This document shows, one piece after another, positions 1 through 64,000 of a stretch of 64,000 bases of DNA. The notes beneath the pieces were generated by a model that made no database searches, was not told where the DNA came from, and was given only the letters and a program-made list of their open reading frames with translations. The DNA comes from an uncultured Clostridia bacterium (GTDB taxonomy: Bacteria; Bacillota; Clostridia; Christensenellales; CAG-917). The stretch's first letter is position 1, and each line of letters starts with the position of its first letter. A program made the position numbers and the translations under genes. Location of the stretch: contig CALVQW010000002.1 in the NCBI GenBank assembly GCA_944358385.1, positions 72,033 to 136,032 on the forward strand. Reading direction: 5' to 3'.

Positions 1-180
1 ATAAACTCTTGTAGAGATGTACCGTTAGTCCCGCAAGATGCGAGTAGTGGACTCCAATCGGCACGGGGGAGGAAAGCCCGAAGGGAAGGAGGGGGTTTCT
101 AACTAGCCTGTCAGAGGATGTCAGCCTGTTTTATATTCTCCGAGCACGACGCACACTCCGAGCGGGTGTCTCCGAGCGCG
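1..180 (+). repeat. Modular intergenic repeat, family M (3-prime modules; truncated by window start)
   Basis: Positions 1-110 align with 28776-28890, including a 59-nt identical run (46-104 = 28824-28882). The CTCCGAGCACGACGCACACTCCGAGCGGGTG box lies at 137-168. Confidence 0.85.
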
Positions 181-390
181 ACGGATGCGCATATGCGCAC
201 AAATCGGCATATTCGGGGCGGAGATGACTTGCGCATATGCGCACTTTTGCGTGATCTGATGGGGCGGATGTGCATATGTGCATACGGGAAGGAAGGCTTT
301 GTGTGCAAACAGGCCTGCTCGTATGTGCCGATGGGTAAAAAAGCTTTGTATGCAAACACGCCTGCGCATAAGCGCAGGCGTGCCTTTTTA
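181..390. repeat. Degenerate ~40-46-bp tandem repeats carrying the palindrome TGCGCATATGCGCA
   Basis: The perfect 14-bp palindrome occurs at 186-199 and 230-243, with a variant TGTGCATATGTGCA at 269-282. Related CTTTGTrTGCAAACAsGCCTGC units lie at about 297-320 and 343-366. Confidence 0.8.
357..390. terminator. Hairpin terminator downstream of cadA (bidirectional shape)
   Basis: CACGCCTGCGC-ATAA-GCGCAGGCGTG, an 11-bp stem. T-rich on the + side (CCTTTTTA) and TTTG on the - side. Confidence 0.55.
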
Positions 391-400
391 ATCCAGCGGT

Positions 401-2341
401 TTAGAATGCGGGTTTTGCCCTTTTCGCGCGTTCCACGCTGCGGCGCGATCCCACACGCATGGCGTTGAGTATGGCGATGACCGCGACGCCCACGTCACCG
501 AACACTGCCAGCCACATCCCCGCTATGCCCACGGCGGAGAGGATGAGAATGGCGACTTTCACCAGAATGGAGAACCAGATGTTTTCGTAGACTACGCACA
601 TGGTCTTGCGTGCTATGCGTTTGGCGACGGGGATGCCTTTGAGGTCGTCGCGCATGAGCACGATGTCCGATGCCTCGATCGCCGCATCGCTGCCCACGCC
701 GCCCATGGCGATGCCGATGTCCGAGCGCATGAGCACGGGCGCGTCGTTGATGCCGTCTCCTACGAAGCAAAGCACATCCTTCTTCCCTTGGGCGGCTAGT
801 GCCTTTTCCACTTCCGCCACTTTGTCCTGGGGGAGAAGGGAGGCTTTGAAGTCCGTCACGCCCGCTTTTCCCGCGATGTTGGCGGCTATGCGCTCGTTGT
901 CGCCCGTCAGCATGACCGTCCTGCAACCCATCGCATTCAGCTCGCCGACGACTTCCGCCGTCTCGCTGCGCAGTTCGTCTGCGACGAGCAGTGAGCCGAC
1001 GAATGCGCCGTTTTCCGCGACATAGATCACCGTTCCCGCGCCATCTTCGGGGATGAACTCCACTCCGAACGCGCGCATGAGTTTTTCGTTGCCCGCGAGG
1101 ATGCGCGAGCCGTCCTTTTCCGCCACCACGCCTTCTCCCGCACGGTTAGTGAGGGTGTAGTCCGCATGGGTTTCTTTGCCGTAAGCCGCCGCCACGGAGC
1201 GCGCTATCGGGTGGGATGAGCCTCTTTCCGCCGTCGCGGCAAGGGCGAGTATGCGCTCCCTATCGCTTTCGGGGGAGACTTTCACCACTGCGAAATTGCC
1301 CTTGGTGAGCGTCCCCGTCTTGTCGAACACGAAAGTGTTTGCCTTGTCGAATTTTTCAAGGTAGTTGGAGCCTTTTATGAGTATGCCGAGCTTGGATGCC
1401 GCACCGATCCCCGCAAAAAAGGTGAGCGGGACGGAGATGACCAGCGCGCAGGGGCAGGACACGACGAGGAAACTGAGTGCGCGGTACACCCACTCCTGCC
1501 AATCCCCCGTCACCGCGCCGGGGATGACGGCGAGCAGCAGGGCAGCCGCCACCACCGCAGGGGTGTACCAGCGGGCGAATTTGGTGATGAAATTCTCGGC
1601 TTTGGATTTCTGCTCGGCGGCGTTTTCGACGAGATCGAGTATTTTGGACACCGTGGAGTCATAAAACGCCTTTTCCACCCGCACTTCCAGCGCGGAGGTC
1701 ACGTTCACCGATCCGCTCACCACCGCGTCGCCCTCCGATATCTCGCGGGGGAGGGATTCGCCCGTGAGCGCGCGGGTGTCGAGTGAGGACGCGCCCTTTG
1801 TCACCACGCCGTCCAGCGGCACTTTTTCGCCGGGCAGGACGGAGATGATCTCACCGGGCTGCACCTCGGCAGGATCGACTGTGACCGCCACGCCCTCTCT
1901 CACGACGTGTGCGGTGTCGGGGCGGATGTCCATCAGAGCGGAGATGGAGCGGCGGGATCTTCCCGTGGCGTAATCTTGGAAAAATTCGCCCACCTGATAG
2001 AAAATCAGGACGGCGCATCCCTCGTCAAAGCCTTCGGGAGCAAGTCCGCTCGCGCCTGTGTATATGGCAAGTGCGAACGCGCCCAACGTGGCTATGCACA
2101 TCAGGAAGTTCTCGTCCAGCATCTGTCCGCGCAGTATGCCGCGGAATGCCCGCCACAGCACGTCATAGCCTATGGCGATGTAGACGGCAAGATAGAGCGC
2201 GAAGGGGAGCAGCCAGCCGTATTTTCCGCCCACCGCGCCCGCAAGCCCGCCCGACAAGCACTTGTCCGTGACGAGCAGGACGAGGAAGGCGACAAGACAG
2301 CAGACTATGCGGATGAGTTCGTTTTTCTGTTTGCGGCTCAT
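401..2341 (-). CDS. cadA: Heavy-metal (Cd/Zn/Co-type) translocating P1B-type ATPase
   Basis: ORF 401..2347. Motifs: SCPCALVISVP (CPC metal site), DKTGTLT (phosphorylation site) and GDGINDAP (hinge). ATG at 2341 is preceded by GAGGTG and is preferred over the GTG at 2347. It has no fused N-terminal HMA domain; a separate HMA protein is encoded just upstream. Confidence 0.9.
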   Translation of the reverse strand: MSRKQKNELIRIVCCLVAFLVLLVTDKCLSGGLAGAVGGKYGWLLPFALYLAVYIAIGYDVLWRAFRGILRGQMLDENFLMCIATLGAFALAIYTGASGLAPEGFDEGCAVLIFYQVGEFFQDYATGRSRRSISALMDIRPDTAHVVREGVAVTVDPAEVQPGEIISVLPGEKVPLDGVVTKGASSLDTRALTGESLPREISEGDAVVSGSVNVTSALEVRVEKAFYDSTVSKILDLVENAAEQKSKAENFITKFARWYTPAVVAAALLLAVIPGAVTGDWQEWVYRALSFLVVSCPCALVISVPLTFFAGIGAASKLGILIKGSNYLEKFDKANTFVFDKTGTLTKGNFAVVKVSPESDRERILALAATAERGSSHPIARSVAAAYGKETHADYTLTNRAGEGVVAEKDGSRILAGNEKLMRAFGVEFIPEDGAGTVIYVAENGAFVGSLLVADELRSETAEVVGELNAMGCRTVMLTGDNERIAANIAGKAGVTDFKASLLPQDKVAEVEKALAAQGKKDVLCFVGDGINDAPVLMRSDIGIAMGGVGSDAAIEASDIVLMRDDLKGIPVAKRIARKTMCVVYENIWFSILVKVAILILSAVGIAGMWLAVFGDVGVAVIAILNAMRVGSRRSVERAKRAKPAF

Positions 2342-2348
2342 ACCCACC

Positions 2349-2567
2349 TCACAGCACGATCCTGCAATCAGGCTCTATCCTGCGGCACTTCTTTGCCGCT
2401 TCTTTCATTATCTCGTCAAAGCGCTCCTCATCGGCCTCCACCGTCATGCGCTGCATGACAAAGCTCACGCTGACGTTTTGCACGCCGTCTATCGAGGCGA
2501 CGGCGCGTTCCATTTTGGCGGCGCAGTTCGCGCAGTCAAGGTCTTGCATACGAAATGTCTTTTTCAT
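2349..2567 (-). CDS. Heavy-metal-associated (HMA) domain metallochaperone-like protein
   Basis: 72 aa. CxxC metal-binding motif in the HMA position (QDLDCANCAAKMERAV). AAGGAGA RBS. Sits between the cadC-like and ATPase genes on the same strand. Confidence 0.85.
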   Translation of the reverse strand: MKKTFRMQDLDCANCAAKMERAVASIDGVQNVSVSFVMQRMTVEADEERFDEIMKEAAKKCRRIEPDCRIVL

Positions 2568-2694
2568 CTCGGTGTCTCCTTTTGCGTATTTGCGCGCGGC
2601 GGAGAATTGCGCGCATTTATGGCACGGCAGAGCCGTAAGTCCCGTGGTCTCGTGCCGCGGCGGAGAAGGAACTTCGCGGCGGCAAATGCACGAA

Positions 2695-3036
2695 CTACTC
2701 GTTTACGTGCATAAATGTGACGCTGAACACCGTGTTTATGTGTTCGTCGCTGAGAGAGTAGTATTTCACTTTTCCTTCCTGCCGCACCCTCACGACATCG
2801 TTTTTGCGCAGCACCGCAAGCTGATGTGAGACGGCGGAGTGTTCCATGCCGAGCAGCTTGGCAAGGTCGCACACGCACATCTCGCGGATGAGCAGCGCGC
2901 TCACAATGGAAAGGCGAGTCGCATCCGCCACTACTTTGAGGAAGGCGGACATTTTCATCAAAGTCTCGCCGCGCACCATGCGCTTGGACACCTCTTCCAC
3001 CACTTCGGGATGCATCGTGCAGGAATGAACAGCCAT
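2695..3036 (-). CDS. cadC: ArsR/SmtB family metalloregulatory repressor (CadC-like)
   Basis: 113 aa. Winged-helix ArsR signature with the CVCDLA alpha3 metal site and HQLAVLR recognition helix. AAGGAGAG RBS. First gene of the metal-efflux operon. Confidence 0.85.
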   Translation of the reverse strand: MAVHSCTMHPEVVEEVSKRMVRGETLMKMSAFLKVVADATRLSIVSALLIREMCVCDLAKLLGMEHSAVSHQLAVLRKNDVVRVRQEGKVKYYSLSDEHINTVFSVTFMHVNE

Positions 3037-3086
3037 ACTTTCTCTCCTTTGGCGGAGCGCGCTTTCCGCACGCCGCCGACATCAAA

Positions 3087-3116
3087 TGAACACACGTTCA
3101 TATGAACCGTCATTCA
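3087..3116 (-). promoter_or_regulatory. Putative CadC/ArsR operator: two adjacent TGAA-N6-TTCA inverted repeats
   Basis: TGAAcacacgTTCA (3087-3100) and TGAAccgtcaTTCA (3103-3116) share a central TTCATATGAA palindrome. They lie just downstream of the cadC -10 box. Confidence 0.6.
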
Positions 3117-3117
3117 T

Positions 3118-3146
3118 ATAATATCCCCGCTGTGCGGATAAGTCAA
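3118..3146 (-). promoter_or_regulatory. Sigma-70-type promoter of the cadC-HMA-cadA operon
   Basis: Minus strand: TTGACT (3146-3141), 17 nt spacer, TATTAT (3123-3118). Confidence 0.65.
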
Positions 3147-3280
3147 GGAATATCGCAAATTTCCGCAAAAAATTTTTGCTTATCCCGTGACCGCATGAGA
3201 GCTGTGGAGCGGCTGTGCGAGTTATCTTCCGTGCATTGAAATAAAAGACGATCTGTCCAAGCAGCGGGAGCCGTCATCCC

Positions 3281-3430
3281 GCGGAGCAAAAATCAGAGAG
3301 CAACGCGACGGTTTCGGCGCATTTCCTTGACAAAGCGGATGCATGAAAGAGGAATAAAGCAGTAGCTTGGGGGTGTGGGGGTATAATACCCCCACAGGGA
3401 GCGCGAGGGTGTAACACCCTCGCAAAATCA
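3281..3430 (+). repeat. Family M repeat, partial copy (TTCCTTGACAAA module + palindromic hairpins)
   Basis: GGCGCATTTCCTTGACAAAGCGG...AGGGAGCGCGAGGGTGTAACACCCTCGC aligns with the reverse complement of about 39965-40060. Contains hairpins GTGGGGGTAT/ATACCCCCAC and GCGAGGGTGT/ACACCCTCGC. Confidence 0.7.
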
Positions 3431-3432
3431 AG

Positions 3433-3460
3433 AAACCCACGGCGTGATGCCGTGGGTTTT
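3433..3460. terminator. Bidirectional intrinsic terminator after fused ABC gene 3487..6696
   Basis: AAACCCACGGC-GTGAT-GCCGTGGGTTTT. An 8-bp GC-rich stem flanked by A and T runs. Confidence 0.7.
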
Positions 3461-3486
3461 GAGCGAAAGGTGCTTTGTGTCTGCGA

Positions 3487-6696
<3,210 letters not shown>

Positions 6697-6780
6697 ACCA
6701 CCTTACGGGCGCACCTTGCGCCGCCACCCCCGAAAATTCCGCATCGAAACGGTATGGACTATAAATTTATAATCAATAAC

Positions 6781-6809
6781 ATTATACTTGCGCGCGCCCC
6801 CGATGTCAA
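6781..6809 (-). promoter_or_regulatory. Consensus sigma-70-type promoter for the fused ABC gene 3487..6696
   Basis: Minus strand: TTGACA (6809-6804), 17 nt spacer, TATAAT (6786-6781). Both hexamers are a perfect match to consensus. Confidence 0.75.
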
Positions 6810-6866
6810 TGACGCGGAGGTATGATTAAAGAAAAATACAACTTTTCCGTCCCGTGTCGAGCTACG

Positions 6867-6896
6867 CTTGAAAAGGTGCGCTTTTGATGTTAAAAT
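6867..6896 (+). promoter_or_regulatory. Promoter of tcdA operon (extended -10)
   Basis: cTTGAAAaggtgc (-35 at 6868-6873), 17 nt spacer, TGtTAAAAT (6888-6896). Confidence 0.65.
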
Positions 6897-7005
6897 CACA
6901 TTAAACCGTGTCCCTTTTTTCGGACGTCCGGTGCGGACGGAAGGGAGGGGAGAGCGGGGAAAAGAGCGGCTTCCCGCGGGGTGTGTCCCGTGGGGCGGCG
7001 GAGGT

Positions 7006-7713
7006 ATGATGCAAGAAAAATTCGGCACTCGCACGGAGGCTCTCATAGGTCACGACGGCACCCGCGCGCTGGAAAGCGCGGCGGTGTTGGTGTGCGGTCT
7101 CGGCGGCGTGGGCGGCTACGCCCTCGAAGCTCTCGCACGCGCGGGAGTGGGCAGACTGGGGCTGCTGGATGGCGACGTCGTGGAGGAGAGCAACCTCAAC
7201 CGTCAGATCCTTGCCACCACCCGGACGGTGGGGATGAAAAAGACGCAGGCGGGGAAGGAGAGAGTGCTTTCCGTCAACCCAGGATGCGTGGTGGAGACCT
7301 ATGACCTTTTCTATCTCCCCGCCACCGCGGACGAGGTGGATCTTTCCCGCTACGATTGGGTGATCGACGCGGTGGACACAGTCGCCGCTAAGGTGGAACT
7401 CATCTGCCGCGCAAAGGCGCAAAATGTCAACATCGTGAGTTCAATGGGCACAGGCAATAAATTAAGTGCCGATTTTGTCATTAAAGACATTTCCGAGACT
7501 TCCGTGTGTCCGCTTGCCAGAGCGGTGCGCAAGGGGCTGAGAGAGAGGGGAATAGAGAGGGGCGTGGACGCGCTCTTTTCCCTTGAAAAGCCGCACACGG
7601 GAGAGGGACGGACGCCCGCCAGCATCTCCTATGTCCCTGCCGTCGCGGGGCTGCAGATGGCGGGACACGTCATCAGGGCGATACTCTCCTCGGACACGGA
7701 GGGGAAGGGATGA
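7006..7713 (+). CDS. tcdA: tRNA threonylcarbamoyladenosine dehydratase (ThiF/MoeB-family, TcdA-like)
   Basis: In-frame ATG at 7006 preceded by GGAGG; the upstream part of ORF 6868..7713 covers the promoter. Rossmann motif VCGLGGVGG and the ESNLNRQ motif are typical of TcdA/CsdL. Confidence 0.8.
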   Translation: MMQEKFGTRTEALIGHDGTRALESAAVLVCGLGGVGGYALEALARAGVGRLGLLDGDVVEESNLNRQILATTRTVGMKKTQAGKERVLSVNPGCVVETYDLFYLPATADEVDLSRYDWVIDAVDTVAAKVELICRAKAQNVNIVSSMGTGNKLSADFVIKDISETSVCPLARAVRKGLRERGIERGVDALFSLEKPHTGEGRTPASISYVPAVAGLQMAGHVIRAILSSDTEGKG

Positions 7714-8891
7714 GCTTTTTCGACGGCGGGATGAAGATCCGCGTCTCCGCTGCAAGCGGCACGGAAGCGGTGCTGAAAAGGGAGCTTGTCTCCCTCGGCT
7801 ATGCTCCCGGCGGTGCGGAGAGGGGGAGAGTGGACTTTGCGGGGGATATGCGAGATGTTGCGCGCGCCAACGTCTTTCTGCGCACGGCGGGACGGGTGCG
7901 TGTGGTGCTTGCCGAGTTCCCCGCCCGCACTTTCGACGAGCTTTACGAGGGCATCCGCGCCCTGCCCGTGAGGGAGATCTTCCCCGTGGACGCCGCAGTG
8001 AGCGTGAATGCAAAGAGTTTTTCAGGCGCGCTCTTTTCGTTAAGGGACATCCAGCGCATCACCAAGAAGGCGATCGCAGACGAGTTTGCCGCCGAGTACG
8101 GGGTGAAGAGGATGTCCGAGAGCGGGGAGAGATATGACATCGAAGTGAGCATGAGCGATGACGTCGCGTCCGTCACTCTGGACACTTCGGGCGCGGGGCT
8201 GCACAAGCGCGGCTACCGCGTCAAGCTGGGCGAGGCTCCCATACGCGAGACTTTGGCGGCGGCGATGCTCCTGCTCTCGGTGTGGAAGGGGGATCGCCCT
8301 TTTCTGGATCCCTTCTGCGGTTCGGGGACGATAGCGGTGGAGGCTGCGCTTCTCGGCACGCGCACCGCGCCCGGCATGGGCAGGAAGTTCGCCTTCGAGG
8401 ATTTTTCCTTCGCGCCCCGCGTGGCGGACGGTGTGAGGGCGGAGGCGGAGGAACTCGTCCTCCGTGACGTCAGACTGCGCATCCGAGGAGGGGACATCTC
8501 GCCGGATGCGGTCAAACTCGCCCGCGAACACGCCGCACGTGCCGGGATGGCGGAACATATACATTTTCAGGTGCAGGACGCGCGGGAGATGTCCTCGCGG
8601 TTCGCGCACGGCGTCATCGTCACCAATCCCCCTTACGGCGAGAGGCTGATGAAGGGGAGGGAACTTGCCGCGTTGTATGCGGATTTCGGCAGAGCGTTCC
8701 GCGCCATGGAGGAGTGGAGCGCGTATGTCATCACCTCGTGTCCCTCATTCGAGAGGGATTTCGGCAGACGCGCCGACAAGGTGAGGGTGCTTTACAACTC
8801 GGAGCTGGAATGCAGGTTTTACCGTTTTCTCGGCGCGCCGCCAGCAAGGAGGGAGGGCGCGTCCCGTGAGGGCGGGGAGGAGAGGATATGA
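7710..8891 (+). CDS. THUMP-domain class I SAM-dependent RNA methyltransferase (RlmL/YpsC-like)
   Basis: 393 aa. N-terminal THUMP-like region. Methyltransferase motifs DPFCGSGTI and the catalytic NPPYGERL. ATGA overlap with the tcdA stop. Confidence 0.85.
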   Translation: MSFFDGGMKIRVSAASGTEAVLKRELVSLGYAPGGAERGRVDFAGDMRDVARANVFLRTAGRVRVVLAEFPARTFDELYEGIRALPVREIFPVDAAVSVNAKSFSGALFSLRDIQRITKKAIADEFAAEYGVKRMSESGERYDIEVSMSDDVASVTLDTSGAGLHKRGYRVKLGEAPIRETLAAAMLLLSVWKGDRPFLDPFCGSGTIAVEAALLGTRTAPGMGRKFAFEDFSFAPRVADGVRAEAEELVLRDVRLRIRGGDISPDAVKLAREHAARAGMAEHIHFQVQDAREMSSRFAHGVIVTNPPYGERLMKGRELAALYADFGRAFRAMEEWSAYVITSCPSFERDFGRRADKVRVLYNSELECRFYRFLGAPPARREGASREGGEERI

Positions 8892-9331
8892 GAGCGGTCA
8901 TACAGCGCACCTTCCGTTCCGTGCTGTCCGTGGACGGCGAGGTGAAAGGGGAGATAAAGAGCGGACTCACCGTGTTTCTCGCGGTGTGCCGCGGCGACAC
9001 CGAGGAACAGGCGGACTATTTCGCCCGCAAACTAGTGAGACTCAGGGTATTCCGCGACGAAAACGGCAAGATGAACCGCAGCATCCTTGACGCGGGCGGG
9101 GAGATATTGCTCGTCTCGCAGTTCTCGCTTGCGGGAAAGCTGGGCAGAGGACACGGCAACCGCCCCGACTTCGGCGGTGCGGAGGATCCCGACCGTGCAA
9201 AAGAGCTTTACGAGCGCGTCATCGCAAAAGTGAGAGAGGAGGGCGTGACCGTGGCGACGGGAGTGTTCGGCGCGCATATGTTCATAGAGCAGGAGCAGGA
9301 CGGACCTCTCTCCTTCGTCTTTGAGTGCTGA
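8888..9331 (+). CDS. dtd: D-aminoacyl-tRNA deacylase
   Basis: 147 aa. N-terminus MRAVIQR and the SQFSL(A)G motif are typical of Dtd. ATGA overlap with the upstream gene. Confidence 0.9.
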   Translation: MRAVIQRTFRSVLSVDGEVKGEIKSGLTVFLAVCRGDTEEQADYFARKLVRLRVFRDENGKMNRSILDAGGEILLVSQFSLAGKLGRGHGNRPDFGGAEDPDRAKELYERVIAKVREEGVTVATGVFGAHMFIEQEQDGPLSFVFEC

Positions 9332-9350
9332 CTTGCCTTAAAACTCGCGT

Positions 9351-9470
9351 GTGAGTGACATCGACCGCGCGTGTTTGAGCGACATCGACCGTGCGTTTGA
9401 GCGTCAGCGACAGTGCGATGCGGAAAGTTTAATCGCGCGTTTTAGTGATATCGAACGTGCGATGCGGCAA
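9351..9470 (+). repeat. Degenerate ~22-24-nt tandem repeats related to family M unit core
   Basis: GAGTGACATCGACCGCGCGTGTTT / GAGCGACATCGACCGTGCGTTT / degenerate further copies. The core GCGTrTTTGAGyrAC resembles the family M hairpin units. Confidence 0.65.
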
Positions 9471-9597
9471 AAGTGTGTGTCGGCGCAGGATGGACTGCGC
9501 ATCGGAGGGATCGGCGGAAACCGATCCTTTACGCATCGACCATGTGCGGGATAGGTAATAGTGAAAAGTACAATATATTTTCATTTCCCCGCTGTCG

Positions 9598-9626
9598 TTG
9601 ACTTTTGTTGAAATCTAAGTTACAAT
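9598..9626 (+). promoter_or_regulatory. Promoter of nitroreductase-PTP operon
   Basis: TTGACT (9598-9603), 17 nt spacer, TACAAT (9621-9626). Confidence 0.65.
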
Positions 9627-9668
9627 CATCTTAACTCGGCGCGTACATGCGCGCCGCATCGGAGTATT

Positions 9669-10211
9669 ATGGATCTTCTCGAATTGGTCAGAAAGCGCGA
9701 GAGCTGCCGCAATTTCACGGGCGAGCCTGTGAGCGATGCGGCGTTGCGCGAGATAGTCGAAGCGGGCAGGCTCGCGCCTTCCGCATGCAATTCACAGCCA
9801 TGGAAATTCTATGTGGTGGGCAGCGGCGGCGAACGCATGGAGAAGATGCGCCTTGCCTCACAGATCGCCGGCAACAACAAATTCGCGGCGAAAGCGAGCG
9901 CGTTCATCGTGGTTTTCAGGGAGAAACCCAACTACTCCGAGAGAGTAGGGCAGGTGTTGTTCGGCAGAGAATTTTCCGCCATAGACATCGGGCTTGCGGT
10001 GGAGAACATCGTCCTCGCCGCCACGGAGAGAGGCATCGGCTCCTGCATACTCGGCATGTTCACCGAGAGCGCGGTGAAGGAGTGTATAGGGCTTGGGAAA
10101 AGGGACAAACGCAAGGTGGAGCTGGTCATCGCACTCGGCGTGCCCGCCACGGATAAGCCCCGTCCCAAAAAGAGGAAGGAAGAGTCCGAAGTCGCGGTCT
10201 ACCTCAAATGA
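9669..10211 (+). CDS. Nitroreductase family protein
   Basis: 180 aa. N-terminal RRSxRxF-like motif (KRESCRNFTGEPV) and APSACNSQPW, typical of the nitroreductase fold. Has its own TTGACT-17-TACAAT promoter. Confidence 0.8.
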   Translation: MDLLELVRKRESCRNFTGEPVSDAALREIVEAGRLAPSACNSQPWKFYVVGSGGERMEKMRLASQIAGNNKFAAKASAFIVVFREKPNYSERVGQVLFGREFSAIDIGLAVENIVLAATERGIGSCILGMFTESAVKECIGLGKRDKRKVELVIALGVPATDKPRPKKRKEESEVAVYLK

Positions 10212-10690
10212 GGGCGCGGCAGGGAAGAGTTTTCCGCGTGATGTTCGTCTGTTTCGGCAACATATGCCGCTCGCCAATGGCGGAAGTGTTGTTCCGCGAG
10301 GCGGTCAAAAGAGCGGGCGCGGAGGATGCGTTCGAAGTGGCGAGCGCGGCTACGGCGTGCGAGGAGGGACGTCCCGTCCACGAAGGGACGGTGCGCGTGC
10401 TCGAAGCACACGGCATCGGGTGTCCCGCACGGCGATCCGTGCTGCTCCGTGCCGAGGACGCTTGCAGGTACGATCTGTTCGTCGGCATGGACGGACGCAA
10501 TGTGAGAGCAATGCGCCGCATTCTTGGGGAAGATGCGGCGGGAAAGATATGCGCGCTGGCGGATTTCACTCCGTCGCCGCACGACATCGCGGATCCGTGG
10601 GAGACAGGGGATTTCGATGCCGCATACCGTGACGTGAGCGAAGGAGTCTCCGCCCTCGTTGCAAAACTCATCGGGGAAGAGAACGAATGA
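10208..10690 (+). CDS. Low-molecular-weight protein-tyrosine phosphatase
   Basis: P-loop signature VCFGNICRSPMAE (CX5R(S/T)) and a DPW/D-loop near the C-terminus. Start is either ATG 10208 (overlaps the upstream stop) or ATG 10241. Confidence 0.85.
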   Translation: MRARQGRVFRVMFVCFGNICRSPMAEVLFREAVKRAGAEDAFEVASAATACEEGRPVHEGTVRVLEAHGIGCPARRSVLLRAEDACRYDLFVGMDGRNVRAMRRILGEDAAGKICALADFTPSPHDIADPWETGDFDAAYRDVSEGVSALVAKLIGEENE

Positions 10691-11079
10691 GACAAAAGAT
10701 CAACAAAAAGGGCAACACCGTCCTTGCGGTGGTGTGTCTCGTCATCGGGCTTGCGCTGCTCGCTGGCGGGATATATCTGCTGGTCACGGACAACGATATG
10801 GCATCCGGCGGAGTCATGGTCGGGCTTGGCGCGTTCATCGTCGTGCTTTTCGCATGCACGATGTACCTTATCGTCAACTTCGAGAAATTGCAGCAGAAGG
10901 CGGAGGAGAAGGCGGCGCGCGAGGCGGAACGCAGACGTGTCGAACGCAGGCTGGAAGCGGACAGGCTGAGGATGGAACGCGCGGCGGCGCGCGAGAATGC
11001 GGAGCGGTCTCTCGCCGCTGCCGATAATGCGGAGCAACTGCCGCAAAAGGAAGATAAAGAGGACGATATCGCGGGTTGA
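10687..11079 (+). CDS. Hypothetical membrane-anchored protein with charged coiled-coil tail
   Basis: 130 aa. Two predicted TM helices, then a Glu/Arg/Ala-rich segment (EKAAREAERRRVERRLEADRLRMERAAARE). ATGA overlap with the upstream gene. No family recognised. Confidence 0.6.
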   Translation: MRQKINKKGNTVLAVVCLVIGLALLAGGIYLLVTDNDMASGGVMVGLGAFIVVLFACTMYLIVNFEKLQQKAEEKAAREAERRRVERRLEADRLRMERAAARENAERSLAAADNAEQLPQKEDKEDDIAG

Positions 11080-11106
11080 ACCCGTCATTTTGCGGAGAGG
11101 CGTGAT

Positions 11107-11790
11107 ATGGACGTGAGGAAGGAGCTGGAAAGACTTGCCGACGCGGACTATCGCGTTTTTCATTTACGGCTCATCCCCGGCGTCCCGCCCGAGAGGGTGA
11201 TGGGGGTGCGTATGCCCGCGCTCCGCGCCTTGGCAAAAGGCATGACGGAAGGGGAAAAACGGGCGTTCGTCGCCGCGCTCCCGCATGGGACTTATGATGA
11301 GAACCTCCTGCACTCCGTCATCCTCTGCGGCATAAGGGACTTTGACGAGGCGGAGCGGGAAGTCGCGTGCTTCCTGCCATATGTCGACAATTGGGCGGTG
11401 TGCGACGCGCTCGCGCCCAAAGCCTTCGGCAAAGCGGCGCACTGCGATCGTGTGCGCGAGTTTGCATATGAGTGTACGGGAAGCCCGCACCTTTACACCG
11501 CGCGTTTCGGACTGAATTGTCTTAGGATGTATTTTCTGGACAACGCTTTCACTCCCGACATTTTGGAGAGGGCGGCGGCGGTCTCCGGCAGCTATTATCT
11601 CGATATGGCGGCTGCGTGGTTTTTCTGCGACGCGCTCATAAAGAGGTGGGACGAGACCTTGCCCTACTTCGAGAGGGGAGTTCTTCCGCGCGACGTTCAC
11701 CTCAAAGCCGTGCGCAAATCCGTTGAAAGTTTCCGCGTCCCGGAGGAGCGGAAACACCTTCTGCGCTCCCTTCCCGCGCCTATGAGGTGA
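11107..11790 (+). CDS. DNA alkylation repair protein (AlkD-like HEAT-repeat family)
   Basis: 227 aa. Overall similarity by eye to the 'DNA alkylation repair enzyme' family (LADADYRVFHLRLIPG..., MPALRALAK, NWAVCD). Confidence 0.7.
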   Translation: MDVRKELERLADADYRVFHLRLIPGVPPERVMGVRMPALRALAKGMTEGEKRAFVAALPHGTYDENLLHSVILCGIRDFDEAEREVACFLPYVDNWAVCDALAPKAFGKAAHCDRVREFAYECTGSPHLYTARFGLNCLRMYFLDNAFTPDILERAAAVSGSYYLDMAAAWFFCDALIKRWDETLPYFERGVLPRDVHLKAVRKSVESFRVPEERKHLLRSLPAPMR

Positions 11791-11794
11791 TCCG

Positions 11795-12150
11795 CTTGTT
11801 TCAAGCGACACCGCCATGGAGCGGGTGGGGTACACTTGTGACGCACACTTTGATAGAGCGTATTTGAGTACGACGTCTCTCTTTCGGAGACGTTCTAACG
11901 TACACCCTTTCGAAGATACTAACGAACACTCCGAGCGAGCGTATTTGAGTACGACCTCTCTCTTTCGGATACGGAACTACGCGCCGCAAAGCCAAACTTT
12001 CACCGCGGGCGTTTTGCGCCCGCGCTTGAAAGTCGCGGCAAGTCGGAGTCCCCGCAAACATCACCTACGGTGATTTTGTGGGGTATAATGAGGGGGGGGG
12101 CAATAACTCCCCTGTCAGAGGACGTCGGCTTATTTTACACTCTCCGAGCA
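11795..12150 (+). repeat. Family M repeat copy
   Basis: Contains CTTGTTTCAAGCG, tandem hairpin units, and a 40-nt run identical to the reverse complement of 39729-39768 (11973-12012). Ends with ...AATAACTCCCCTGTCAGAGGACGTCGGCTTATTTTACACTCTCCGAGCAC. Confidence 0.85.
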
Positions 12151-12193
12151 CAACGCACTTTTTTAAGCCGCGGAGGGTTTGAAAAATTTACTA

Positions 12194-12222
12194 TTGAACT
12201 ATTTTCGTTTGTAGGGTATAAT
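12194..12222 (+). promoter_or_regulatory. Promoter of aldose-epimerase gene
   Basis: TTGAAC (12194-12199), 17 nt spacer, TATAAT (12217-12222). Confidence 0.6.
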
Positions 12223-12305
12223 GGTGATGACGGAGGGGAGTCTCCGTGCATATCTTGCCCGTGAGGGCGGACGGCGGTCGCGCCGCCGTCGTGATAAGGA
12301 GGACT

Positions 12306-13187
12306 ATGAATTACACCATTTCCAACGATCAGATCGAAGTCGTCATTTCCGACATGGGTGCGGAGCTGATGTCCGTCAAGTCCAAAAAGGACGGCACGGA
12401 ATTCCTGTGGCAGGGAGACCCCGCATTCTGGGGCGGCAGGGCATACAATCTCTTCCCCATATGCGGCAGGCTCGCGGACGGGAAGTACACCTATGAGGGC
12501 GAGACCTACGAGATGAACCTGCACGGTTTTGTGAGGAAAAGCGTGCTGGACGCCACGCCGCTCGCGCGCGACAGGATAGATTTCGGTCTGCGCTCGGACG
12601 AGAGGACGCTGAAAATGTATCCTTTCGACTTTGAGTATCACATCTGCTACTCTTTGGAGGGCAGCACGGTGAAGATGGCGATCAGCGTCATCAACCATAC
12701 CGAGGACAGCATGCCCTTCGCGCTCGGCGGACACCCCGGTTTCAATGTGCCGCTTGCGGGAGAAGGGAAGTTTGAGGATTGGCATTTGGAGTTCTGTCCG
12801 GAATGCGAGCCTACGCACATCATCTTCTCGGACGCCTGCCTCACCACCGAGGAGACCGAGCCGTTCCCCCTCGAGGAAGGCAAGATCCTTCGTCTCAGAC
12901 ACGATCTTTTCGACCGCGACGCGGTGGTGCTTTCGGGAGCGTCCCGCAAAGTGACGTTGAAAAGCGACGTCTCCGACCACAGCGTGACGGTGGAAGTCCC
13001 CGATGCGATGAAATATCTCGGCATCTGGCACGCCCCCAAGAAGGAAGCCCCGTATGTGTGCATAGAGCCGTGGACATCACTTCCCGCCTACGACGGCAAG
13101 GTGGACGACCTTGCCACCAAGCGGGATATGTTCGAGCTGTCCCCCCTCGCCACCTACGAACTCATCTGGACGATCACGGTGGAGTGA
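12306..13187 (+). CDS. Aldose 1-epimerase family protein (LacX/galactose mutarotase-like)
   Basis: ATG at 12306 preceded by TAAGGAGG. Motifs LHGFVR and GGHPGFNVPL are typical of the aldose-epimerase superfamily. The upstream part of ORF 12246..13187 is 5-prime UTR. Confidence 0.8.
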   Translation: MNYTISNDQIEVVISDMGAELMSVKSKKDGTEFLWQGDPAFWGGRAYNLFPICGRLADGKYTYEGETYEMNLHGFVRKSVLDATPLARDRIDFGLRSDERTLKMYPFDFEYHICYSLEGSTVKMAISVINHTEDSMPFALGGHPGFNVPLAGEGKFEDWHLEFCPECEPTHIIFSDACLTTEETEPFPLEEGKILRLRHDLFDRDAVVLSGASRKVTLKSDVSDHSVTVEVPDAMKYLGIWHAPKKEAPYVCIEPWTSLPAYDGKVDDLATKRDMFELSPLATYELIWTITVE

Positions 13188-13238
13188 ACGCTATCGTACG
13201 AGATCCATCAAGTGCCGCAAGCACTCCGATATAGCAAA

Positions 13239-13266
13239 AACGCCCGTTCATCGGGCGTTTCTGCTT
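13239..13266. terminator. Bidirectional terminator between convergent aldose-epimerase and histidine-kinase genes
   Basis: AAAAACGCCCG-TTCAT-CGGGCGTTTCTGCTT. The minus-strand reading gives a hairpin followed by TTTTTGC. Confidence 0.7.
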
Positions 13267-13311
13267 CATAAAGTAGCGGAATATGGAAATTAAACTTGCG
13301 CGAGAGAATCG

Positions 13312-13343
13312 TCTCCGAACACGATGCACACTTCGAGCAAGTG
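13312..13343 (+). repeat. Isolated family M terminal box
   Basis: TCTCCGAACACGATGCACACTTCGAGCAAGTG compared with TCTCCGAGCACGACGCACACTCCGAGCGGGTG at 137-168: 27 of 32 positions match by eye. Confidence 0.6.
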
Positions 13344-13363
13344 TAATTATTCCGCGCGTTAGA

Positions 13364-14716
13364 TTAAAACTCAATGCGGAATGTCGTGCCTTCGCCGAGG
13401 GTGCTTCGGACGGTGAGTCGCCAACCTGCGCGGTCGCAGAGTTTTTTGACGACGGCGAGTCCCAGCCCGAAGCCGCCGTGTTTGCCGTTGTGGGATTTGT
13501 CCACCGTGAAAAAGCGGGCGAAAACGCGTTTCATATTCTCTTCCGAGATGCCGATGCCCGTGTCCGACACTTCCGCATAGGGGGATTTGCCCCCTTTGAC
13601 GGTGACGGTGATCGAGCCGTTCTCTTTGTTGTATTTGGTAGCGTTGCGGATGAGGTTGCCGAAGATCTCGGCAAGGCGTTCGGGGCGAGTGGGGACGATG
13701 AGGGGTTCGTCCGCGTGCACGGTGAGAGTGAGGCCGCGGCTTTCGATGTCCGCACGGAGGGATTCCGCCGTCTCGCGCGCGGCGAGGGCGACGTCGCAAT
13801 CGAAGCAGGGGAGTTCGTCGTTGTCGAGTTCGTTGAAATTGATGATGCTGGCGATGAGGTCGGAGAGCCTGTCCGCCTGAGACTTGATGATGCGGTACGC
13901 CTTTTGCTTGGTCTCCTCGTCGAGGTCGCCGTGTTCCAGCAGTTCCGCAAAGCCCTTTATGCTGGTGAGAGGGGTGTTCATCTCGTGGGAGATGTTGGAG
14001 ATGAACTCATTTTTGGATTCCTGCGCGCGGCGCACGCGTTCACCCTCCTCGTCTATGAGGCGCAGCTGGGTGCGGATCTCCTCGTTCTTGCGGTTGAGGA
14101 TATCGGTGATGGGGTAAAGCTCGCGGTATTTGGTGGAAAGAAGCGTACTCCCGCGGGACTGTTTGGCGAGTTCCTCCACGGGTTTCAGGGCGTAGTTGGT
14201 GGCGATGTAGGAGAAGATGAGGCAGACAAAGACGTCCAGCACCAAAAACCACGCCAGCGTGGGCAGAGTGTCCACTATGGCGTCCCATTGTGTAGAGGTG
14301 TGAGTGCCCAGCCGCACCAGCCCGTCCCCCAGCCGCACGCAGACGTAGAGCATATCCTCGCCCGTGGTATCGGAGTGGCGGGTGGAAGAGCCTTCCCGCC
14401 CCTGCAACGCCGCCTGCACCTCGCCTCTGTCGCCGCGGTATTCGCCCGCCTGCACGCCGAAGCTGTCTCCCGTCACATAGCCCTCGCCGTCCATGAAGGT
14501 GACACGCATCCCGCCGAGTTCCGCGGAGAGTGCGAGAGCGGCGTCCGCGCCGCCGTCCCCTACGCGCTCCTCGTCCAGAGCGTTGATCTGCGCCGAGACT
14601 ATCCCGCGGGTGTTGTCCAGGAGGGAGCGGTAGGAAAGAGACGCGCTCACGACGGAGTAGAGCGCGAAACCCACCAGAGTGATGATGAGGGAGGCGAGAA
14701 GTATGCGCTTTCTCAT
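13364..14716 (-). CDS. Sensor histidine kinase (PhoR-like architecture)
   Basis: Start MRKRILLASL at 14716, with an ATGA overlap on the response-regulator stop. N-terminal TM, HisKA H-box SHEMNTPLTSIKGFAELL, HATPase_c boxes NATKYN and GLGLAVVKKL. The longer ORF to 15139 overlaps the regulator and is not credible. Confidence 0.85.
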   Translation of the reverse strand: MRKRILLASLIITLVGFALYSVVSASLSYRSLLDNTRGIVSAQINALDEERVGDGGADAALALSAELGGMRVTFMDGEGYVTGDSFGVQAGEYRGDRGEVQAALQGREGSSTRHSDTTGEDMLYVCVRLGDGLVRLGTHTSTQWDAIVDTLPTLAWFLVLDVFVCLIFSYIATNYALKPVEELAKQSRGSTLLSTKYRELYPITDILNRKNEEIRTQLRLIDEEGERVRRAQESKNEFISNISHEMNTPLTSIKGFAELLEHGDLDEETKQKAYRIIKSQADRLSDLIASIINFNELDNDELPCFDCDVALAARETAESLRADIESRGLTLTVHADEPLIVPTRPERLAEIFGNLIRNATKYNKENGSITVTVKGGKSPYAEVSDTGIGISEENMKRVFARFFTVDKSHNGKHGGFGLGLAVVKKLCDRAGWRLTVRSTLGEGTTFRIEF

Positions 14717-15366
14717 CACGCCTTGAATTTGTAGCCCACCCCGAACACGGTCTCGTAGTTGAAACCGAGCTTGCGAAGGTGGCTGACATAGTTGTCTATC
14801 GTGCGTGTTTCGCCGCCCTCGTAGCCCCAGACATTGGTGAGCAATTCGTCTCTGGTCAGCACTTTGTCGGGGTTTTCGAGGGAGTATTGCAACAGTTTGA
14901 ATTCCTTGCCGGAGAGGGAGACATCCCTGCCCGCGAGGGTGACCGTCATCTTCTCGCAGTCCATCACCACGTCGCCCACGGTGAGGATGGCGGGACGCTG
15001 TTTTAGCCTGCGGAACACGGCGGCTATCTTGGCGGAAAATTCCAGGATGCCGAAGGGTTTTGCGATGTAATCGTCCGCGCCGAGGTTCAGCCCCGTCACC
15101 TTGTCGGACTCCTTGCCGAGGGCGGAGAGCATGATGCAATATACGTCTCCGCGCCGCGCTTTCAGCCGTGCCAGCACGTCCAGCCCGTTGCCGTCGGGGA
15201 GCATGATGTCCAGGACGGCTATGGCGGGCAGCTCCAGCGCGACGGCGTCCTCAAAAGCGCGCACCGTGCCGAAGGTGCGGCACTCTATGCCGCTCAGTTG
15301 CAGGGTGCATTTCACGAGGTCGCAGATGCCGTCGTCGTCTTCGAGAAGGTAAACCGTCCTTTCCAT
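14716..15366 (-). CDS. OmpR/PhoB-family DNA-binding response regulator
   Basis: 216 aa. Receiver domain (LLEDDD..., DIMLPDGNG, KP) followed by a winged-helix output domain (LSGKEFKLLQYSLENPDKVLTRDELL...GVGYKF). Confidence 0.9.
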   Translation of the reverse strand: MERTVYLLEDDDGICDLVKCTLQLSGIECRTFGTVRAFEDAVALELPAIAVLDIMLPDGNGLDVLARLKARRGDVYCIMLSALGKESDKVTGLNLGADDYIAKPFGILEFSAKIAAVFRRLKQRPAILTVGDVVMDCEKMTVTLAGRDVSLSGKEFKLLQYSLENPDKVLTRDELLTNVWGYEGGETRTIDNYVSHLRKLGFNYETVFGVGYKFKA

Positions 15367-15376
15367 AAAGTCTCCG

Positions 15377-17086
15377 TCAGTTGGCGTCGGAAGAGTGTGC
15401 TATATAGTTGAGGTGGTCGCCCACACGTTCCAGATTGCAGACCAGGTTGACGAACACGCCGCTGCTTTCGGGGCGGCACTCGCCGCTTCCCAGCCTCGCC
15501 ACGTGTTCCTTGATGAGGCGTTTGCGCTTGGCGTCCACTTCGTTTTCCAGCTCGTCTATGGCGTTGAGGTCGTCCGTCGCGCCCGAAGTCATCAGTTCGC
15601 CCGCCTTTTCGGACATCTTTTCCAACAGTTCGTACATCTCTCTCACGTCGTCCTTGACCTTGGGGGAGAAGTAGAGGTTGTCCTTCTCGGTGCGGCGGGT
15701 GTACTTGGTGACGTTCTCGGCGAGTTCGCCCACACGGTGGATGTCGCCGAGGCAGGAGTGCAGCGCGGCGATGCGCTTTTCCGTCTCCAAAGTGGCGTCG
15801 TAGGCGGAGACCTGCACGAGATAGGCGTCTATCCTGCCTATGCACTCGTCCACTTCGGAGTTCATAGTCGTCACTTTTTCCGTACGGGCGGTGTCCTGTT
15901 CTATGAAGCCTTCCACCGCCGTTTTCAGGCTGAGCACGGCTTTTTCGAGGGCAGCGGCTGCCTCCTGAGTCGCGCTGTCCACCGCGAGAGCGGGGGTGGG
16001 GAGCAGACGCTTGTCCAGCCTCGAAGAGGTCTCTTCCGCGTCCGCTTTCTTTTTCTTGCCGGGACGGACGAGCAGCTCGGAGAGCTTGACAAGTCCGTTG
16101 GTGAAGGGCAGGAAGAGGATGGTGCTGATGACGTTGAAGAATGTGTGGAACATCGCAATCTGCGTGCCGGGATTGTTGGGGAACCACGCCTCGAACGTGT
16201 TTGCGTTCATCTCCGGCCAGCATATCATTATGATGAAGAATATGATGGAGCCGATGACGTTGAAGAGCAGGTGTATCACCGCGGCGCGCTTTGCGTTGAT
16301 GTTGGTGCCGATTGACGAGAGCAGCGCGGTGACGCAGGTGCCGATGTTGGTGCCGAGCACGACGTAAAGCACCGCGTTGCCGCCTCCGCCGATGAGTATG
16401 CCGCTTTCCGCCATGGCTATGAGGATGACCGTGAGAGCGGAGGAACTCTGGATTATCGCCGTGATCGCTATGCCCAGGAAGAAGAGCAGGAACGGGTTGG
16501 TTATGCTGGCGAACAGATCGACTATGACCTGGCTTTCCTGGAAGAAGTCCATGGAGGCGTCCATGACGTCCAGACCTACGAACACCAGTCCAAGTCCCGC
16601 CACGGCGTAGCATACCGTCTGCACCTTTTCCTTCTTGGTGGCGTATGCGACGAGTATGCCTATACCCGTCAGTCCCATCGCGAATACGGCGAAGTCGAAT
16701 GCGGAGAGCGCCGCTATCTGCGCCGTGATGGTGGTGCCGATGTTCGCGCCCATGGTGATGGTGGTCGCCTGCGTGAGAGTCATGACTCCCGCGTTGACGA
16801 GACCGACCACCATGACCGTCGTGAGCGAGGAGCTTTGGATCACCGCCGTGACGGCAGTGCCTATGCCCACGCCTACGAGGTTGGAGGACCACTCCTTTGT
16901 CTTGGCGCGGAATTTCTCCTTGCGCGTCGCGCCTTCCGGCAGAGTGACCTTGCCCGAAGCGCGGTGGAAAAGCGAGCGCATCTTGCCCGTCGCCAGCTTC
17001 TCCATGTTGTCGGAGAGCAGTTTGACGCCTATGAGGAAGGCGCCGAGACCTGCCAGCAGTTCAAATACCGCATATGCGTATTCCAT
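15377..17086 (-). CDS. Na/Pi cotransporter family protein with C-terminal PhoU-like domains
   Basis: 569 aa. Duplicated Na/Pi-cotransporter core motifs (QSSSLTTVMVVGL and QSSSALTVILIAM), followed by a soluble helical PhoU-like repeat region. First gene of an operon with the regulator and kinase. Confidence 0.85.
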   Translation of the reverse strand: MEYAYAVFELLAGLGAFLIGVKLLSDNMEKLATGKMRSLFHRASGKVTLPEGATRKEKFRAKTKEWSSNLVGVGIGTAVTAVIQSSSLTTVMVVGLVNAGVMTLTQATTITMGANIGTTITAQIAALSAFDFAVFAMGLTGIGILVAYATKKEKVQTVCYAVAGLGLVFVGLDVMDASMDFFQESQVIVDLFASITNPFLLFFLGIAITAIIQSSSALTVILIAMAESGILIGGGGNAVLYVVLGTNIGTCVTALLSSIGTNINAKRAAVIHLLFNVIGSIIFFIIMICWPEMNANTFEAWFPNNPGTQIAMFHTFFNVISTILFLPFTNGLVKLSELLVRPGKKKKADAEETSSRLDKRLLPTPALAVDSATQEAAAALEKAVLSLKTAVEGFIEQDTARTEKVTTMNSEVDECIGRIDAYLVQVSAYDATLETEKRIAALHSCLGDIHRVGELAENVTKYTRRTEKDNLYFSPKVKDDVREMYELLEKMSEKAGELMTSGATDDLNAIDELENEVDAKRKRLIKEHVARLGSGECRPESSGVFVNLVCNLERVGDHLNYIAHSSDAN

Positions 17087-17200
17087 TGTTCACCGTTATC
17101 CCTCTTTTTTTTGGACCGGGACGGCTCCGTCCCGTATGGCGCGTGCCCGCATCGCCGCGCGGTTTCCCTTTTCATCTTGATTTAAGTCTAACATGGAATA

Positions 17201-17228
17201 TGTCATTTAGTTGTCACAAAGTTGTAAA
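17201..17228 (-). promoter_or_regulatory. Pho-box-like direct repeats upstream of the Na/Pi transporter operon
   Basis: Minus strand: TTTACA (17228-17223), GTGACA (17217-17212) and ATGACA (17206-17201), spaced exactly 11 bp apart. They lie about 115 nt upstream of the start codon. Confidence 0.45.
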
Positions 17229-17386
17229 AAAGCGGACGGAGCATCGCTAATTTTCGCAAACACCCCTCGTTTTGATAGCCAAACGACACGTGTTGTGTTA
17301 ATATAATGTGCGTCTAACGACGTTTATATAAGTAAATTAAACTCTAAGATAAGTGCGCACGGCGTGCGCGTAAAGTAAGGAGAACT

Positions 17387-20263
17387 ATGCTTAAACTCGT
17401 TGATATAACCAAAGAGTATAAGACGGAAGAGGAGAGCGTGTTCGCTCTCCGCGGCGTGTCCGTGGAGTTCAGAAAGAGCGAATTCGTCTCCATCCTCGGA
17501 CCTTCCGGCTGCGGCAAGACCACACTCCTCAACATCGTGGGCGGCTTGGACCGCTATACGAGCGGCGACATCCAAGTGGACGGCGTCTCCACCACCCGCT
17601 ACCGCGACGAGGATTGGGACACCTACCGCAACCGCAGGATAGGCTTCGTCTTTCAGAGCTACAACCTCATCCCCCATATGAACGTCCTGAAAAACGTCCA
17701 GCTCAGCCTGACGCTCGCTGGCATCTCCAAGGAGGAGGGCAGAGAGCGCGCCATGGAGGCGTTGAGAAAGGTGGGGCTTGAGAAACAGGCGAAAAAGAAA
17801 CCCAACCAGATGTCCGGCGGACAGATGCAGCGCGTCGCCATCGCCCGCGCCCTTGTCAACGATCCCGACATCATCCTCGCGGACGAGCCTACGGGCGCGC
17901 TGGACAGCGAGTCCGGCGTGCAGGTCATGGAACTGCTGAAAGAGGTGGCGCGTGACAGACTTGTCGTCATGGTCACGCACAACGGACAGCTTGCGGAGGA
18001 GTACAGCACCCGCATCATAAATCTTAAGGACGGCGAGATCGTGGGCGACACCATGCCCTATGACTCCGAGGCGGAGGCTGCGGCAGAGGACCTTGCCCGC
18101 ATCTCCGACGCCGTGGACGAAACCGCGCCGACCGCCCCCGAAAGTGCGGAGGAGAACGGCGTTGCGGAAAAGCGTATTTTCACCGAGGAGGGTGTTGAAA
18201 TAGCGGGAACAGACGCATCAACCGCCGTTTTGAGCGAGAACGGGCAGGAGGGCGAGACCTCTTCTTCTCCCGCCGCTCCCGCAAAGAAGCGCAACATCTT
18301 CAAGAGGATAGGGGACAGGATCCGCGCCTTCCGCAAGCGCGAGAAGTCCTATATGTCCGTTGCGACGGCGGTCAATCTTTCCTGGACCAACCTGCTCAGC
18401 AAGAAGGGGCGCACTCTGCTCACTTCCATTGCGGGCAGCATCGGCATCATCGGCATCGTGGTCGTCCTCGCCCTCTCCAACGGCGTGGGCGCGTACATCG
18501 CGGGGCTTGAAGAAAACGCTCTCTCGCAATATCCCATCACCATCAACGAGCAGGATATGAGCCTCAGCGCGCTCATGGAAAAGGTCATGGGCGCGACGAA
18601 CACCAATCCGGAATATCCCGACAGCGGGGAGATCGTCGTGGGCAACATGCTCGGCAATCTCATCCACAACAAGGACGCCATCTTCGGCACGAATGATCTG
18701 AAGAGCATACGCAACTACATCGAGACGAACAAGTCCCAGTTGGATGGCGTAGGCGTCGTTAAATATCAATACGGGATAGACATGAACATATTCGCCGACG
18801 CAGGCAACGGTGGCGACGAATATATGAAGATATATCCTTTTACGGACCTCATGGGAGATGTCCTGGATGATTTCCAGAATGCCATCGATCTCGTGCTTGC
18901 TCCGGGAGCGACCGAGCAGATCAAGCAGTTTGCCGCGAGCACCGCGCAGACATGGGACGAGATGTCTCCCGACACCCATTTGCTCGAGCAACAATATGAA
19001 CTGGTCGGCGAAAATTCGCGTTGGCCGCAGAACGACCGCGAAGTGGTGATCGTGGTCGATGAATACAACCAGATCCCCGATTTCACGTTGTTCATGCTCG
19101 GCTTGCGTTCCACAAGCGAGTTGCTCGGGATCTTGACGGGCGGAGGCTCACTGTATGAACCGATAGACATTGATACGCAGGTCATCGGAAAAGAGTATTA
19201 CATCCTGACCAATGCCGATTATTATTATCAGACGGACAGCGGCGTTGATTATTATCCGCAGAACATGTTGGACAAGGAGACGATCGATTCCGCCGATCCT
19301 ATCAAGGTCACCGTTTCCGGTGTCATACGCCCCAGGCGCAGCGTGAGCGTGACATCCATCAACGGCGTCGTCGGCTATCGCTCCGGTCTCATGGATCTGC
19401 TCATGGATAAGGCGGAGTCGAGTGACATCGTCGAGGCGCAGCTCGACGCATTCAATGCGGCGAACCCCGATGTCACCGCTGAGGATCTCGAAAAAGACCC
19501 TTCTCTTTTCAAGCCGTACAACTCGGTCGCGGGCTTCAACGAAGATGACGATCATAAAGATCCTAATTTCTCGCTCAGCTACACATATCTTGACGGCAAG
19601 AAAACAGTGAGTGAAACTATAACCAGGCTTGCGCGCGGTACGCTGATCAAATCATACGACATGCACATCGAGGTCATGCGCGCGCTCGGCATAGCGGACA
19701 AGAGTACGCCGCAGTCCATAAAGATATATCCGACGTCTTTTGACAATAAAGCCGTGATCGAAGAATTTTTGAGCGGCTATGGCAAAGAGACGGGAGACAA
19801 CATCAAATATACCGATCAGCTCGCCATCATGATGAACTTCGTGGAACAGATGAGCAGTACGGTCACGCAGGTGCTTGTCGGCTTTGCCGCCATCTCCCTC
19901 ATCGTGTCCACCATCATGATCGCAATCATCATCTATACATCCGTGCTGGAACGGAGAAAGGAGATCGGCGTGCTGCGCTCCCTCGGCGCAAGAAAGAAGG
20001 ACATCTCGCGCGTGTTCATTGCCGAGTCCGCCATTCTGGGCGCGTACTCCGGCTTGATAGGCATCATAGTCGCCGTCGCCATCTCGTTCGCGGGCAGCGC
20101 CATCCTCGCCGCCGTCCTCGGCATATCCGGGCTTATGCAGGTGAGTTGGTGGCAGTGCGTCGTCATGTTCCTCATCAGCATATTGCTCTCGGTGCTTGCG
20201 GGCTTCATACCTTCCCGCATAGCCTCCAAGAAGGATCCCACCGTCGCCCTCCGCAGCGAGTGA
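17387..20263 (+). CDS. Fused ABC transporter ATP-binding protein / FtsX-family permease (paralog of 3487..6696)
   Basis: 958 aa with the same architecture as 3487..6696. The ATPase domains are very similar by eye ([44 protein letters not shown]), and the C-terminal FtsX motif [13 protein letters not shown] is present. AAGGAGA RBS. Confidence 0.9.
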
Positions 20264-20286
20264 GCGCGGCAGCAACACCGCATCAA

Positions 20287-20318
20287 AACGGGCATTCCGC
20301 AACGGAACGCCCGTTTTT
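20287..20318 (+). terminator. Intrinsic terminator after fused ABC gene 17387..20263
   Basis: AACGGGCATTCCG-CAA-CGGAACGCCCGTT followed by TTTTA. A 13-bp stem with one mismatch. Confidence 0.75.
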
Positions 20319-20401
20319 ATATGCCGCCTTGCACCGCTCCCGCCCGATCTATGCCAGACAGCCTCTCAACGTGAAAAATTTGCATAATTTTCGGACGGGG
20401 G

Positions 20402-20430
20402 TTGAAAATAAAGTTAGCTTATAATATAAT
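20402..20430 (+). promoter_or_regulatory. Promoter of membrane-protein gene 20479..21000
   Basis: TTGAAA (20402-20407), 17 nt spacer, TATAAT (20425-20430). Confidence 0.7.
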
Positions 20431-20478
20431 ACACTACGAAAAAACGGCGCATCGCCGCCGCGTTTAAGAGGTGATATA

Positions 20479-21000
20479 ATGGCAAAAAAGATCCAATCCA
20501 CCGCCAAGGTGACTGACAACAGCGTCATGCTGTGCCTGCTCTTCATCGTCATGGGCGTGCTCTTCGTCTGGCTGGAAGCCGGCGTCGCCGCCATCGCAAT
20601 GATGACCATCGGCGTCATCGCCACCGTCCTCGGTCTCTTCGAACTCTTCCACAAAAACTGGATCATGGGCATCATCGAGTTGCTCATAGGCATCGCGTTG
20701 ATCCTTGTGGCGGCTCTCGCTCCCGACATCGTGATCCTCATCCTCGGCATCGCCATCATCCTCTTTGCCGTCCTCGTGTTCGTCATGGGGTTCAAGAGCT
20801 TCAAAGGCATGGCGGCGGTCTCCAAAGTCCTCTACATCCTCACCATCCTCCTCGCCCTCGTTGTCGGCATCCTCTTCATCGTTGCCTACGCCGTCAGCGG
20901 TGTAGAAGGCATCTTCATCGCAATCGGCGCAATCAGCCTTGCCGTCGGCGTGGTGATGTTGGTGAAGGCAGCCCTGACCAGCGGCCGCACCGCCGTCTGA
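20479..21000 (+). CDS. Hypothetical multi-pass membrane protein (DUF308/HdeD-like by composition)
   Basis: 173 aa, almost entirely hydrophobic, with about 5-6 TM segments. Consensus TTGAAA-17-TATAAT promoter and AGAGGTG RBS upstream. Confidence 0.6.
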   Translation: MAKKIQSTAKVTDNSVMLCLLFIVMGVLFVWLEAGVAAIAMMTIGVIATVLGLFELFHKNWIMGIIELLIGIALILVAALAPDIVILILGIAIILFAVLVFVMGFKSFKGMAAVSKVLYILTILLALVVGILFIVAYAVSGVEGIFIAIGAISLAVGVVMLVKAALTSGRTAV

Positions 21001-21322
21001 GGGCACTATTCGGCGAATAACTGCGTCAGAGCCGCGTCCCCGACCGCTTACGTACGAGAAGTACGCCGCGCGCCCGGGAGACGCGGCTCTTCCTTGTTCT
21101 TCATCCGAATATTGCCCTCAGACAAGTCTGACGCGCTCGGGGTCCCCGCGGGAAAAATCTTAGATTTTTCTCGTGGGGTAGATCGGCGCAGAACTTTGTC
21201 AGCACCCCTTTTTCGGCTCGTTACGTACGCCTAAGTACGCGCCTCACCGAAAAAGGGGTGCTTTCGCGTTCTGCATCCAAATATCGCGCTCAGACCTTCG
21301 GGCACTATTCGGCGAATAACAT
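21001..21322 (+). repeat. Family H hairpin repeats (two full units bracketed by a 21-nt direct repeat)
   Basis: GGGCACTATTCGGCGAATAAC occurs at 21001-21021 and 21300-21320. Unit hairpins are at 21028-21090 and 21201-21262. The conserved flank CTTGTTCTTCATCCGAATATTG at 21093-21114 is identical to 28097-28118. Confidence 0.85.
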
Positions 21323-21423
21323 CGTCAAAGCCTCCAGTTCCTAATTGTTCATAAGCGGTTTCCCCGCCGATACTCGGCGGGGAAAATAGTCCGCCGAACG
21401 GTGTTCGGCGGGTTATCAAGTGA

Positions 21424-21501
21424 TTAAGGCGCGGGGCGGGAAACCGCTCCGCGCGTGTTTGTTATAGAAACCCCCCGGACTATCCGGGGGGTTTCTATAA
21501 C
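21424..21501. repeat. Two consecutive long hairpins (11-bp and 18-bp stems)
   Basis: GCGCGGGGCGG-GAAA-CCGCTCCGCGC at about 21428-21456, homologous to 28340-28365. GTTATAGAAACCCCCCGG-ACTAT-CCGGGGGGTTTCTATAAC at 21461-21501 has a perfect 18-bp stem. Confidence 0.8.
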
Positions 21502-21529
21502 AAAAAACCGCCGGGGTGCGGCGGTTTTT
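21502..21529. terminator. Bidirectional terminator at galT 3-prime end
   Basis: AAAAAACCGCCG-GGGTG-CGGCGGTTTTTG. Confidence 0.7.
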
Positions 21530-21549
21530 GGGGTGGTGGTGTTGCAAGG

Positions 21550-23100
21550 TCAGCAGACCACGCTACGGATGAATTTGTCGAAGCGGGCTTGACCGTCCTC
21601 GGTGTTCTTGAACACGGCGGTGGTGTCCAGGATCTTCTCACAGGCGGTGTTGATGTAGTCGGTGATGACGCGTTCCGCCTTGGACTCGGACATTTCCGTG
21701 CCGCCGTCCGCGACGAGCTGGGCGATCATGCCGAGGTGTTTGTTGAGGGGATGATCCTCCGCGGCGATGGTTTTGAAGTCCAGGGGAGTCTTGCCCGTGA
21801 GCAGGTCTTTGATCTGCTCGCACTCGCGTTGCAGTCTGCCGGGGAGGATGAACAGCCCCTGCACCTCGATGATGCCGATGGCTTCCTGTTTGATGTTGTG
21901 CAGTTCCTCAGCGGGGTGGAAGATGCCGTAGGGGTGTTTCTCGTCCGTGCGGTTGTTGCGCAGGATGAGATTGATCTGATATTCCCCGTCGTCGTTGAAG
22001 CAGGCGGTGGGAGTGATGGCGTTGTGGGGAGTGAAGGTGCCGTCTGCGTTCTCGGTGCGGCAGATGACGTTCGCCTCCTCGTCGGAGTAGCTCTCCCACG
22101 CACTGCGGAATTTCTCCGCCGCCTCGACGAGTCTCGCGCGGTTTTTGCTCTCCAGCCTCACCACGGAGTTATACCACTCGGCTATGGAGACGTTGACGTC
22201 GGGGAAATTCTTCATCGTATAGCGTCGTCTTGCACCGGACTCGAAGATGGGCAACACCTTTTTGCCGCCCTGGTAGTGGTCGTGCGCGAGTATGGAGCCG
22301 CCCACGATGGGGAGAGCGGCGTTGGAACCGATGAAATAGCCGGGGAAGAGGTCCACAAAGTCCAGCATGCGGCGGAATGTCGCGGCGTTGACGTTCATGG
22401 GACGGTGTTCCTTGGATATGGCTATGACATGCTGCTCGAAGTAGACGTAGGGGGAGAATTGCATAAACCACTCCTCACCGTCAAGCTCAAAGGGGATGGT
22501 GCGGAGGGTTTGGCGCGCGGGATGTGCCGCATTGCCCGCAAAGCCGACGTTCTCGGCGCAGAGCATGCACTTGGGATAGCCCGTTTTCGCCTCTTTGGCG
22601 CGCCTGACTTCCTCTGGAGTCTTTTCGGGCTTGGCGAGATTGATGGTGACGACGATCTTGCCGCGGGGGTTGTCATACTCCCATTGTATGTTGCGGTCGA
22701 TGTCGGGACGGCGGATATACGCCGATCTTTCCGAGAGGTCTCCCAGCCACTCCGCGGCTTTCATGCTGCCGCTCTGCGCCGCGATGTTGTCGAAGGTCTC
22801 GATGACCTTGGAGGGCGGGGGAGTGAGCAAGCCCATGATGCGCGTCTCGAAAAGCAGACGGTCGCTCTCGGAGCAAAGCCCCTTGCGCACCGCGTATGCC
22901 GAGAGCGCGGTGAGAGTCTCGTAGAAGTCATACTTGCCCACGGGCGCGTCGGAAGGCTCCGTCAGACCGAAAAGGTCCAGCAGCGCATTGGTGGCATAGA
23001 CGGTGTCCGCCGCATCCATATGCAGCTTGTCCACGGCGTAGTCTACGAGATTGGCGATGTTGATCTTTGCAAGCTCTTCAAAGGATTTGCGAGGAGACAT
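21550..23100 (-). CDS. galT: UDP-glucose--hexose-1-phosphate uridylyltransferase (type 2 GalT)
   Basis: About 516 aa, the long Firmicute-type GalT. N-terminus ...IANLVDYAVDKLHMDAADTVYATNALLDLFGL and active-site region SILAHDHYQGG. ATG at 23100 (GAGAGG RBS) is preferred over 23121. Divergent from galK. Confidence 0.9.
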   Translation of the reverse strand: MSPRKSFEELAKINIANLVDYAVDKLHMDAADTVYATNALLDLFGLTEPSDAPVGKYDFYETLTALSAYAVRKGLCSESDRLLFETRIMGLLTPPPSKVIETFDNIAAQSGSMKAAEWLGDLSERSAYIRRPDIDRNIQWEYDNPRGKIVVTINLAKPEKTPEEVRRAKEAKTGYPKCMLCAENVGFAGNAAHPARQTLRTIPFELDGEEWFMQFSPYVYFEQHVIAISKEHRPMNVNAATFRRMLDFVDLFPGYFIGSNAALPIVGGSILAHDHYQGGKKVLPIFESGARRRYTMKNFPDVNVSIAEWYNSVVRLESKNRARLVEAAEKFRSAWESYSDEEANVICRTENADGTFTPHNAITPTACFNDDGEYQINLILRNNRTDEKHPYGIFHPAEELHNIKQEAIGIIEVQGLFILPGRLQRECEQIKDLLTGKTPLDFKTIAAEDHPLNKHLGMIAQLVADGGTEMSESKAERVITDYINTACEKILDTTAVFKNTEDGQARFDKFIRSVVC

Positions 23101-23126
23101 AAAACCTCTCAACACCCGCATTTTCC

Positions 23127-23155
23127 TTGCAAACGGGATAATGCTGTGCTATCAT
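23127..23155 (+). promoter_or_regulatory. Promoter of galK-lgt-pncB operon
   Basis: TTGCAA (23127-23132), 17 nt spacer, TATCAT (23150-23155). Confidence 0.55.
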
Positions 23156-23192
23156 AAAATAACTGTTTATATTATATATGGAGATCCGCACA

Positions 23193-24461
23193 ATGGCAAC
23201 GATTTCGACGGACAAATTTGAAAAGAATGCTCCCTCGACGCGCGTTCTGCATGCTCTTTACGGCGACGCCGCCGACGCCAACGCGCACCGTTTCGGCAAG
23301 CTCGCGGCGAACCATCTTTCCGTTTTCGGCAGCGAGTGCAGGGATTTCTTCTCCTCTCCCGGCAGGATAGAGATCGTGGGCAACCACACCGACCACAACG
23401 CGGGCAAGGTGCTTGCGGCTGCCATCACGGTGGATACGCTCGCGGCGGTCAGCCCCCGCGAGGACGGCATCGTGGAAGTGAAGTCCGAGAACTATCCCAT
23501 GATGCGCATCTCCCTTTCCGACACCGCCTATAAAGCCTCGGAGGAAGGCACTTCCGTCGCGCTCATCAAGGGCGTCGCGGCATATTTCGCACGCGCGGGC
23601 AAGGCGACGGGCGGTTTCACCGCCTGCATGGATTCCCGCGTGCCCAAGGGGAGCGGTGTCTCGTCTTCAAGCTCTTTCGAGCTTATCATTGCCGAGATAT
23701 TCAATGTCTATTACAACGGCGGCACGCTTTCACCCATATTCATGGCGAAGGCGTCGCAGTATGCCGAGAACGTCTATTTCGGCAAGCCCAGCGGTCTTAT
23801 GGATCAGAGTGCGATCGCGCTGGGCGGCGTGAATATGATAGATTTCCGCAGTTTCGATCTCCCCGAAGTGGTGGGAGCGAAATGGGGCTTTGACGACCTC
23901 GACATCTACGTCGTGGCGACGGGCGGCGACCACAGTGACCTCACGGACGATTACGCGGCGATCCCCGCCGAGATGAAGTCCGTCGCGGCTGCCCTCGGCG
24001 GCACGGTGTTAAGGGACGTCCCCGCCGAGAAGTTCTATGCGGAGGAGGAGACGCTGAGAGACAAACTCCCCGCAAGAGCGTTGCTCAGAGCAGAGCATTT
24101 CTATGAGGAGAACCTGCGCGTGGAGCGTGCGCTGAAAGCCGTCGAGGACGGCGACGAGGCGGCGTTCCTCAAAGAAGTCAACGCGTCGGGGCAAAGCTCG
24201 GCGGACAAGTTGCAGAACCTTTGGTCCGAACACGGCGACCGCTCCATAGAGCGCGCCCTCGCCTTTGCGTCCGGTCTGGACGGCGTGCTGGCGCGGCGCG
24301 TACACGGCGGCGGCTTTGCGGGGACTATCCTGCTTTTTGTCGCAAAAGACCGTTCAAATGCCGTAAACGATGCTCTCAACGCCGAGTTCGGCAAAAATAA
24401 CGTATTCAGACTCTTCATACGCGAGTCGGGCGCGTGCCGCGTCGTTTTCGGGGAGGAATGA
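23193..24461 (+). CDS. galK: Galactokinase
   Basis: GHMP-kinase/galactokinase signatures GRIEIVGNHTDHNAG and PKGSGVSSSSSFE. ATG at 23193 with a GGAGA RBS (alternative start 23178). Confidence 0.9.
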   Translation: MATISTDKFEKNAPSTRVLHALYGDAADANAHRFGKLAANHLSVFGSECRDFFSSPGRIEIVGNHTDHNAGKVLAAAITVDTLAAVSPREDGIVEVKSENYPMMRISLSDTAYKASEEGTSVALIKGVAAYFARAGKATGGFTACMDSRVPKGSGVSSSSSFELIIAEIFNVYYNGGTLSPIFMAKASQYAENVYFGKPSGLMDQSAIALGGVNMIDFRSFDLPEVVGAKWGFDDLDIYVVATGGDHSDLTDDYAAIPAEMKSVAAALGGTVLRDVPAEKFYAEEETLRDKLPARALLRAEHFYEENLRVERALKAVEDGDEAAFLKEVNASGQSSADKLQNLWSEHGDRSIERALAFASGLDGVLARRVHGGGFAGTILLFVAKDRSNAVNDALNAEFGKNNVFRLFIRESGACRVVFGEE

Positions 24462-25555
24462 TGGAGTTTCTGGCGGCGATAGACAAAGTCGCTTTCTATG
24501 TCGGCGATCTGCCCGTGGAATGGTACGGCATCATCATCGTGATCGGCATGATCGCGGGGCTTGTCATTGTCTGTTTGGAATGCAAGCGCATCAACCTTGA
24601 TTCCGACGATGCCATAGAGCTTTTCCTGTGGGTGATACCCCTCGCGGTCATCTTCTGCCGCGTGTTCTATGTCCTTGCGCGTCCCGATGTCTATTTCCCC
24701 ATAGAGAGCTGGGACGATTTCGTGGACGTCATCGCCATATGGGAGGGCGGCATCACCATCATAGGCGGGCTGGTCGGCGGTCTCATCGGCGCGGGCATCT
24801 TCGCCTTCCGCAAACGCAAGAAGTGCAACTTCGGCAACATAGTCGATCTCATCGTCGTCCCCGTGCTCACGGGACAGATCATAGGCAGACTCGGCAATTT
24901 CGTCAATCAGGAGGCGTTCGGCATCCCCATCACCGATCCGCGCCTACAGACATTCCCGTTCGCGGTGTGGATAGACGATCCGCAGGGGGTGGAGCCGGAG
25001 TATCACGACCTCGTCTTTTCCAAAGTGCCGGGGTGGTTCGCCGCCACTTTCTTCTATGAGATGGTGTGGAACTTCATCGGCGCGTGCATCTTCTACGCGA
25101 TATGGCGCAAAAACAAGCGTTTCCCCGGCATCCTCGGTTTCTGCTACTTTTTCTGGTATTTCCTGGGCAGAGCGTGGCTGGAATCGCTGCGCATAGACGC
25201 CGTCCCTGTCACGCAGGTGGCGTGCATAATCGTCGTCCCCGTCTCGCTCGTGCTGGGGGTGGCATATATGCTCGTGTGCCTCACGCGTTCGAGCTTCCGC
25301 ACCGTCAATGCGGCGGTCATCGCGGGCGAACTCGACGTGACCGAACTCAGCCGTTTCGATGTCGCCAACTATAAATTCGTCACCCGCCTCCTCGCAAAGG
25401 GCGGCAGATTCCCGCGTTGGTTCTACGGGGCGGAGGACATCCCCGTGGCGGAACTTGCCGAAGGGGACTACATCAAAAAAGTGAAAACGTCGTGGAAGCT
25501 CCCCGCACATTGCCGCAAGAAGGCGCGCGGAGCGGCGGCGAAGGAGAAAAAATGA
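24458..25555 (+). CDS. lgt: Prolipoprotein diacylglyceryl transferase with C-terminal extension
   Basis: Start MMEFLAA at 24458 (GGAGG RBS; overlaps the galK stop). Lgt motifs WYGIIIVIGM and GRLGNFVNQEAFG. About 90 extra C-terminal residues compared with typical Lgt length. Confidence 0.85.
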   Translation: MMEFLAAIDKVAFYVGDLPVEWYGIIIVIGMIAGLVIVCLECKRINLDSDDAIELFLWVIPLAVIFCRVFYVLARPDVYFPIESWDDFVDVIAIWEGGITIIGGLVGGLIGAGIFAFRKRKKCNFGNIVDLIVVPVLTGQIIGRLGNFVNQEAFGIPITDPRLQTFPFAVWIDDPQGVEPEYHDLVFSKVPGWFAATFFYEMVWNFIGACIFYAIWRKNKRFPGILGFCYFFWYFLGRAWLESLRIDAVPVTQVACIIVVPVSLVLGVAYMLVCLTRSSFRTVNAAVIAGELDVTELSRFDVANYKFVTRLLAKGGRFPRWFYGAEDIPVAELAEGDYIKKVKTSWKLPAHCRKKARGAAAKEKK

Positions 25556-26994
25556 TCTCGCCTCTTTCCGGTGAACGCAACCTTACCATGCTCACCGACC
25601 TCTATCAGCTCACGATGGCGAACGGCTATCTCCAAAAGGGAGTGAGCGAGAAAAGGGCAGTGTTCGACCTCTTCTACCGCGGCAGCGGCGGCTATTCCTA
25701 CGCCGTGGCGGCGGGACTCGAACAGGCGGTGCAGTATCTTAAAGACCTGCGCTTTGAGGAGAAGGACATCGAATATCTGAGGTCTCTCGGCATCTTTCCC
25801 GAGAATTTCCTCGAAAGGCTGAGATCCTTCCGCTTCACGGGAGACCTCAAAGCCATACCCGAGGGGACGATCGTCTTTCCTTCCGAACCCATACTCACGG
25901 TGTCCGCGCCCGTCTTTGAGGCGCAGATCATAGAGACCGCGCTCCTCACCATCGTCAATCACCAGACGCTCATCGCCACCACGGCGGCGAGGCTCGCCGC
26001 CTGCACGGACGCGAAGATATTGGAGTTCGGGCTGCGCCGTGCGCAAGGTCCGGATGCGGGCACTTACGGCGCGCGTGCCGCGTACATCGGCGGCTGCCGT
26101 TCCACCTCCAACGTGCTTGCGGGAGAGATGTTCGGCATCGCGGTGGCGGGCACGCATTCCCACAGCTGGGTGATGACCTTCCCCACCGAACTCGAAGCCT
26201 TCGAGGCGTATGCGGAGATCTATCCCGACAACTGTCTCCTGCTCGTGGACACCTACGACACTCTGAAAAGCGGCGTCCCCAACGCGATAAAGGTGTTCGA
26301 CCGTCTCAAAGCGGAGGGACACAAGCCCGTGGGCATCAGGCTGGACAGCGGAGACCTTGCCTATCTCAGCCGCGAGGCGCGCAGGATGCTGGATGCGGCG
26401 GGACACGCGGACTGCAAGATCTTCGCCTCCAACGACATCGACGAGCAAGTGTTGCTCGCGCTCAATTCGCAGGACGCCAAGATCGACGTTTACGGCATAG
26501 GCACCAAGCTCATCACCAGCTTCTCCAACGCCTCTCTCGGCGGAGTGTACAAGCTCTGCGCCGTGGAGGAGGACGGGAAGCTCGTGCCCAAGATCAAGGT
26601 GTCGGACAGCCACGACAAGACCACCGATCCCGGCGTCAAAAAGACGGTGCGCATCTATCGCGGCGGCATGGCGGCGGCAGACCTCATCTGCCTTGCGGAC
26701 GAGAGCATAGACACCTCCCGTCCCCTCACCGTGTTCCACCCCGAACAGACGTGGAAGCGCACCACTTTCAAGGATTTCACCGTGAAGGAATTGCCTGTGG
26801 ATGTCATAAAAGACGGGGAACTCGTCTACGACCTGCCCACCCTAGAGGAGATCGGCAGACATCACGACGAGTCCAAGGCGGAGTTTTTCCCGGAATACAA
26901 GCGCGTGGTCAACACGCAGTACTACAAGGTGGACCTCAGCCAAAAACTGTGGGATCTCAAACAGGAGCTGCTAGCCGAAAGAGCGCAGAACTGA
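25552..26994 (+). CDS. pncB: Nicotinate phosphoribosyltransferase
   Basis: Start MISPLSG at 25552 (AAGGAGA RBS; ATGA overlap with the lgt stop). LTDLYQLTMANGY N-terminus and GTHSHSWVM motif. Confidence 0.9.
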   Translation: MISPLSGERNLTMLTDLYQLTMANGYLQKGVSEKRAVFDLFYRGSGGYSYAVAAGLEQAVQYLKDLRFEEKDIEYLRSLGIFPENFLERLRSFRFTGDLKAIPEGTIVFPSEPILTVSAPVFEAQIIETALLTIVNHQTLIATTAARLAACTDAKILEFGLRRAQGPDAGTYGARAAYIGGCRSTSNVLAGEMFGIAVAGTHSHSWVMTFPTELEAFEAYAEIYPDNCLLLVDTYDTLKSGVPNAIKVFDRLKAEGHKPVGIRLDSGDLAYLSREARRMLDAAGHADCKIFASNDIDEQVLLALNSQDAKIDVYGIGTKLITSFSNASLGGVYKLCAVEEDGKLVPKIKVSDSHDKTTDPGVKKTVRIYRGGMAAADLICLADESIDTSRPLTVFHPEQTWKRTTFKDFTVKELPVDVIKDGELVYDLPTLEEIGRHHDESKAEFFPEYKRVVNTQYYKVDLSQKLWDLKQELLAERAQN

Positions 26995-27010
26995 CGCTGT
27001 CAAAGCCAAG

Positions 27011-27037
27011 CCCCGCGGAAGTCTCCGCGGGGTTTTT
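27011..27037 (+). terminator. Intrinsic terminator after pncB
   Basis: CCCCGCGGA-AGTC-TCCGCGGGG followed by TTTTT. Confidence 0.8.
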
Positions 27038-27305
27038 GTATGCGCGATTTCCGTTTTCACCGTGTTTTCTGTGTTCAGCCCGCTTGACGTTCCCGTCTCG
27101 TACCTTCATCCGCACACGGTGCGGTGCGACGGCTCGGCATTCCCGTCCTCTTTCCGCCCGCTTGTTCGTTTCGGGGCGGGGCGGTCGGACTTTCGGCAAA
27201 ATTCGTCCCGATCCGGCGCAGTCGGCGCATTTTCACGCGCGCGGGCAGGATATAATGTTTGTCCGACGGGCGGCGCGTGAGGCGCGCCCGAAAAGAGGAG
27301 ACCGT

Positions 27306-28004
27306 ATGAGAAAAAGGAACAAGATCCCGCCCCGCTTCGCCGTCACGAGGAGGGGCTACGACATCCCGTCGGTGGAGGCGTACATCGAGTCGGAGCGCGA
27401 AAAGGCGGACAAGGCGGGGCTGGAACAGAAGGAACGCATCCGCGCCCTTCAAGCCAGGTGCGACGCGCTCTCCGAGGAGCTTGATGTCTACCGCGGCAAG
27501 GAGGAGCAGATCAAATCCGCGCTCATGGCGGCGGGCGAACAGGCGGAGAAAAAGGAACTCGACATCAAATTGCGCTATGCCACCGAGCTTGAAAGGCTCA
27601 AACTTTTCCGCGCCAAGTGGACGAATGCCTACGAGGAACTCAAAGAGAGATACTCCTTCGGCAAGGACGCGCTCAATATGGAAAGCGTCGCGGTCTCCGT
27701 CAAGCTGGAGCTGGAAAAATTCCTCGCCGGCAGTTTTTCGCTGGACAAGAAGGGCGCGGAGGACGAAACTGAACTCGCGTTCAAAGAGGAGACGGCGCGT
27801 CTTTCGGAGGAGGACGAGAGCAAGGTGCGGGAGCTGAGAGAAAAGCTCTTGCAAGCGGCGGAACGCAAGGACAGAGAAGCCGCCCTCACCGCCAAAAAGA
27901 GCAAGACGGAGAGCAGCGCGCAGCCTGCCGCCGCGTTTTCCCTGGAAGAGGCGGCGAATCCTACGGAGAGTTTGGCGGAGATTTGTCGATACCTCGGACT
28001 CTGA
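27306..28004 (+). CDS. DivIVA domain-containing protein
   Basis: 233 aa from ATG 27306 (AGAGGAG RBS). N-terminal DivIVA motif F..TRRGYDIPSVEAYI, followed by long coiled-coil sequence. The upstream part of ORF 26751..28004 is not coding. Confidence 0.8.
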   Translation: MRKRNKIPPRFAVTRRGYDIPSVEAYIESEREKADKAGLEQKERIRALQARCDALSEELDVYRGKEEQIKSALMAAGEQAEKKELDIKLRYATELERLKLFRAKWTNAYEELKERYSFGKDALNMESVAVSVKLELEKFLAGSFSLDKKGAEDETELAFKEETARLSEEDESKVRELREKLLQAAERKDREAALTAKKSKTESSAQPAAAFSLEEAANPTESLAEICRYLGL

Positions 28005-28023
28005 ACGCCGCCATTTTGTGTGA

Positions 28024-28190
28024 TACTGCGTCAAAGCCCCCGTCGTGGATGCTCACGTACGCCAATGTACGCTCCGCCTCCCGGCAGGGGCTTTTTCTTG
28101 TTCTTCATCCGAATATTGTCCTCAGCGTATACGTAAAAAAACGGGGTGCTTTTGCGCTCTGCAGCCGAATATCGGCGTCAGGCTTGTAAA
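28024..28190 (+). repeat. Family H hairpin repeats (one full unit + one 3-prime half unit)
   Basis: ACTGCGTCAAAGCCCC...ACGTACGCCAATGTACGC...GGGGCTTT followed by the conserved flank. The half unit at 28127-28190 matches the 3-prime half of the 21201-21297 unit. Confidence 0.8.
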
Positions 28191-28221
28191 GAGAGTTTAT
28201 TCAAATATTGCCGTCGTTCTT

Positions 28222-28296
28222 GAAAATTTAACAATTGGGGACGGGGCAAAAATGTTAAGAAAATTTAACAATTTTGCCCCGTCCCCAATTGTTAAA
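28222..28296. repeat. Perfect 25-bp inverted repeat with embedded 15-nt direct repeat
   Basis: TTTAACAATTGGGGACGGGGCAAAA (28227-28251) pairs with TTTTGCCCCGTCCCCAATTGTTAAA (28272-28296), with a 20-nt spacer. GAAAATTTAACAATT occurs at 28222-28236 and again at 28259-28273. Confidence 0.9.
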
Positions 28297-28384
28297 TCGC
28301 GGTGTTTATCGAGTGTCGGCGGAGGGTGTAACAACTAAGGCGCAGAGCGGGAGACCGCTCTGCGCGTGTGTTTATTATGTAGTT

Positions 28385-28945
28385 TCCGTCGTTGTCAAGG
28401 GCGCGAAAATTTTTGCTCGCTTTGCAAGCAAAATTTTTCAGCGCAATTCCTTGACAAAATATGGTAATGGTGCAACTCCGGCTTGTTTCAAGCGGTGCTG
28501 CCATTTCGGAGACGGTCAACGCACACTCCGAGCGGGTGCGCCTGAGCACGACGTCTTTCTTTCGGAGACGGTTTAACGTACACTTTGATAGAGCGTGCTT
28601 GAACACGACGTCTCTCTTTCGGAGACGGAATCGGAGCCGCAGGGCGGCGACTATCTGAGTGCCGAGGGCTAACGCATACCTAAGTAGGGGTAGCACTAGT
28701 GCGCGAGTGCCGAATTCCTCCTCCCGTGCCGGGTATTCGGTGAGTGCAGTCATCCGCTTAGTTATGTGAGTGCGAGATATAAAATCTTGTAGAGATGTTC
28801 AGTTAGTCCCGCAAGATGCGAGGAGTGGACTCCAATCGGCACGGGGGAGGAAAGCCCGAAGGGAAGGAGGGGGTTTCTAACTCCCCTGTCAGAGGACGTC
28901 GGCTTATTTTACACTCTCCGAGTACGCCGTGAACTTTGAGCGAGT
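28385..28945 (+). repeat. Family M repeat, most complete copy
   Basis: All modules are present. A 30-nt run (28387-28416) and a 26-nt run (28751-28776) are exact matches to the reverse complement of copy 39335-40130. A 59-nt run is an exact match to copy 1-180. Confidence 0.9.
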
Positions 28946-29329
28946 GTTTTCGAACAGGGCGAATAATTGCACTTATATGGGGTTTAAATGTGTGTTTATG
29001 GCAGTTAAAGTGCGGGATGTGCGGGGTGTCAGTCGTCGCTTTGGTCGGAAGGATCGCGTTCGTATTCGTCGGCGGCGGCTGAGGAGAGCAGTGCGCCGTA
29101 TCTGCGTTTGCGGGCGAATGCGGCGGAGACGGAGGGCGGGAGAGGAGTGTAAGCGGTGTGAAAACCGGGAGCAGTGAGAGGAGCGGGGATAGAGGGTGAT
29201 AGAGGAAGGGAGCGGAGAGAGGGGAGAGCGGGCAAGGCGCGCGGGAGGCACGCGGAAGTGCGCGGGCGGCTTTCGGTGAAGTGCGGTGAACGGAGCGGGC
29301 AAGGCGCGGAGAAAGTGCGGGCGGATATG

Positions 29330-29355
29330 AAAAGGGCACGGCGTGTGCCGTGCCC
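29330..29355 (-). terminator. Intrinsic terminator after lipoprotein gene 29375..30379
   Basis: Minus strand: GGGCACGGC-ACAC-GCCGTGCCC followed by TTTTC. Confidence 0.75.
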
Positions 29356-29374
29356 GTTGTCGCAAATGCTGCGG

Positions 29375-30379
29375 TCAGTCCTCGCCCTCGATGAGGGAGA
29401 TGCCGGTGAGGCTGTAAGTCACCGTCTGCGCGTTGCCGTCCGCGTCGTTGTAGGGTTCGACAAAACCGACCAGCACGTGAGGGAGAGACCACATCTTGCC
29501 GTTGTCGTAGGTGGAGAGCAGGGTGGTCGTGCCGTCGTCGCTCTTCGCGGCATAGACGGGGTTGACGGTGTAAAGATAGGTCTGCGACGCGCCCGACACG
29601 GTGGTCGCTCTGCCGAGGGTGGCGCGGTAGCATTCCAGCGTAGTGGTGGCGTTGTTCACCTCATTGCCGTCCCCGTCCTTACCCGCGGATGCGAAGGGGA
29701 GATCCCCGACGCTCGCCGTGCCACCCACCGAGAAGGTGAGGGAAGCGGACACCTGTTCCGTCGCGTTCACCACGGGGGTGGTGAAGGAGAAGGAGAGGGA
29801 GGAGGAGAAGGTGGACACGCCGCGCAGGCTCTGTGCAAACTGGTTGTTGTCGTAATAGACCGAGCCAAGCCCGATGCTGCCTTTCTTCTCGCCGTCCGCC
29901 GTTTTGAGGGTGTAGGAGAGGTTGTTGCCGCTGTAAGTGCCGTTCATGCACAGCACTTCGTCGCCGTCCACGGTCTCGCGCCTGAAAGTGGCGACGGGGA
30001 GAAGATAGTTCCTGCCGTCGGTGAGGGCGAAGTAGCATTCCATGAAATAGAGGATGCGTTTGCCGTCCAGGGTGGCGTCGAGTTTGCTGCTGATGAGGTA
30101 GCCCTCGCGCTGCTCGAAGTAAGTGTCGCCCACCCTCACCTTGTCGGGATTGGACACCGAGTTGTAAGCCGCGTAATAGGACACCTCGCACACATACTCG
30201 CCTTCCACGCCTTCCTGCGCGCTGTCGTCCACGCTGTAAGTGTAGCATTCATAGGGACGCCCCTCTTTCCAGGCGTCCACCAGCTGTCCCTGCGTAGTGG
30301 CGTTGTTGCAGGCGGCGAAGGTCACCGCGAGCACCGCTACCACGACGATGAGTGTGATGAAAGAAACTGTCTTTTTCAT
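29375..30379 (-). CDS. Hypothetical lipoprotein
   Basis: 334 aa. Signal peptide plus lipobox MKKTVSFITLIVVVAVLAVTFAAC. The mature part is Asn/Thr/Ser/Tyr-rich and beta-like, with no family recognised. An intrinsic terminator follows. The overlapping + strand frame (part of ORF 29174..33892) has Gly/Glu-rich shadow-ORF composition. Confidence 0.75.
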   Translation of the reverse strand: MKKTVSFITLIVVVAVLAVTFAACNNATTQGQLVDAWKEGRPYECYTYSVDDSAQEGVEGEYVCEVSYYAAYNSVSNPDKVRVGDTYFEQREGYLISSKLDATLDGKRILYFMECYFALTDGRNYLLPVATFRRETVDGDEVLCMNGTYSGNNLSYTLKTADGEKKGSIGLGSVYYDNNQFAQSLRGVSTFSSSLSFSFTTPVVNATEQVSASLTFSVGGTASVGDLPFASAGKDGDGNEVNNATTTLECYRATLGRATTVSGASQTYLYTVNPVYAAKSDDGTTTLLSTYDNGKMWSLPHVLVGFVEPYNDADGNAQTVTYSLTGISLIEGED

Positions 30380-30623
30380 AGCACAATGATTATAACCGAA
30401 ATGCGCGCGCTAAGCAACGGATTTTCCCAAACAGCGAAAATTAGGGGGAAGATCCCGCCCTTTCCGCCTCTTTCCCGCCGTGTTTTCGTGGATACGCCGC
30501 GTTTGCGGCGGAGCGGGGACGGCACGCGCTCCGCTCGTCGGGTTACGCTTTTATCATTTGCGGGCGGAGCGAGTCCGCGCCCTTGCCGTGATGAGTTGCT
30601 TTGCCTGCGGGAAAGATATGTCC

Positions 30624-30652
30624 TTGAAAAGGTGCATTGCGCGTGTTATACT
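30624..30652 (+). promoter_or_regulatory. Promoter of addBA; predicted leaderless transcript
   Basis: TTGAAA (30624-30629), 17 nt spacer, TGtTATACT (30644-30652). The ATG at 30659 follows after only 6 nt, and there is no Shine-Dalgarno sequence. Confidence 0.6.
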
Positions 30653-30658
30653 GCATCT

Positions 30659-33600
30659 ATGAAAATAATCTATTCCAATACGGCGCACGATGCTTACCAC
30701 CGCGTGCTTGCCGAACTCAGGAGCAGGCTCGGAGAGGGCGGAGAACACGTCGTCATAGTCCCCGACAAGTTCACCGCGTCCTCGGAGAGGGGGATCATCG
30801 CCACTCTCGGAGAGGAGGCTCTTTTCAATGTCAGAGTGACTTCCTTCACCCGCCTTGCGGAAAAGACGGTGGGCAGACGCATCAAAAAGTGTCTCACGCC
30901 GCAAGGCTCCGTCATGCTGCTCGCAAAGGTGATAGAGGAGAACCGCGGCAGACTGACCTACTATGCCAAAGCCGCTCGCTCGGCGGGATTTGCGGAGGAG
31001 TTTTATGCCGCGCTCACTTCCGTGCGCAACAGCGGTCTCACCCCGGAAAGTCTGCGCACCGCCGCCCTCCGCGCCCCCTCCAACATCAAGGGGAAACTGA
31101 CGGACATGGCGTTGATCTATGAGTGCTACATAGCCGCTCTCGGAGACAGACACAGCGATTCCACCACCCGTCTGGAAGCATTCGCCGCGCTGCTCGCCGA
31201 GGGCGAACCCGTCCCCGCGCATTTCTATGTGGTGGATTTTTACGATTTCAAGTCTCCGGAACTCGACATTTTGTGCGGGCTTGCCAAGTCCGCGCTCTCT
31301 CTCACCGTCGGTATGGTGGGCGGCAAGGGCAATCCCAACGAGAGGATATATTGCGACGGCGCGGCACAGAGGTTGCTCACCGCTTGCGGAGGAGGGGAGG
31401 AGAGACATTACCGCGAGACGCTGCATCCCGCGCTGGACGCCATCTCCCGCACCCTGTTCTCCTACGAGCTGCCCGAGGAGCGGGTGGAGAACGGGGGCAA
31501 AGTGCGGCTGATCTCCGCCAAGTCGCGCACAGAGGAAATAGAGTTCCTCGCCCGCGAGATCGTCACCAAAGTCGCGGACGGCGCGCGTTACCGCGATTTC
31601 GAGGTGGTGCTGTCCGACGTCGAGGGCTACAAGGCGGAGGTGAAGAGCGTCTTTTTGCGCTACGGCATCCCATTCTTCATCGACACCCGCGAGCTGCTCT
31701 CGGAGCAGACCAAGACCAGGTGTATGCTCGCCGCGCTCGCCGCGGCAAGGAGCGGGCTGCGCAGGCAGGAAGTGACGGAGTTCATCAAGAATCCGCTGTT
31801 CGCGGGCGGCTTTGCGGAGAGCGAGGACGAGGTGTTCCGCTTTGAGAACTACTGCCTGCGTTACAACATCTCCTACGGCAGATTTCTTGAGCCTTTCACA
31901 CTCGGCGACGAGGAGGAGAGGACGCGCGCCGAGAAGGTGCGCAAAGGGCTGCAAAGCGCGCTCTCGCCCTTCCTTTTCAAGGGGGAGACGGGGACGGAGG
32001 ACTTCGTCTCCCGCACGGAAAAATTCCTCGCGTCATTGGAGACCGCGTGGCAGGCGCATGTGGCGAAACTCACCGAAACCAGCCTTTATTACGCAAAATG
32101 TGCCGATCAAGTGGACGAAAAGATAAGATCGCTGCTTGACGAGATGAGCGAGACGCTTGTGGGGAAGGGGGATGTCGCCTACTTCGAACGCATGCTGAAA
32201 GCGACGGTGGGCACGGTGAAGATCGCCCTCGTCCCCACCTGGCTGGACGCGGTGTATGTCGGCGGCACGGACAACCGCTATCTCGGCGGCGGGGACATCT
32301 ACATCCTCGGCGCGAACGTGGGCAAGCTCCCCAAGGGCGCGGACGGCGGCACCGTCATTTCCGCCCGCGACGAGGAGGTGCTTGCGGGGCTGGACATCCC
32401 CGTCTCTCCCACCGTCATACAGCGCGGCTACTCCGAGATGATGTCCGTCACCGAGATAATGAAGCGTCCCAAGGGCACTCTCACGGTGTGTTATCCCCTC
32501 GGCGATCCTTCGGGCGAACTCAGGCAGTCCGTGGTGGTCTCCGAGTTGAAGGGGATACTCTCCGAGGGTGGCGAACCTCTCGCGGTGCAAAGTGCGTCGG
32601 ACATCCTTTACTCGCAGCTTGGGGGAGAGGGACGCGCCCGCGCGCTTTCCGCGCTGTTCGCCACTCCGAAGGCGTGCATGCACGAGGTGTTGAAGCACCT
32701 CACCTCCCCCCTTCCCGACGGGCTATCGGAGGCGGCGGCAAAGTGTGTGGGAGACCGTGATGCCGTGAGGTTGAAGAGACTGCGCGAGCGCAGGAAACCC
32801 GTCGCAAAGCTCGACTCCGACGCGGCGCGCGCCGCGGAGAAGGCGTCGGGCGGGCGCATCAGTCCCAGCCGCTTGGAGAGCTATTTCTCATGCGGCTATA
32901 TGCAATATTTCTCCTACATCCTCCGTCTCAGACGCCGAGAGGAAGCCGCGCCGCGCAGCACGGATTACGGCACCATCCTGCACGGCGTCCTGGAAAAGTT
33001 CTTCCGCGTCTATATGGAGAGGGGAGTGGACGAGAAGGAAGTGCGTCCTCTTGCCGAAAAGTTCTTTGAGGAGTGCATAGCCGAAAACGTCGCAGTCTCC
33101 GCGTCCGCGGACGAGCCTCAGACCGCAAGGGTGCTGGTGAGGCTGAAAGAGGAGGCGGTCAAGGTGTGTTCCGCTCTGCGCGTGGAGGCGGAACGCTCCT
33201 CCTACAAGCCCGTATATGTCGAGCAGTACATCGGCGGAGAGGAGATCCCCGCGCTCAAAGTGGACATCGGTGACGGAGAGGTGGAGCTGAGGGGCAGGAT
33301 AGACCGCGTGGACGCCTTGGACGACAAGTTCTTCGTGGTGGACTACAAGACATACAAGGGCGCGAAATTCAAGCTTGCCGAGATCTATTCCGGCATGAAG
33401 ATCCAGCTCTATCTCTATCTCGCCGCCATACGCGAGGCGAAGGGTTGGCGTCCCGTGGGCGCGTTTTATCTGCCCGTGTCCTTCGATTTTTCTTCGGAGG
33501 ATTGGAGCTTGCGCTACCGCGGCAACATGACGGACGACCTTGCGGAGGCAAAGCTGATCGCACCCGATTTCGGCGAGCCGACCGCCCACTTCGCCGCCCC

Positions 33601-33892
33601 GGACGCAAGGGGAGCCATGAAGGAGCCGAACTTCTTTTCGGATGATGCGTTCCGTGCCGTTACGGCGTATGTCAAGCGACTTGCCGAGGAGGGCGCGAAA
33701 GGGATCGCGGAAGGGCGCGTCGATGCTCTCCCCCTCAAAGACGTGTGCGACAGATGCGACTATCGGGACATCTGTGTATGGAAGGGGAGCCGCTGTCTTT
33801 CGGCGAGCGGCAGGATCATGGTGAAGGACTTTGCAAGCGGCGGTGCGCCGCGCAGCAAACTGAACTATGCTGCGGATGAGGAGGATGTGTGA
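30659..33892 (+). CDS. addB: ATP-dependent helicase/deoxyribonuclease subunit B (AddB/RexB)
   Basis: 1077 aa from ATG 30659. C-terminal RecB-type nuclease with an iron-sulfur cluster cysteine set (YFSCGYMQYF ... CDRCDYRDIC). GRIDRVD and DYKT nuclease motifs. Immediately upstream of, and overlapping, addA. Confidence 0.9.
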   Translation: MKIIYSNTAHDAYHRVLAELRSRLGEGGEHVVIVPDKFTASSERGIIATLGEEALFNVRVTSFTRLAEKTVGRRIKKCLTPQGSVMLLAKVIEENRGRLTYYAKAARSAGFAEEFYAALTSVRNSGLTPESLRTAALRAPSNIKGKLTDMALIYECYIAALGDRHSDSTTRLEAFAALLAEGEPVPAHFYVVDFYDFKSPELDILCGLAKSALSLTVGMVGGKGNPNERIYCDGAAQRLLTACGGGEERHYRETLHPALDAISRTLFSYELPEERVENGGKVRLISAKSRTEEIEFLAREIVTKVADGARYRDFEVVLSDVEGYKAEVKSVFLRYGIPFFIDTRELLSEQTKTRCMLAALAAARSGLRRQEVTEFIKNPLFAGGFAESEDEVFRFENYCLRYNISYGRFLEPFTLGDEEERTRAEKVRKGLQSALSPFLFKGETGTEDFVSRTEKFLASLETAWQAHVAKLTETSLYYAKCADQVDEKIRSLLDEMSETLVGKGDVAYFERMLKATVGTVKIALVPTWLDAVYVGGTDNRYLGGGDIYILGANVGKLPKGADGGTVISARDEEVLAGLDIPVSPTVIQRGYSEMMSVTEIMKRPKGTLTVCYPLGDPSGELRQSVVVSELKGILSEGGEPLAVQSASDILYSQLGGEGRARALSALFATPKACMHEVLKHLTSPLPDGLSEAAAKCVGDRDAVRLKRLRERRKPVAKLDSDAARAAEKASGGRISPSRLESYFSCGYMQYFSYILRLRRREEAAPRSTDYGTILHGVLEKFFRVYMERGVDEKEVRPLAEKFFEECIAENVAVSASADEPQTARVLVRLKEEAVKVCSALRVEAERSSYKPVYVEQYIGGEEIPALKVDIGDGEVELRGRIDRVDALDDKFFVVDYKTYKGAKFKLAEIYSGMKIQLYLYLAAIREAKGWRPVGAFYLPVSFDFSSEDWSLRYRGNMTDDLAEAKLIAPDFGEPTAHFAAPDARGAMKEPNFFSDDAFRAVTAYVKRLAEEGAKGIAEGRVDALPLKDVCDRCDYRDICVWKGSRCLSASGRIMVKDFASGGAPRSKLNYAADEEDV

Positions 33893-36800
33893 TGAAAAAT
33901 GACGGAAAAACCGTCGATAGTGCGGAGAAGTCCCTTTCGGGCAGAAATAAAACCCTGTTCACGACGGAGCAGCAAACGGCGATAGACGCCGACGGGAAGG
34001 TGTTGGTGTCCGCCTCCGCGGGCAGCGGTAAGACCACCACCATGGTGGAGAAGATATTGAGGTGCGTCGAGGAGGGCGTGTCGCTTGCGGATATGCTCAT
34101 CCTCGTCTACAACGAGGCGGCGGCGGGAGAGCTGAGAGATAAGCTGCAATCCGAGCTTTTCGACGCGGCTTGCAGGGCGTCCTTCAAGGAGAGAGGGAAG
34201 TTCCGCAGTTGTCTGGACGCTCTTTCCACGGCGCACATCGGCACGATCCACTCCTTCTGTTACTCGCTCATCAAGGCGAATTTCGAGAAGCTCGGCGTGT
34301 CGCCCGCCTGCGACGTGCTTTCGGCGGGAGAGGCGAAACGCTATGACGATCTTGCCATGGACGAGGTGTTCGCGCGCTATTACGCAGGGGGGGACGAAGT
34401 GTTCATGCGTCTTGCGGACGTGCTGACGCGTTCCCGCCGCGAGGACGAACTGCGCAAAGTGGTGGAGAAGGTGTACGCCGTCATCGCCATACAGCCGGAC
34501 AGACAGGCATTCGCCCGGAAACTATGCGACGGGTTCGACGGGGCGTTGGACAGCGAGTATGCCGAGGCGGCTCTCGCCTTCATGCGCAGGGACGTATCGC
34601 GCGTGCGTGAGGGGCTGGAACTTTCCGCGCCCGTATACGCCGCGGGAGGCTATCCGCTCTATGCCGAGAAGATGAGGCTGCTCGCCGAGCTGTGCGCGGA
34701 GGCGGAGGGTGCGGATGTCGCCGCCATGGGACGGCTGGCGGAAAGGTGCGCGGACATCGCGGGTATGACGGTGGAATCGCGCGTGTACGCCACCGCGGTG
34801 GATCCCGACGACAAGTCTTACGCGAACTCCGCCATGGAAACGGTGACGGAGTTGTTTGCGGAATGGCGGGAGAGGTTCGGAGACGTTGCCGAGACGCTGT
34901 TGAGGCATGAGCAGAACGCGCTGTTCGCCCGCAAGCTCGTGGAGATCGCGTTGAGGACGGACGAGGAAGTCTCGGCGATGAAACGCGCCGACGAGGTGAT
35001 GAGCTACGAGGACTTGGAGTACTACGCCGCCGAGCTTGTCAAGGACGGCAGCTTCAAAGGCAGCTTCAAAAAGGTGTTCGTGGACGAGTATCAGGACGTC
35101 AACCCCGTGCAGGACTTCATCATACGCGGGGTGTCCGGGGACAATGTGTTCATGGTGGGGGACGTGAAGCAGAGCATCTACGGCTTCCGCCTCTCCGATC
35201 CCGAGATATTCCTAGGGCGCAAACGCCTTTATGAGGAGAGCGGCGAGGGGAAGGCGTTGGAGTTCAACGCAAATTTCCGCAGCGTGAACGCCGTTCTCGA
35301 TTTCGTCAACAGGATCTTTGACGAGGTGATGACGGAGGAGTCCTCCGGAGTGGACTATGCAAAGGAAGGGCATTTCGTGCTCGGCGAGGGCAAGAAGGAC
35401 GCGGCGGGAGAGCCGCTCTCCGGCGACGCGCAGGTGCACATCTTCCCCTATGCGGGCAACACTCCCGCGCCCGGCGTGTATGCCGCGGCATCGTTCATCG
35501 CGGAGAAGATCGGGGAATTGCGCGCCTCCGCCCGCAAGGACGACGGCAGCCCGATCACGTTCGGGGACTGCACCGTACTCATACGCGGACGGTCGGGACA
35601 GGCAAAAAAGCTGGCGGCTTATCTTGCCGACAACGGCATACCCGTGGATACGAGCGTGTTTTCGGAGCAGTCCTCGCGCGCGGAAAACGAACTCCTCACA
35701 TTCCTCGCCGTGCTGGACAATCCCCGTCAGGACATTCCTCTTGCGGGGTTCATGCTCTCCTGTTTCGGCGGCTTTGACGAGTCCGAGACGGCGCGCATCG
35801 CCGCCATGCGCGGCGAGAACGACGACCTCTACGACGCGGTGCTTGCAGCGGCAAAGCAGGACACCCCCCTCGGCAGAAAGGTCGCCGACATGCTGGATAT
35901 GCTGGCGGTGTACAGGCTGAAAGCCAGCTTCAAGAGCGTCCCGGAACTCTTGCAGAGCATAGTCTCCGACTTCGATTACGACGCCCTCATCGAGGGGTTG
36001 GGCGAGGGGAGCGCGGACAAGGTGATCTCCTTCGTCACTTCCCGCGTGAGCAAGGATTCGTATGCGGGGATAGGCAGGTTCCTCGCCGCCTACGAGACGC
36101 AGACGGACGAGGGCAAACGCGCCCGTCCGCAGGGCGGCGACAAGGTGCGTTTCGCCACCTTCCATTCCTACAAGGGCTTGGAATCCCCCGTGGTGTTCGT
36201 GTTCACGACGGGACGCTCCTCCTCGGACGGCTACGATGGGGACGTCATCGTGGAGAACAAGGGCTACATGGGGTTGAAATACTTTGACTTCGCGGGCAGG
36301 AAGAAGGGGGATTCCCTCTCGATGTACGCCGTGGAGCGCATCCGCGACGACAGGGAGAGGATGGAGGAGATGCGCCTTTATTACGTCGCTCTCACGCGCG
36401 CGAAACAATATTTATATATTACGTGCGCGCTCTCGCGCACGCCTGCGACGCGTTTCGGGCGTTACCCGCTGCTCAAAGAGCCTGAGATGCTCCCCGAATA
36501 CCTTTCCGAGGTGTGCCGCAAGGGCAGGATCACGAGGATCACCCACGAGACCGCGGAGGACGTCCCCGACATCCCGCAATTTGCGGAGTTGCCCCCCTTC
36601 GGCGTGTGCAGTCCGTCGGACGAGGAGGCGGTGGCAAGAGCGGTGTCCTTCGAGTATCCGCACCGCGCGGCGAGGGAACTTGCCATGAAGTACAGCGTGT
36701 CCGCGCTCGACGGCGGCGACGAGGAGCTGACTCCGGGAGCGTTTGCCGACCGCGTGGACGAGGGCATCGTCTATCACAGGGTGATGGAACACATCGACTA

Positions 36801-37236
36801 CGCCGCAAAGGGCGAGGAAGGAGTGCGGGCGGAACTCGCCGATATGGTCAAAGCGGGGTTCTTGACGGACGAGGAGCGCGCACAGGTGGACGTGGACGCG
36901 ATAGTCCGCTGTCTGGACAGCCCCGTCATGCGGCTTGCCAGGGAGAGCAAGTGCTACCGCGAGCGTTCCTTCCTGATGTACGTGCCCGCAAAAGAGGTGG
37001 GACAGGGAGAGAGCAAGGACAAGGTGCTGGTGCAGGGCGTGATAGACTTGCTCATAGACGGCAAGGAGCGCGTCATAGTGGACTTCAAAAACTCCGCACT
37101 GCGCAGCGCGGAAGCCATGGAAAAATACAAAAAGCAGCTTTATTTATACAAAAAAGCGGTAGAAAGTTCGTTTTTTGGCAAAGTGGACAGGATCGTCCTC
37201 TATTCTTTCAAGACGGGCAGGACGATAGACCTTTGA
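33892..37236 (+). CDS. addA: ATP-dependent helicase/nuclease subunit A (AddA, UvrD/Rep-type helicase + RecB nuclease)
   Basis: Walker A SASAGSGKTTTMVEKI, DEYQDVNP (motif II), helicase motif VGDVKQSIYGFR, and the C-terminal nuclease GVIDLL...DFK. ATG 33892 (GGAGGA RBS); an in-frame GTG lies at 33889. Confidence 0.95.
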   Translation: MKNDGKTVDSAEKSLSGRNKTLFTTEQQTAIDADGKVLVSASAGSGKTTTMVEKILRCVEEGVSLADMLILVYNEAAAGELRDKLQSELFDAACRASFKERGKFRSCLDALSTAHIGTIHSFCYSLIKANFEKLGVSPACDVLSAGEAKRYDDLAMDEVFARYYAGGDEVFMRLADVLTRSRREDELRKVVEKVYAVIAIQPDRQAFARKLCDGFDGALDSEYAEAALAFMRRDVSRVREGLELSAPVYAAGGYPLYAEKMRLLAELCAEAEGADVAAMGRLAERCADIAGMTVESRVYATAVDPDDKSYANSAMETVTELFAEWRERFGDVAETLLRHEQNALFARKLVEIALRTDEEVSAMKRADEVMSYEDLEYYAAELVKDGSFKGSFKKVFVDEYQDVNPVQDFIIRGVSGDNVFMVGDVKQSIYGFRLSDPEIFLGRKRLYEESGEGKALEFNANFRSVNAVLDFVNRIFDEVMTEESSGVDYAKEGHFVLGEGKKDAAGEPLSGDAQVHIFPYAGNTPAPGVYAAASFIAEKIGELRASARKDDGSPITFGDCTVLIRGRSGQAKKLAAYLADNGIPVDTSVFSEQSSRAENELLTFLAVLDNPRQDIPLAGFMLSCFGGFDESETARIAAMRGENDDLYDAVLAAAKQDTPLGRKVADMLDMLAVYRLKASFKSVPELLQSIVSDFDYDALIEGLGEGSADKVISFVTSRVSKDSYAGIGRFLAAYETQTDEGKRARPQGGDKVRFATFHSYKGLESPVVFVFTTGRSSSDGYDGDVIVENKGYMGLKYFDFAGRKKGDSLSMYAVERIRDDRERMEEMRLYYVALTRAKQYLYITCALSRTPATRFGRYPLLKEPEMLPEYLSEVCRKGRITRITHETAEDVPDIPQFAELPPFGVCSPSDEEAVARAVSFEYPHRAARELAMKYSVSALDGGDEELTPGAFADRVDEGIVYHRVMEHIDYAAKGEEGVRAELADMVKAGFLTDEERAQVDVDAIVRCLDSPVMRLARESKCYRERSFLMYVPAKEVGQGESKDKVLVQGVIDLLIDGKERVIVDFKNSALRSAEAMEKYKKQLYLYKKAVESSFFGKVDRIVLYSFKTGRTIDL

Positions 37237-37472
37237 TTTGATTGTTGTAAGACGAGTCGCGCACGCCTTCGCGGCGCGCGCGTCCGCGACATCCCCGCGC
37301 TCCCTTTGCCTTAGCCGTCTGCGTGAGGAAGGGGAGCGGTTTAACGCTCGTTAAAATGAAATTTTCTCAATATTCCAAGGTTAATATTGCAAAAAGCCTT
37401 GCTTTTTATCGCGCGTGTGATATAATTACCATAACATTTGTAGTGCTATATACGGAGGCATCGGAAAGTAAG

Positions 37473-39098
37473 ATGGACTTCTTCAACACAATATTCGACG
37501 GTCTGGTCGGGCTGTCGGAAAAGCTCCCTGCGTTAGACATCGGTGTGTTTTACATAGTCGTGATAGCCGCTCTGGGAGTCGTTGCGATCGTCATCGGGCT
37601 TACTTTCTGTGCAACATCCGCCTTCAAGGTGAAAAGAGCCGCGGGCAAAGTGCTGTCTTATCTTGAGAATGAGGACTCCGTCACGGACGACAACGTTGCG
37701 GATTTCACTGCGACTTGCTTCGGGGCTAAAGCCCCCGCCGCCATGCGCGAAGCGTGGGTGAGCTATCTCGGCGTGCGCTTCGGCTATCCCGGTGAGGTGC
37801 TTTCCGAGGCGGTGTTCGACAAGGAAGTCAAGCGTCCGGATTCCGTCCGCGCCAACGTGTACATCGCCGTGGCACTCATACTCACCGCGTTGTTCTCCTT
37901 CTGGGGGCTTGGCTCGATGAAGACCTCGGAAGTGGGCGTCGTCCTCTGTCTCGGTCTGCTGGTCGCAGCGGTGGGCTATCTCGTCCTTTGGCTGGTCGCG
38001 CGCAGGGAATACGCAGCCGCGCGCAAGAAATTCCTCGCCATGCAGGACGAGCTTGACGCCAAGGTCAATCTGCAGGTGGAGCGGGATTACGCCACCGACG
38101 CGTCCCCTCTCCTCGAAGTGGCTGCCGTCATGGACGGCATAGTGGCGCGCAACACGGCAAAGCCCGCGCCCACCGAGGAGGAAGTCGCCGCATTGGTCGC
38201 CGCAAGAGCGGCAGCCGCGGCACATGCGTCCGCAGACGAGGCTGCTGCCGCCGCCGCACCCGCGGAAGCGGCGGAGAATGACATAGTCGAGACCGCTCCC
38301 GCAGCGGATGACGTTGAGGACAAGACTCCGTTGGAGCTTGCTGCGGAAGAAGCCGTCCCCGTCTCCGAGGAGGAGACCGTGTCGGAGGAGAGCGCAGATG
38401 ATGCGAGGGAGAGTGTCTCCGCACCCGCCGAGGAGGAAGGAAAGGGCCGCGACACCGTCGCGGAAGAAATAGAAGAAATAAACGATGAGGATGAGGAAAG
38501 TATGTTTGGAAGAAAGAAAAAGAAACTCCAAAACGCAGAGCTGACGGCGCGCGGCTACGGCGACCTCGACGTCGAAGTGGAGGGCGAACTCCTGCCCGAC
38601 GACGACGGTGCGGGTGCCATCGAAGCGACGCTCGTCGCCGCCCCCGCCCCCGAAGAGCCGTATGCGGCTCCCGTGTATGCGACGGGCATGGCGCGCGGTT
38701 CGGAGCCGGAGTCGCTGGAAGGGCTTAACATCGCAAGACGCCCTGCGGCGGATGCTTCCGTGACGGTCTCGCTTGAGCCTGAGGTCATCTATGTCGAAGA
38801 GGACCTCGACGAAGGCGACGAGGACGTCAAGCCTCCCAGACTCGCCAAGCTCCCGCACCTCGTGGACTATGTCTTGACGATGAACCTCTCCCGCAGCATG
38901 AAGATCCGCGTTGCGATGCTCATGTTGCAGGCGTACAACGTCTTTAAGAACAGCCCCGAGAACAAAGCCATCGTCATCCAGTGCCTGACCAAGATCATGA
39001 AAGTGCTCATGGCGGATCACGCGGCAGCACAGGCGGCAAAGGCGAAAGCGGAGCAGGAAGCGGCGGCAGCCGCGGCAGCGGACAGCGCAGCCGAATAA
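37473..39098 (+). CDS. Hypothetical membrane protein with long acidic Ala/Glu-rich low-complexity region
   Basis: 541 aa from ATG 37473. About 4 N-terminal TM helices. Central region is rich in A/E/D (AAAAHASADEAAAAAAPAEAAEND...). A more ordered C-terminal segment follows (PPRLAKLPHLVDYVLTMNLSRSMKIRVAMLMLQAYNVF...). An intrinsic terminator follows the gene. The start is uncertain. Confidence 0.6.
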   Translation: MDFFNTIFDGLVGLSEKLPALDIGVFYIVVIAALGVVAIVIGLTFCATSAFKVKRAAGKVLSYLENEDSVTDDNVADFTATCFGAKAPAAMREAWVSYLGVRFGYPGEVLSEAVFDKEVKRPDSVRANVYIAVALILTALFSFWGLGSMKTSEVGVVLCLGLLVAAVGYLVLWLVARREYAAARKKFLAMQDELDAKVNLQVERDYATDASPLLEVAAVMDGIVARNTAKPAPTEEEVAALVAARAAAAAHASADEAAAAAAPAEAAENDIVETAPAADDVEDKTPLELAAEEAVPVSEEETVSEESADDARESVSAPAEEEGKGRDTVAEEIEEINDEDEESMFGRKKKKLQNAELTARGYGDLDVEVEGELLPDDDGAGAIEATLVAAPAPEEPYAAPVYATGMARGSEPESLEGLNIARRPAADASVTVSLEPEVIYVEEDLDEGDEDVKPPRLAKLPHLVDYVLTMNLSRSMKIRVAMLMLQAYNVFKNSPENKAIVIQCLTKIMKVLMADHAAAQAAKAKAEQEAAAAAAADSAAE

Positions 39099-39195
39099 GG
39101 CGTTTTTCCCCGACGTTCCGCTCGTGTGTGCGCACGGGCGGACGTTGTCATACTCTCGCATCACGGTGCGGCTCTCACCGCATACCGTTGTTTTT

Positions 39196-39217
39196 GCCGC
39201 CGCAAGGCGGCTCTTTT
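39196..39217 (+). terminator. Intrinsic terminator after gene 37473..39098
   Basis: GCCGCC-GCAA-GGCGGC followed by TCTTTT. Confidence 0.6.
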
Positions 39218-39334
39218 GTTGCCTTTTCGCACATCCATCCCGCCTTTTTTCGTCATCTAATGTGGTAAAATGTCTCCGACAATGCTTGCTCGGCGACATG
39301 GCGTCCGCCAGGGAATTATGTGCGTGGTAATACA

Positions 39335-40130
39335 CCTCTTGCTCGGAGTGTGCGGCGGGTTTAAGCGCACTCTATCAAAGTTCACGTCGTGTTCGGAGAG
39401 TGTAAAACGGGCTGACGTACACTGACAGGGGAGTTATTGTCCCCCTCCTCCCCTACGGGACTCCTCCCCCACTCGGAATAGAGTTCTCTCCTCCTAAAAT
39501 GCGGTACTAACTTTTTCATAAAGGCGCAAACCGCGCCTTTATGAAAACACCTCTTAAAAAAAGTTTGAGTCTCGCACTCACATAACTAAGCGGATGCCGG
39601 TACTTATTGAGCGTCGCTCGTGGGGCGAGGAGGGCGACTCGACGCGCACGAGCGACGTCTCTACTTAATTTTCCGTCTAGCTTGCGAGGTCGCAGATTCG
39701 CGCCGCGACTTTCAAGCGCGGGCGCAAGACGCCCGCGGTGAAAGTTTGGCTTTGCGGCGCGTAGTTCCGTCTCCGAAAGAGAGACGTCGTGTTCAAGCGC
39801 GCCCGCTCTCGGTGTACGTAAAGCATCTCCGAATAAGTGACGTTAGAACGTCTCCAAAAGAGTGTGCGTCGTACTCAAAGACGCTTCGAATAAGTGTACG
39901 TCACAAGTGTTCCCCGCCCACCCACCCCATAAGCGAACATCTCTACACCGGCAGGAGTTGCGCCCTTATCGGATTTTGTCAAGGAATCGCGCTTTACGAT
40001 GGTGATACACCCTCGCGCTCCCTCACTATAGCTTTGTTTCTTCCTTTCATCTTTTTTGTCAAGGAATCGCGTCGAAAAAATTTGCAAGGCAGAGCCGGCA
40101 AAAATTTTCGCGCCCTTGACAACGACGACA
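39335..40130 (-). repeat. Family M repeat, inverted copy (with internal duplication of the TTCCTTGACAAAA module)
   Basis: The reverse complement shows the same module order as 28385-28945 and 11795-12150. GCGCGATTCCTTGACAAAA is present twice. Confidence 0.9.
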
Positions 40131-40519
40131 AGTTAAAATTTAAAAACTGCGGACGGCACTTCTTGCCGTCCGCCTTAATTACAAAACAATGCTCGGCTTT
40201 ACGCGCTTGCGTGCCTTGCCGCCTCTTTTGTCAATACTAGCTCTTTTGTGCGCTCTCGTCCCCGATCATCTCATTTATCCGCTTGTTGACGTTCACAATT
40301 TGCCCCCTTAGATAAGGGGGCGAACGGTGCTTATAGCTTTATATCTTGCTTGTGGGGGTATGAGGAGTTTTCGGGTTGCAAGGGGCGGACTCGGAAAACA
40401 GCCCCTTGCCGTTTTCGCTTCCTTTTGCGTCCAAAAGGAAGGCTACATTCCTCGCCGCTTGAATAAATAAAGGCGTGTGTTCAGGCACGTCTCCGAAGGG
40501 GAGCGTTGAAGTTTTGCGT

Positions 40520-40547
40520 AAAAAAAAGCCCCGCGGGTTGCGCGGGG
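40520..40547 (-). terminator. Intrinsic terminator after corA
   Basis: Minus strand: CCCCGCG-CAACC-CGCGGGG-C followed by TTTTTTTT. Confidence 0.8.
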
Positions 40548-40553
40548 AGGGGA

Positions 40554-41513
40554 TCATTTGAGGAAACGTTTTTTCCAGAGCACGATGCCGGCGACGAGGC
40601 AGACCACGACGGAGATGCCGATGACCACCCAGAAGCCCCAGCTCTCGCCTTCGAATGGGACTCCCGTATTCATGCCCCAGAACGCGCCTATCATGCTGGG
40701 GATGGCGACGAGCAGGGTGAGGGAAGTCAGCACTTTCATGACGACGTTGAGGTTGTTGGAGATGATGGAGGCGTAGGCGTCCATGGTGCCGGAGAGGATG
40801 TCGCGGTAGATGTTGGACATTTCTATTGCCTGTTTGTTCTCGATGACGACGTCCTCCCACAGATCCTCGTCCTCCTCGAAGAGCTTGGTCATCTTGGGGA
40901 GCTTGTCCAGCACCACGCTGTTGGAGCGCAGGGAAGTGGAGATGTAGACGAGGGATTTTTCGAGGTCGAGCATCTCGATGAGTTCCGCATTCTTCATGGA
41001 TTTTTCCAACACGTTCTGCACGCGCTGGCTGGCGCGGTCGATCTGTTTGAGGTAATGCACGAACTTTTTGGAGATGGTGTATTGCAGCTGTATGAGGAAA
41101 CGGGTGCGCTTGTGCAGGTTGAAGTCCTTGACAAAGCGCGCCGAGAGCATGTCGTCGATGAGGCTGGTCTCTTCGAGGCAGACGGTGATCATCACGTCGG
41201 GGGTGGAGATGAAGCCGAAGGGGAGGGTGGTGTAGGTGTAATGGTCCTCATCCTCCTCGGTGAAGGGGATGTCCGTGACCACGAGGAGGGCACCGGTGTC
41301 GTCGTCGCGTTCGATACGCGCGCGTTCTTCCTCGTCCAGAGCGGCTTTGATCATGTCCTCGGGGACGCCTGCGGAACGCGAAATAAGCTCGATCTCCTTG
41401 TCCGTGGGGTTGGACATATGGATCCAGTGGTCGCGGAAGTCGTAGCTCTCGCCTATGAGAGCGTTGTCGACGGTGATAGTGGCTTTGTTGAGTTTCTTGT
41501 AAACCTGAAGCAT
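40554..41513 (-). CDS. corA: Magnesium/cobalt transporter CorA family
   Basis: 319 aa from ATG 41513 (GGAGGA RBS 6 nt upstream; the ORF track begins at GTG 41534). Signature GMN motif (FWGMNTGVPF) between two C-terminal TM helices. Confidence 0.9.
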   Translation of the reverse strand: MLQVYKKLNKATITVDNALIGESYDFRDHWIHMSNPTDKEIELISRSAGVPEDMIKAALDEEERARIERDDDTGALLVVTDIPFTEEDEDHYTYTTLPFGFISTPDVMITVCLEETSLIDDMLSARFVKDFNLHKRTRFLIQLQYTISKKFVHYLKQIDRASQRVQNVLEKSMKNAELIEMLDLEKSLVYISTSLRSNSVVLDKLPKMTKLFEEDEDLWEDVVIENKQAIEMSNIYRDILSGTMDAYASIISNNLNVVMKVLTSLTLLVAIPSMIGAFWGMNTGVPFEGESWGFWVVIGISVVVCLVAGIVLWKKRFLK

Positions 41514-41758
41514 ATCGTTTCCTCCGGTGGGCACATAAACGCCGTGCCGGAGAAAACTCTGACACGAGCAAATTATTGGAGACTATGGCAACTTCGGTAG
41601 TCGGAGTCCATTTTGCACCTCTGTTTTTTCGTCCCTAACATCTTAGCAAAAAAAAATTGCTAAGGCAACCGAAATTCGCTTGCCCGAAAATTCTTTTTTT
41701 GCTAAACTCTCTATGATTAAAACAAAAAGCAATTTTAGCATCATACAGGAGGTCTCAA

Positions 41759-44374
<2,616 letters not shown>

Positions 44375-44404
<30 letters not shown>

Positions 44405-44500
44405 TTGCGAGAGATAGCACAAAAGATAAAAAGCCCGCGGCAACGCGGGCTTTAAGTTTGCCTGTGCTGCCGCGAAAAGAAACCGCCGAGCGAAAATGAG
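44375..44500 (+). repeat. 126-bp direct repeat, copy 1 (last 30 nt of ppdK + terminator + downstream)
   Basis: Identical to 44655-44780 except for one C/T difference (AAAAATCCCCGC versus AAAAATTCCCGC). The offset is 280 bp. Confidence 0.9.
44433..44459 (+). terminator. Intrinsic terminator after ppdK (second identical copy at 44713..44739)
   Basis: GCCCGCG-GCAA-CGCGGGC followed by TTTAAGTTT. Confidence 0.65.
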
Positions 44501-44654
44501 CGACACCGCGATAGTTTCGGAGCAGAGCGGAGAAACGAGGAGCAGGGGGAGCGTCTTGCATTTTCGGGAGGCGAAGAGGAGGGGCAGACGAGGAAGCAGT
44601 ATGCCTACACCGATGTGAAGGCATCGGCGCACGGCGTCTTGCCCCGACGAAGCG

Positions 44655-44780
44655 CAGGCAAACATCAAAAATTCCCGCAAGTAATTGCGAGAGATAGCAC
44701 AAAAGATAAAAAGCCCGCGGCAACGCGGGCTTTAAGTTTGCCTGTGCTGCCGCGAAAAGAAACCGCCGAGCGAAAATGAG
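44655..44780 (+). repeat. 126-bp direct repeat, copy 2 (orphan ppdK 3-prime end + terminator)
   Basis: See copy 1. Upstream of 44655 the sequence is no longer ppdK-like. Confidence 0.9.
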
Positions 44781-44923
44781 GGCGGGGAGGGGCGCGGGCT
44801 GCGGAGAGGGGGGAGTGCCACATGCGACGGCGAGATGAGGTGGGGGATTGCATAACTATGGAAAAGGTGGTATGATGAGCTTGAGGCAGGGCGGCATCGT
44901 TCCTGTCCGGCATAGGAGGCGTT

Positions 44924-45424
44924 ATGAAAACATCAAGGCAGATTTTTAAGTTTATAGCTTTCGGCGTGGCATTGACCTGCTTGTTTGCATGCGTGGCGGG
45001 CGTGCTTACTGCGTGCAACGAAGAACCGCAGAAGGAAGGAGAGTTTTACACCTTGCAAGAGGCTTATGATGCCGGTTTGCTCTCAACGGACGATTTGAAG
45101 AACATTGCCTATTATCTCAACGGAGAAGAAAGTAACAATGATTTTATGCCTTCTCCCAAAGAGCCTGCTGAGCTATCAGTTGAAACGAAACAGGCGATCA
45201 AAGAAACACGTGCGTATGATTTGCGGCACGAATACGGTGAGGACGACGCCACCGCAGAAGATGTCAATGTCATACATTATTACGGCACTTACAACGGTTG
45301 CATTGCCTTGATGTATACCGACAAATACAGCAATTATGACAGTGCGATATGGGATGTTGAGATAGCGGGCGTAACATTCCGTTATTACAGCGGCAATCGT
45401 ATTTGCATTTGGCAACCATTGTAA
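44924..45424 (+). CDS. Hypothetical small lipoprotein (low-G+C islet)
   Basis: 166 aa. Lipobox ...LFACVAGVLTAC followed by NEE. AGGAGG RBS. The gene is visibly more AT-rich than its surroundings. Confidence 0.7.
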   Translation: MKTSRQIFKFIAFGVALTCLFACVAGVLTACNEEPQKEGEFYTLQEAYDAGLLSTDDLKNIAYYLNGEESNNDFMPSPKEPAELSVETKQAIKETRAYDLRHEYGEDDATAEDVNVIHYYGTYNGCIALMYTDKYSNYDSAIWDVEIAGVTFRYYSGNRICIWQPL

Positions 45425-45482
45425 AAACTTTAAACATAGGAGAAAAATTTATGAGAAGCAATAAAGATTGAAGGAGGAGATT

Positions 45483-46031
45483 ATGACAAACAAAAAGGTG
45501 TTAAAACTTGCGGTTCTTGGTGCAGCGTTAGTGTGTTTGCTGGTGTGCGCGGTTGGCGTGCTTGTCGCGTGCAACGAAGCAAAGAAGTATCATGCCGAGT
45601 TTTACGACGATGTGGAAGAATTTATGAATGACGAGTTCCTCAAAGAAAACAGAGTGGGGCAGGCATTCTATCCGGCGGGCGATTTTTCCGGAGGACAAGA
45701 GTATATTAAAGACGAAACATCACCTTCCGCACGGACATTTATCGTTACAAACAAAGAAGAATATGTGCAGATATTCGACGAATTTCCTGAAAAAATAGAT
45801 TTCACCAATCAGCTTATAATCGTTTATATGTTTGTCACGACAACTCCGCGCAATTTTGAAATGACAGATTTGTCACTAAAAGAAGGTGTTCTTCGAGTAA
45901 GTTATAAAGTGGAAATGTCAATAGGGGATCGGTTGCATTCCATAAAAGATGATGTAATGGCCTACCGAAGATGTTTTGCACTGGTAATGGATAAGACTGA
46001 TATCACAACAGCGGAATTTGAGGAAAGGTAA
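45483..46031 (+). CDS. Hypothetical small lipoprotein (low-G+C islet; signal peptide paralogous to 44924..45424)
   Basis: 182 aa from ATG 45483 (AAGGAGG RBS; the track ORF starts at TTG 45468). Lipobox LLVCAVGVLVAC followed by NEA, closely resembling the neighbouring gene. Confidence 0.7.
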   Translation: MTNKKVLKLAVLGAALVCLLVCAVGVLVACNEAKKYHAEFYDDVEEFMNDEFLKENRVGQAFYPAGDFSGGQEYIKDETSPSARTFIVTNKEEYVQIFDEFPEKIDFTNQLIIVYMFVTTTPRNFEMTDLSLKEGVLRVSYKVEMSIGDRLHSIKDDVMAYRRCFALVMDKTDITTAEFEER

Positions 46032-46065
46032 CAAATAATACATTTTTATAATATGTGAGATAATG

Positions 46066-46236
46066 CAAATGAGAATATAGCACGCTTTATGATGGGATCA
46101 TCGCGCGCTAAGTTCGTGACTTTGAGTTGTCCACCAGCATAGCAAAAGGGACGGTCAATACCGTCCCTTCATTTGTTATATGAGAACATTCTGCTTTGAG
46201 AGTGACATCGGATCATTGGTCGGTGGAGACAACAAG
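46066..46236 (+). repeat. Duplicated unit: decayed tRNA-3-prime-like segment + hairpin + 15-nt tRNA-Val 3-prime-end fragment
   Basis: 46103-46169 matches 46465-46531, differing mainly in the hairpin loop. GGTGGAGACAACAAG at 46222-46236 is identical to 46542-46556 inside tRNA-Val. Confidence 0.8.
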
Positions 46237-46427
46237 TCATTCGCCGCAATGGGCGGAGGGCGTGAGAAGTAGAGTGCGTTTGCGACGAGGTGTACATTCC
46301 CGTTCGGTGGGACGTAGGGCGGCGAAAGCGTCTTGCAAACGGTGAAGATGCCTATTTTGGAGGAGGCGTCGGCAAGCCGCCGAACTTGCGCGCACGGGGC
46401 ATATGGCACGCTTCATATGCGCGCGAA

Positions 46428-46540
46428 TGGAAATGAGAACACATCACGCGTATATGGTAGGTTTGCGCGCTAAGTTCGTGACTTTGAGTTGTCCACCAGC
46501 ATAGCAAAAGGGACGGTACACGCCGTCCCTTTTGCTATGC
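46428..46540 (+). repeat. Second copy of the decayed tRNA-like segment + long hairpin abutting tRNA-Val
   Basis: GCGCGCTAAGTTCGTGACTTTGAGTTGTCCACCA followed by AGCATAGCAAAAGGGACGG-loop-CCGTCCCTTTTGCTATGCT. The hairpin also serves as the tRNA-Val terminator on the minus strand. Confidence 0.8.
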
Positions 46541-46617
<77 letters not shown>

Positions 46618-46675
46618 GAGTGCAAGGGATATATTACACTAAATTTTCGAGTGTGGCAAGTGATTTGCGGCATTT

Positions 46676-47353
46676 GTGTGCAAGATGTTTGTTTGGGCGG
46701 GAGAAGAAGGGGGACGGGCGAATAACGGTGAGGGAGCGGGGCATATTAGAGGTGTGGAGAGAGAGGATGTGCGGGCGCGTGGGAGCGCGTGCGGGAAGGC
46801 TTATGACACGCGGGTGAGGCGCGATGCGCGCGCAGTGTGCGCGGTGGGGTTTCTGTTTTGCTGTGCGTTGGGTGCGGTGTCGCACTTCTTTTACGAGTGG
46901 TCGGGAGAGGCGGTGGCGGTGGGGATCTTTTTCCCCGCAAACGAGAGTGTGTGGGAGCATATGAAACTCGTCTTTTTCCCTTTCGCGGTCTACTTTGCTG
47001 TTGCGCTCCCTCTCGCGCCGCGGTTGGGAGGGAGGACATTCGGAGCGTTTGCAGGGACATACGTCGCGGCGGCGGTGTTGCCCTGCGTCTTTTACACCTA
47101 CACGGCGTTCACGGGGAGGGCTGTTTTGGGCGCGGACATCGCCACCTTTGTCGCGGGGACGGCGGCGGGGATGCTCACGGCTTACCGCGCGTTCACGCGG
47201 ACGGGAAAGAGCAGGGCAGCGTGGGTTGTCGGGGCGGCGGGCATCGCCGTGCTGGTCACGCTGTGGCTCACTCTCACGCTGTACGCCCCGGACTTCTTCC
47301 TTTTTACGGATCCGGTGACGGGCGGGCGCGGTCTGCCCGCGCACGGGCGGTGA
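46676..47353 (+). CDS. Hypothetical membrane protein (DUF6512-like)
   Basis: Hydrophobic 4-5 TM protein with the SVWEHMKL motif that I associate with DUF6512. The true start is uncertain: ATG 46676/46685, or an in-frame GTG at 46814 just before the first TM. Confidence 0.55.
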   Translation: MCKMFVWAGEEGGRANNGEGAGHIRGVEREDVRARGSACGKAYDTRVRRDARAVCAVGFLFCCALGAVSHFFYEWSGEAVAVGIFFPANESVWEHMKLVFFPFAVYFAVALPLAPRLGGRTFGAFAGTYVAAAVLPCVFYTYTAFTGRAVLGADIATFVAGTAAGMLTAYRAFTRTGKSRAAWVVGAAGIAVLVTLWLTLTLYAPDFFLFTDPVTGGRGLPAHGR

Positions 47354-47477
47354 CAGCGGAGGGCTTATGCCGCCGAATCGCGCCGTTTTTGTATTTTTAC
47401 ACCGACATACACATAAATGTGTTGAAATTCATATTATTTTAAGCAAATGAAATAAAAGTTTATTTGTGTAAGGTGGA

Positions 47478-47506
47478 TTGACAATCCGATCAATAAGCGA
47501 TATATT
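47478..47506 (+). promoter_or_regulatory. Promoter of ArsR-family gene 47545..47823
   Basis: TTGACA (47478-47483), 17 nt spacer, TATATT (47501-47506). Confidence 0.7.
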
Positions 47507-47544
47507 AGAATTACTGTTGGAATATGTGACGGGAGTATCACACT

Positions 47545-47823
47545 ATGGAAGAAAAAACTTATATCAACATCTGTAAAGCATTCAGCGATAACAACCGTAT
47601 GAAGATTTTTGAGATGCTGCGCGAGAGAGATATGTGCGCGTACGAGATCTTGAAGAACCTCAACTGTTCTCAGCCCACGCTGTCCTACCACATGAAATTG
47701 CTCACGGACAGCGGCATCGTCAACGGCGAAAAGAGAGGGCTTTGGAAACATTACAGCATCAACTATGAGCTGCTGGATGAGTTCCAACATTATTTTGCGG
47801 AGAAGCAACTCGCAAAAGGTTGA
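47545..47823 (+). CDS. ArsR family transcriptional regulator
   Basis: 92 aa. Winged helix with MCAYEILKNLNCSQPTLSYHMKLL. Consensus TTGACA-17-TATATT promoter upstream. Lower G+C than the flanking genes. Confidence 0.85.
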   Translation: MEEKTYINICKAFSDNNRMKIFEMLRERDMCAYEILKNLNCSQPTLSYHMKLLTDSGIVNGEKRGLWKHYSINYELLDEFQHYFAEKQLAKG

Positions 47824-47830
47824 GCAAGCT

Positions 47831-47862
47831 GAGCCGAAGCGAAAAAGCTTCGGCTCTTTTTT
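47831..47862 (+). terminator. Intrinsic terminator between the ArsR-family gene and the flavoprotein gene
   Basis: GAGCCGAAGC-GAAAAA-GCTTCGGCTC followed by TTTTTT. Perfect 10-bp stem. Confidence 0.8.
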
Positions 47863-47871
47863 AAGGGCGTG

Positions 47872-49059
47872 ATGAGCAAGAGTTGTGTCAAGGATATCGC
47901 GGTGATAGGCGGCGGCGCGGCTGCGTTGGCGTTTGCCGCGATGACCTCGGGCAGGCGAGTCACGCTGTTGGAAGCGGGAGCGCGCGTCGGCAAAAAACTG
48001 CTGGCGACGGGCAACGGCAAATGCAATCTGACGGGACTTTCGGTCTCGGCGGCGGATTTCAACGCTCCCGAAAAAGCAGGCTTTTTTCTTGAAAAATTCC
48101 CACCCGAAAGAGCGATAGAGTTTTTTGAGTCTTTGGGACTTTGCACCCGTGTCACCGGCGGGCGCGTTTATCCCTATTCCGAGTGCGCGTCCTCCGTGCT
48201 GGACACCCTCATGGCGGCGGCAAAGGAGAGGGGGGCGGAAATGCTCACCCGCCGCGAAGTGCGCTCCGTGAAACGCGAGCATGACGGCTTTGTGCTGGAT
48301 GTCATTCTCACCGACGACAAGGGCGCGGAAACGGGGCGGGAACGTCTCACGGCGAATGCGGTGGTGCTGGCGACGGGTTCCGGCGCGTCGGGCGGACGGG
48401 ACAGCGTGTCCCTCTACACCGCGCTGGGACACACGGCACGGGCGTTCGCGCCCTCTCTCGTCCCCCTCAAAACGGACAGGGAGAGCGTGAAAGGGCTTAA
48501 CGGCGTGCGCGTCAAATGCGCGGCGGAGCTTTGCGGCGTGCGTGCGGAAGGGGAGATCCTCTTCCGTGACTACGGCATAAGCGGCATCGCGGCGATGGAT
48601 CTTTCCGCTTTATACGCGCGCGGACGGGCGAAGAAGGGGGAGAGCATAGTCCTGGACTTAATGCCCGAACGCACTCTCGCCGAGGTGGAGGCGCGCATAG
48701 CGGCGCAGACGGACAGGAGCGCGGAGAGGGTGCTGAAAGGGATGTTCCATTCCCGCGTGGCGGAACGCATCGCGGAAAGGGCGGGACAGCCCCTTGACGC
48801 TACACCCGATGCCAAGGCACTAGCCGCCGTCATCAAAGCATATTCTCTCACTCTATACGGTTGCGCGGACGCTGACCGCGCGCAAGTGATGTCGGGCGGG
48901 CTTTCCCTCGACGAGTTCGACGAGTGTCTCCGCTCCCGTATAGTCCCCGATGCCTACGCCATGGGCGAGGCTCTGGACGTTGACGGACTGTGCGGCGGGT
49001 GCAATCTGCAATGGGCGTGGTCCTCGGCGTATGCCGTCTCCTGCGCGCTCGGAAAGTGA
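47872..49059 (+). CDS. NAD(P)/FAD-dependent oxidoreductase, HI0933/BaiN-like flavoprotein family
   Basis: Dinucleotide-binding motif IAVIGGGAAALAFA and the family motif GKKLLATGNGKCNLT. ATG 47872 (in-frame GTG at 47869). Confidence 0.8.
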   Translation: MSKSCVKDIAVIGGGAAALAFAAMTSGRRVTLLEAGARVGKKLLATGNGKCNLTGLSVSAADFNAPEKAGFFLEKFPPERAIEFFESLGLCTRVTGGRVYPYSECASSVLDTLMAAAKERGAEMLTRREVRSVKREHDGFVLDVILTDDKGAETGRERLTANAVVLATGSGASGGRDSVSLYTALGHTARAFAPSLVPLKTDRESVKGLNGVRVKCAAELCGVRAEGEILFRDYGISGIAAMDLSALYARGRAKKGESIVLDLMPERTLAEVEARIAAQTDRSAERVLKGMFHSRVAERIAERAGQPLDATPDAKALAAVIKAYSLTLYGCADADRAQVMSGGLSLDEFDECLRSRIVPDAYAMGEALDVDGLCGGCNLQWAWSSAYAVSCALGK

Positions 49060-49129
49060 ACGCGTAAGTGTGCGGAAACGCGGAAGTGTCGAAAAATAGA
49101 TAAAAAGGTTAACTTTTTTGCTCATTATC

Positions 49130-49158
49130 TTGATTATAATTTGTTTCAATGTTATACT
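49130..49158 (+). promoter_or_regulatory. Promoter of marR-family/M28 peptidase operon; predicted leaderless transcript
   Basis: TTGATT (49130-49135), 17 nt spacer, TGtTATACT (49150-49158). The ATG at 49165 follows after 6 nt. Confidence 0.55.
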
Positions 49159-49164
49159 AATTTC

Positions 49165-49599
49165 ATGGATGTTAAGAATGCGGCATATTTCTTTTCGGCG
49201 TACAGGAAACTCCTGCGCTCATATACGGATTTTCAGCTCAACGCGCTGGAAGGTTATGACCTGTCTCCCAACGAGATCGTTGTGCTGAGCAGCATAGAGA
49301 CCACCCCCACGGCGAGCGAGATCGCATTGCGCTCGGACGTGAGCAAAGCCCTTGTCTCGCGTAGCGTCAAGCTGCTCAAGGAGAAGAATTATATCACCGC
49401 CACCGTCTCGGACGAGGACAAGCGCGAACAGCAGCTCGCCCTCACGGACGAGGGGCGCAAGGTGGCGGAACTCATCGACGAGGCAAACAGGAGATATTTC
49501 GCCACCGCGTTCGCCAACTTCGAACAGGACGAGAAAGCCGTATTGAAAGCCCTGCTCGATATGATGCTGAGAAATCTTAATGTGGACTTTACGATATGA
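49165..49599 (+). CDS. MarR family transcriptional regulator
   Basis: 144 aa from ATG 49165. MarR winged-helix region (LSPNEIVVLSSI...ASEIALRSDVSKALVSRSVKLLKEKNYI...DKREQQLALT). The promoter -10 lies 6 nt from the ATG, so the gene appears leaderless. Confidence 0.8.
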   Translation: MDVKNAAYFFSAYRKLLRSYTDFQLNALEGYDLSPNEIVVLSSIETTPTASEIALRSDVSKALVSRSVKLLKEKNYITATVSDEDKREQQLALTDEGRKVAELIDEANRRYFATAFANFEQDEKAVLKALLDMMLRNLNVDFTI

Positions 49600-50813
49600 A
49601 ATTTGATGCATTAAAGCGCGATAGTGCGCAAAGCAAAGCATATATTATGTCCGAGACCGAGTACGTTGCCGAGAATATGTCCGTGCGCGGCGCGGGCAGC
49701 GTCGCCGAGGCGGATGCGGCGGATCACTTTGCTGAGAAGCTGGAAAGCTTGGGCGCGAAGGTGACCAAAGAGGAGTTTGACGTAGCCCCCGCGGCGGCGT
49801 TCGGGTGGATAGGCGTGACGGCGGTGTGCGTGTTGCTCGCCTATGTCGCCTATTTCTTCGTGTCCATGGTCTCGGTCGCGCTCATCATCGTCGCGCTCGT
49901 CCCCCTCGTGGTGCAGGGCGTGCTGATGTCTAGGGCGTTCGACAAGGTTTACATCGGGCGTGTTTCGCGCAACGTGACGGCGGTGCTGCCCTGTGAGGGC
50001 GAGGTGAAACGCAGGGTGTTCTTCACCGCGCATTTGGATGCGGCGCACACCTTCCGTCCCGCCGTCAAGGGTAGGATGAAATGGGTGCTTGCCATAGTGG
50101 TCGCCTCCCTCGTCGGCACTATTTATCTGCTCGCCGCCGACATCGCCCGCTGGGCTTATCTCGGCAGTATGGGCACGGGGCTGGTGACGGAGGGTTGGCT
50201 CATCGCGGGATTGGTGGGCATAGTGTTCGTCCCCGCATGGATCGCGGCTCTCTTCCTCATCGACGGCAAGAAGCTTTCCGTGGGCGCGGGGGACGATCTC
50301 ACCGGCTGCTGTGTCGCGCTTGCGGTGATGAAAGCCCTTGCGGAGAGCGGCGTGAAGCCCGCACACACCGAAGTGGGCGTCATCCTGACGGGCGCGGAGG
50401 AGTGCGGTCTGAGAGGCTCAAAGGCGTGGTGCGACGCGCACGCGGAGGAATACCGCGGCAGCGAAACTTACTTCGTGACGCTGGACACTTTGCGTGACGC
50501 AAAACTGCTCAAAGTGCATACAAGGGATCTCAACGGTCTGAAAGCGTTGGATAAAGATGCCGTAGGGTTGGTCAAGGCGGCGGCGGACAATGCCGGCACG
50601 GAGTGCGGCGAAGGCGGGATATTCCTCGGTGCGACGGATGCGGCGTCATTTGCATCCGCAGGGCTGAAAGCCACGGGCATCACCGCGTTCGATCCCATGA
50701 GCGAGACCTATCACACCGAGAACGACCTTCCCGAAAGTCTGGATGCCGATTTCCTCGAAAAGTGCTATCTGCTCGCGCTGGGCATCGTCGAGGAGCTGGA
50801 CGGCAGAGACTGA
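49596..50813 (+). CDS. Membrane-anchored M28-family metallopeptidase
   Basis: 405 aa. Internal TM helices. M28 zinc-ligand pattern (FFTAHLDAAH, GAGDDLTGC, TGAEECGLRGS, GATDAASF). ATGA overlap with the marR-family gene. Confidence 0.75.
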   Translation: MKFDALKRDSAQSKAYIMSETEYVAENMSVRGAGSVAEADAADHFAEKLESLGAKVTKEEFDVAPAAAFGWIGVTAVCVLLAYVAYFFVSMVSVALIIVALVPLVVQGVLMSRAFDKVYIGRVSRNVTAVLPCEGEVKRRVFFTAHLDAAHTFRPAVKGRMKWVLAIVVASLVGTIYLLAADIARWAYLGSMGTGLVTEGWLIAGLVGIVFVPAWIAALFLIDGKKLSVGAGDDLTGCCVALAVMKALAESGVKPAHTEVGVILTGAEECGLRGSKAWCDAHAEEYRGSETYFVTLDTLRDAKLLKVHTRDLNGLKALDKDAVGLVKAAADNAGTECGEGGIFLGATDAASFASAGLKATGITAFDPMSETYHTENDLPESLDADFLEKCYLLALGIVEELDGRD

Positions 50814-50895
50814 CCGCATCGCGCGGCGCGCAGGCGACAGCAGGACGCGCGCAAGCGGCAAAGCGCAAGCGGAAGAGAACATTTCGACCACAACC

Positions 50896-50934
50896 AAAAA
50901 ACGCGTACACTTCACGGTGTGCGCGTTGTTTTTT
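50896..50934. terminator. Bidirectional terminator between convergent M28 peptidase and dnaI genes
   Basis: AAAAAACGCGTACAC-TTCACG-GTGTGCGCGTTGTTTTTT. Confidence 0.75.
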
Positions 50935-50947
50935 AGTGATGCGGGTG

Positions 50948-51024
50948 GTGCGCTTTTGTCGGTTTGCGGTGCGGGCGCGCGCTTTTGTAGGTTTGCGGTG
51001 CGGCGCGCGTTTTGTCGGGTGCGG
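50948..51024. repeat. Three tandem ~27-30-nt G/T-rich repeats
   Basis: GCGCTTTTGTCGGTTTGCGGTGCGG / GCGCTTTTGTAGGTTTGCGGTGCGG / GCGCGTTTTGTCGGGTGCGG, just downstream of the dnaI stop. Confidence 0.75.
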
Positions 51025-51054
51025 GGCGATCCTCTCGGAATGCCGCGTCCCGTT

Positions 51055-51972
51055 TCAGACAAGGCGCAGGTCGTCGCCGTCAAAGGAGAGGGTGAGGGAG
51101 CGGCGTTTGTCGAAGAGGCGGGAGTAGATGCGCTCGTTGTACACTTGCAGTATCCTCTCCGGGGAGAGATTGGTGGTGACGACGGTGGAGAGGTGTTTCG
51201 AGCCGCGCTCTTCCAGGACAAGCAGGAGATACTCGCAGGTGACGTTGTTGTATCTGGGTTCTGTGCCCAGGTCGTCTATCACCAGCAATTCCGCGGTCAG
51301 CACATCCGCGAGTATGCCTTCTCGCTCGGAGTAGGGCGAGGTGTGGCATTTGAGCATGAGGGAGTTGAACGCCGTCGCGCTCATGACCAGCGCGCTGTGT
51401 CCGCCGCGTATGAGGGTGCGGGCGAGGGCGGTGGCGAGCATGGTCTTTCCCGTCCCCGTCTTGCCCGTGCAAACTATCACATTGCGGTTGACGTCGGGGA
51501 ACTTCTCCGCATACGCGCTCATGCGCCCGTAAAGTTTGGCGAGATGCTGTGCCTGAGAGCCTTTGACGTCGGCGGGATCGAAGTCCGAGAGGGCGAAACC
51601 CTCCGGCGAGATGTCGCAGGCGATGCCGAGGGCGCGGACGAGTGCCTCACGCGTGCATTTGCAGAGAGTGCCGTCCGATATGCCCGTGTCATTACAGAGA
51701 GGGCAGAGGACGCGGGGGAGAAAATCCTCCTCCGAATAGCCCGCCTCGGCGAGGGCTTCCACATATGCGGCGCGCAGTTTCTCGGCGTTGCGGCGGCGGT
51801 CCTGCCCGCCGTAGCGCAGGCTCTCGTGCAACGCGTTGACGTATTCGCGGTGCGCCTCCGAGACGTCGGGGAGGGAGAGAGCGGCGGCTTTTCTCGCTTC
51901 CGCAGCCGCCTCCTCGCGGCGTTTTGCCGCCCGCTTTTCTTCCAGCACCTTTTTCAAAACCTCGTTGGTCAT
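51055..51972 (-). CDS. dnaI: Helicase loader / primosomal protein DnaI (DnaC/IstB-like AAA+ ATPase)
   Basis: 305 aa. N-terminal zinc-ribbon cysteines (CPLCNDTG...LCKC), Walker A GKTGTGKTMLATA and Walker B LLVIDDLG. Overlaps the upstream dnaD/dnaB-like gene (ATGA), as in the Bacillus dnaB-dnaI arrangement. Confidence 0.85.
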   Translation of the reverse strand: MTNEVLKKVLEEKRAAKRREEAAAEARKAAALSLPDVSEAHREYVNALHESLRYGGQDRRRNAEKLRAAYVEALAEAGYSEEDFLPRVLCPLCNDTGISDGTLCKCTREALVRALGIACDISPEGFALSDFDPADVKGSQAQHLAKLYGRMSAYAEKFPDVNRNVIVCTGKTGTGKTMLATALARTLIRGGHSALVMSATAFNSLMLKCHTSPYSEREGILADVLTAELLVIDDLGTEPRYNNVTCEYLLLVLEERGSKHLSTVVTTNLSPERILQVYNERIYSRLFDKRRSLTLSFDGDDLRLV

Positions 51973-53426
51973 AGATCGTCATCCTCCAGATCGTCTATGT
52001 TGACCATGACCGATCTTATCTGTTCGTCCGTATAGCTGCGCTCCTCGAAATTCTTGGCGGAGGAGGGACGTGCGGGCTGTCTGTCCGAGGGCTGAGCGGC
52101 GGCGCGGCGCGCGTCCTCCGGGGTGCGTACGCCTTGGGCTTTCCACTCCGAGAGCAGACGGTTGACGGCGGAGGTGGGATAGCTCCTGCCCGCCGAGAGT
52201 TCCGCGGCGATGAGGATCACCTCGTCCGGGAACCCCCACACCGCGCTCCACGTGCGGTAGAAGTTGCGGTCGGAGGCGGTGACACCGCGGTCTCTGCCCG
52301 TTGCTTCCACGATCTTCTTTATGCGCTCGTCCTGCGCGACCTGTTCCCCGATGAAGCCGTTGATGGCGTCCACGGTGAGCAGCCCCTGGGAGTAGAATTT
52401 CTCCACCACGCCGTTCATCCCTTCCAGAGTGCGTATGCCCGAAAGGAAGCAGTAGTGCGCAACGGTGAGGAGAGCCTTTTCGTCAAAGCCCTTTTCCAGC
52501 CACGGGGAAGTGTACACCTCGATGACGTGGTCGAGGGACTCGTAGAACACGCCTATCGTCTTGTTGATCTTGACGGCGAGTTCCTGCAAACGCTCTCTGT
52601 GCGCGTTGTATTCCTTCATTTCCTCCGCGGTGAACACGCCCATGCGGTAGAATTCGTCGAGGCGTGTATCGAGCTTGCGGAAGGTCTTGCCCGCCTTGAT
52701 GCTCTTTGCGGCTTCGAGTACGGCGGGGAGGGTGAACCCCCAGCTCCTCGTCCATTTGGTGAGCATCTGTTTCTCTTCAAGCTCCGCTCCGCCCTTTCTG
52801 CCGAGTGCGGAAAGCACCGCGCGCATATCCTCGGACTGCGCCTCGTATTCGTTGAGTTTCCTCTCCACGTCGGCGACGGTGCGCACGCCTTCGTTTGCCC
52901 AATTCCTCGCCACGGTGAGGATGTAGGGGTATCTCACGTTCTCGCCCTTCAATTCGATGCAGTATCTCACGATCATCAGCATCGCGTCGCGGTCCAGCTT
53001 GACGGAGTCGAGGAAGGTGTAGTACTCGTTGTATTCGTTGGGTGTGAGCATGCGCTCGTGGAAGAGCTGCTGCAACTCGCGGTTAAAGTCGTTCCACTTC
53101 TCGGACTTGTATTTTCTGGGAGGCTGCATGGCGCGCTTCAAGGAGCAGTATGCCACTTCGAGCGGCTCTTTGGACACCACGCGGCACAGTCCCGCGTCCT
53201 CGAAATCGGTGTAGACGGAGAGAAGTTCCGCCTCGCTCACGCCCAGAGTGGCGCACATTTCGTCGAGGGAATTCATCTTTTCGGGCATGGAGCACATATA
53301 CAGCCCGTAGAGGTAGATCTTGATCTGCTTCTCCGAGCAATGCGGAAGATGCTCGTTGATGAACAGATTGTCCACGAGCGTGAAACTCTCCATCAAAAAA
53401 TCGCTTGAAAACTTTGCCAGGCTCAC
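51969..53426 (-). CDS. DnaD/DnaB-type replication initiation and membrane attachment protein
   Basis: 485 aa from GTG 53426 (GGAGGAAAA RBS). Repeated DnaD-like C-terminal domains (...YILTVARNWANEGV..., ...LLTVAHYCFLSG...). Operonic with dnaI. Confidence 0.8.
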   Translation of the reverse strand: MSLAKFSSDFLMESFTLVDNLFINEHLPHCSEKQIKIYLYGLYMCSMPEKMNSLDEMCATLGVSEAELLSVYTDFEDAGLCRVVSKEPLEVAYCSLKRAMQPPRKYKSEKWNDFNRELQQLFHERMLTPNEYNEYYTFLDSVKLDRDAMLMIVRYCIELKGENVRYPYILTVARNWANEGVRTVADVERKLNEYEAQSEDMRAVLSALGRKGGAELEEKQMLTKWTRSWGFTLPAVLEAAKSIKAGKTFRKLDTRLDEFYRMGVFTAEEMKEYNAHRERLQELAVKINKTIGVFYESLDHVIEVYTSPWLEKGFDEKALLTVAHYCFLSGIRTLEGMNGVVEKFYSQGLLTVDAINGFIGEQVAQDERIKKIVEATGRDRGVTASDRNFYRTWSAVWGFPDEVILIAAELSAGRSYPTSAVNRLLSEWKAQGVRTPEDARRAAAQPSDRQPARPSSAKNFEERSYTDEQIRSVMVNIDDLEDDDL

Positions 53427-53540
53427 TTTTCCTCCGTTTTCGCCGCGGCAGGGCGGACACCTCCGTGTCCCGCGCCGCCCGTGGGCGAACGCTTATTAAC
53501 ATAGCACACAATTTGCAAAATGTGAACACCTTGGGGGAAG

Positions 53541-53571
53541 GAAAAAACAAAACCCCACATATAGTGTGGGG
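53541..53571 (-). terminator. Intrinsic terminator after the MnmM-like methyltransferase gene
   Basis: Minus strand: CCCCACA-CTATA-TGTGGGG followed by TTTTGTTTTTT. Confidence 0.75.
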
Positions 53572-53590
53572 CGGAGGGTGAGGACAGTTT

Positions 53591-54148
53591 TTATAATTTT
53601 ATTATAAAGAAGGGGATGGGCGGATCCTTCTTCCAGTTGTGGAAGGTGAGGCGCACCACCTCATATTTGGTGTCGTCCAGGGCGGCGAGGAAGGGGATGA
53701 GCGCGTCCCGCTCGGCGTATCCGTTCGCGCCGCCGCTGTATATCGTGACGCACATCAGTCCGCCGCTGCGGAGGATGTCCAGCCCCGCTTCTATCGCTTT
53801 CATCGTGCTCTCGGCGCGGGTGTAGACGGCGTGATCCCCGCCGGGCAGCCAGCCGAGATTGAAGAGTATGCAGTGCGCGCTCTCCTTTTCCGCATAGCGC
53901 GCCATATTTTCGTGCGAGTCCAGCACCACTTCGGCGGTCAGCCCTTCCGCGGCTAGGCGGGCGCGGGTGCTTTCCACCGCATCGGGCTGTATGTCAAAGG
54001 CAAGGACGCGTCCGCTTTCCCCCACTGTGCGGGCGAGAAAGACGGTGTCATGCCCCCGTCCCGCGGTGGCGTCTATGGCGAAACCGCCTTCGGGCAGCCG
54101 TTCTTTGACTGCACGTTTAACGAGTTCGACAGCATTCATAGTCGTCAT
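53591..54148 (-). CDS. Class I SAM-dependent methyltransferase (YtqB/MnmM-like putative tRNA/rRNA methylase)
   Basis: 185 aa. SAM motif AIDATAGRGHDT and FDIQ, with a short Rossmann fold. GGAGAAGGAGGAG RBS. The start overlaps the queT 3-prime end by 32 nt. Confidence 0.75.
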   Translation of the reverse strand: MTTMNAVELVKRAVKERLPEGGFAIDATAGRGHDTVFLARTVGESGRVLAFDIQPDAVESTRARLAAEGLTAEVVLDSHENMARYAEKESAHCILFNLGWLPGGDHAVYTRAESTMKAIEAGLDILRSGGLMCVTIYSGGANGYAERDALIPFLAALDDTKYEVVRLTFHNWKKDPPIPFFIIKL

Positions 54149-54701
54149 ACTCCTCCTTCTCCCGCTCTTGGGCGGGGATGCGGCGGTAGGGCGGTGCGGT
54201 GAGCGTCTTGCGGAAGGAGTAGAACTGTATCCCCGCGCGCGCCAGAGCCGCTTTCAGCGCGAGCGTGAGGGGAAGCCCTATCACGCACACCACGATGACC
54301 TCGGATGCGAGGATGAGTGCGAAATTGAGCATATACGCCGCGTCCGAGCCGTCCACCACCCAGATGAGCGGGACGAGGACGGCGTTGAGAAAGAGGGGAG
54401 GCAGGACGTAGAGGAACTTCGTGCGCCTGAGAAGGCAGGTCAGCACCGCCGCGAGCGCGGTGGCTATCGTGCCGAAGATCACGTCGTACATCGCCGAGGT
54501 CGAGTAGAAGAAGTTGGAGAGGAAGCACCCCAGTGTCACGCCGATGATCGCCTCCGGCATGAATATCGGCAGCAGTACGAGAGCCTCGGAAAGGCGGAAC
54601 TGTACGGGACCGAAAGAGATGGGTTTGAGTGCGGTCGTCAGCGCAAAGTAGATCGCCGCCACCACCGCGGAACGCGTGATGAAGAAAACAGTCTTTTTCA
54701 A
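54117..54701 (-). CDS. queT: QueT family queuosine-precursor transporter (ECF S-component-like)
   Basis: 194 aa. Begins at TTG 54701 (GAGGT RBS). The N-terminus MKKTVFFITRSAVVAAIYFALT...RLSEAL is typical of QueT. Directly preceded by a preQ1-I riboswitch-like element. Confidence 0.8.
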   Translation of the reverse strand: MKKTVFFITRSAVVAAIYFALTTALKPISFGPVQFRLSEALVLLPIFMPEAIIGVTLGCFLSNFFYSTSAMYDVIFGTIATALAAVLTCLLRRTKFLYVLPPLFLNAVLVPLIWVVDGSDAAYMLNFALILASEVIVVCVIGLPLTLALKAALARAGIQFYSFRKTLTAPPYRRIPAQEREKEEYDDYECCRTR

Positions 54702-54707
54702 AACATA

Positions 54708-54746
54708 CCTCGGTTTTTTTTATTGATGGGTGTTGCCGTGACCATC
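54708..54746 (-). promoter_or_regulatory. preQ1-I riboswitch-like element upstream of queT
   Basis: Minus-strand RNA: GAUGG-UCACGGCAACAC-CCAUC-AAUAAAAAAAACCGAGG. It aligns module for module with the B. subtilis queC preQ1-I aptamer AGAGG-UUCUAGCUACAC-CCUCU-AUAAAAAACUAAGG: a 5-bp P1, a 12-nt loop ending in ACAC, and an A-rich tail. Loop CGG can pair with tail CCG (P2), which would sequester the GAGG RBS. Confidence 0.75.
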
Positions 54747-54836
54747 GCGGGTATGTTATCATACAATACATCCGAAAGCAACTTATTTCGAGGCGGCGGC
54801 GGAGATTTTCGGCATTCGCGCGCCTCAGGAGGAGAT

Positions 54837-55304
54837 ATGCACAGCTTTGAGAATATGGATTTTATGAACAGCGCGTTCAATACGGGCGCGTTCGTGACCT
54901 CGGGCGGCAACGTCATGGTGGCAAGCTGGGGGTTCGTGGGCGTTATGTGGGGCAAGAAGGTGTTTGTCGCGCCCATCCGCGACAGCCGCTACACCAAGGA
55001 AATGCTGGACAGGACGGGCGAGTTCACAGTCAGCGTTCCCGCCGCGGGCACCATGAAAAAGGAGCTTGCCTTCTGCGGCAGCAAGAGCGGACGCGACCAC
55101 GACAAGTGGGCGGAGACGGGCATGAAAAAACTGCCCGCAAAAGAGATCGCCGGCGACGTCGTCGCGGGGTGCGAGAGATATTTCGAGTGCCGCGTGTTGG
55201 GCGTGCTGCCCATGGGGGACATGGACATAAGCAAGGTGGCGGGCTGGTACGCCAACGGCGACAAGCACAATTTCTATTTCGGCGAGATCGTCGCGGAGTA
55301 TTGA
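54837..55304 (+). CDS. Flavin reductase-like (FMN-binding split-barrel) protein
   Basis: 155 aa from ATG 54837 (AGGAGGAG RBS). The rest of ORF 53967..55304 lies antisense to queT and the methyltransferase and is not credible. Sequence VTSGGNVMVASWGFVG... resembles the flavin reductase domain family. Confidence 0.7.
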   Translation: MHSFENMDFMNSAFNTGAFVTSGGNVMVASWGFVGVMWGKKVFVAPIRDSRYTKEMLDRTGEFTVSVPAAGTMKKELAFCGSKSGRDHDKWAETGMKKLPAKEIAGDVVAGCERYFECRVLGVLPMGDMDISKVAGWYANGDKHNFYFGEIVAEY

Positions 55305-55618
55305 TGAAGATCTGGGCTAAGGTGATGCGCGGGGACAAGATCCTCAAAGACGTCCTTTACGAGGGGGAACACGTGTCCTCCTTTTCGGGATTCCGCGAAG
55401 CGGTGCAGAACGTGGCGTACAAGGCGGATGTCTCCACCCCCGTGCTGTTGCCCGCGCATTACGAGAGATTCGATAGGTTCAACAGAGTGAAATTCCTGCC
55501 CTCGGATTTCATCGAGGATGTGGATTTCACTGCCTTCGTTTTGGAGCGCGTCAAGGAGGACAAGCCGGAAAGGAAGGTCATCGGCAGGAGCAGAGTGTTC
55601 CCCACACGCATACATTAA
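55304..55618 (+). CDS. Hypothetical protein
   Basis: 104 aa, MKIWAKVMRGDKILKDVLYEG.... The ATG overlaps the upstream stop (TGATG). Followed by a strong intrinsic terminator. No family recognised. Confidence 0.55.
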   Translation: MKIWAKVMRGDKILKDVLYEGEHVSSFSGFREAVQNVAYKADVSTPVLLPAHYERFDRFNRVKFLPSDFIEDVDFTAFVLERVKEDKPERKVIGRSRVFPTRIH

Positions 55619-55661
55619 GCGAGGTTTAACGCGCTATATAGCACGTTAAACCCGCGTTTTT
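55619..55661 (+). terminator. Intrinsic terminator after hypothetical gene 55304..55618
   Basis: GCGAGGTTTAACG-(12-nt loop)-CGTTAAACCCGC followed by GTTTTT. Confidence 0.75.
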
Positions 55662-55764
55662 GTCAATTAAAAGAGATTTTAACGGCGCATTGCCGCGGGG
55701 CTTCAGAGCCTCGGCATAAATTGCCTTCCGTTGCGGAAACTAACAGCCGAACGGGAGGTTTTTT

Positions 55765-56289
55765 ATGGGCGGAACGGGCATCGTGCGCAGAATGGACGAG
55801 CTGGGGAGGATCGTCATCCCCAAGGAGATAAGGCGGGCGATGCGGCTCGCCGAGGGGGACGAGGTGGAGATCTTCCCCGACGGCGAAGGGTTTGCCGTGC
55901 GCAGACACTCCCGCTTTTCGGGGTTTTGCCGCGCCGCCGAAAGGGCGGTGAACATGCTCGCCGAGGAGTCCGGGTGCGAGGTCTTTCTCGTTGCCGCGGA
56001 CAGGGTGGCGGCGGCGTCGGGTACGCTGTGTCGTTCCCTGCTTTCCCGTCCCGTCACTGAGGAACTGCGCGCGATGGCGCGGGAGCGTGCATCGGGCAGG
56101 CGGACGGTCGAGGGCGGCATAGTCCCCGTCGGCGGAGTGCGGCTTGCGGCAGAGGAACTGTTCTACGTCCCCGTCGCCTGCGGGGGAGATGTCGCGGGTT
56201 GTCTGTTTTTTGCGGGAAAGGGCGCGCGGGATGCCGAGCATCTCGCCCTTTTTGCCGCGGGGATGTTGGAGGCGGTATGCGGAGAGTGA
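55765..56289 (+). CDS. spoVT: Stage V sporulation protein T (AbrB-family N-terminal domain + GAF-like C-terminal domain)
   Basis: 174 aa. SpoVT/AbrB swapped-hairpin motif TGIVRRMDELGRIVIPKEIRR.M.L..GD.VEIF. The length and the downstream yabM/yabN-like genes match Bacillus spoVT synteny. Confidence 0.85.
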   Translation: MGGTGIVRRMDELGRIVIPKEIRRAMRLAEGDEVEIFPDGEGFAVRRHSRFSGFCRAAERAVNMLAEESGCEVFLVAADRVAAASGTLCRSLLSRPVTEELRAMARERASGRRTVEGGIVPVGGVRLAAEELFYVPVACGGDVAGCLFFAGKGARDAEHLALFAAGMLEAVCGE

Positions 56290-57884
56290 AGGAGAGTTCC
56301 CCCACACGCCGCGGCAGGCTGATGAGCGGCGCGGCGGTGCTTGCGTTGGGCAGCATCGTCGCAAAGATCATAGGCGCGTTCCACCGCGTCCCCCTCACCA
56401 ACATCCTTGGAGCGGAAGGTATGGGGATATATCAGCTGGTTTTCCCCGTCTACGCCCTTTTCATCACCCTCTCTACGGCGGGCATCCCCACCGCGCTTTC
56501 CCGGCTCGTCGCCGAGCACCGCGCGAGGGGAGAGGACGCGCGCAAATATCTTGCCGCAGCCCTTTTCACCCTTCTCGCCCTTTCGGTGTTCGCGGGCGCG
56601 CTCATCGTCGCGCTCTCCCACGTCCTCGCGGGCTGGCAGGGCAATCCTTCGGCGGCTCCCGGCTACGCCGTCATCGCTCCCGCCGTCGTCTTTTCGGGCA
56701 TAGTGGCAGGTTTGAGAGGCTGGTTCCAGGGGGAGATGTACATGACTCCCACGGCGGTGTCGAGCGTGCTGGAACAGCTCGTCAAACTCGGCGCGGGGGT
56801 GGGCTTCGCCCTGCTTTTCCTCCCCGACGGAGGGAGTGCCGCGGTGTCTGGTGCGCTGCTCGGCGTGACTCTCTCGGAGTTCGTAGCCGCGTGCTATCTC
56901 ATCATCACCTATGCCGTACGCAGACGTAGGAAGGGCGGCGCGCGAGAAGGTCTGAGGTTGGATGCGGAGGAGAGGAAGGCGATGTTCCGCACCGCCGCGC
57001 CCATAGCCCTTCTCGGCGTGATAGTTCCCCTCGGCGCGTTTTCGGACAGCCTCATCGTCGTCAACGCTCTGGGGTGGGGCGGTGCGGACACGGCGAGTGC
57101 CACCGCGATGTACGGGTTGTACTCCGGTCCCGTCACCTCTCTTGTCAATCTTCCCGTGGTCATCGCCATGTCCCTTGCCGTCGCCGTCGTCCCCTCCGTC
57201 TCCGTCTCGCGTGCGGAACGCGATCTCGGCGGCGTGCTGAGCAAGAGCAGGATGTCCGTCAAACTCATCTATCTCATAGGCGTGGCTTCCGCGCTCTTTC
57301 TCATCATATTCGGCAGGGACATCCTTTCCCTTCTCTATCCCGCTTTGAGCGCGCGCGAAGTGCTGACGGCGGCACGGCTGATGTCCGTGGCGGCGTTGGG
57401 GGTGGTGCTGACGGGGGCGACGCAGATCTATATCTCGCTCTTACAGGCACTTGACAAGACGAAAGCGGCGGTTAAAAGCCTTTTTTGTGCGGTATGTGTC
57501 AAAGTCATCCTTTCCCTCACTCTCGTGCCTTTCATAGGCGTGACGGGCGCGGCGGTGGCGGGAGTGGGCATGAGTGCGGTCTCCCTCGTTGCGGTGACGG
57601 CGGCTTTCAGGCGGTATACGGGGGAGAGAGCGGAAAAAAGTGTTGCCCAAACACTGGTGTGCGGTGTTATAATGTCGCTGGTGGCTTTGCCCGTCAGGGA
57701 GTATGTCCCCACCCACATCGGCGCGGTGCTTGCGGGGGCTGCGGTCTGCTTTGTCGTTTACGGCTGGCTCACCACTCTCGTCGGGGTGTTCACCGAGAGC
57801 GAGTGCTTGGCTCTGCCTTTCGGCAGCCGCCTCGTAAGATTGCGCAGGATAATACGTTTTTGGGAGAATGAGTATGAAAGATGA
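56277..57884 (+). CDS. MOP-superfamily polysaccharide/lipid II flippase-like protein (YabM/SpoVB/MurJ-like)
   Basis: 535 aa from ATG 56277 (GGAGG RBS). 12-14 TM helices. N-terminal motif GSIVAKIIGAFHRVPLTNILGAEGMG is typical of the SpoVB/MurJ family. Confidence 0.8.
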   Translation: MRRVKESSPTRRGRLMSGAAVLALGSIVAKIIGAFHRVPLTNILGAEGMGIYQLVFPVYALFITLSTAGIPTALSRLVAEHRARGEDARKYLAAALFTLLALSVFAGALIVALSHVLAGWQGNPSAAPGYAVIAPAVVFSGIVAGLRGWFQGEMYMTPTAVSSVLEQLVKLGAGVGFALLFLPDGGSAAVSGALLGVTLSEFVAACYLIITYAVRRRRKGGAREGLRLDAEERKAMFRTAAPIALLGVIVPLGAFSDSLIVVNALGWGGADTASATAMYGLYSGPVTSLVNLPVVIAMSLAVAVVPSVSVSRAERDLGGVLSKSRMSVKLIYLIGVASALFLIIFGRDILSLLYPALSAREVLTAARLMSVAALGVVLTGATQIYISLLQALDKTKAAVKSLFCAVCVKVILSLTLVPFIGVTGAAVAGVGMSAVSLVAVTAAFRRYTGERAEKSVAQTLVCGVIMSLVALPVREYVPTHIGAVLAGAAVCFVVYGWLTTLVGVFTESECLALPFGSRLVRLRRIIRFWENEYER

Positions 57885-58926
57885 TCTTGTGAAGGCGGAG
57901 ACTTCCCGCCAGATCTACATAGCGGAGGACATCATGCCCGGGTATGTCGCCGTCAACAAGCGCGTGCCTCTCGCCGTCATCGGCGTCTCGCCCGAAAGGT
58001 GCGGCGCGGTGAAGGAGAGGCTCATCTCCCTCTACGGCGCGGAGACTCCCGCCAATGTCGCTTGCGGCGGGAAGTGTGTCTCCGTCACTTTGGCGGAGCT
58101 TCCCGCGCGTTTCGAGAGCGTGGAGTTGGACGCGCAGAAACTCACCGAGCGCAAAAGATTCGATTTTTCGGACCTCAACGAGATAATGGCGCGGCTGCGC
58201 GGCGAGGGCGGCTGCGAGTGGGACAGGGCGCAGGATCACAGGAGCATCCGCATCAACCTCATCGAGGAGGCGTATGAGTTGGTGGAGGCGATAGACCGCG
58301 CCGACGTCGCCGGTATGCTGGAAGAGAGCGGCGACATCCTCATGCAGGCTGTTTTTCATGCGCAGATCGCGGAGGAAGCGGGGGAGTTCGGCTACGGCGA
58401 TATGCTCACGGGGCTGTGCCGCAAACTTCTCGACCGCCACACCCACATCTTCGGCGAGAATCACGCCGACAACGCGGAGCAGGCACTCGGATTTTGGAAC
58501 GAAGCCAAGAAGAAAGAAAAGAAATATGCCTCGCACACGGACGCCATGGACAGAGTGCCCAAAAATCTTCCCGCGCTACTTTACGCCGAGAAGGTGCAGA
58601 AGGTGGCAAAACGCGCGGGGTTCGATTGGGCGGACTTCCGTCCTGCTGCCGAAAAGGTGAAAGAGGAGCTTGACGAGTTTCTCGCAGCGGACGGAGCGCA
58701 CCTTGCGGAGGAAGGCGGCGATCTTCTCTTTGCCGCCGTCAATCTGATCAGACTGAAAAAGGTGGAAGCGGAGAACGCGCTGCGCGAAGCTAGCGCAAAA
58801 TTTTTCCGCAGGTTTGCCGCCGTCGAGGACGCGGTGAAGGCGCAGGGCAAGGACATGAACGAGCTTCCGCTCGAAGTGCTTGACAAGATTTGGGAAGAGG
58901 TCAAAATCTCCGAAAAGGAAGTTTAA
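57868..58926 (+). CDS. mazG: MazG-family nucleoside triphosphate pyrophosphohydrolase (YabN-like, short N-terminal domain)
   Basis: 352 aa. Tandem MazG EEXXE-type motifs (LIEEAYELVEAI, LAEEGGDLLFAAVNL). Position after the spoVT and yabM-like genes, as in Bacillus. Start is ATG 57868 or 57874. Confidence 0.8.
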   Translation: MSMKDDLVKAETSRQIYIAEDIMPGYVAVNKRVPLAVIGVSPERCGAVKERLISLYGAETPANVACGGKCVSVTLAELPARFESVELDAQKLTERKRFDFSDLNEIMARLRGEGGCEWDRAQDHRSIRINLIEEAYELVEAIDRADVAGMLEESGDILMQAVFHAQIAEEAGEFGYGDMLTGLCRKLLDRHTHIFGENHADNAEQALGFWNEAKKKEKKYASHTDAMDRVPKNLPALLYAEKVQKVAKRAGFDWADFRPAAEKVKEELDEFLAADGAHLAEEGGDLLFAAVNLIRLKKVEAENALREASAKFFRRFAAVEDAVKAQGKDMNELPLEVLDKIWEEVKISEKEV

Positions 58927-59948
58927 TGAGCGTTTTCTGCGGTTTAAACATTACATCGCGCATTTTCCTCGCGCCCATGGCAGGTTTCAGTGACGCGGGT
59001 TTCCGCGCAGTCTGCGCGGCTCACGGCGCGGGGCTTACCTATACGGAGATGGTCAGCGCGAAAGGGATGTGCTACGGCAACCGCGGCACCGCGCCCCTTC
59101 TTTACACCGAGCCTGAGTGTTCTCCGCGTGCGGTGCAGGTCTTCGGCAGCGATCCGGAATTTATGTTCAAAGCCGCATCCGATGAGAGACTTAACGGTTT
59201 CGACATCGTGGACATCAACATGGGCTGTCCCGTGAAAAAGGTGTTTGCGGGCGGGGACGGCAGCGCGCTCATGGCGCATCCCGATCTCATCGGTGAGATA
59301 GTGCGTGCCACCGTCGAGGGCGCGCGGCGTCCCGTCACCGTCAAGTTGCGCGCGGGTATAACGCAGGGCGTACCGCTCGTCACGGAGTGCGCGCTCGCAG
59401 CCTGCCGCGCGGGGGCGTCCGCAGTCACCGTGCATCCGCGTTTCAGAGACCAGATGTATGCAGGCAAGGCGGATCACTCCGTCACCGCCGAGGTGAAAGA
59501 GGCGATCTCCGTCCCCGTAGTTGCCAGCGGCGACATCACGGACGCCGAGAGCTATTTCGAGGTGCGTCGCATCTCCCGTGCCGATGCCTATATGATCGGC
59601 AGAGGCGCGCTGGGACGCCCGTGGCTTTTTGAAGTGCTGGGCAAGCTGGACGCACTCTCGGAGGATGAGATCTACACGGCGGACGGCGGTGTGCGTGAGG
59701 ACGCGCGCGCCTATGCCGCATCTCTCACCGCCGATGCAAAAGCCGCATTCGATGCGTCCGATGCCGTAAAAAGGCACGTGGACATCCTTTTGAAGATACT
59801 CCCGGAGCGCACCGTAGCAAATGTGATGAAGCTGCACCTCTGTCATTACGCCAAAAACACCCCGCACGCCAAAGCCGTCCGCCTCGCCGCCTCCCGCATA
59901 GGCGGCGTCTCGGACGTTTTCGCCGTCACAGACGAGTTTTTGTCTTGA
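58926..59948 (+). CDS. dusB: tRNA-dihydrouridine synthase (DusB-like)
   Basis: 340 aa from ATG 58926 (overlaps the mazG stop TAATG). Motifs LAPMAGFSD, VDINMGCPV and TVHPR. Confidence 0.85.
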   Translation: MSVFCGLNITSRIFLAPMAGFSDAGFRAVCAAHGAGLTYTEMVSAKGMCYGNRGTAPLLYTEPECSPRAVQVFGSDPEFMFKAASDERLNGFDIVDINMGCPVKKVFAGGDGSALMAHPDLIGEIVRATVEGARRPVTVKLRAGITQGVPLVTECALAACRAGASAVTVHPRFRDQMYAGKADHSVTAEVKEAISVPVVASGDITDAESYFEVRRISRADAYMIGRGALGRPWLFEVLGKLDALSEDEIYTADGGVREDARAYAASLTADAKAAFDASDAVKRHVDILLKILPERTVANVMKLHLCHYAKNTPHAKAVRLAASRIGGVSDVFAVTDEFLS

Positions 59949-60095
59949 CTCGAAACACCCGCTTAGATCACGGAAAAACCACATTTGTTATGCCGCTTGG
60001 GCATCAAAGCAGCGATGCGCCGAGTGCGTGATGATTAACTTTCGTTGTGGCGCAGAGCGGTGGTGATATGCCTTAATGTCGGAAGGGACAGGTGG

Positions 60096-60123
60096 TTGTC
60101 GAAATGCGGGGATGTGGTATAAT
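60096..60123 (+). promoter_or_regulatory. Promoter of trmL (extended -10)
   Basis: TTGTCG (60096-60101), 16 nt spacer, TGgTATAAT (ending at 60123). Confidence 0.6.
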
Positions 60124-60152
60124 ATGCAAAAAGAGGCATATGTGAGAAAGTT

Positions 60153-60701
60153 ATGTTCAATATCGTTTTGGTGGAGCCTGAGATCCCGCAGAATACGGGC
60201 AACATAGTGCGGACGGCGGCGGCGACGGGATGTACGGTGCATCTCGTGAAGCCGCTCGGCTTTGACATCTCCGACCGCGCATTGAAGCGCGCGGGGCTTG
60301 ACTATTGGCACCTTGCGGACTTCAAGGTGTATGAGAGCCTTGCTGACTTTTTCGGGAAGAATGCCGCGGGAAGATATGAGTGCGCGGGCGGCTCGGCGTA
60401 TGCGGTGACGCAAGATGCGCGGCAGCCTGCCTTTTACTTCCTCTCCACAAAGGCTGCCAAGGCGCACACGGAGGCGACGTTCCGCCCCGGCGACTACCTC
60501 GTTTTCGGCAAAGAGACCAAAGGGCTGCCCGTGGATCTGCTCGCCGCCAACTATCAAAACACGATACGTATACCGATGCGGGCGGAGGCAAGATCGCTCA
60601 ATCTTTCCAACTCCGTGGCGATAGCGGTCTACGAGGCACTCAGGCAAAACGGCTTCGGCACTCTTTCCGCGGAAGGACATCTGACAGGCACGGAAAAGTG
60701 A
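60153..60701 (+). CDS. trmL: tRNA (cytidine/uridine-2'-O-)-methyltransferase TrmL (SpoU/TrmH family)
   Basis: 182 aa. N-terminus MFNIVLVEPEIPQNTGNIVRTAAATG and C-terminal knot motif SLNLSNSVAIAVYEALRQ. An internal insertion is present relative to the typical ~155-aa TrmL. Confidence 0.85.
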   Translation: MFNIVLVEPEIPQNTGNIVRTAAATGCTVHLVKPLGFDISDRALKRAGLDYWHLADFKVYESLADFFGKNAAGRYECAGGSAYAVTQDARQPAFYFLSTKAAKAHTEATFRPGDYLVFGKETKGLPVDLLAANYQNTIRIPMRAEARSLNLSNSVAIAVYEALRQNGFGTLSAEGHLTGTEK

Positions 60702-61181
60702 GCCGCCATTGCGTGATCGAGCGATCAAGAGCCGCCCGGACCGTCGCAGGCTCGCGGTAGGTTTCCCCGTGTTGTGTCATCTCTCCTGCGATGACAGGCT
60801 TTTAAGATGAACAAAGGGCGCGAATGGCGTCCTCTTTTTTTGCGGAAATCGGCTCGGAAAGGGCGGTACACGATACGTTTACCGCAAAATAACACGATTT
60901 GTGTTGTGAACATATGTGCATATGAGCAGGGGAGAAAACGAGGCGTCCTCGTGTGCGGTCGAGCGCATCCGAGAGTGCTCTTTGCGGATATGATTTTGCG
61001 AGCGCGATCGCACCGATGTCGGGATCACCGTCGAGGAGCGGGAGTTTTTGCGGGCGTAAACTTGCGGGTGCAAATGCGGGCGGATCGCGTTTGGACGTAG
61101 CGAGATATCCGCATATGTTCTCGGTCGGTCGCGGACGCAAATGCGTGCGGCGCGCTTTTATATTCAATATTCGAGTTTTGT

Positions 61182-61210
61182 TTGCGATATGCGCGGGCGT
61201 GTGGTATAAT
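61182..61210 (+). promoter_or_regulatory. Promoter of pgk-tpiA (extended -10)
   Basis: TTGCGA (61182-61187), 17 nt spacer, TGgTATAAT (ending at 61210). Confidence 0.65.
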
Positions 61211-61287
61211 TTTTGGCGTCGGCGCGGGAGGCATCCTTTCCCCGCCGCATCATCCGAGAAAATAATTCATCATAAAGGAGATCCCCC

Positions 61288-62589
61288 ATGAGCAAGATGA
61301 CGATCAGAGACATCGACGTCAAAGGCAAGAAGTGCCTGACAAGAGTGGACTTCAACGTCCCCATGGTTGACGGCGTGATCACGGACGAGAACCGTATCAA
61401 CGGCGCACTGCCCACCATCAAATATCTGATGGACCACGGTGCGAAGGTGATACTTTGCTCGCATCTGGGCAAGCCCCACAACATCTTCACCCCCGGTTTC
61501 GGACTCACCAAGAAGGAGAAAAAGGCGGTGGAAGCCCTCCCCGAAAGCGAGAGAGAGGCGGCAAAGGCGGAATATATCGCAAAAGCCCTCAAAAACGATC
61601 CCAAGAAGTTCTCTTTGAAGCCCGTCGCGGACAGGCTCGCCGAGATCTTCCCCGGCAAGGTGACCTTCGCCACCGACCTCGTGGGTGATGACGCTCATGC
61701 GAAGGTCGCAGCCCTCAAAGACGGAGAGTGTGTGCTGCTGGAAAACACCCGTTTCGACGCAGGCGAGGAGAAGAACAGCGAGGAACTGTGCAGGAAACTT
61801 GCGGATTTCTGTGACATCTACGTCAACGATGCATTCGGCACCGCGCATCGCGCGCACGCCACCACTGCGGGCATAGTGCAGTACGGTTTCGCACCCGTCG
61901 CGGTGAGCGGCTTCCTCATCGAGAAGGAACTGAAATTCCTGGGCGGAGCGGTGGAAAACCCCGTGCGTCCCTTCGTCGCCATCCTGGGCGGTGCTAAGGT
62001 CTCGGACAAGATCGGCGTCATCGAGAGCCTCATCGGCAAGTGCGACGCGCTCATCATCGGCGGCGGCATGGCATACACTTTCCGCGCGGCACTCGGCTAC
62101 AAAGTGGGCAACAGCCTGCTCGAAGAGGACAAGATAGAGCTTGCAAAAGAGCTGATGAAGAAGGCGGAGGAGAAGGGCGTCAAGCTCATGCTCCCCGTTG
62201 ACAACGTCATTGCGGACGCATTCTCCAACGACGCGAACATCAAAGTGGTGGAGGGTGACATCCCCGACGGTTGGATGGGGCTGGACATCGGTCCCAAGAC
62301 CATCGACATCTTCTCCGAGGCGGTCAAGACGGCAAAGACCGTGGTGTGGAACGGACCTATGGGTGTGTTCGAGATGGAGAATTTCGCCAAGGGTACCAAG
62401 GCGGTCGCCAAGGCACTTGCGGAGACGGACGCCATCACCATCATCGGCGGCGGCGACAGCGCGGCGGCGGTGGCTCAGCTGGGGTATGCGGACAAGATGA
62501 CGCACATCTCCACGGGCGGCGGCGCGTCCCTCGAATTCCTCGAAGGCAAGGTGCTTCCGGGCATCGCCTGCCTCAACGACAAGAAGTGA
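61288..62589 (+). CDS. pgk: Phosphoglycerate kinase
   Basis: 433 aa. Motifs [15 protein letters not shown] and [13 protein letters not shown]. Contains a roughly 35-aa Lys/Glu-rich insertion ([29 protein letters not shown]...). AAGGAGA RBS. Confidence 0.95.
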
Positions 62590-62742
62590 CGGCTAGGGGC
62601 GCGGGATCGCGCCCTTTTGCAAAAAACGGCGTTAATGATGCAAAAACGACGGATAAAACCGCGTTTTGTGCATCATACGCGCCGTGAAAGACAACGAACG
62701 ATAAGCGGGTGCGTCCCGCATTTGATAAGAAAGGAGATCATT

Positions 62743-63492
62743 ATGCGCAAACCCATCATTGCAGGCAACTGGAAGATGAACAACACCATCGCTGAGACCA
62801 AGGCACTCGTCAAGGACCTCATCCCCCTCGTCAAAGACGCGAAGTGCGACGTGGTCATTTGCACCCCCTACACCGACCTTGCCGCGGCTGTGGAAGCCAC
62901 TGCGGGCAGCAACATCAAAGTGGGCGCGGAGAACGTCCATTGGGCGGAGAAAGGTGCGTTCACGGGCGAGATCAGCGCGAAGATGCTGGTGGAACTCGGC
63001 GTGGAATATGTCATCATCGGACACAGCGAGAGAAGGCAGTATTTCGGCGAGACGGACGAGACCGTCAACGCCCGCATGAAAGCCGCGCTCGCCGCGGGAC
63101 TCAAACCCATCGTATGCGTGGGCGAGACGCTCGAAGAGCGTGAGAGCGGCAAGACCGAGGAAGTGGTCACCCGTCAGACCGTCGCGGCGTTCAAGGACAT
63201 CGATAAGGACGAGCTGGACAACATCGTCATCGCTTACGAACCCGTGTGGGCTATCGGCACCGGCAAGACCGCGACCGCGCAGGACGCCAACGACACCATC
63301 AAGGTCATCCGCGACACCATGGCGAAGCTCTATTGCCCCAAGTGCGCAGAGGACAGAGTGCGCATCCAATACGGCGGCAGCATGAACCCCAAGAACGCGA
63401 GCGAACTCATGGCGATGCCCGAGATCGACGGCGGGCTTATCGGCGGCGCGTCCCTCAAAGCGGAGGACTTCTCCAAAGTGGTCAACTACTGA
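62743..63492 (+). CDS. tpiA: Triose-phosphate isomerase
   Basis: 249 aa from ATG 62743 (AAGGAGA RBS). Motifs AGNWKMN, IIGHSERR, AYEPVWAIGTG and GGASL. Confidence 0.95.
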   Translation: MRKPIIAGNWKMNNTIAETKALVKDLIPLVKDAKCDVVICTPYTDLAAAVEATAGSNIKVGAENVHWAEKGAFTGEISAKMLVELGVEYVIIGHSERRQYFGETDETVNARMKAALAAGLKPIVCVGETLEERESGKTEEVVTRQTVAAFKDIDKDELDNIVIAYEPVWAIGTGKTATAQDANDTIKVIRDTMAKLYCPKCAEDRVRIQYGGSMNPKNASELMAMPEIDGGLIGGASLKAEDFSKVVNY

Positions 63493-63515
63493 GAGAGCCT
63501 ACCTTCAACAAAAAG

Positions 63516-63545
63516 GTGCGGAGCATTTGCTCCGCATTTTTTTTT
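63516..63545 (+). terminator. Intrinsic terminator after tpiA
   Basis: TGCGGAGC-ATTT-GCTCCGCA followed by TTTTTTTTT. Confidence 0.85.
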
Positions 63546-63573
63546 GCACGCGCGGGGCGGCGCGCGCGGACGT

Positions 63574-63602
63574 TTGACTATGGCGGCGAGGCGTGGTACA
63601 AT
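63574..63602 (+). promoter_or_regulatory. Promoter of gpmI (extended -10)
   Basis: TTGACT (63574-63579), 17 nt spacer, TGgTACAAT (ending at 63602). Lies just after the tpiA terminator. Confidence 0.65.
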
Positions 63603-63649
63603 GTCTCGGAAACGAAGTTTCGTCCTACGGACGCTAAATGAGGAATGAT

Positions 63650-64000
63650 ATGGAAAAGAAAGTCGTACTTGTCGTCATGGACGGCGTGGGCAAGTCCACC
63701 ACCGGGCTTGGAGACGCCGTGACGCTCGCCAACACTCCCACTCTCGACAAACTGCTCGTCGAGTGTCCGCACACCTACATCAAGGCGCACGGCACTGCGG
63801 TGGGGCTGCCCTCCGATGAGGATATGGGCAACAGCGAAGTCGGGCACAACGCGCTCGGCTGCGGTCAGATCTACTCGCAGGGCGCGAAGCTGGTGGAAGA
63901 GGCGATAGAGAGCGGCGCGATCTTCGCCTCCGCGGCGTGGAAGGAGCTTGCCGCCAACTGCGTCAAAAACGCTTCCGCGATGCATTTCATCGGTCTGCTT
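63650..64000 (+). CDS. gpmI: 2,3-bisphosphoglycerate-independent phosphoglycerate mutase (5-prime partial; runs off window)
   Basis: Open frame from ATG 63650 to the window end, so it is absent from the ORF track for lack of a stop. Sequence: MEKKVVLVVMDGVG...TPTLDKL...AHGTAVGLPSDEDMGNSEVGHNALG. The MGNSEVGH motif is diagnostic of iPGM. Confidence 0.85.
   Translation, partial: MEKKVVLVVMDGVGKSTTGLGDAVTLANTPTLDKLLVECPHTYIKAHGTAVGLPSDEDMGNSEVGHNALGCGQIYSQGAKLVEEAIESGAIFASAAWKELAANCVKNASAMHFIGLL

Follow-up and report, generated by a model that had tools for sequence, protein, structure and literature searches.

What is conserved in a repeat whose stems differ from copy to copy and yet stay complementary? 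The question is posed by two loci of an uncultured Clostridia bacterium, within the 64,000 nucleotides of DNA analyzed here (the window), where a first-pass annotation had noticed three units of a repeat family, H, with conserved flanks, a conserved loop and stems that appeared unrelated to one another. The sequences that it listed all lie where it had placed them. Positions 21093-21114 and 28097-28118 share the 22-mer CTTGTTCTTCATCCGAATATTG without a difference, the only two occurrences of the 21-mer GGGCACTATTCGGCGAATAAC start at 21001 and 21300 (none expected by chance), and the 3' flank is found twice (again none expected). The three stems enclosing the loop fold as claimed, and the outer pairing suggested at the time belongs to the minimum-free-energy structure. 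The hairpin is real but larger than first delimited: H forms a single long imperfect hairpin of about 125 nt with four helices (P1, P1b/P2, P3 and an apical stem) and conserved asymmetric bulges, and its units extend over 20997-21121, 21128-21293 and 28001-28125. This full extent was absent from the annotation, as were the anchoring to stop codons, the strict polarity, the lack of canonical attC boxes and the restriction to Watson-Crick pairs described below.

20997-21121, plus strand: H unit A, intact; sequence, RNA and DNA folds, covariance model 121 bits.
20997-21005 with 21113-21121, plus strand: helix P1 of unit A, enclosing the stop codon TGA (20998-21000) of the 173-aa gene.
21007-21013 with 21105-21111, plus strand: helix P1b of unit A.
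21015-21021 with 21096-21102, plus strand: helix P2 of unit A.
21022-21027 (TGCGTC) facing 21091-21095 (TCCTT), plus strand: internal loop of unit A.
21028-21042 with 21075-21090, plus strand: helix P3 of unit A.
21051-21055 with 21061-21065, plus strand: apical stem CGTAC/GTACG of unit A, with its loop at 21056-21060.
21128-21293, plus strand: H unit B; sequence, covariance model 91 bits.
21138-21182, no strand: palindromic mini-element of 45 nt, CGGGGTCCCCGCGGGAAAAATCTTAGATTTTTCTCGTGGGGTAGA, nested within arm P1b of unit B.
21201-21216 with 21247-21262, plus strand: helix P3 of unit B, a perfect 16-bp stem.
21296-21332, plus strand: 5' stub of a third H unit of the first locus; exact 21-mer, nhmmer match to model positions 8-45.
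28001-28125, plus strand: H unit C, beginning C-TGA with the stop codon (28002-28004) of a DivIVA-like gene; covariance model 88 bits.
28142-28181, plus strand: 3' relic of a B-type H unit, GGGGTGCTTTTGCGCTCTGCAGCCGAATATCGGCGTCAG; repeat family D6 and sequence.

The covariance model recovers exactly three full copies in the window (121, 91 and 88 bits), on the plus strand only, and together with the stub and the relic this makes three full copies and two relics. Unit A is undamaged, and the 173-aa gene (ORF 20479-21000) terminates within its P1; the outer stems of the other two copies are damaged. In unit B, the 5' outer arm (CTGACGCGCT...TCGGCG) is interrupted by the mini-element, which comparison with intact B copies assigns to a repeat family other than H. 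Orthologous copies without the interruption are present at L004:2529-2652 and in L054, and the same mini-element family also breaks up H in L014, L037, L084, L088, L132 and L136. The stub retains P1, P1b, P2 and the beginning of P3, the remainder being absent. Unit C has an intact inner hairpin and a broken outer stem, in which a chimeric 5' arm CTGAACGCCGCCATTTTGTGTGATAC stands opposite the 3' arm CCGAATATTGTCCTCAG; in the version carried by strain L124, the 3' arm pairs with this same 5' arm up to the end of the contig. Folding as RNA and as single-stranded DNA, a check proposed in the first-pass annotation, yields the same hairpin. Unit A reaches -70.7 kcal/mol (z = -8.9) when folded as RNA and -41.4 kcal/mol (z = -7.8) when folded as ssDNA, and long H hairpins range from z = -6 to -12, whereas unit C as RNA, with its outer stem broken, attains a z of only -2.9. 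The minus strand of H folds better than the mRNA strand by 6-15 kcal/mol.

Is it structure, then, rather than sequence that is kept? The core claim of the annotation holds on a large alignment of 96 distinct copies, drawn from 33 genomes plus the window and scored on a 34-pair consensus hairpin: 92.6% of the pairing cells are complementary, compared to 71.4% in shuffles (none of 500 was as high) and 36-53% after sliding the partners against each other. Cells changed on both sides number 739 as against 251 after shuffling, and compensatory changes are found in 24 of the 34 consensus pairs. Divergent copies covary even in parts that had seemed invariant, including the apical stem and P1b. Each of the four helices can vary provided that its two strands remain Watson-Crick complementary. 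The individual stems do differ in sequence while preserving complementarity, as had been noted, but they are not unique, each representing a subfamily that recurs at other loci and in other genomes. Once divergent copies are counted no helix is sequence-invariant, and conservation is confined to unpaired or bulged bases, namely GCG and CATC where P1b meets P2, and GTCA and CTT on either side of P3. These unpaired nucleotides are conserved across genomes with loci from about 39% to about 63% GC. Within P2, an AAC/GTT pair is conserved, with C-G in 94 of the 96 copies. The outermost stem is the most variable helix, and the apical loop, which closes G...A or G...U on the plus strand, is far more variable than the rest of H. 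An inversion of the spacer was considered as the source of this variation and is incompatible with the invariant G at which the loop starts.

The kind of pairing is informative as well. Watson-Crick pairs make up 90.7% of the cells, G·T 1.9% and A·C 2.2%, and a test for wobble pairs that might reveal an RNA strand found no enrichment and no asymmetry on either strand. Such Watson-Crick-only pairing argues for a constraint at the level of DNA rather than RNA. Perfect hairpins can arise and persist through template switching with no selection on RNA involved (PMC8794818), and a switch between the two arms would probably help to keep H complementary.

How widespread is H, and where does it sit? 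Across 33 species-level genomes of gut Clostridia/Christensenellales, an exact-pattern scan located it at more than 105 loci, with at least 16 distinct copies in one genome. The family is apparently undescribed: literature searches found no description, Rfam at the gathering threshold matched H neither in the window nor in 15 loci that carry it, a permissive E-value scan of 20900-21600 returned only chance microRNA matches over H, and a tRNA scan placed nothing on it. The exact pattern had no match in viral contigs, and units A and B had none by blastn against plasmids and phages. Metagenome assemblies break at H, and many contigs end inside it. The intergenic islands marked by H also bear the orphan Gut-1 RNA motif.

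The position of H relative to genes is strictly polar. A co-oriented ORF of at least 100 aa stops in the 5' arm of 88 of the 129 copies, which start at its in-frame stop codon, and on the other side of H this is the case for none of the 129; no copy abuts a convergent gene. H starts one base ahead of the stop codon of its upstream gene, and the complementarity breaks off sharply 1-2 nt in front of that codon. Both loci had been described as lying between convergent gene ends. This applies to the first locus, but at the second the closest call downstream, an unannotated minus-strand ORF of 334 aa, is about 1.4 kb away, and it is the upstream stop codon, not the convergent ends, that is the relation that matters. 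The loci of TGA-type copies have a mean GC content of 57% and those of TAA-type copies one of 49%, with overlapping ranges; one and the same gene reads GCCGTC-TGA before a TGA-type H in the window species and GCCGTC-TAA before a TAA-type H in a sister species. A T-run follows the outer stem in none of 39 TGA-type copies, among them the three of the window, and in 21 of 35 TAA-type copies, and canonical terminators are found further downstream. Since the 5' arm carries the stop codon, H would close the upstream reading frame and be transcribed at the very start of the 3'UTR, ahead of the real terminator. It can also alter protein C-termini, as two homologues of the 173-aa protein carry extensions that are translated H. 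The genes upstream belong to 64 unrelated families, mostly housekeeping and without a functional theme; the housekeeping genes are syntenic and hold their position in relatives that lack H. By a crude estimate, H is biased towards the G-rich strand (45:9, compared to 152:114 for genes).

Copies of H turn over between strains. In 31 pairs of copies from different loci of the same genome, the cores reach at least 96% identity. An orthologous site may hold H in one genome and lack it in another, the window positions 63490-63492 being the empty form of L013:1063-1188, and in the rplA/L10 leader interval L048 carries two tandem units plus a stub, upstream of the native terminator that is kept in L060. 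Among strains whose 173-aa protein is identical, at least four different subfamilies occupy the stop codon of its gene. Intact units adjoin the stop codon, with interrupted, truncated or older ones downstream, and about 15% of all copies are truncated or interrupted by nested insertions. The TPI site was without H in all 10 strains examined and no clean filled/empty pair within one species was obtained, so we infer de novo insertion rather than observe it. Around H, we saw no target-site duplication. A candidate duplication, 'GTCTGA' around unit A, proved to be a unit-to-unit junction, since the same TCAGACAAGTCTGACGC junction occurs at the unrelated locus L043, and the idea that the outer stem is copied from the flank of the empty site was unsupported in 11 filled/empty pairs. 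About 0.84 Mb of flanking sequence was searched by clustering all flank ORFs and by motif searches for Y1 and tyrosine recombinases; it yielded no transposase, RAYT, recombinase, integrase-like or Y1/HUH-like ORF and no multicopy protein cluster, and we know of no transposase, RAYT or recombinase that acts on H.

How might these features be explained together? We envision that H is a non-autonomous hairpin element, REPIN/REP- or MITE-like, whose fold would be needed at the DNA level and which is carried along in the 3'UTR of the upstream gene, an interpretation to which we give roughly even chances. The fold may be required as a single-stranded hairpin or as a cruciform, and an unlinked enzyme of the host or of an element might recognize it through the conserved bulges. 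Copies would spread to, and be exchanged among, the 3' ends of genes by two routes: they would insert, always in the same orientation, beside a short sequence resembling a stop codon ((C)TGA or TAA), or replace a resident copy by homology where a site is already filled. As part of the 3'UTR, H would likely have an incidental role as a stable RNA hairpin. Against this reading speak the missing enzyme gene, target-site duplication and clean filled/empty pair, and further observations as well. At some orthologous sites H is much better conserved than 4-fold degenerate sites, for instance 0.97 compared to 0.55 between L082 and L097; this fits purifying selection on each copy and a host function, unless gene conversion explains it. 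In addition, a simple recent transposition fails to predict the hypervariable apical loop.

Alternatively, H may be a host-functional, cis-acting RNA module of the 3'UTR, which we regard as possible rather than probable and which remains a serious rival to the DNA element. Its outer stem would sequester the stop codon and have to be opened by the terminating ribosome, an RNA-binding protein or RNase III might read the long duplex with its conserved internal loops and thereby influence mRNA stability, termination or ribosome recycling, and the multicopy state would reflect recruitment by many housekeeping genes. The strict co-orientation, the start at the stop codon and the location upstream of the native terminator, hence within the transcript, are all consistent with such a role, as are conservation beyond synonymous sites at several orthologous loci, unpaired nucleotides that persist from about 39% to 63% GC, and a loop closing G...A or G...U on the plus strand. 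The terminator-like T-run behind the outer stem of many TAA-type copies (21 of 35), like the co-orientation, would also fit a role in RNA. An RNA module does not, however, account for G·U pairs that are no more frequent than A·C (1.9% versus 2.2%), for a minus strand more stable than the mRNA strand by 6-15 kcal/mol, or for tandem arrays, stubs, nested insertions and the broken outer stems of two of the three window copies. Nor does it sit well with subfamilies that are interchangeable among strains at one stop codon, with 64 upstream gene families lacking a functional theme, or with the missing Rfam match.

A bolder version of the mobile-element reading, which we consider rather doubtful, is that H belongs to a new class of mobile single-stranded DNA, one that would find its target by base pairing, settle precisely on in-frame stop codons with a single orientation, bring the stop along, stack at gene ends and be moved by an unlinked enzyme reading the conserved bulges. 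The 3' end of H (TCAG or TTTTA) would pair with a stop-like CTGA or TAAAA on the exposed strand, and the hypervariable apical loop might be a by-product of the mobilization reaction.

A classical cut-and-paste MITE, derived from an IS element and equipped with terminal inverted repeats and a target-site duplication, would match the size, the inverted-repeat architecture, the multicopy dispersal, the nested insertions and the assembly breaks. It is nevertheless unlikely, because the outermost bases are the most variable, the ends are inverted rather than direct repeats (CTGA...TCAG) without any target-site duplication found, the orientation is 88:0 instead of random, and no parent IS was found. 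Conserved terminal inverted repeats, direct duplication and random orientation, the hallmarks of classical MITEs, are all missing from H.

Still less probable, to our minds, is an integron-like system in which H units serve as attC-like sites for single-stranded recombination by an unlinked tyrosine recombinase, with new units or segments entering on the gene-proximal side. A length of about 125 nt as in VCR-type attC sites, an imperfect hairpin with conserved extrahelical bases, the preservation of structure over sequence, the fixed orientation overlapping the stop codon at the 3' end of an ORF, the AAC/GTT pair in P2 (C-G in 94 of 96 copies) and the stacking of newer units next to the gene all recall such sites. 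The ends of H, however, have neither an R'' RYYYAAC nor an R' GTTRRRY box, the upstream genes are syntenic housekeeping genes that stay put without H rather than promoterless cassettes, the flanks contain neither ORF-attC arrays nor an integrase-like ORF, and tandem units follow each other without an intervening ORF. Finally, that the stems of the three units are independent intrinsic terminators which merely adjoin a short conserved flank (the scenario by which the annotation would have been refuted), or that a conserved minus-strand ATG opens a small ORF reading ATGAAGAACAAGGAA, is exceedingly improbable in spite of the T-rich tract after the 3' arm of P3, given that the whole 125 nt is one covarying hairpin common to more than 100 copies, which excludes unrelated terminators, that none of the 39 TGA-type copies has, after its outer stem, a T-run like the U-tract that directly follows the GC-rich stem of an intrinsic terminator, and that the small ORF differs in length and frame by subfamily (18, 10 and 25 codons in units A, B and C), its variation tracking base pairing and not codons.

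From the Christensenellales-like Clostridia, an uncultured and little-studied lineage of the gut, H would contribute a further family of structured repeats. The very strong covariation of H combined with Watson-Crick-only pairing makes it a natural test case for the use of covariation as proof of RNA function.

How does the DNA element that we favor compare to known systems? The parallels named at the outset, REP-like or attC-like DNA hairpins and structured RNA, are the right candidates. The 123-126-nt repeats of Vibrio cholerae are examples of integron attC sites, which lie at the 3' end of an ORF in fixed orientation and often overlap its stop codon. H resembles them in length, in its imperfect hairpin with extrahelical bases and in conserving structure over sequence. 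The canonical attC boxes are absent: H ends in CTGA.../...TCAG or TAAAAC.../...GTTTTA instead of RYYYAAC/GTTRRRY, and its internal AAC/GTT, about 20 nt from the ends and embedded in GAATAAC/GTTCTTC, does not match the attC consensus. H also differs in lacking mobile promoterless cassettes and any integrase or attI context, and in having tandem units without ORFs between them. ERIC/IRU and the Correia elements of Neisseria are MITE-like imperfect palindromes of 100-150 nt; ERIC and Correia elements are, as we propose for H, co-transcribed with neighboring genes as long RNA hairpins, which in their case affect mRNA processing, and differ from H in occurring in both orientations, with conserved termini and TA duplications. 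Mycobacterial MIRUs are, like H, oriented with the operon and overlap the upstream stop codon, but are not palindromic. Studied REP and REPIN systems are mainly from Proteobacteria, whereas the hosts of H are Clostridia.

Single-strand transposition in the IS200/IS605 family and its MITE-like derivatives, the PATEs (PMC5027513, PMC6006769), share several traits with H: structure-dependent recognition of ssDNA hairpins and insertion to one side of a specific short motif, always in the same orientation, both of which we infer on the side of H, no requirement for terminal inverted repeats or target duplication, and a bias to one replication strand (for H, a crude estimate). H is seen in fixed polarity next to (C)TGA or TAA, but this sequence is at the same time complementary to the 3' end of H. 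IS200/IS605 elements and PATEs form two short hairpins in subterminal position, whereas a single hairpin spans the whole of H, for which no TnpA was found and whose stop-like target would be a deduction from its position. REP and REPIN/BIME elements, which are mobilized by RAYT (Y1 HUH) transposases (PMC3116915, PMC3333891, PMC2817692), are similar in being abundant extragenic palindromic repeats that are transcribed in 3'UTRs and cluster in mosaic arrays with other motifs. H, too, is a high-copy extragenic repeat whose hairpin is made of two inverted halves, as is the roughly 100-nt REPIN with its compensatory stem changes and variable middle. An enzyme gene that is single-copy and unlinked to most copies, as in REP systems, would be a further likeness. 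H departs from REP in its four helices and conserved asymmetric bulges in place of a conserved 20-40-nt core, in having no GTAG-type 5' tetranucleotide, in its strict polarity and start at the stop codon, and in that no RAYT was found in the approximately 0.84 Mb of flanks. To our knowledge, no family joins a long covarying hairpin with strict stop-codon anchoring, and a four-helix covarying hairpin with strict polarity, a stop codon in its outer stem and replacement among strains at fixed landing sites has not been described for REP, REPIN, attC, ERIC or Correia elements and sets H apart from each of them.

The H covariance model recovered exactly three full copies of this hairpin-forming repeat from the 64-kb window (bit scores 121, 91 and 88), each on the + strand; the window also has two partial copies.

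H copies and associated stop codons in the window
20997-21121, + strand: unit A, full and intact
20998-21000: TGA stop codon of the 173-aa membrane protein gene, within P1, the outer helix, of unit A
21128-21293, + strand: unit B, full, with a 45-nt insertion inside
21296-21332: 5' stub of H, last in the row A, B, stub behind the 173-aa gene
28001-28125, + strand: unit C, full
28002-28004: TGA stop codon of a DivIVA-like gene, within P1 of unit C
28142-28181: 3' relic of H

The sequences quoted in the first-pass annotation lie where it had placed them, including a 22-mer, CTTGTTCTTCATCCGAATATTG, that is exactly identical at 21093-21114 and 28097-28118, and a 21-mer, GGGCACTATTCGGCGAATAAC, that occurs in the window only at 21001 and 21300 and never in shuffles; the 25-nt 3' flank occurs twice, and again never in shuffles. 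The three inner stems that it had described each appear in the minimum-free-energy fold, as does its proposed outer pairing. Unit A folds as RNA into a single hairpin of -70.7 kcal/mol (z = -8.9) and as single-stranded DNA into the identical hairpin at -41.4 kcal/mol (z = -7.8). Rfam and tRNA scans returned no family and no tRNA over the window copies. Unit C is a chimera, with a 5' outer arm like that of strain L124 and a 3' outer arm of a different type, which indicates patchwise exchange among H copies.

In an alignment of 96 distinct copies, made without structural information, the H unit is a single long imperfect hairpin of about 125 nt.

Elements of the H hairpin
P1: CTGAGGGC.../...GCCCTCAG, or TAAAAACCGCG/CGCGGTTTTTA; about 9 bp, variable
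Mismatch between P1 and P1b: C·T, conserved
P1b: TATTYGG/CCRAATA
Junction of P1b and P2: GCG opposite CATC, conserved, asymmetric
P2: GAATAAC/GTTCTTC (main form, one mismatch); variants CAGAAC/GTTCTG and AATTGC/GCACTT
Internal loop: ...GTCA opposite CTT..., bases invariant
P3: 11-16 bp, variable
Small helix inside P3: variable
Apical stem: CGTAC/GTACG
Apical loop: G-NNN(N)-A/T, 5-6 nt

RNAalifold yields 34 pairs, 24 of which change on both sides with pairing kept. Standard pairs fill 92.6% of cells, compared with 71.4% in shuffles (0 of 500 as high), and sliding the partner columns by 1-3 lowers pairing to 36-53%; both-side changes affect 739 cells against 251 in shuffles, the search pattern itself having fixed the apical stem along with some of P1b. 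The covariance model added about 40 more divergent copies, in which the apical stem (TGTAC/GTACA, TTTAC/GTAAA, CTTAC/GTAAG) and P1b (CTATTTCG/CGAAATAT, CTAAATCG/CGATTTAT, CTGTACGGG/CCTGTACAG, CCAAACAG/CTGTTTGG) covary as well, so that no H helix is conserved in sequence. Conservation resides in the unpaired and bulged positions, and the sequence of every helix is free to vary. The earlier proposal that structure rather than stem sequence is maintained, with stems that differ yet pair, survives this test. Unrelated terminators beside a short conserved flank are excluded by the family-wide covariation. Among copies that otherwise share at least 90% identity, the three or four bases at the centre of the loop disagree in 31-40% of comparisons (for scale, unrelated flanks differ in about 45-57%). 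Even pairs with identical cores have unlike loops, and the 96 copies hold 48 distinct loops, with G at only 4% of loop bases. Two loci, L050 and L075, have identical cores and wholly different outer stems, each perfectly paired; in the available filled/empty pairs the outer stem was not copied from the flank of the empty site.

The main new result of this analysis is the anchoring of H to stop codons, together with its polarity. In 88 of 129 full copies the 5' arm contains, within its first few bases, the stop codon of a co-oriented ORF of at least 100 aa. No opposite-strand ORF of that length stops in the 3' arm of any of the 129, although this arm mirrors the other as its reverse complement and bears the same stop triplet. 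Just three ORFs continue past this point, ending at the following in-frame stop 24 nt inside H. Pairing ends sharply 1-2 bases before the stop codon, successive columns falling from 93% to 65% to 31%, the last about chance. Among the 96 aligned copies the triplet is TGA in 39, TAA in 35 and TAG in 3; 19 have none in the first 11 columns, among them a CCGAGGGCG subtype, whose stop is found in a conserved TRAGTT extension, 4-5 nt upstream. The loci of TGA-type copies have a mean GC of 0.57 and those of TAA-type copies a mean of 0.49, and the two ranges overlap. In the window species the 173-aa gene ends GCCGTC-TGA before a TGA-type H, and in a sister species, whose protein is 78% identical, the same gene ends GCCGTC-TAA before a TAA-type H, so that the stop codon acts like a component of H. 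The upstream genes belong to 64 unrelated, mostly housekeeping families, including ychF, thrS, rpsI, pnp, ftsZ, rplQ, efp, tpiA, gdh and argS.

How might H come to lie on an in-frame stop? It may use a (C)TGA/TAA target, with selection acting as well; its 3' end may pair with the target; or homology may guide it at occupied sites. The tpiA stop in the window (63490-63492) is the empty counterpart of the H copy at L013:1063-1188, homology stopping exactly at the stop codon in a comparison that includes a gene-order break. In the cleanest pair, locus L048 has two tandem copies and a stub after the rplA stop (TAA plus 3 nt) and ahead of the native terminator/L10 leader, where L060 has just 12 nt; H thus belongs to the 3'UTR and precedes the real terminator. 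In the window, terminator-like hairpins at 21429-21454 and 28340-28365 likewise lie downstream of H. Metagenome contigs encoding an identical 173-aa protein carry at least four H subfamilies directly after GCCGTC-TGA, with window homology returning only near 21345, and two genomes at 92-95% protein identity have a fifth at that stop. Across eight strains of the sister species, which again all encode one identical protein, there are at least three different cores, nested insertions, and an older 5' stub with a terminator; in one strain this stub lies downstream of a full unit. At closely examined loci, intact copies adjoin the stop codon and interrupted or truncated ones lie further off. The empty tpiA site is H-free in 10 of 10 strains examined, unlike the 173-aa site, so that turnover is concentrated where H is already present. 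Same-genome pairs at different loci with cores at least 96% identical number 31. Decaying copies can also alter protein C-termini: P0002 and P0005, homologues of the 20479-21000 product, end in extensions translated from H, about 31-35 aa long, which arose with stop codon and 5' arm deleted, P0002 coming from a 1.4-kb contig that may be an assembly chimera.

Other repeats accompany H. A mini-element of about 45 nt (CGGGGTCCCCGC, an A/T-rich hairpin, GTGGGGTA) is found at 21138-21182 in the window, L014:203-260, L037:6500-6562, L132, L135 and L136; its insertions lie in H arms, CTAT|T of P1b being a frequent site, and some strains have it in tandem; the flanking TA suggests TA as its target. 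Downstream of H arrays lies a terminator-like repeat, TAAGGCGCRGRGCGGGARACCGCTCYGCGCGTGTKTTTRTTAT (window 21421-21465 and 28332-28375; L074; L107:2655-2700), which probably supplies the real 3' ends of H-bearing transcripts. Near-perfect long palindromes, TTGTTATAGAAACCCCCCGG...CCGGGGGGTTTCTATAACAA and AAATTTAACAATTGGGGACGGGGCAAAA...TTTTGCCCCGTCCCCAATTGTTAAAT, occupy 21455-21505 and 28228-28296 and recur in L091 and L026, the second being a repeat family common to other genomes. Further families, D1, D2 and D7 (e.g., ...GACGTCTCTCTTTCGGAGACG... and AGGAGGGGG...CCCCTGTCAGAGGAC...; window 1-186, 11841-12151 and 28519-28964; L013:1190-1900; L107:2145-2540), form mosaic non-coding islands of 0.4-1.3 kb that begin with H at the stop codon. 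The stretch from 28005 to about 29370 appears non-coding, its ORFs having no Pfam match. A 1572-aa ORF at 29174-33892 is AddB, with Pfam matches beginning near residue 509, so that the true start is probably near 30650; a gene caller instead puts at 29375-30379 a 334-aa ORF that is unannotated and lies on the - strand. Elsewhere, a 140-nt direct repeat (96% identity, 280-nt spacing) starts at 44361 and 44641 (stretch 44361-44780), and a 78-nt repeat (88% identity) at 46092 and 46454 (stretch 46092-46531), just upstream of tRNA-Val (46541-46617). Gut-1 RNA (RF01706), an sRNA motif without known function, described to our knowledge from gut metagenomes only, exceeds the gathering threshold in H islands at L046:2254-2324 (-), 30 nt downstream of an H copy, and L009:5046-5115 (-); H-bearing Clostridia may be Gut-1 hosts.

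With confidence evenly balanced, we read H as a non-autonomous hairpin of the REPIN/REP-BIME or MITE kind, folding at the DNA level, placed at gene ends with an in-stem stop, and co-transcribed. We envision that the fold would be needed as DNA for propagation or exchange, that H would land on, or swap at, gene ends in a single orientation, its outer stem carrying the upstream gene's stop codon, and that it would be transcribed with that gene as the first part of the 3'UTR. The main rival, which we consider less likely, is that H is a host-functional 3'UTR RNA module. Its co-orientation with the upstream gene, its position within the transcript, its conservation, higher at some orthologous loci than that of 4-fold degenerate sites (0.97 versus 0.55 for L082/L097, 0.90 versus 0.54 for L068/L034, 0.98 versus 0.63 for L035/L012), a + strand loop closed by G...A or G...U, and the T-runs after many TAA-type copies would all suit such a module. 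RNA-selected helices, however, normally accept G·U far more than A·C, whereas H pairing is Watson-Crick only (90.7%; G·T 1.9%, A·C 2.2%, other 5.2%), and G·T and A·C are equally rare, the pattern that recent mutations should leave in a DNA palindrome. Moreover, the - strand, which is not the mRNA strand, folds better by 6-15 kcal/mol (L004 as single-stranded DNA, with both strands equal, is the exception), because an invariant A·C beside the apical stem and the junction bases turn into G·U there. A proliferating element leaves traces of the kind seen in H, namely tandem arrays, stubs, insertions nested in units, and broken copies. Template switching between the arms of imperfect palindromes produces 'compensatory' changes in one step (PMC8794818), which weakens covariation as evidence of RNA function; it leaves the conservation of the asymmetric bulges unaccounted for, which points to protein recognition. 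A classical TIR/TSD MITE is improbable, and an attC-like recombination site slightly more so; for each, H was tested for defining features and lacks some of them.

The exact pattern ACGTACG-N4-7-GTACGC-N15-45-CAKCCRAATAT, scanned over one genome per species, matched at least 105 stretches in at least 33 species-level MAGs from guts of human, rabbit, chicken, deer and buffalo; viral contigs, plasmids and phages gave no match. Hosts are mostly labelled just uncultured Clostridia or Clostridiales, named ones including Candidatus Limadaptatus, UMGS1170, HGM11451, RUG767 and Christensenella sp. UBA6880; a neighbouring gene's homologue carries the name Christensenellales in NCBI. At least 16 distinct copies come from a single genome, and the window density (three full and two partial copies across the 64 kb) extrapolates to roughly a hundred copies, or more, in each genome. 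Metagenome contigs very often terminate within H (e.g., L001, L109-L112, L124-L129), as is typical for a dispersed repeat that breaks assemblies; H thus fragments the assemblies of its host organisms.

In a crude strand estimate, in which gene calls are rough and highly expressed genes may confound, H lies 45:9 on the G-rich strand versus 152:114 for genes at the same loci, a bias that would fit the insertion into one replication strand known from IS200/IS605 (PMC5027513). Neither the clustering of every ORF in about 0.84 Mb of flanking DNA nor searches for Y1 and tyrosine recombinase motifs found an enzyme gene near H; RAYT genes are likewise unlinked to most REPINs (PMC3116915). No Rfam family matches it, and a full-text literature search found no description of it. 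We know of no REP, REPIN, attC, ERIC, Correia or MIRU element described as uniting a long, covarying hairpin of four helices with absolute polarity, an in-stem stop and strain-to-strain replacement at fixed sites, and H is best filed as a novel family within a known class, the structured interspersed repeats.

Follow-up and report, generated by a model that had tools for sequence, protein, structure and literature searches.

BOX, BIME, ERIC and similar interspersed repeats were described decades ago; the reasons for their strong conservation and the way they move are still unsettled. REPs, which are linked to RAYT transposases, are imperfect palindromes of ~35 nt whose 5' end carries a conserved GTAG-type tetranucleotide. 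ERIC, Correia (CREE) and RUP repeats each consist of one unit of 100-160 bp bounded by terminal inverted repeats, to which Correia adds a TA target duplication. BOX elements are modular, with internal modules that vary in number and with extra large modules in S. suis; large BOX copies yield spurious CDS, and some are co-transcribed 3' extensions of ~600 bp (PMC3049150). Another pneumococcal repeat, SPRITE, is thought to be a co-opted terminator (PMC3049150).

Here we analyse a stretch of 64,000 nt (the window) from an uncultured Clostridia bacterium, in which an original prediction, made from the sequence alone, had described a family of modular intergenic repeats, family M. This non-coding, hairpin-rich family of interchangeable modules between genes is real and previously undescribed, and its hosts are this bacterium and its close relatives. 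It is an unusually informative case, being large and richly modular in a clade of uncultured Clostridia and offering filled, empty and partly filled orthologous sites in sister species as well as one clear recombinant.

Results

Composite copies and fragments in the window

Self-BLASTN and a module map resolve four composite copies in the window, A to D (Table 1), whose flanks are mutually unrelated. The copies have a GC content of ~57% and, at up to ~1.1 kb, exceed the size first given. Exact strings of 30 nt (at 28387 and, as the reverse complement, 40098), 40 nt (11973 and, as the reverse complement, 39729) and 59 nt (46 and 28824) recur as reported; a 26-mer found again at 39570 (reverse complement) is equally real, but starts at 28752 rather than 28751. 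It is impossible for exact repeats of 26-59 nt in 64 kb to have arisen by chance.

Seven loci had been proposed. The four composite copies and the pieces at 3281-3430 and 13312 belong to the family, although the first of these pieces is narrower than described, whereas the locus at 9351-9470 was missed by both BLASTN and nhmmer and is a separate 22-24-nt tandem repeat in 2.9 copies (TRF). This tandem repeat bears a loose resemblance to the box. Two modules had been overlooked, a solo terminator-like one and an upstream one in copy D (module U).

Copy B starts with CTTGTTTCAAGCG directly after the stop codon of a DNA-alkylation-repair gene. Copy C has a plus-strand gene (26751-28004) on one side and a cluster of minus-strand genes on the other. 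Copy D is preceded by the terminator of corA itself (40547-40529), and its homology with copy A probably runs on to ~40520. Small modules of the fragment at 3312-3429 recur in the P1 tip of copy A and in copy D (40001-40022).

Table 1. Family M features in and next to the window (positions in the window unless stated otherwise)
Feature	Position	Strand	Remarks
Copy A, 3' part only	1..184	+	cut by the window start
Copy A, full	L004, ~13140 to 12160	minus	~980 nt; continues left of the window
P1/hairpin fragment	3312..3429	+	part of P1 3' arm, 3312-3334; GGGGGTGTGGGGGTATAATACCCCC, 3366-3393; GCGAGGGTGTAACACCCTCGC, 3397-3429
Copy B	11794..12158	+	truncated D-type copy with internal deletion
Solo 3' box	13312..13338	+	CTCCGAACACGATGCACACTTCGAGCA; 89% over 27 nt, E = 0.003
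Solo terminator-like hairpin module	21423..21457	+	TTAAGGCGCGGGGCGGGAAACCGCTCCGCGCGTG; 35/35 match to copy A module
Copy C	28333..28953	+	between convergent genes; the "fullest" copy of the original prediction
Terminator-like hairpin module, copy C	28340..28365	+	5' side of the copy; 11-bp GC hairpin; dG -25.5, z -6.9
Hairpin P1, copy C	28392..28457	+	5' arm TTGTCAAGGGCGCGAAAATTTTTGC, 3' arm GCAAAATTTTTCAGCGCAATTCCTTGACAA; dG -31.5, z -5.8
Tandem 57-nt units, copy C	28504..28628	+	2.2 copies
Core, copy C	28601..28903	+	303 nt; homologous to cores of A, D, E, F (L003) and G (L016)
Pyrimidine tract Py1, copy C	28715..28731	+	TTCCTCCTCCCGTGCCG; 5' strand of long-range helix
Purine tract Pu1, copy C	28837..28852	+	CGGCACGGGGGAGGAA; 3' strand of long-range helix
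CCC-GAA-GGG mini-hairpin, then purine tract 2	28855..28887	+	AGGGGG with tentative partner CTCCCCT
Copy D	39341..40466	-	~1.1 kb; just downstream of corA (40554-41534, -)
Pu1, copy D	39461..39472	-	GTGGGGGAGGAG; pairs with Py1, 12 bp and one bulge, dG -24
Py1, copy D	39620..39632	-	CTCCTCGCCCCAC
Variable hairpin, copy D	39673..39770	-	within CGCGCCGC/GCGGCGCG stem
Upstream module U, copy D	40128..40466	-	~340 nt, hairpin-rich; common to copy A

Modular architecture

Module order is conserved across the composite copies, as originally proposed. The order resolved here is terminator-like hairpin, P1, 57-nt units, an optional variable hairpin, the core and 3' boxes. Every module is bounded by short box repeats of ~14-30 nt (YTGARYACGACG and ACACTYYGAGC). 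The terminator-like hairpin and P1 are the most widespread module pair, and in copy C the former scores as a terminator on both strands. P1 is a long hairpin whose tip takes small hairpin inserts. The original prediction did not recognise TTCCTTGACAAA as the 3' arm of a long hairpin, and its suggestion that transcripts start at TTGACA modules fails: the "TTGACA box" is the P1 3' arm, one arm of a 25-bp hairpin, it has no -10 element, and no sigma-70-like promoter was found on the element strand.

Each 57-nt unit consists of a box, ACGYACAC-TYYGAKAGAGCG-YGCYTGARCACGACG, followed by the hairpin CGTCTCT-CTTTC-GGAGACG, and the number of these units varies, differing between copies A/C, B, D and F. 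Both the units and the variable hairpin are predicted to fold locally. The variable hairpin has the same architecture and different sequences in copies D, F and G, the bracket architectures of D and F (z -3.2 and -3.5) being identical. Module U ends with a terminator-like hairpin at 40173-40149 and shows a compensating A..T pair insertion in its AGGGGC/GCCCCT stem. The P1 5' arm ACGTCGTTGTCAAGGGCGC is a 16/19 inverted match to a box, GCGCGCTTGAACACGACGT, located ~280-310 nt downstream in copies A and D. Self reverse-complement BLAST of six copies places this complement in an internal box rather than in the 3' terminal module, and all inverted repeats found in this way are internal, so that the reported absence of terminal ones is borne out. 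Outside the elements, neither the 8-mer CGCTTGAA nor the box part-1 pattern shows useful enrichment.

Antisense stop-free stretches of 156-209 aa are present in the elements. An antisense peptide (IINTRAERSPAPRLNC...FCQGIAPKNF) recurs in ~10 divergent clusters. Coding potential was rejected: frames differ between subfamilies, and indels between copies are out of frame and form compensating pairs in hairpin arms, in agreement with the conserved ORF having been reported absent.

A conserved core with a predicted long-range helix

The core is 300-380 nt long and, across species, 75-82% identical, compared with 47-53% at four-fold sites; a 26-nt stretch within the family is invariant between subfamilies. 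A key predicted feature is a long-range helix between the tracts Py1 and Pu1, of which the latter is the first half of the "purine mirror tract" of the original prediction. In copy C the two tracts form 16 bp with one bulge (dG -34), and helices of 12-17 bp, spanning 100-140 nt, are predicted in five copies from four lineages. Compensatory changes in this helix run from U-A to C-G and from G-C to A-U to G-U, and in ~23 further copies Py1 is polymorphic, at the protein level, at the bulged base only. Low-complexity purine/pyrimidine sequence makes up ten base pairs of the helix, and the covariation rests on about four lineages.

The second half of the mirror tract (purine tract 2) may pair with CTCCCCT, a weakly supported prediction. 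A purine-motif triple helix for the mirror tract was rejected as unnecessary, because its first half pairs by Watson-Crick rules with the upstream tract. The consensus fold has 51 pairs on the sense strand versus 27 on the antisense strand. Counts of G-T versus A-C mismatches (15 vs 17) show no strand asymmetry, in a test that is weak because the script skipped short-loop hairpins, and the single-sequence z-score is no better for the sense strand (-5.9) than for the antisense strand (-7.8). A likeness between GAGGAAAGCCCG and the RNase P motif GAGGAAAGUCC was judged coincidental: there is no match to the RNase P model, and the motif is missing in copy D.

Spread and turnover at orthologous sites

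Family M extends beyond the window and beyond plain segmental duplication. Two more copies lie in the 9.6 kb to the left of the window, and three related species have copies of their own. Metagenome protein sets contain spurious ORFs that reveal at least 33 additional distinct copies on more than 30 other contigs, none of them identical to any window copy. Copy C is 91.5% identical to copy A over 530 nt and 93% identical to copy E, and copies B and D are 84% identical over 219 nt, with their variable hairpins at 98.5% over 66 nt. Copy A is a mosaic of a D-type upstream module (93% over 128 nt) and a C-type body, which clearly marks it as a recombinant between two subfamilies. The upstream gene is known for six copies, and five of these point in the same direction as that gene.

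The insertion and deletion behaviour expected of a non-autonomous element is found at orthologous sites. The sites of copies A and B are empty in sister species (that of copy B in L003, L006, L007, L009 and L013/14), and the A site also has variants (P0262, P0264 and P0267). The sites of the two other window copies are also filled in species with ~70% AddA identity, with a different module content. At the C site, the element is full in the window and in L016, reduced to P1 in L018 and P0245, and missing in L017; the orthologous site carries a copy in a species whose AddA is 70% identical. The core is missing from relatives with up to 79% identity of an RlmL-like protein, within 15-19 kb of synteny, and an nhmmer profile of the core found no further copies in the relatives' loci L006-L018. 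Comparison of filled and empty sites revealed no target-site duplication at the junctions of copies A and B, a weak test because the flanks have diverged. Across copies A and B, the window sequence recurs with 100% identity in three independent assemblies of other samples, and contigs from independent assemblies end inside copies, as is typical of repeats.

Searches for known families, enzymes and signals

A scan of the window against Rfam 15 at gathering thresholds returned only a tRNA (46544-46617), and scans of copies C, D and A by E-value (up to 10) gave chance-level matches far below threshold. The families covered include OLE, GOLLD, ROOL, raiA, HEARO, group I/II introns, ribozymes and riboswitches. 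Thus the original view that family M has no recognisable relatives holds for Rfam, but a recognisable kind exists, that of BOX/BIME-type mosaic repeats. A group IIC intron was rejected, with no match to Intron_gpII or group-II-D1D4 at E up to 10; as regards the insertion of such introns after terminators, the terminator-like hairpin belongs to the repeat itself.

Consistent with the original prediction, none of the 30 ORFs scanned with NCBIfam or Pfam encodes a transposase, and neither the window, nor the 9.6 kb to its left, nor the loci of the relatives showed a transposase, HUH or RAYT gene. A type III toxin-antitoxin (ToxI-like) array was rejected, as no ORF follows the units and the downstream genes are convergent or unrelated. 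The signals of an independent sRNA gene were not found either: a scan that covered sigma-70-like sites gave none on the element strand of copies C and D, and the terminator-like hairpin occupies the 5' side of the element rather than its 3' end, where there is no clear terminator.

BLASTN against phages and plasmids gave no match, and scans of viral contigs with three motifs gave 0 matches. The motif AACTCCCCTGTCAGNNNACGTCNGC had 0 matches in 185,579 species genomes, which shows the absence of this exact motif only: L003, the related MAG among these genomes, has a copy whose sequence differs at the motif. A metagenome scan with a motif returned one chance match inside a glycosyltransferase gene, and a literature search for the purine-tract sequence found no paper.

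Discussion

We suggest that family M is a set of lineage-specific mosaic interspersed repeats of the same kind as streptococcal BOX and enterobacterial BIMEs, a reading to which we give about an even chance. The compared sites show that copies have duplicated to new intergenic positions, recombine with one another and gain or lose modules in place. Breakpoints appear to fall at the short box repeats in a few cases, one of them seen only in a translated ORF (P0245), which suggests that spread and reshuffling act through the boxes, either by recombination or slippage or by an enzyme encoded elsewhere that recognises them. Read-through from the neighbouring gene would yield a compactly folded RNA tail with a possible effect on transcript ends, and selection on the fold, or on the needs of copying, would keep the core conserved. 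Neither terminal inverted repeats nor target-site duplications turned up that would point to a copying mechanism, and read-through is not assured, since good terminators precede copies A, C and D and each of these has a terminator-like hairpin of its own before the core. Core conservation and the long-range helix also count against a plain mosaic repeat. With its compensatory changes, the helix exceeds in complexity the simple stem-loops found in REP, ERIC or Correia, and it could point to an RNA function in the cell.

Because a long-range fold coincides with core conservation far above silent sites, an RNA function is possible. It would be tempting to see the core, possibly with P1 and the units, as a new class of large structured ncRNA with many paralogous, sense-transcribed copies that serve as an RNP scaffold, decoy or ribozyme, the repeat-like behaviour being secondary. 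The helix and its compensatory changes, the confinement of Py1 polymorphism to the bulge, the variable hairpin that keeps its shape while changing its sequence, the invariant stretch, the copy held at the C site at 70% AddA identity and the surplus of sense-strand pairs all speak for this. However, the element strand has neither a sigma-70-type promoter nor a clear 3' terminator, orientation is mixed, close relatives dispense with the core at the C site (L018, P0245), and relatives with up to 79% RlmL-like identity lack it within 15-19 kb of synteny; neither mismatches nor z-scores favour the sense strand, and the key helix is partly of low complexity and covaries in few lineages. We consider this possible, although it would surprise us somewhat. 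That the 300-380-nt core is a new large structured RNA class and, at the same time, a module of a self-propagating mosaic element in this Clostridia clade seems to us unlikely; such an RNA would comprise the stem closing the optional variable hairpin, the Py1:Pu1 pairing, a CCC-GNA-GGG mini-hairpin and the invariant 26-nt segment.

Conservation of structure without strand asymmetry fits single-stranded DNA as well as RNA, and family M might be a classical non-autonomous transposon, MITE-like or of the hairpin-dependent IS200/IS605 or REP/RAYT type, whose movement would depend on an enzyme acting in trans, encoded elsewhere in the genome and recognising the boxes or hairpins in single-stranded DNA. 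New insertions where sister species have empty sites, young subfamilies (A, C and E at 91-93%), the inverted copy of a box in P1 and the multiple direct box copies, which resemble arrays of transposase-binding sites, would all be expected of such an element. Yet the inverted match is internal rather than terminal, the A and B junctions show no duplication, no candidate enzyme gene was found in the loci searched, elements of this size and GC content are unlike typical MITEs, and extensive in-place module turnover is untypical of cut-and-paste or peel-and-paste elements, which makes this a distinctly unlikely reading. It is also improbable that family M is a cis element acting at the level of DNA or transcription, that is, a terminator/insulator hairpin cassette or an array of protein-binding sites, retained in intergenic regions to terminate or insulate transcription or to bind a nucleoid or repair protein. 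The wide distribution of the terminator-like hairpin with P1, the bidirectional terminator score, the position of copies between convergent genes or past gene 3' ends and the precedent of SPRITE (PMC3049150) point in this direction, but the upstream genes already have terminators of their own (28076-28091; 40547-40529), termination can do without a core of 300 nt and its long-range helix, no enrichment of the box motif is seen outside elements, and relatives dispense with the sites. Finally, an assembly chimera or a plain segmental duplication of one window locus has in its favour that the source is a metagenome assembly and nothing more; identical independent assemblies, unrelated flanks and copies outside the window, in other species and on other contigs refute it, and we regard its chance as negligible.

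The mosaic repeats of family M are of practical as well as biological interest. They break metagenome assemblies of this Clostridia clade and add dozens of spurious "hypothetical proteins" to public protein sets. Their core changes at a far lower rate than silent sites and retains its long-range helix. If the core were a functional RNA, it would be a multi-copy, mobile addition to the large bacterial RNAs of unknown function, a mobile "ornate" RNA that has its own biochemical role.

Among described systems, OLE, GOLLD, ROOL and the raiA motif share with family M their size range, multi-helix folds with long-range pairing, occurrence in anaerobic Firmicutes and unknown function. They are present in one or few copies per genome with recognisable transcription signals, whereas family M has many copies, module turnover, no promoter found and no covariance-model match. 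ERIC, Correia and RUP are, like family M, interspersed and non-coding, form stable RNA hairpins, can alter transcript processing and show insertion polymorphism between strains; family M differs in being modular, much larger and without terminal inverted repeats or target duplication. The BIMEs/REPs of enterobacteria and pseudomonads come closer, as mosaics of palindromic units and linkers in many copies, with solo units as well as composites, placed after gene 3' ends and between convergent genes. In comparison, the modules of family M are longer and more diverse, and the GTAG-type tetranucleotide and the link to RAYT are not seen.

The strongest likeness is to BOX of Streptococcus pneumoniae and S. 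suis (boxA-boxBn-boxC, with boxD/E/F in S. suis), which is likewise non-coding and intergenic in a Gram-positive host, has a fixed module order with a variable number of tandem internal modules, reaches 600 bp or more in large copies, is predicted to fold tightly as a single strand, contains spurious ORFs in its large copies, forms 3' extensions of operons in some cases, encodes no enzyme and leaves no clear target duplication (PMC3049150). Family M differs in its unrelated, GC-rich host, in copies that reach 1.1 kb, in its unique 300-380-nt core with the long-range helix, and in its terminator-like module, ~340-nt upstream module and hairpin tip with nested small modules. Without claiming membership of the BOX family, we suggest that family M, by its organisation rather than its sequence, may be said to work like BOX.

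Results

Copies in the window

Self-BLASTN of the window and a module-by-module map delimit four composite copies (A–D) of family M, the modular, hairpin-rich, non-coding intergenic repeats, together with smaller pieces (table); no copy lies at 41–64 kb. The loci of the original prediction are thus composite copies, a fragment or a solo box, except 9351-9470, read there as a degenerate copy, which is a separate 22-24-nt tandem repeat with a loose box resemblance, not detected by BLASTN or nhmmer. All four exact shared strings that it quoted are in the window, the 26-mer starting at 28752 rather than 28751. The window has the gene complement of a Gram-positive-type anaerobe (Gram-positive-type AddAB, MacB-like ABC transporters, CorA, a P-type ATPase) and a GC content of ~59%.

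Family M copies and other features (window coordinates unless a contig is named)
Feature	Coordinates	Strand	Remark
Copy A	1-184	+	composite; truncated by window start
Copy B	11794-12158	+	composite
Copy C	28333-28953	+	composite
Copy D	39341-40466	-	composite
Family M fragment	3312-3429		smaller piece
Solo 3' box	13312-13338		smaller piece
Solo terminator-like hairpin module	21423-21457		overlooked in the original prediction
Second, unrelated intergenic family, CTGCGTCARAGCC...hairpin...CTTGTTCTTCATCCGAATATTGYCCTCAG	21020-21121, 28025-28125; also 21001-21033, 21300-21332		77% over 105 nt; directly after gene 3' ends; contains terminator 28076-28091
Long near-perfect palindromes	28226-28297, 21458-21504, 41643-41705; L016 ~11100-11370
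GCGCATATGCGC-type palindrome cluster	181-400; L003 1990-2200; L007 17700-18000		downstream of P-type ATPase gene
Fused MacB-like genes (ATPase + FtsX permease)	3487-6696	-	paralogue
	17387-20263	+	paralogue; DNA 74-88% identical over parts
Mechanical AddB ORF	29174-33892		1572 aa, too long
130-nt direct repeat	44371-44500, 44651-44780		98.5% identical; in low-GC stretch
Repeats flanking tRNA	46051-46169, 46415-46531, 46508-46566
Sole tRNA	46544-46617	-
29-nt tandem repeat, GCGCTTTTGTCGGTTTGCGGTGCGGCGC	50950-51018		2.5 copies

Module anatomy

From 5' to 3', a copy consists of an optional module U, a terminator-like module (a 10-11-bp GC hairpin), the long hairpin P1, CTTGTTTCAAGCG, 57-nt units, a core of 300-380 nt and 3' box repeats. 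P1 (~25 bp; dG -31 to -34, z about -5.5) absorbs the "TTCCTTGACAAA box", once listed as a separate module, which is merely its 3' arm and is complementary to TTGTCAAGG; its tip accepts extra small hairpin modules (~100 nt in A, a duplication in D). The 57-nt units, one to three per copy, each combine a box (ACGYACAC / TYYGAKAGAGCG / YTGARCACGACG) with a hairpin, CGTCTCT...GGAGACG. Contig L004 adds 9.6 kb to the left of the window, completes copy A at ~980 nt and carries a further partial copy, E, at its end; A and C are 91.5% identical over 530 nt. The extra, hairpin-rich upstream module U (~340 nt) is common to A and D (76% overall, 93% across the first 128 nt), and copy D, which starts directly past corA's own terminator, is therefore ~1.1 kb long. 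The terminator-like hairpin at the 3' end of U is present in C too.

Orthologous sites and further copies

Relatives' loci were reached via the RlmL-like protein and AddA. The metagenome-assembled genome L003, the nearest to the window in the species collection (RlmL-like 78%), has copy F at a site unlike that of any window copy. Contig L016 (AddA 70%) begins within copy G, orthologous in position to C, with which it shares the unique flank GGGGTTTAA..TTAAGTGCGGGA. At the C-orthologous site, L018 (AddA 68%) has no more than P1, a single hairpin and the 3' tail, and its other contig end breaks off within box units at the site orthologous to D; L017 (AddA 63%) has no copy at either. L006, L007 and L009 (RlmL-like 76-79%) have none across 15-19 kb of synteny, and neither the A site nor the B site is occupied in these three, L003 or L013/14; in L012 (83%), box-like units stand at the B site.

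Querying protein collections with the stop-free antisense translation of copy C yielded 31 clusters (90% identity) and 33 representatives (50% identity), all derived from metagenome assemblies and none with a Pfam domain. Since none was identical to a window copy by tblastn, these proteins represent further copies, and family M is not confined to the window, as L004, L003 and L016 also indicate. A-site and C-site orthologues with differing module content are among them (P0262, P0264, P0267, P0245). An additional 111-nt insert module also occurs among them, and more divergent members retain mainly the terminator-like hairpin and P1, with arrays of the small hairpin modules. Dozens of public metagenome "hypothetical proteins" (P0241-P0289) are such spurious antisense ORFs, with recurrent peptides including MTALTEYPAREEEFGTRA and IINTRAERSPAPRLNC.

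Other repeats and loci nearby

A further occurrence of the GGGGACGGGGC-armed palindrome beside copy C lies in L016, at the site orthologous to D, which makes this palindrome another repeat module type. For the GCGCATATGCGC-type palindromes, motif type is conserved in relatives and sequence is not. At the copy A site, an apparent insertion hot spot, L006 (645-1822) has two extra genes, encoding a 294-aa protein with a faint GIY-YIG match and a 90-aa protein. At the MacB 3' flank, L006 (5400-5860) has a ~185-nt tandem repeat including the gene's terminator hairpin, an alternative route to expansion of that intergenic site. AddB in relatives is ~1080-1100 aa, and between repeat and addB they carry a VanZ-like gene and another, of ~330 aa, on the minus strand (window 29375-30379). 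The stretch at 44-48 kb is low in GC (0.50-0.53), its ORFs lack Pfam matches, and it may be an integrated element.

Fold and constraint of the core

For the six cores (A, C, D, E, F, G), RNAalifold predicted 51 pairs on the element strand versus 27 on the complement. Central to the fold is a long-range helix in which a pyrimidine tract (28715-28731 in C) pairs across 100-137 nt with the leading half of the "purine mirror tract" (28837-28852). It has 12-17 bp and a single bulge in each of the five complete cores (dG -24 to -35 kcal/mol), and minimum-energy folding of A, C and G recovers it independently; pairing of the second half of the purine tract is weak. In the named core structure, 87.8% of cells pair, versus 39-57% with partners slid, and double changes occur at six pairs in nine cells, a count reached in 0 of 500 shuffles, with the covariation coming from no more than about four independent lineages. 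Pairing in the long-range helix reaches 96.6%, its changes run from U-A to C-G and from G-C to A-U to G-U, and ten of its base pairs are of low complexity. The variable hairpins of D and F share a bracket shape with different sequences, one stem of module U has a compensating A..T pair insertion, and in the antisense-translated pyrimidine tract of ~23 further copies the sole amino-acid polymorphism, E/A, falls on the bulged base. Core identity between species is 75-82%; at four-fold degenerate sites of addA and the rlmL-like gene, the window agrees with L016 or L003 at 47-53% and with L018 at 61%. An unbiased count of G-T against A-C gives no strand asymmetry (15 versus 17), and single-sequence z-scores are similar on both strands; with these limits, the folded molecule may be RNA or single-stranded DNA, and either strand may be the functional one.

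Discussion

Family M is real and well delimited, undescribed as such but of a familiar kind. The original prediction gave it no recognisable relatives, and Rfam 15 at gathering thresholds returned only a tRNA in the window; E-value scans of copies C, D and A gave chance-level matches, and phage collections, plasmid collections and viral contigs contained no family M match. That the family is an artefact is refuted; three assemblies made independently from other samples match the window at 100% identity across 5-12 kb, and two of them terminate within copies (at 11885 in L001 and within copy A in L005), as genomic repeats would lead one to expect. Since the whole pattern matches that of bacterial mosaic interspersed repeats, we place family M in that kind, a BOX-like assignment for which we judge the chances to be about even. 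Young duplicates (A/C/E 91-93%; B near D) occupy sites empty in sister species, close relatives differ in module content at orthologous sites, and copy A, a recombinant, combines a U module of D type with a body of C type. A box is present at every module boundary examined, and modules would be reshuffled at these boxes; judging from its translated ORF, P0245, a deletion variant at the C site, probably joins the first box to the last.

The main rival reading takes the conserved core to be a functional structured RNA present in many copies, as its conservation and long-range helix would suggest. However, no sigma-70-like promoter was found on the element strand of copies C and D, terminators precede the core, and orthologous sites can do without it; we regard this reading as unlikely, though a serious contender. 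Mobilization in trans as a classical transposon seems improbable to us; as originally predicted, no transposase or other mobility gene accompanies the family among the window ORFs scanned or in relatives' loci. A terminator/insulator or protein-binding cassette, in a family that carries terminator-like hairpins, we consider very improbable.

Among the mosaic interspersed repeats, the BOX elements of streptococci come closest to family M. BOX elements are modular with variable internal modules, include extra large modules in S. suis, can exceed 600 bp, with spurious coding sequences in the large copies, and are in some cases co-transcribed as folded 3' tails (PMC3049150).
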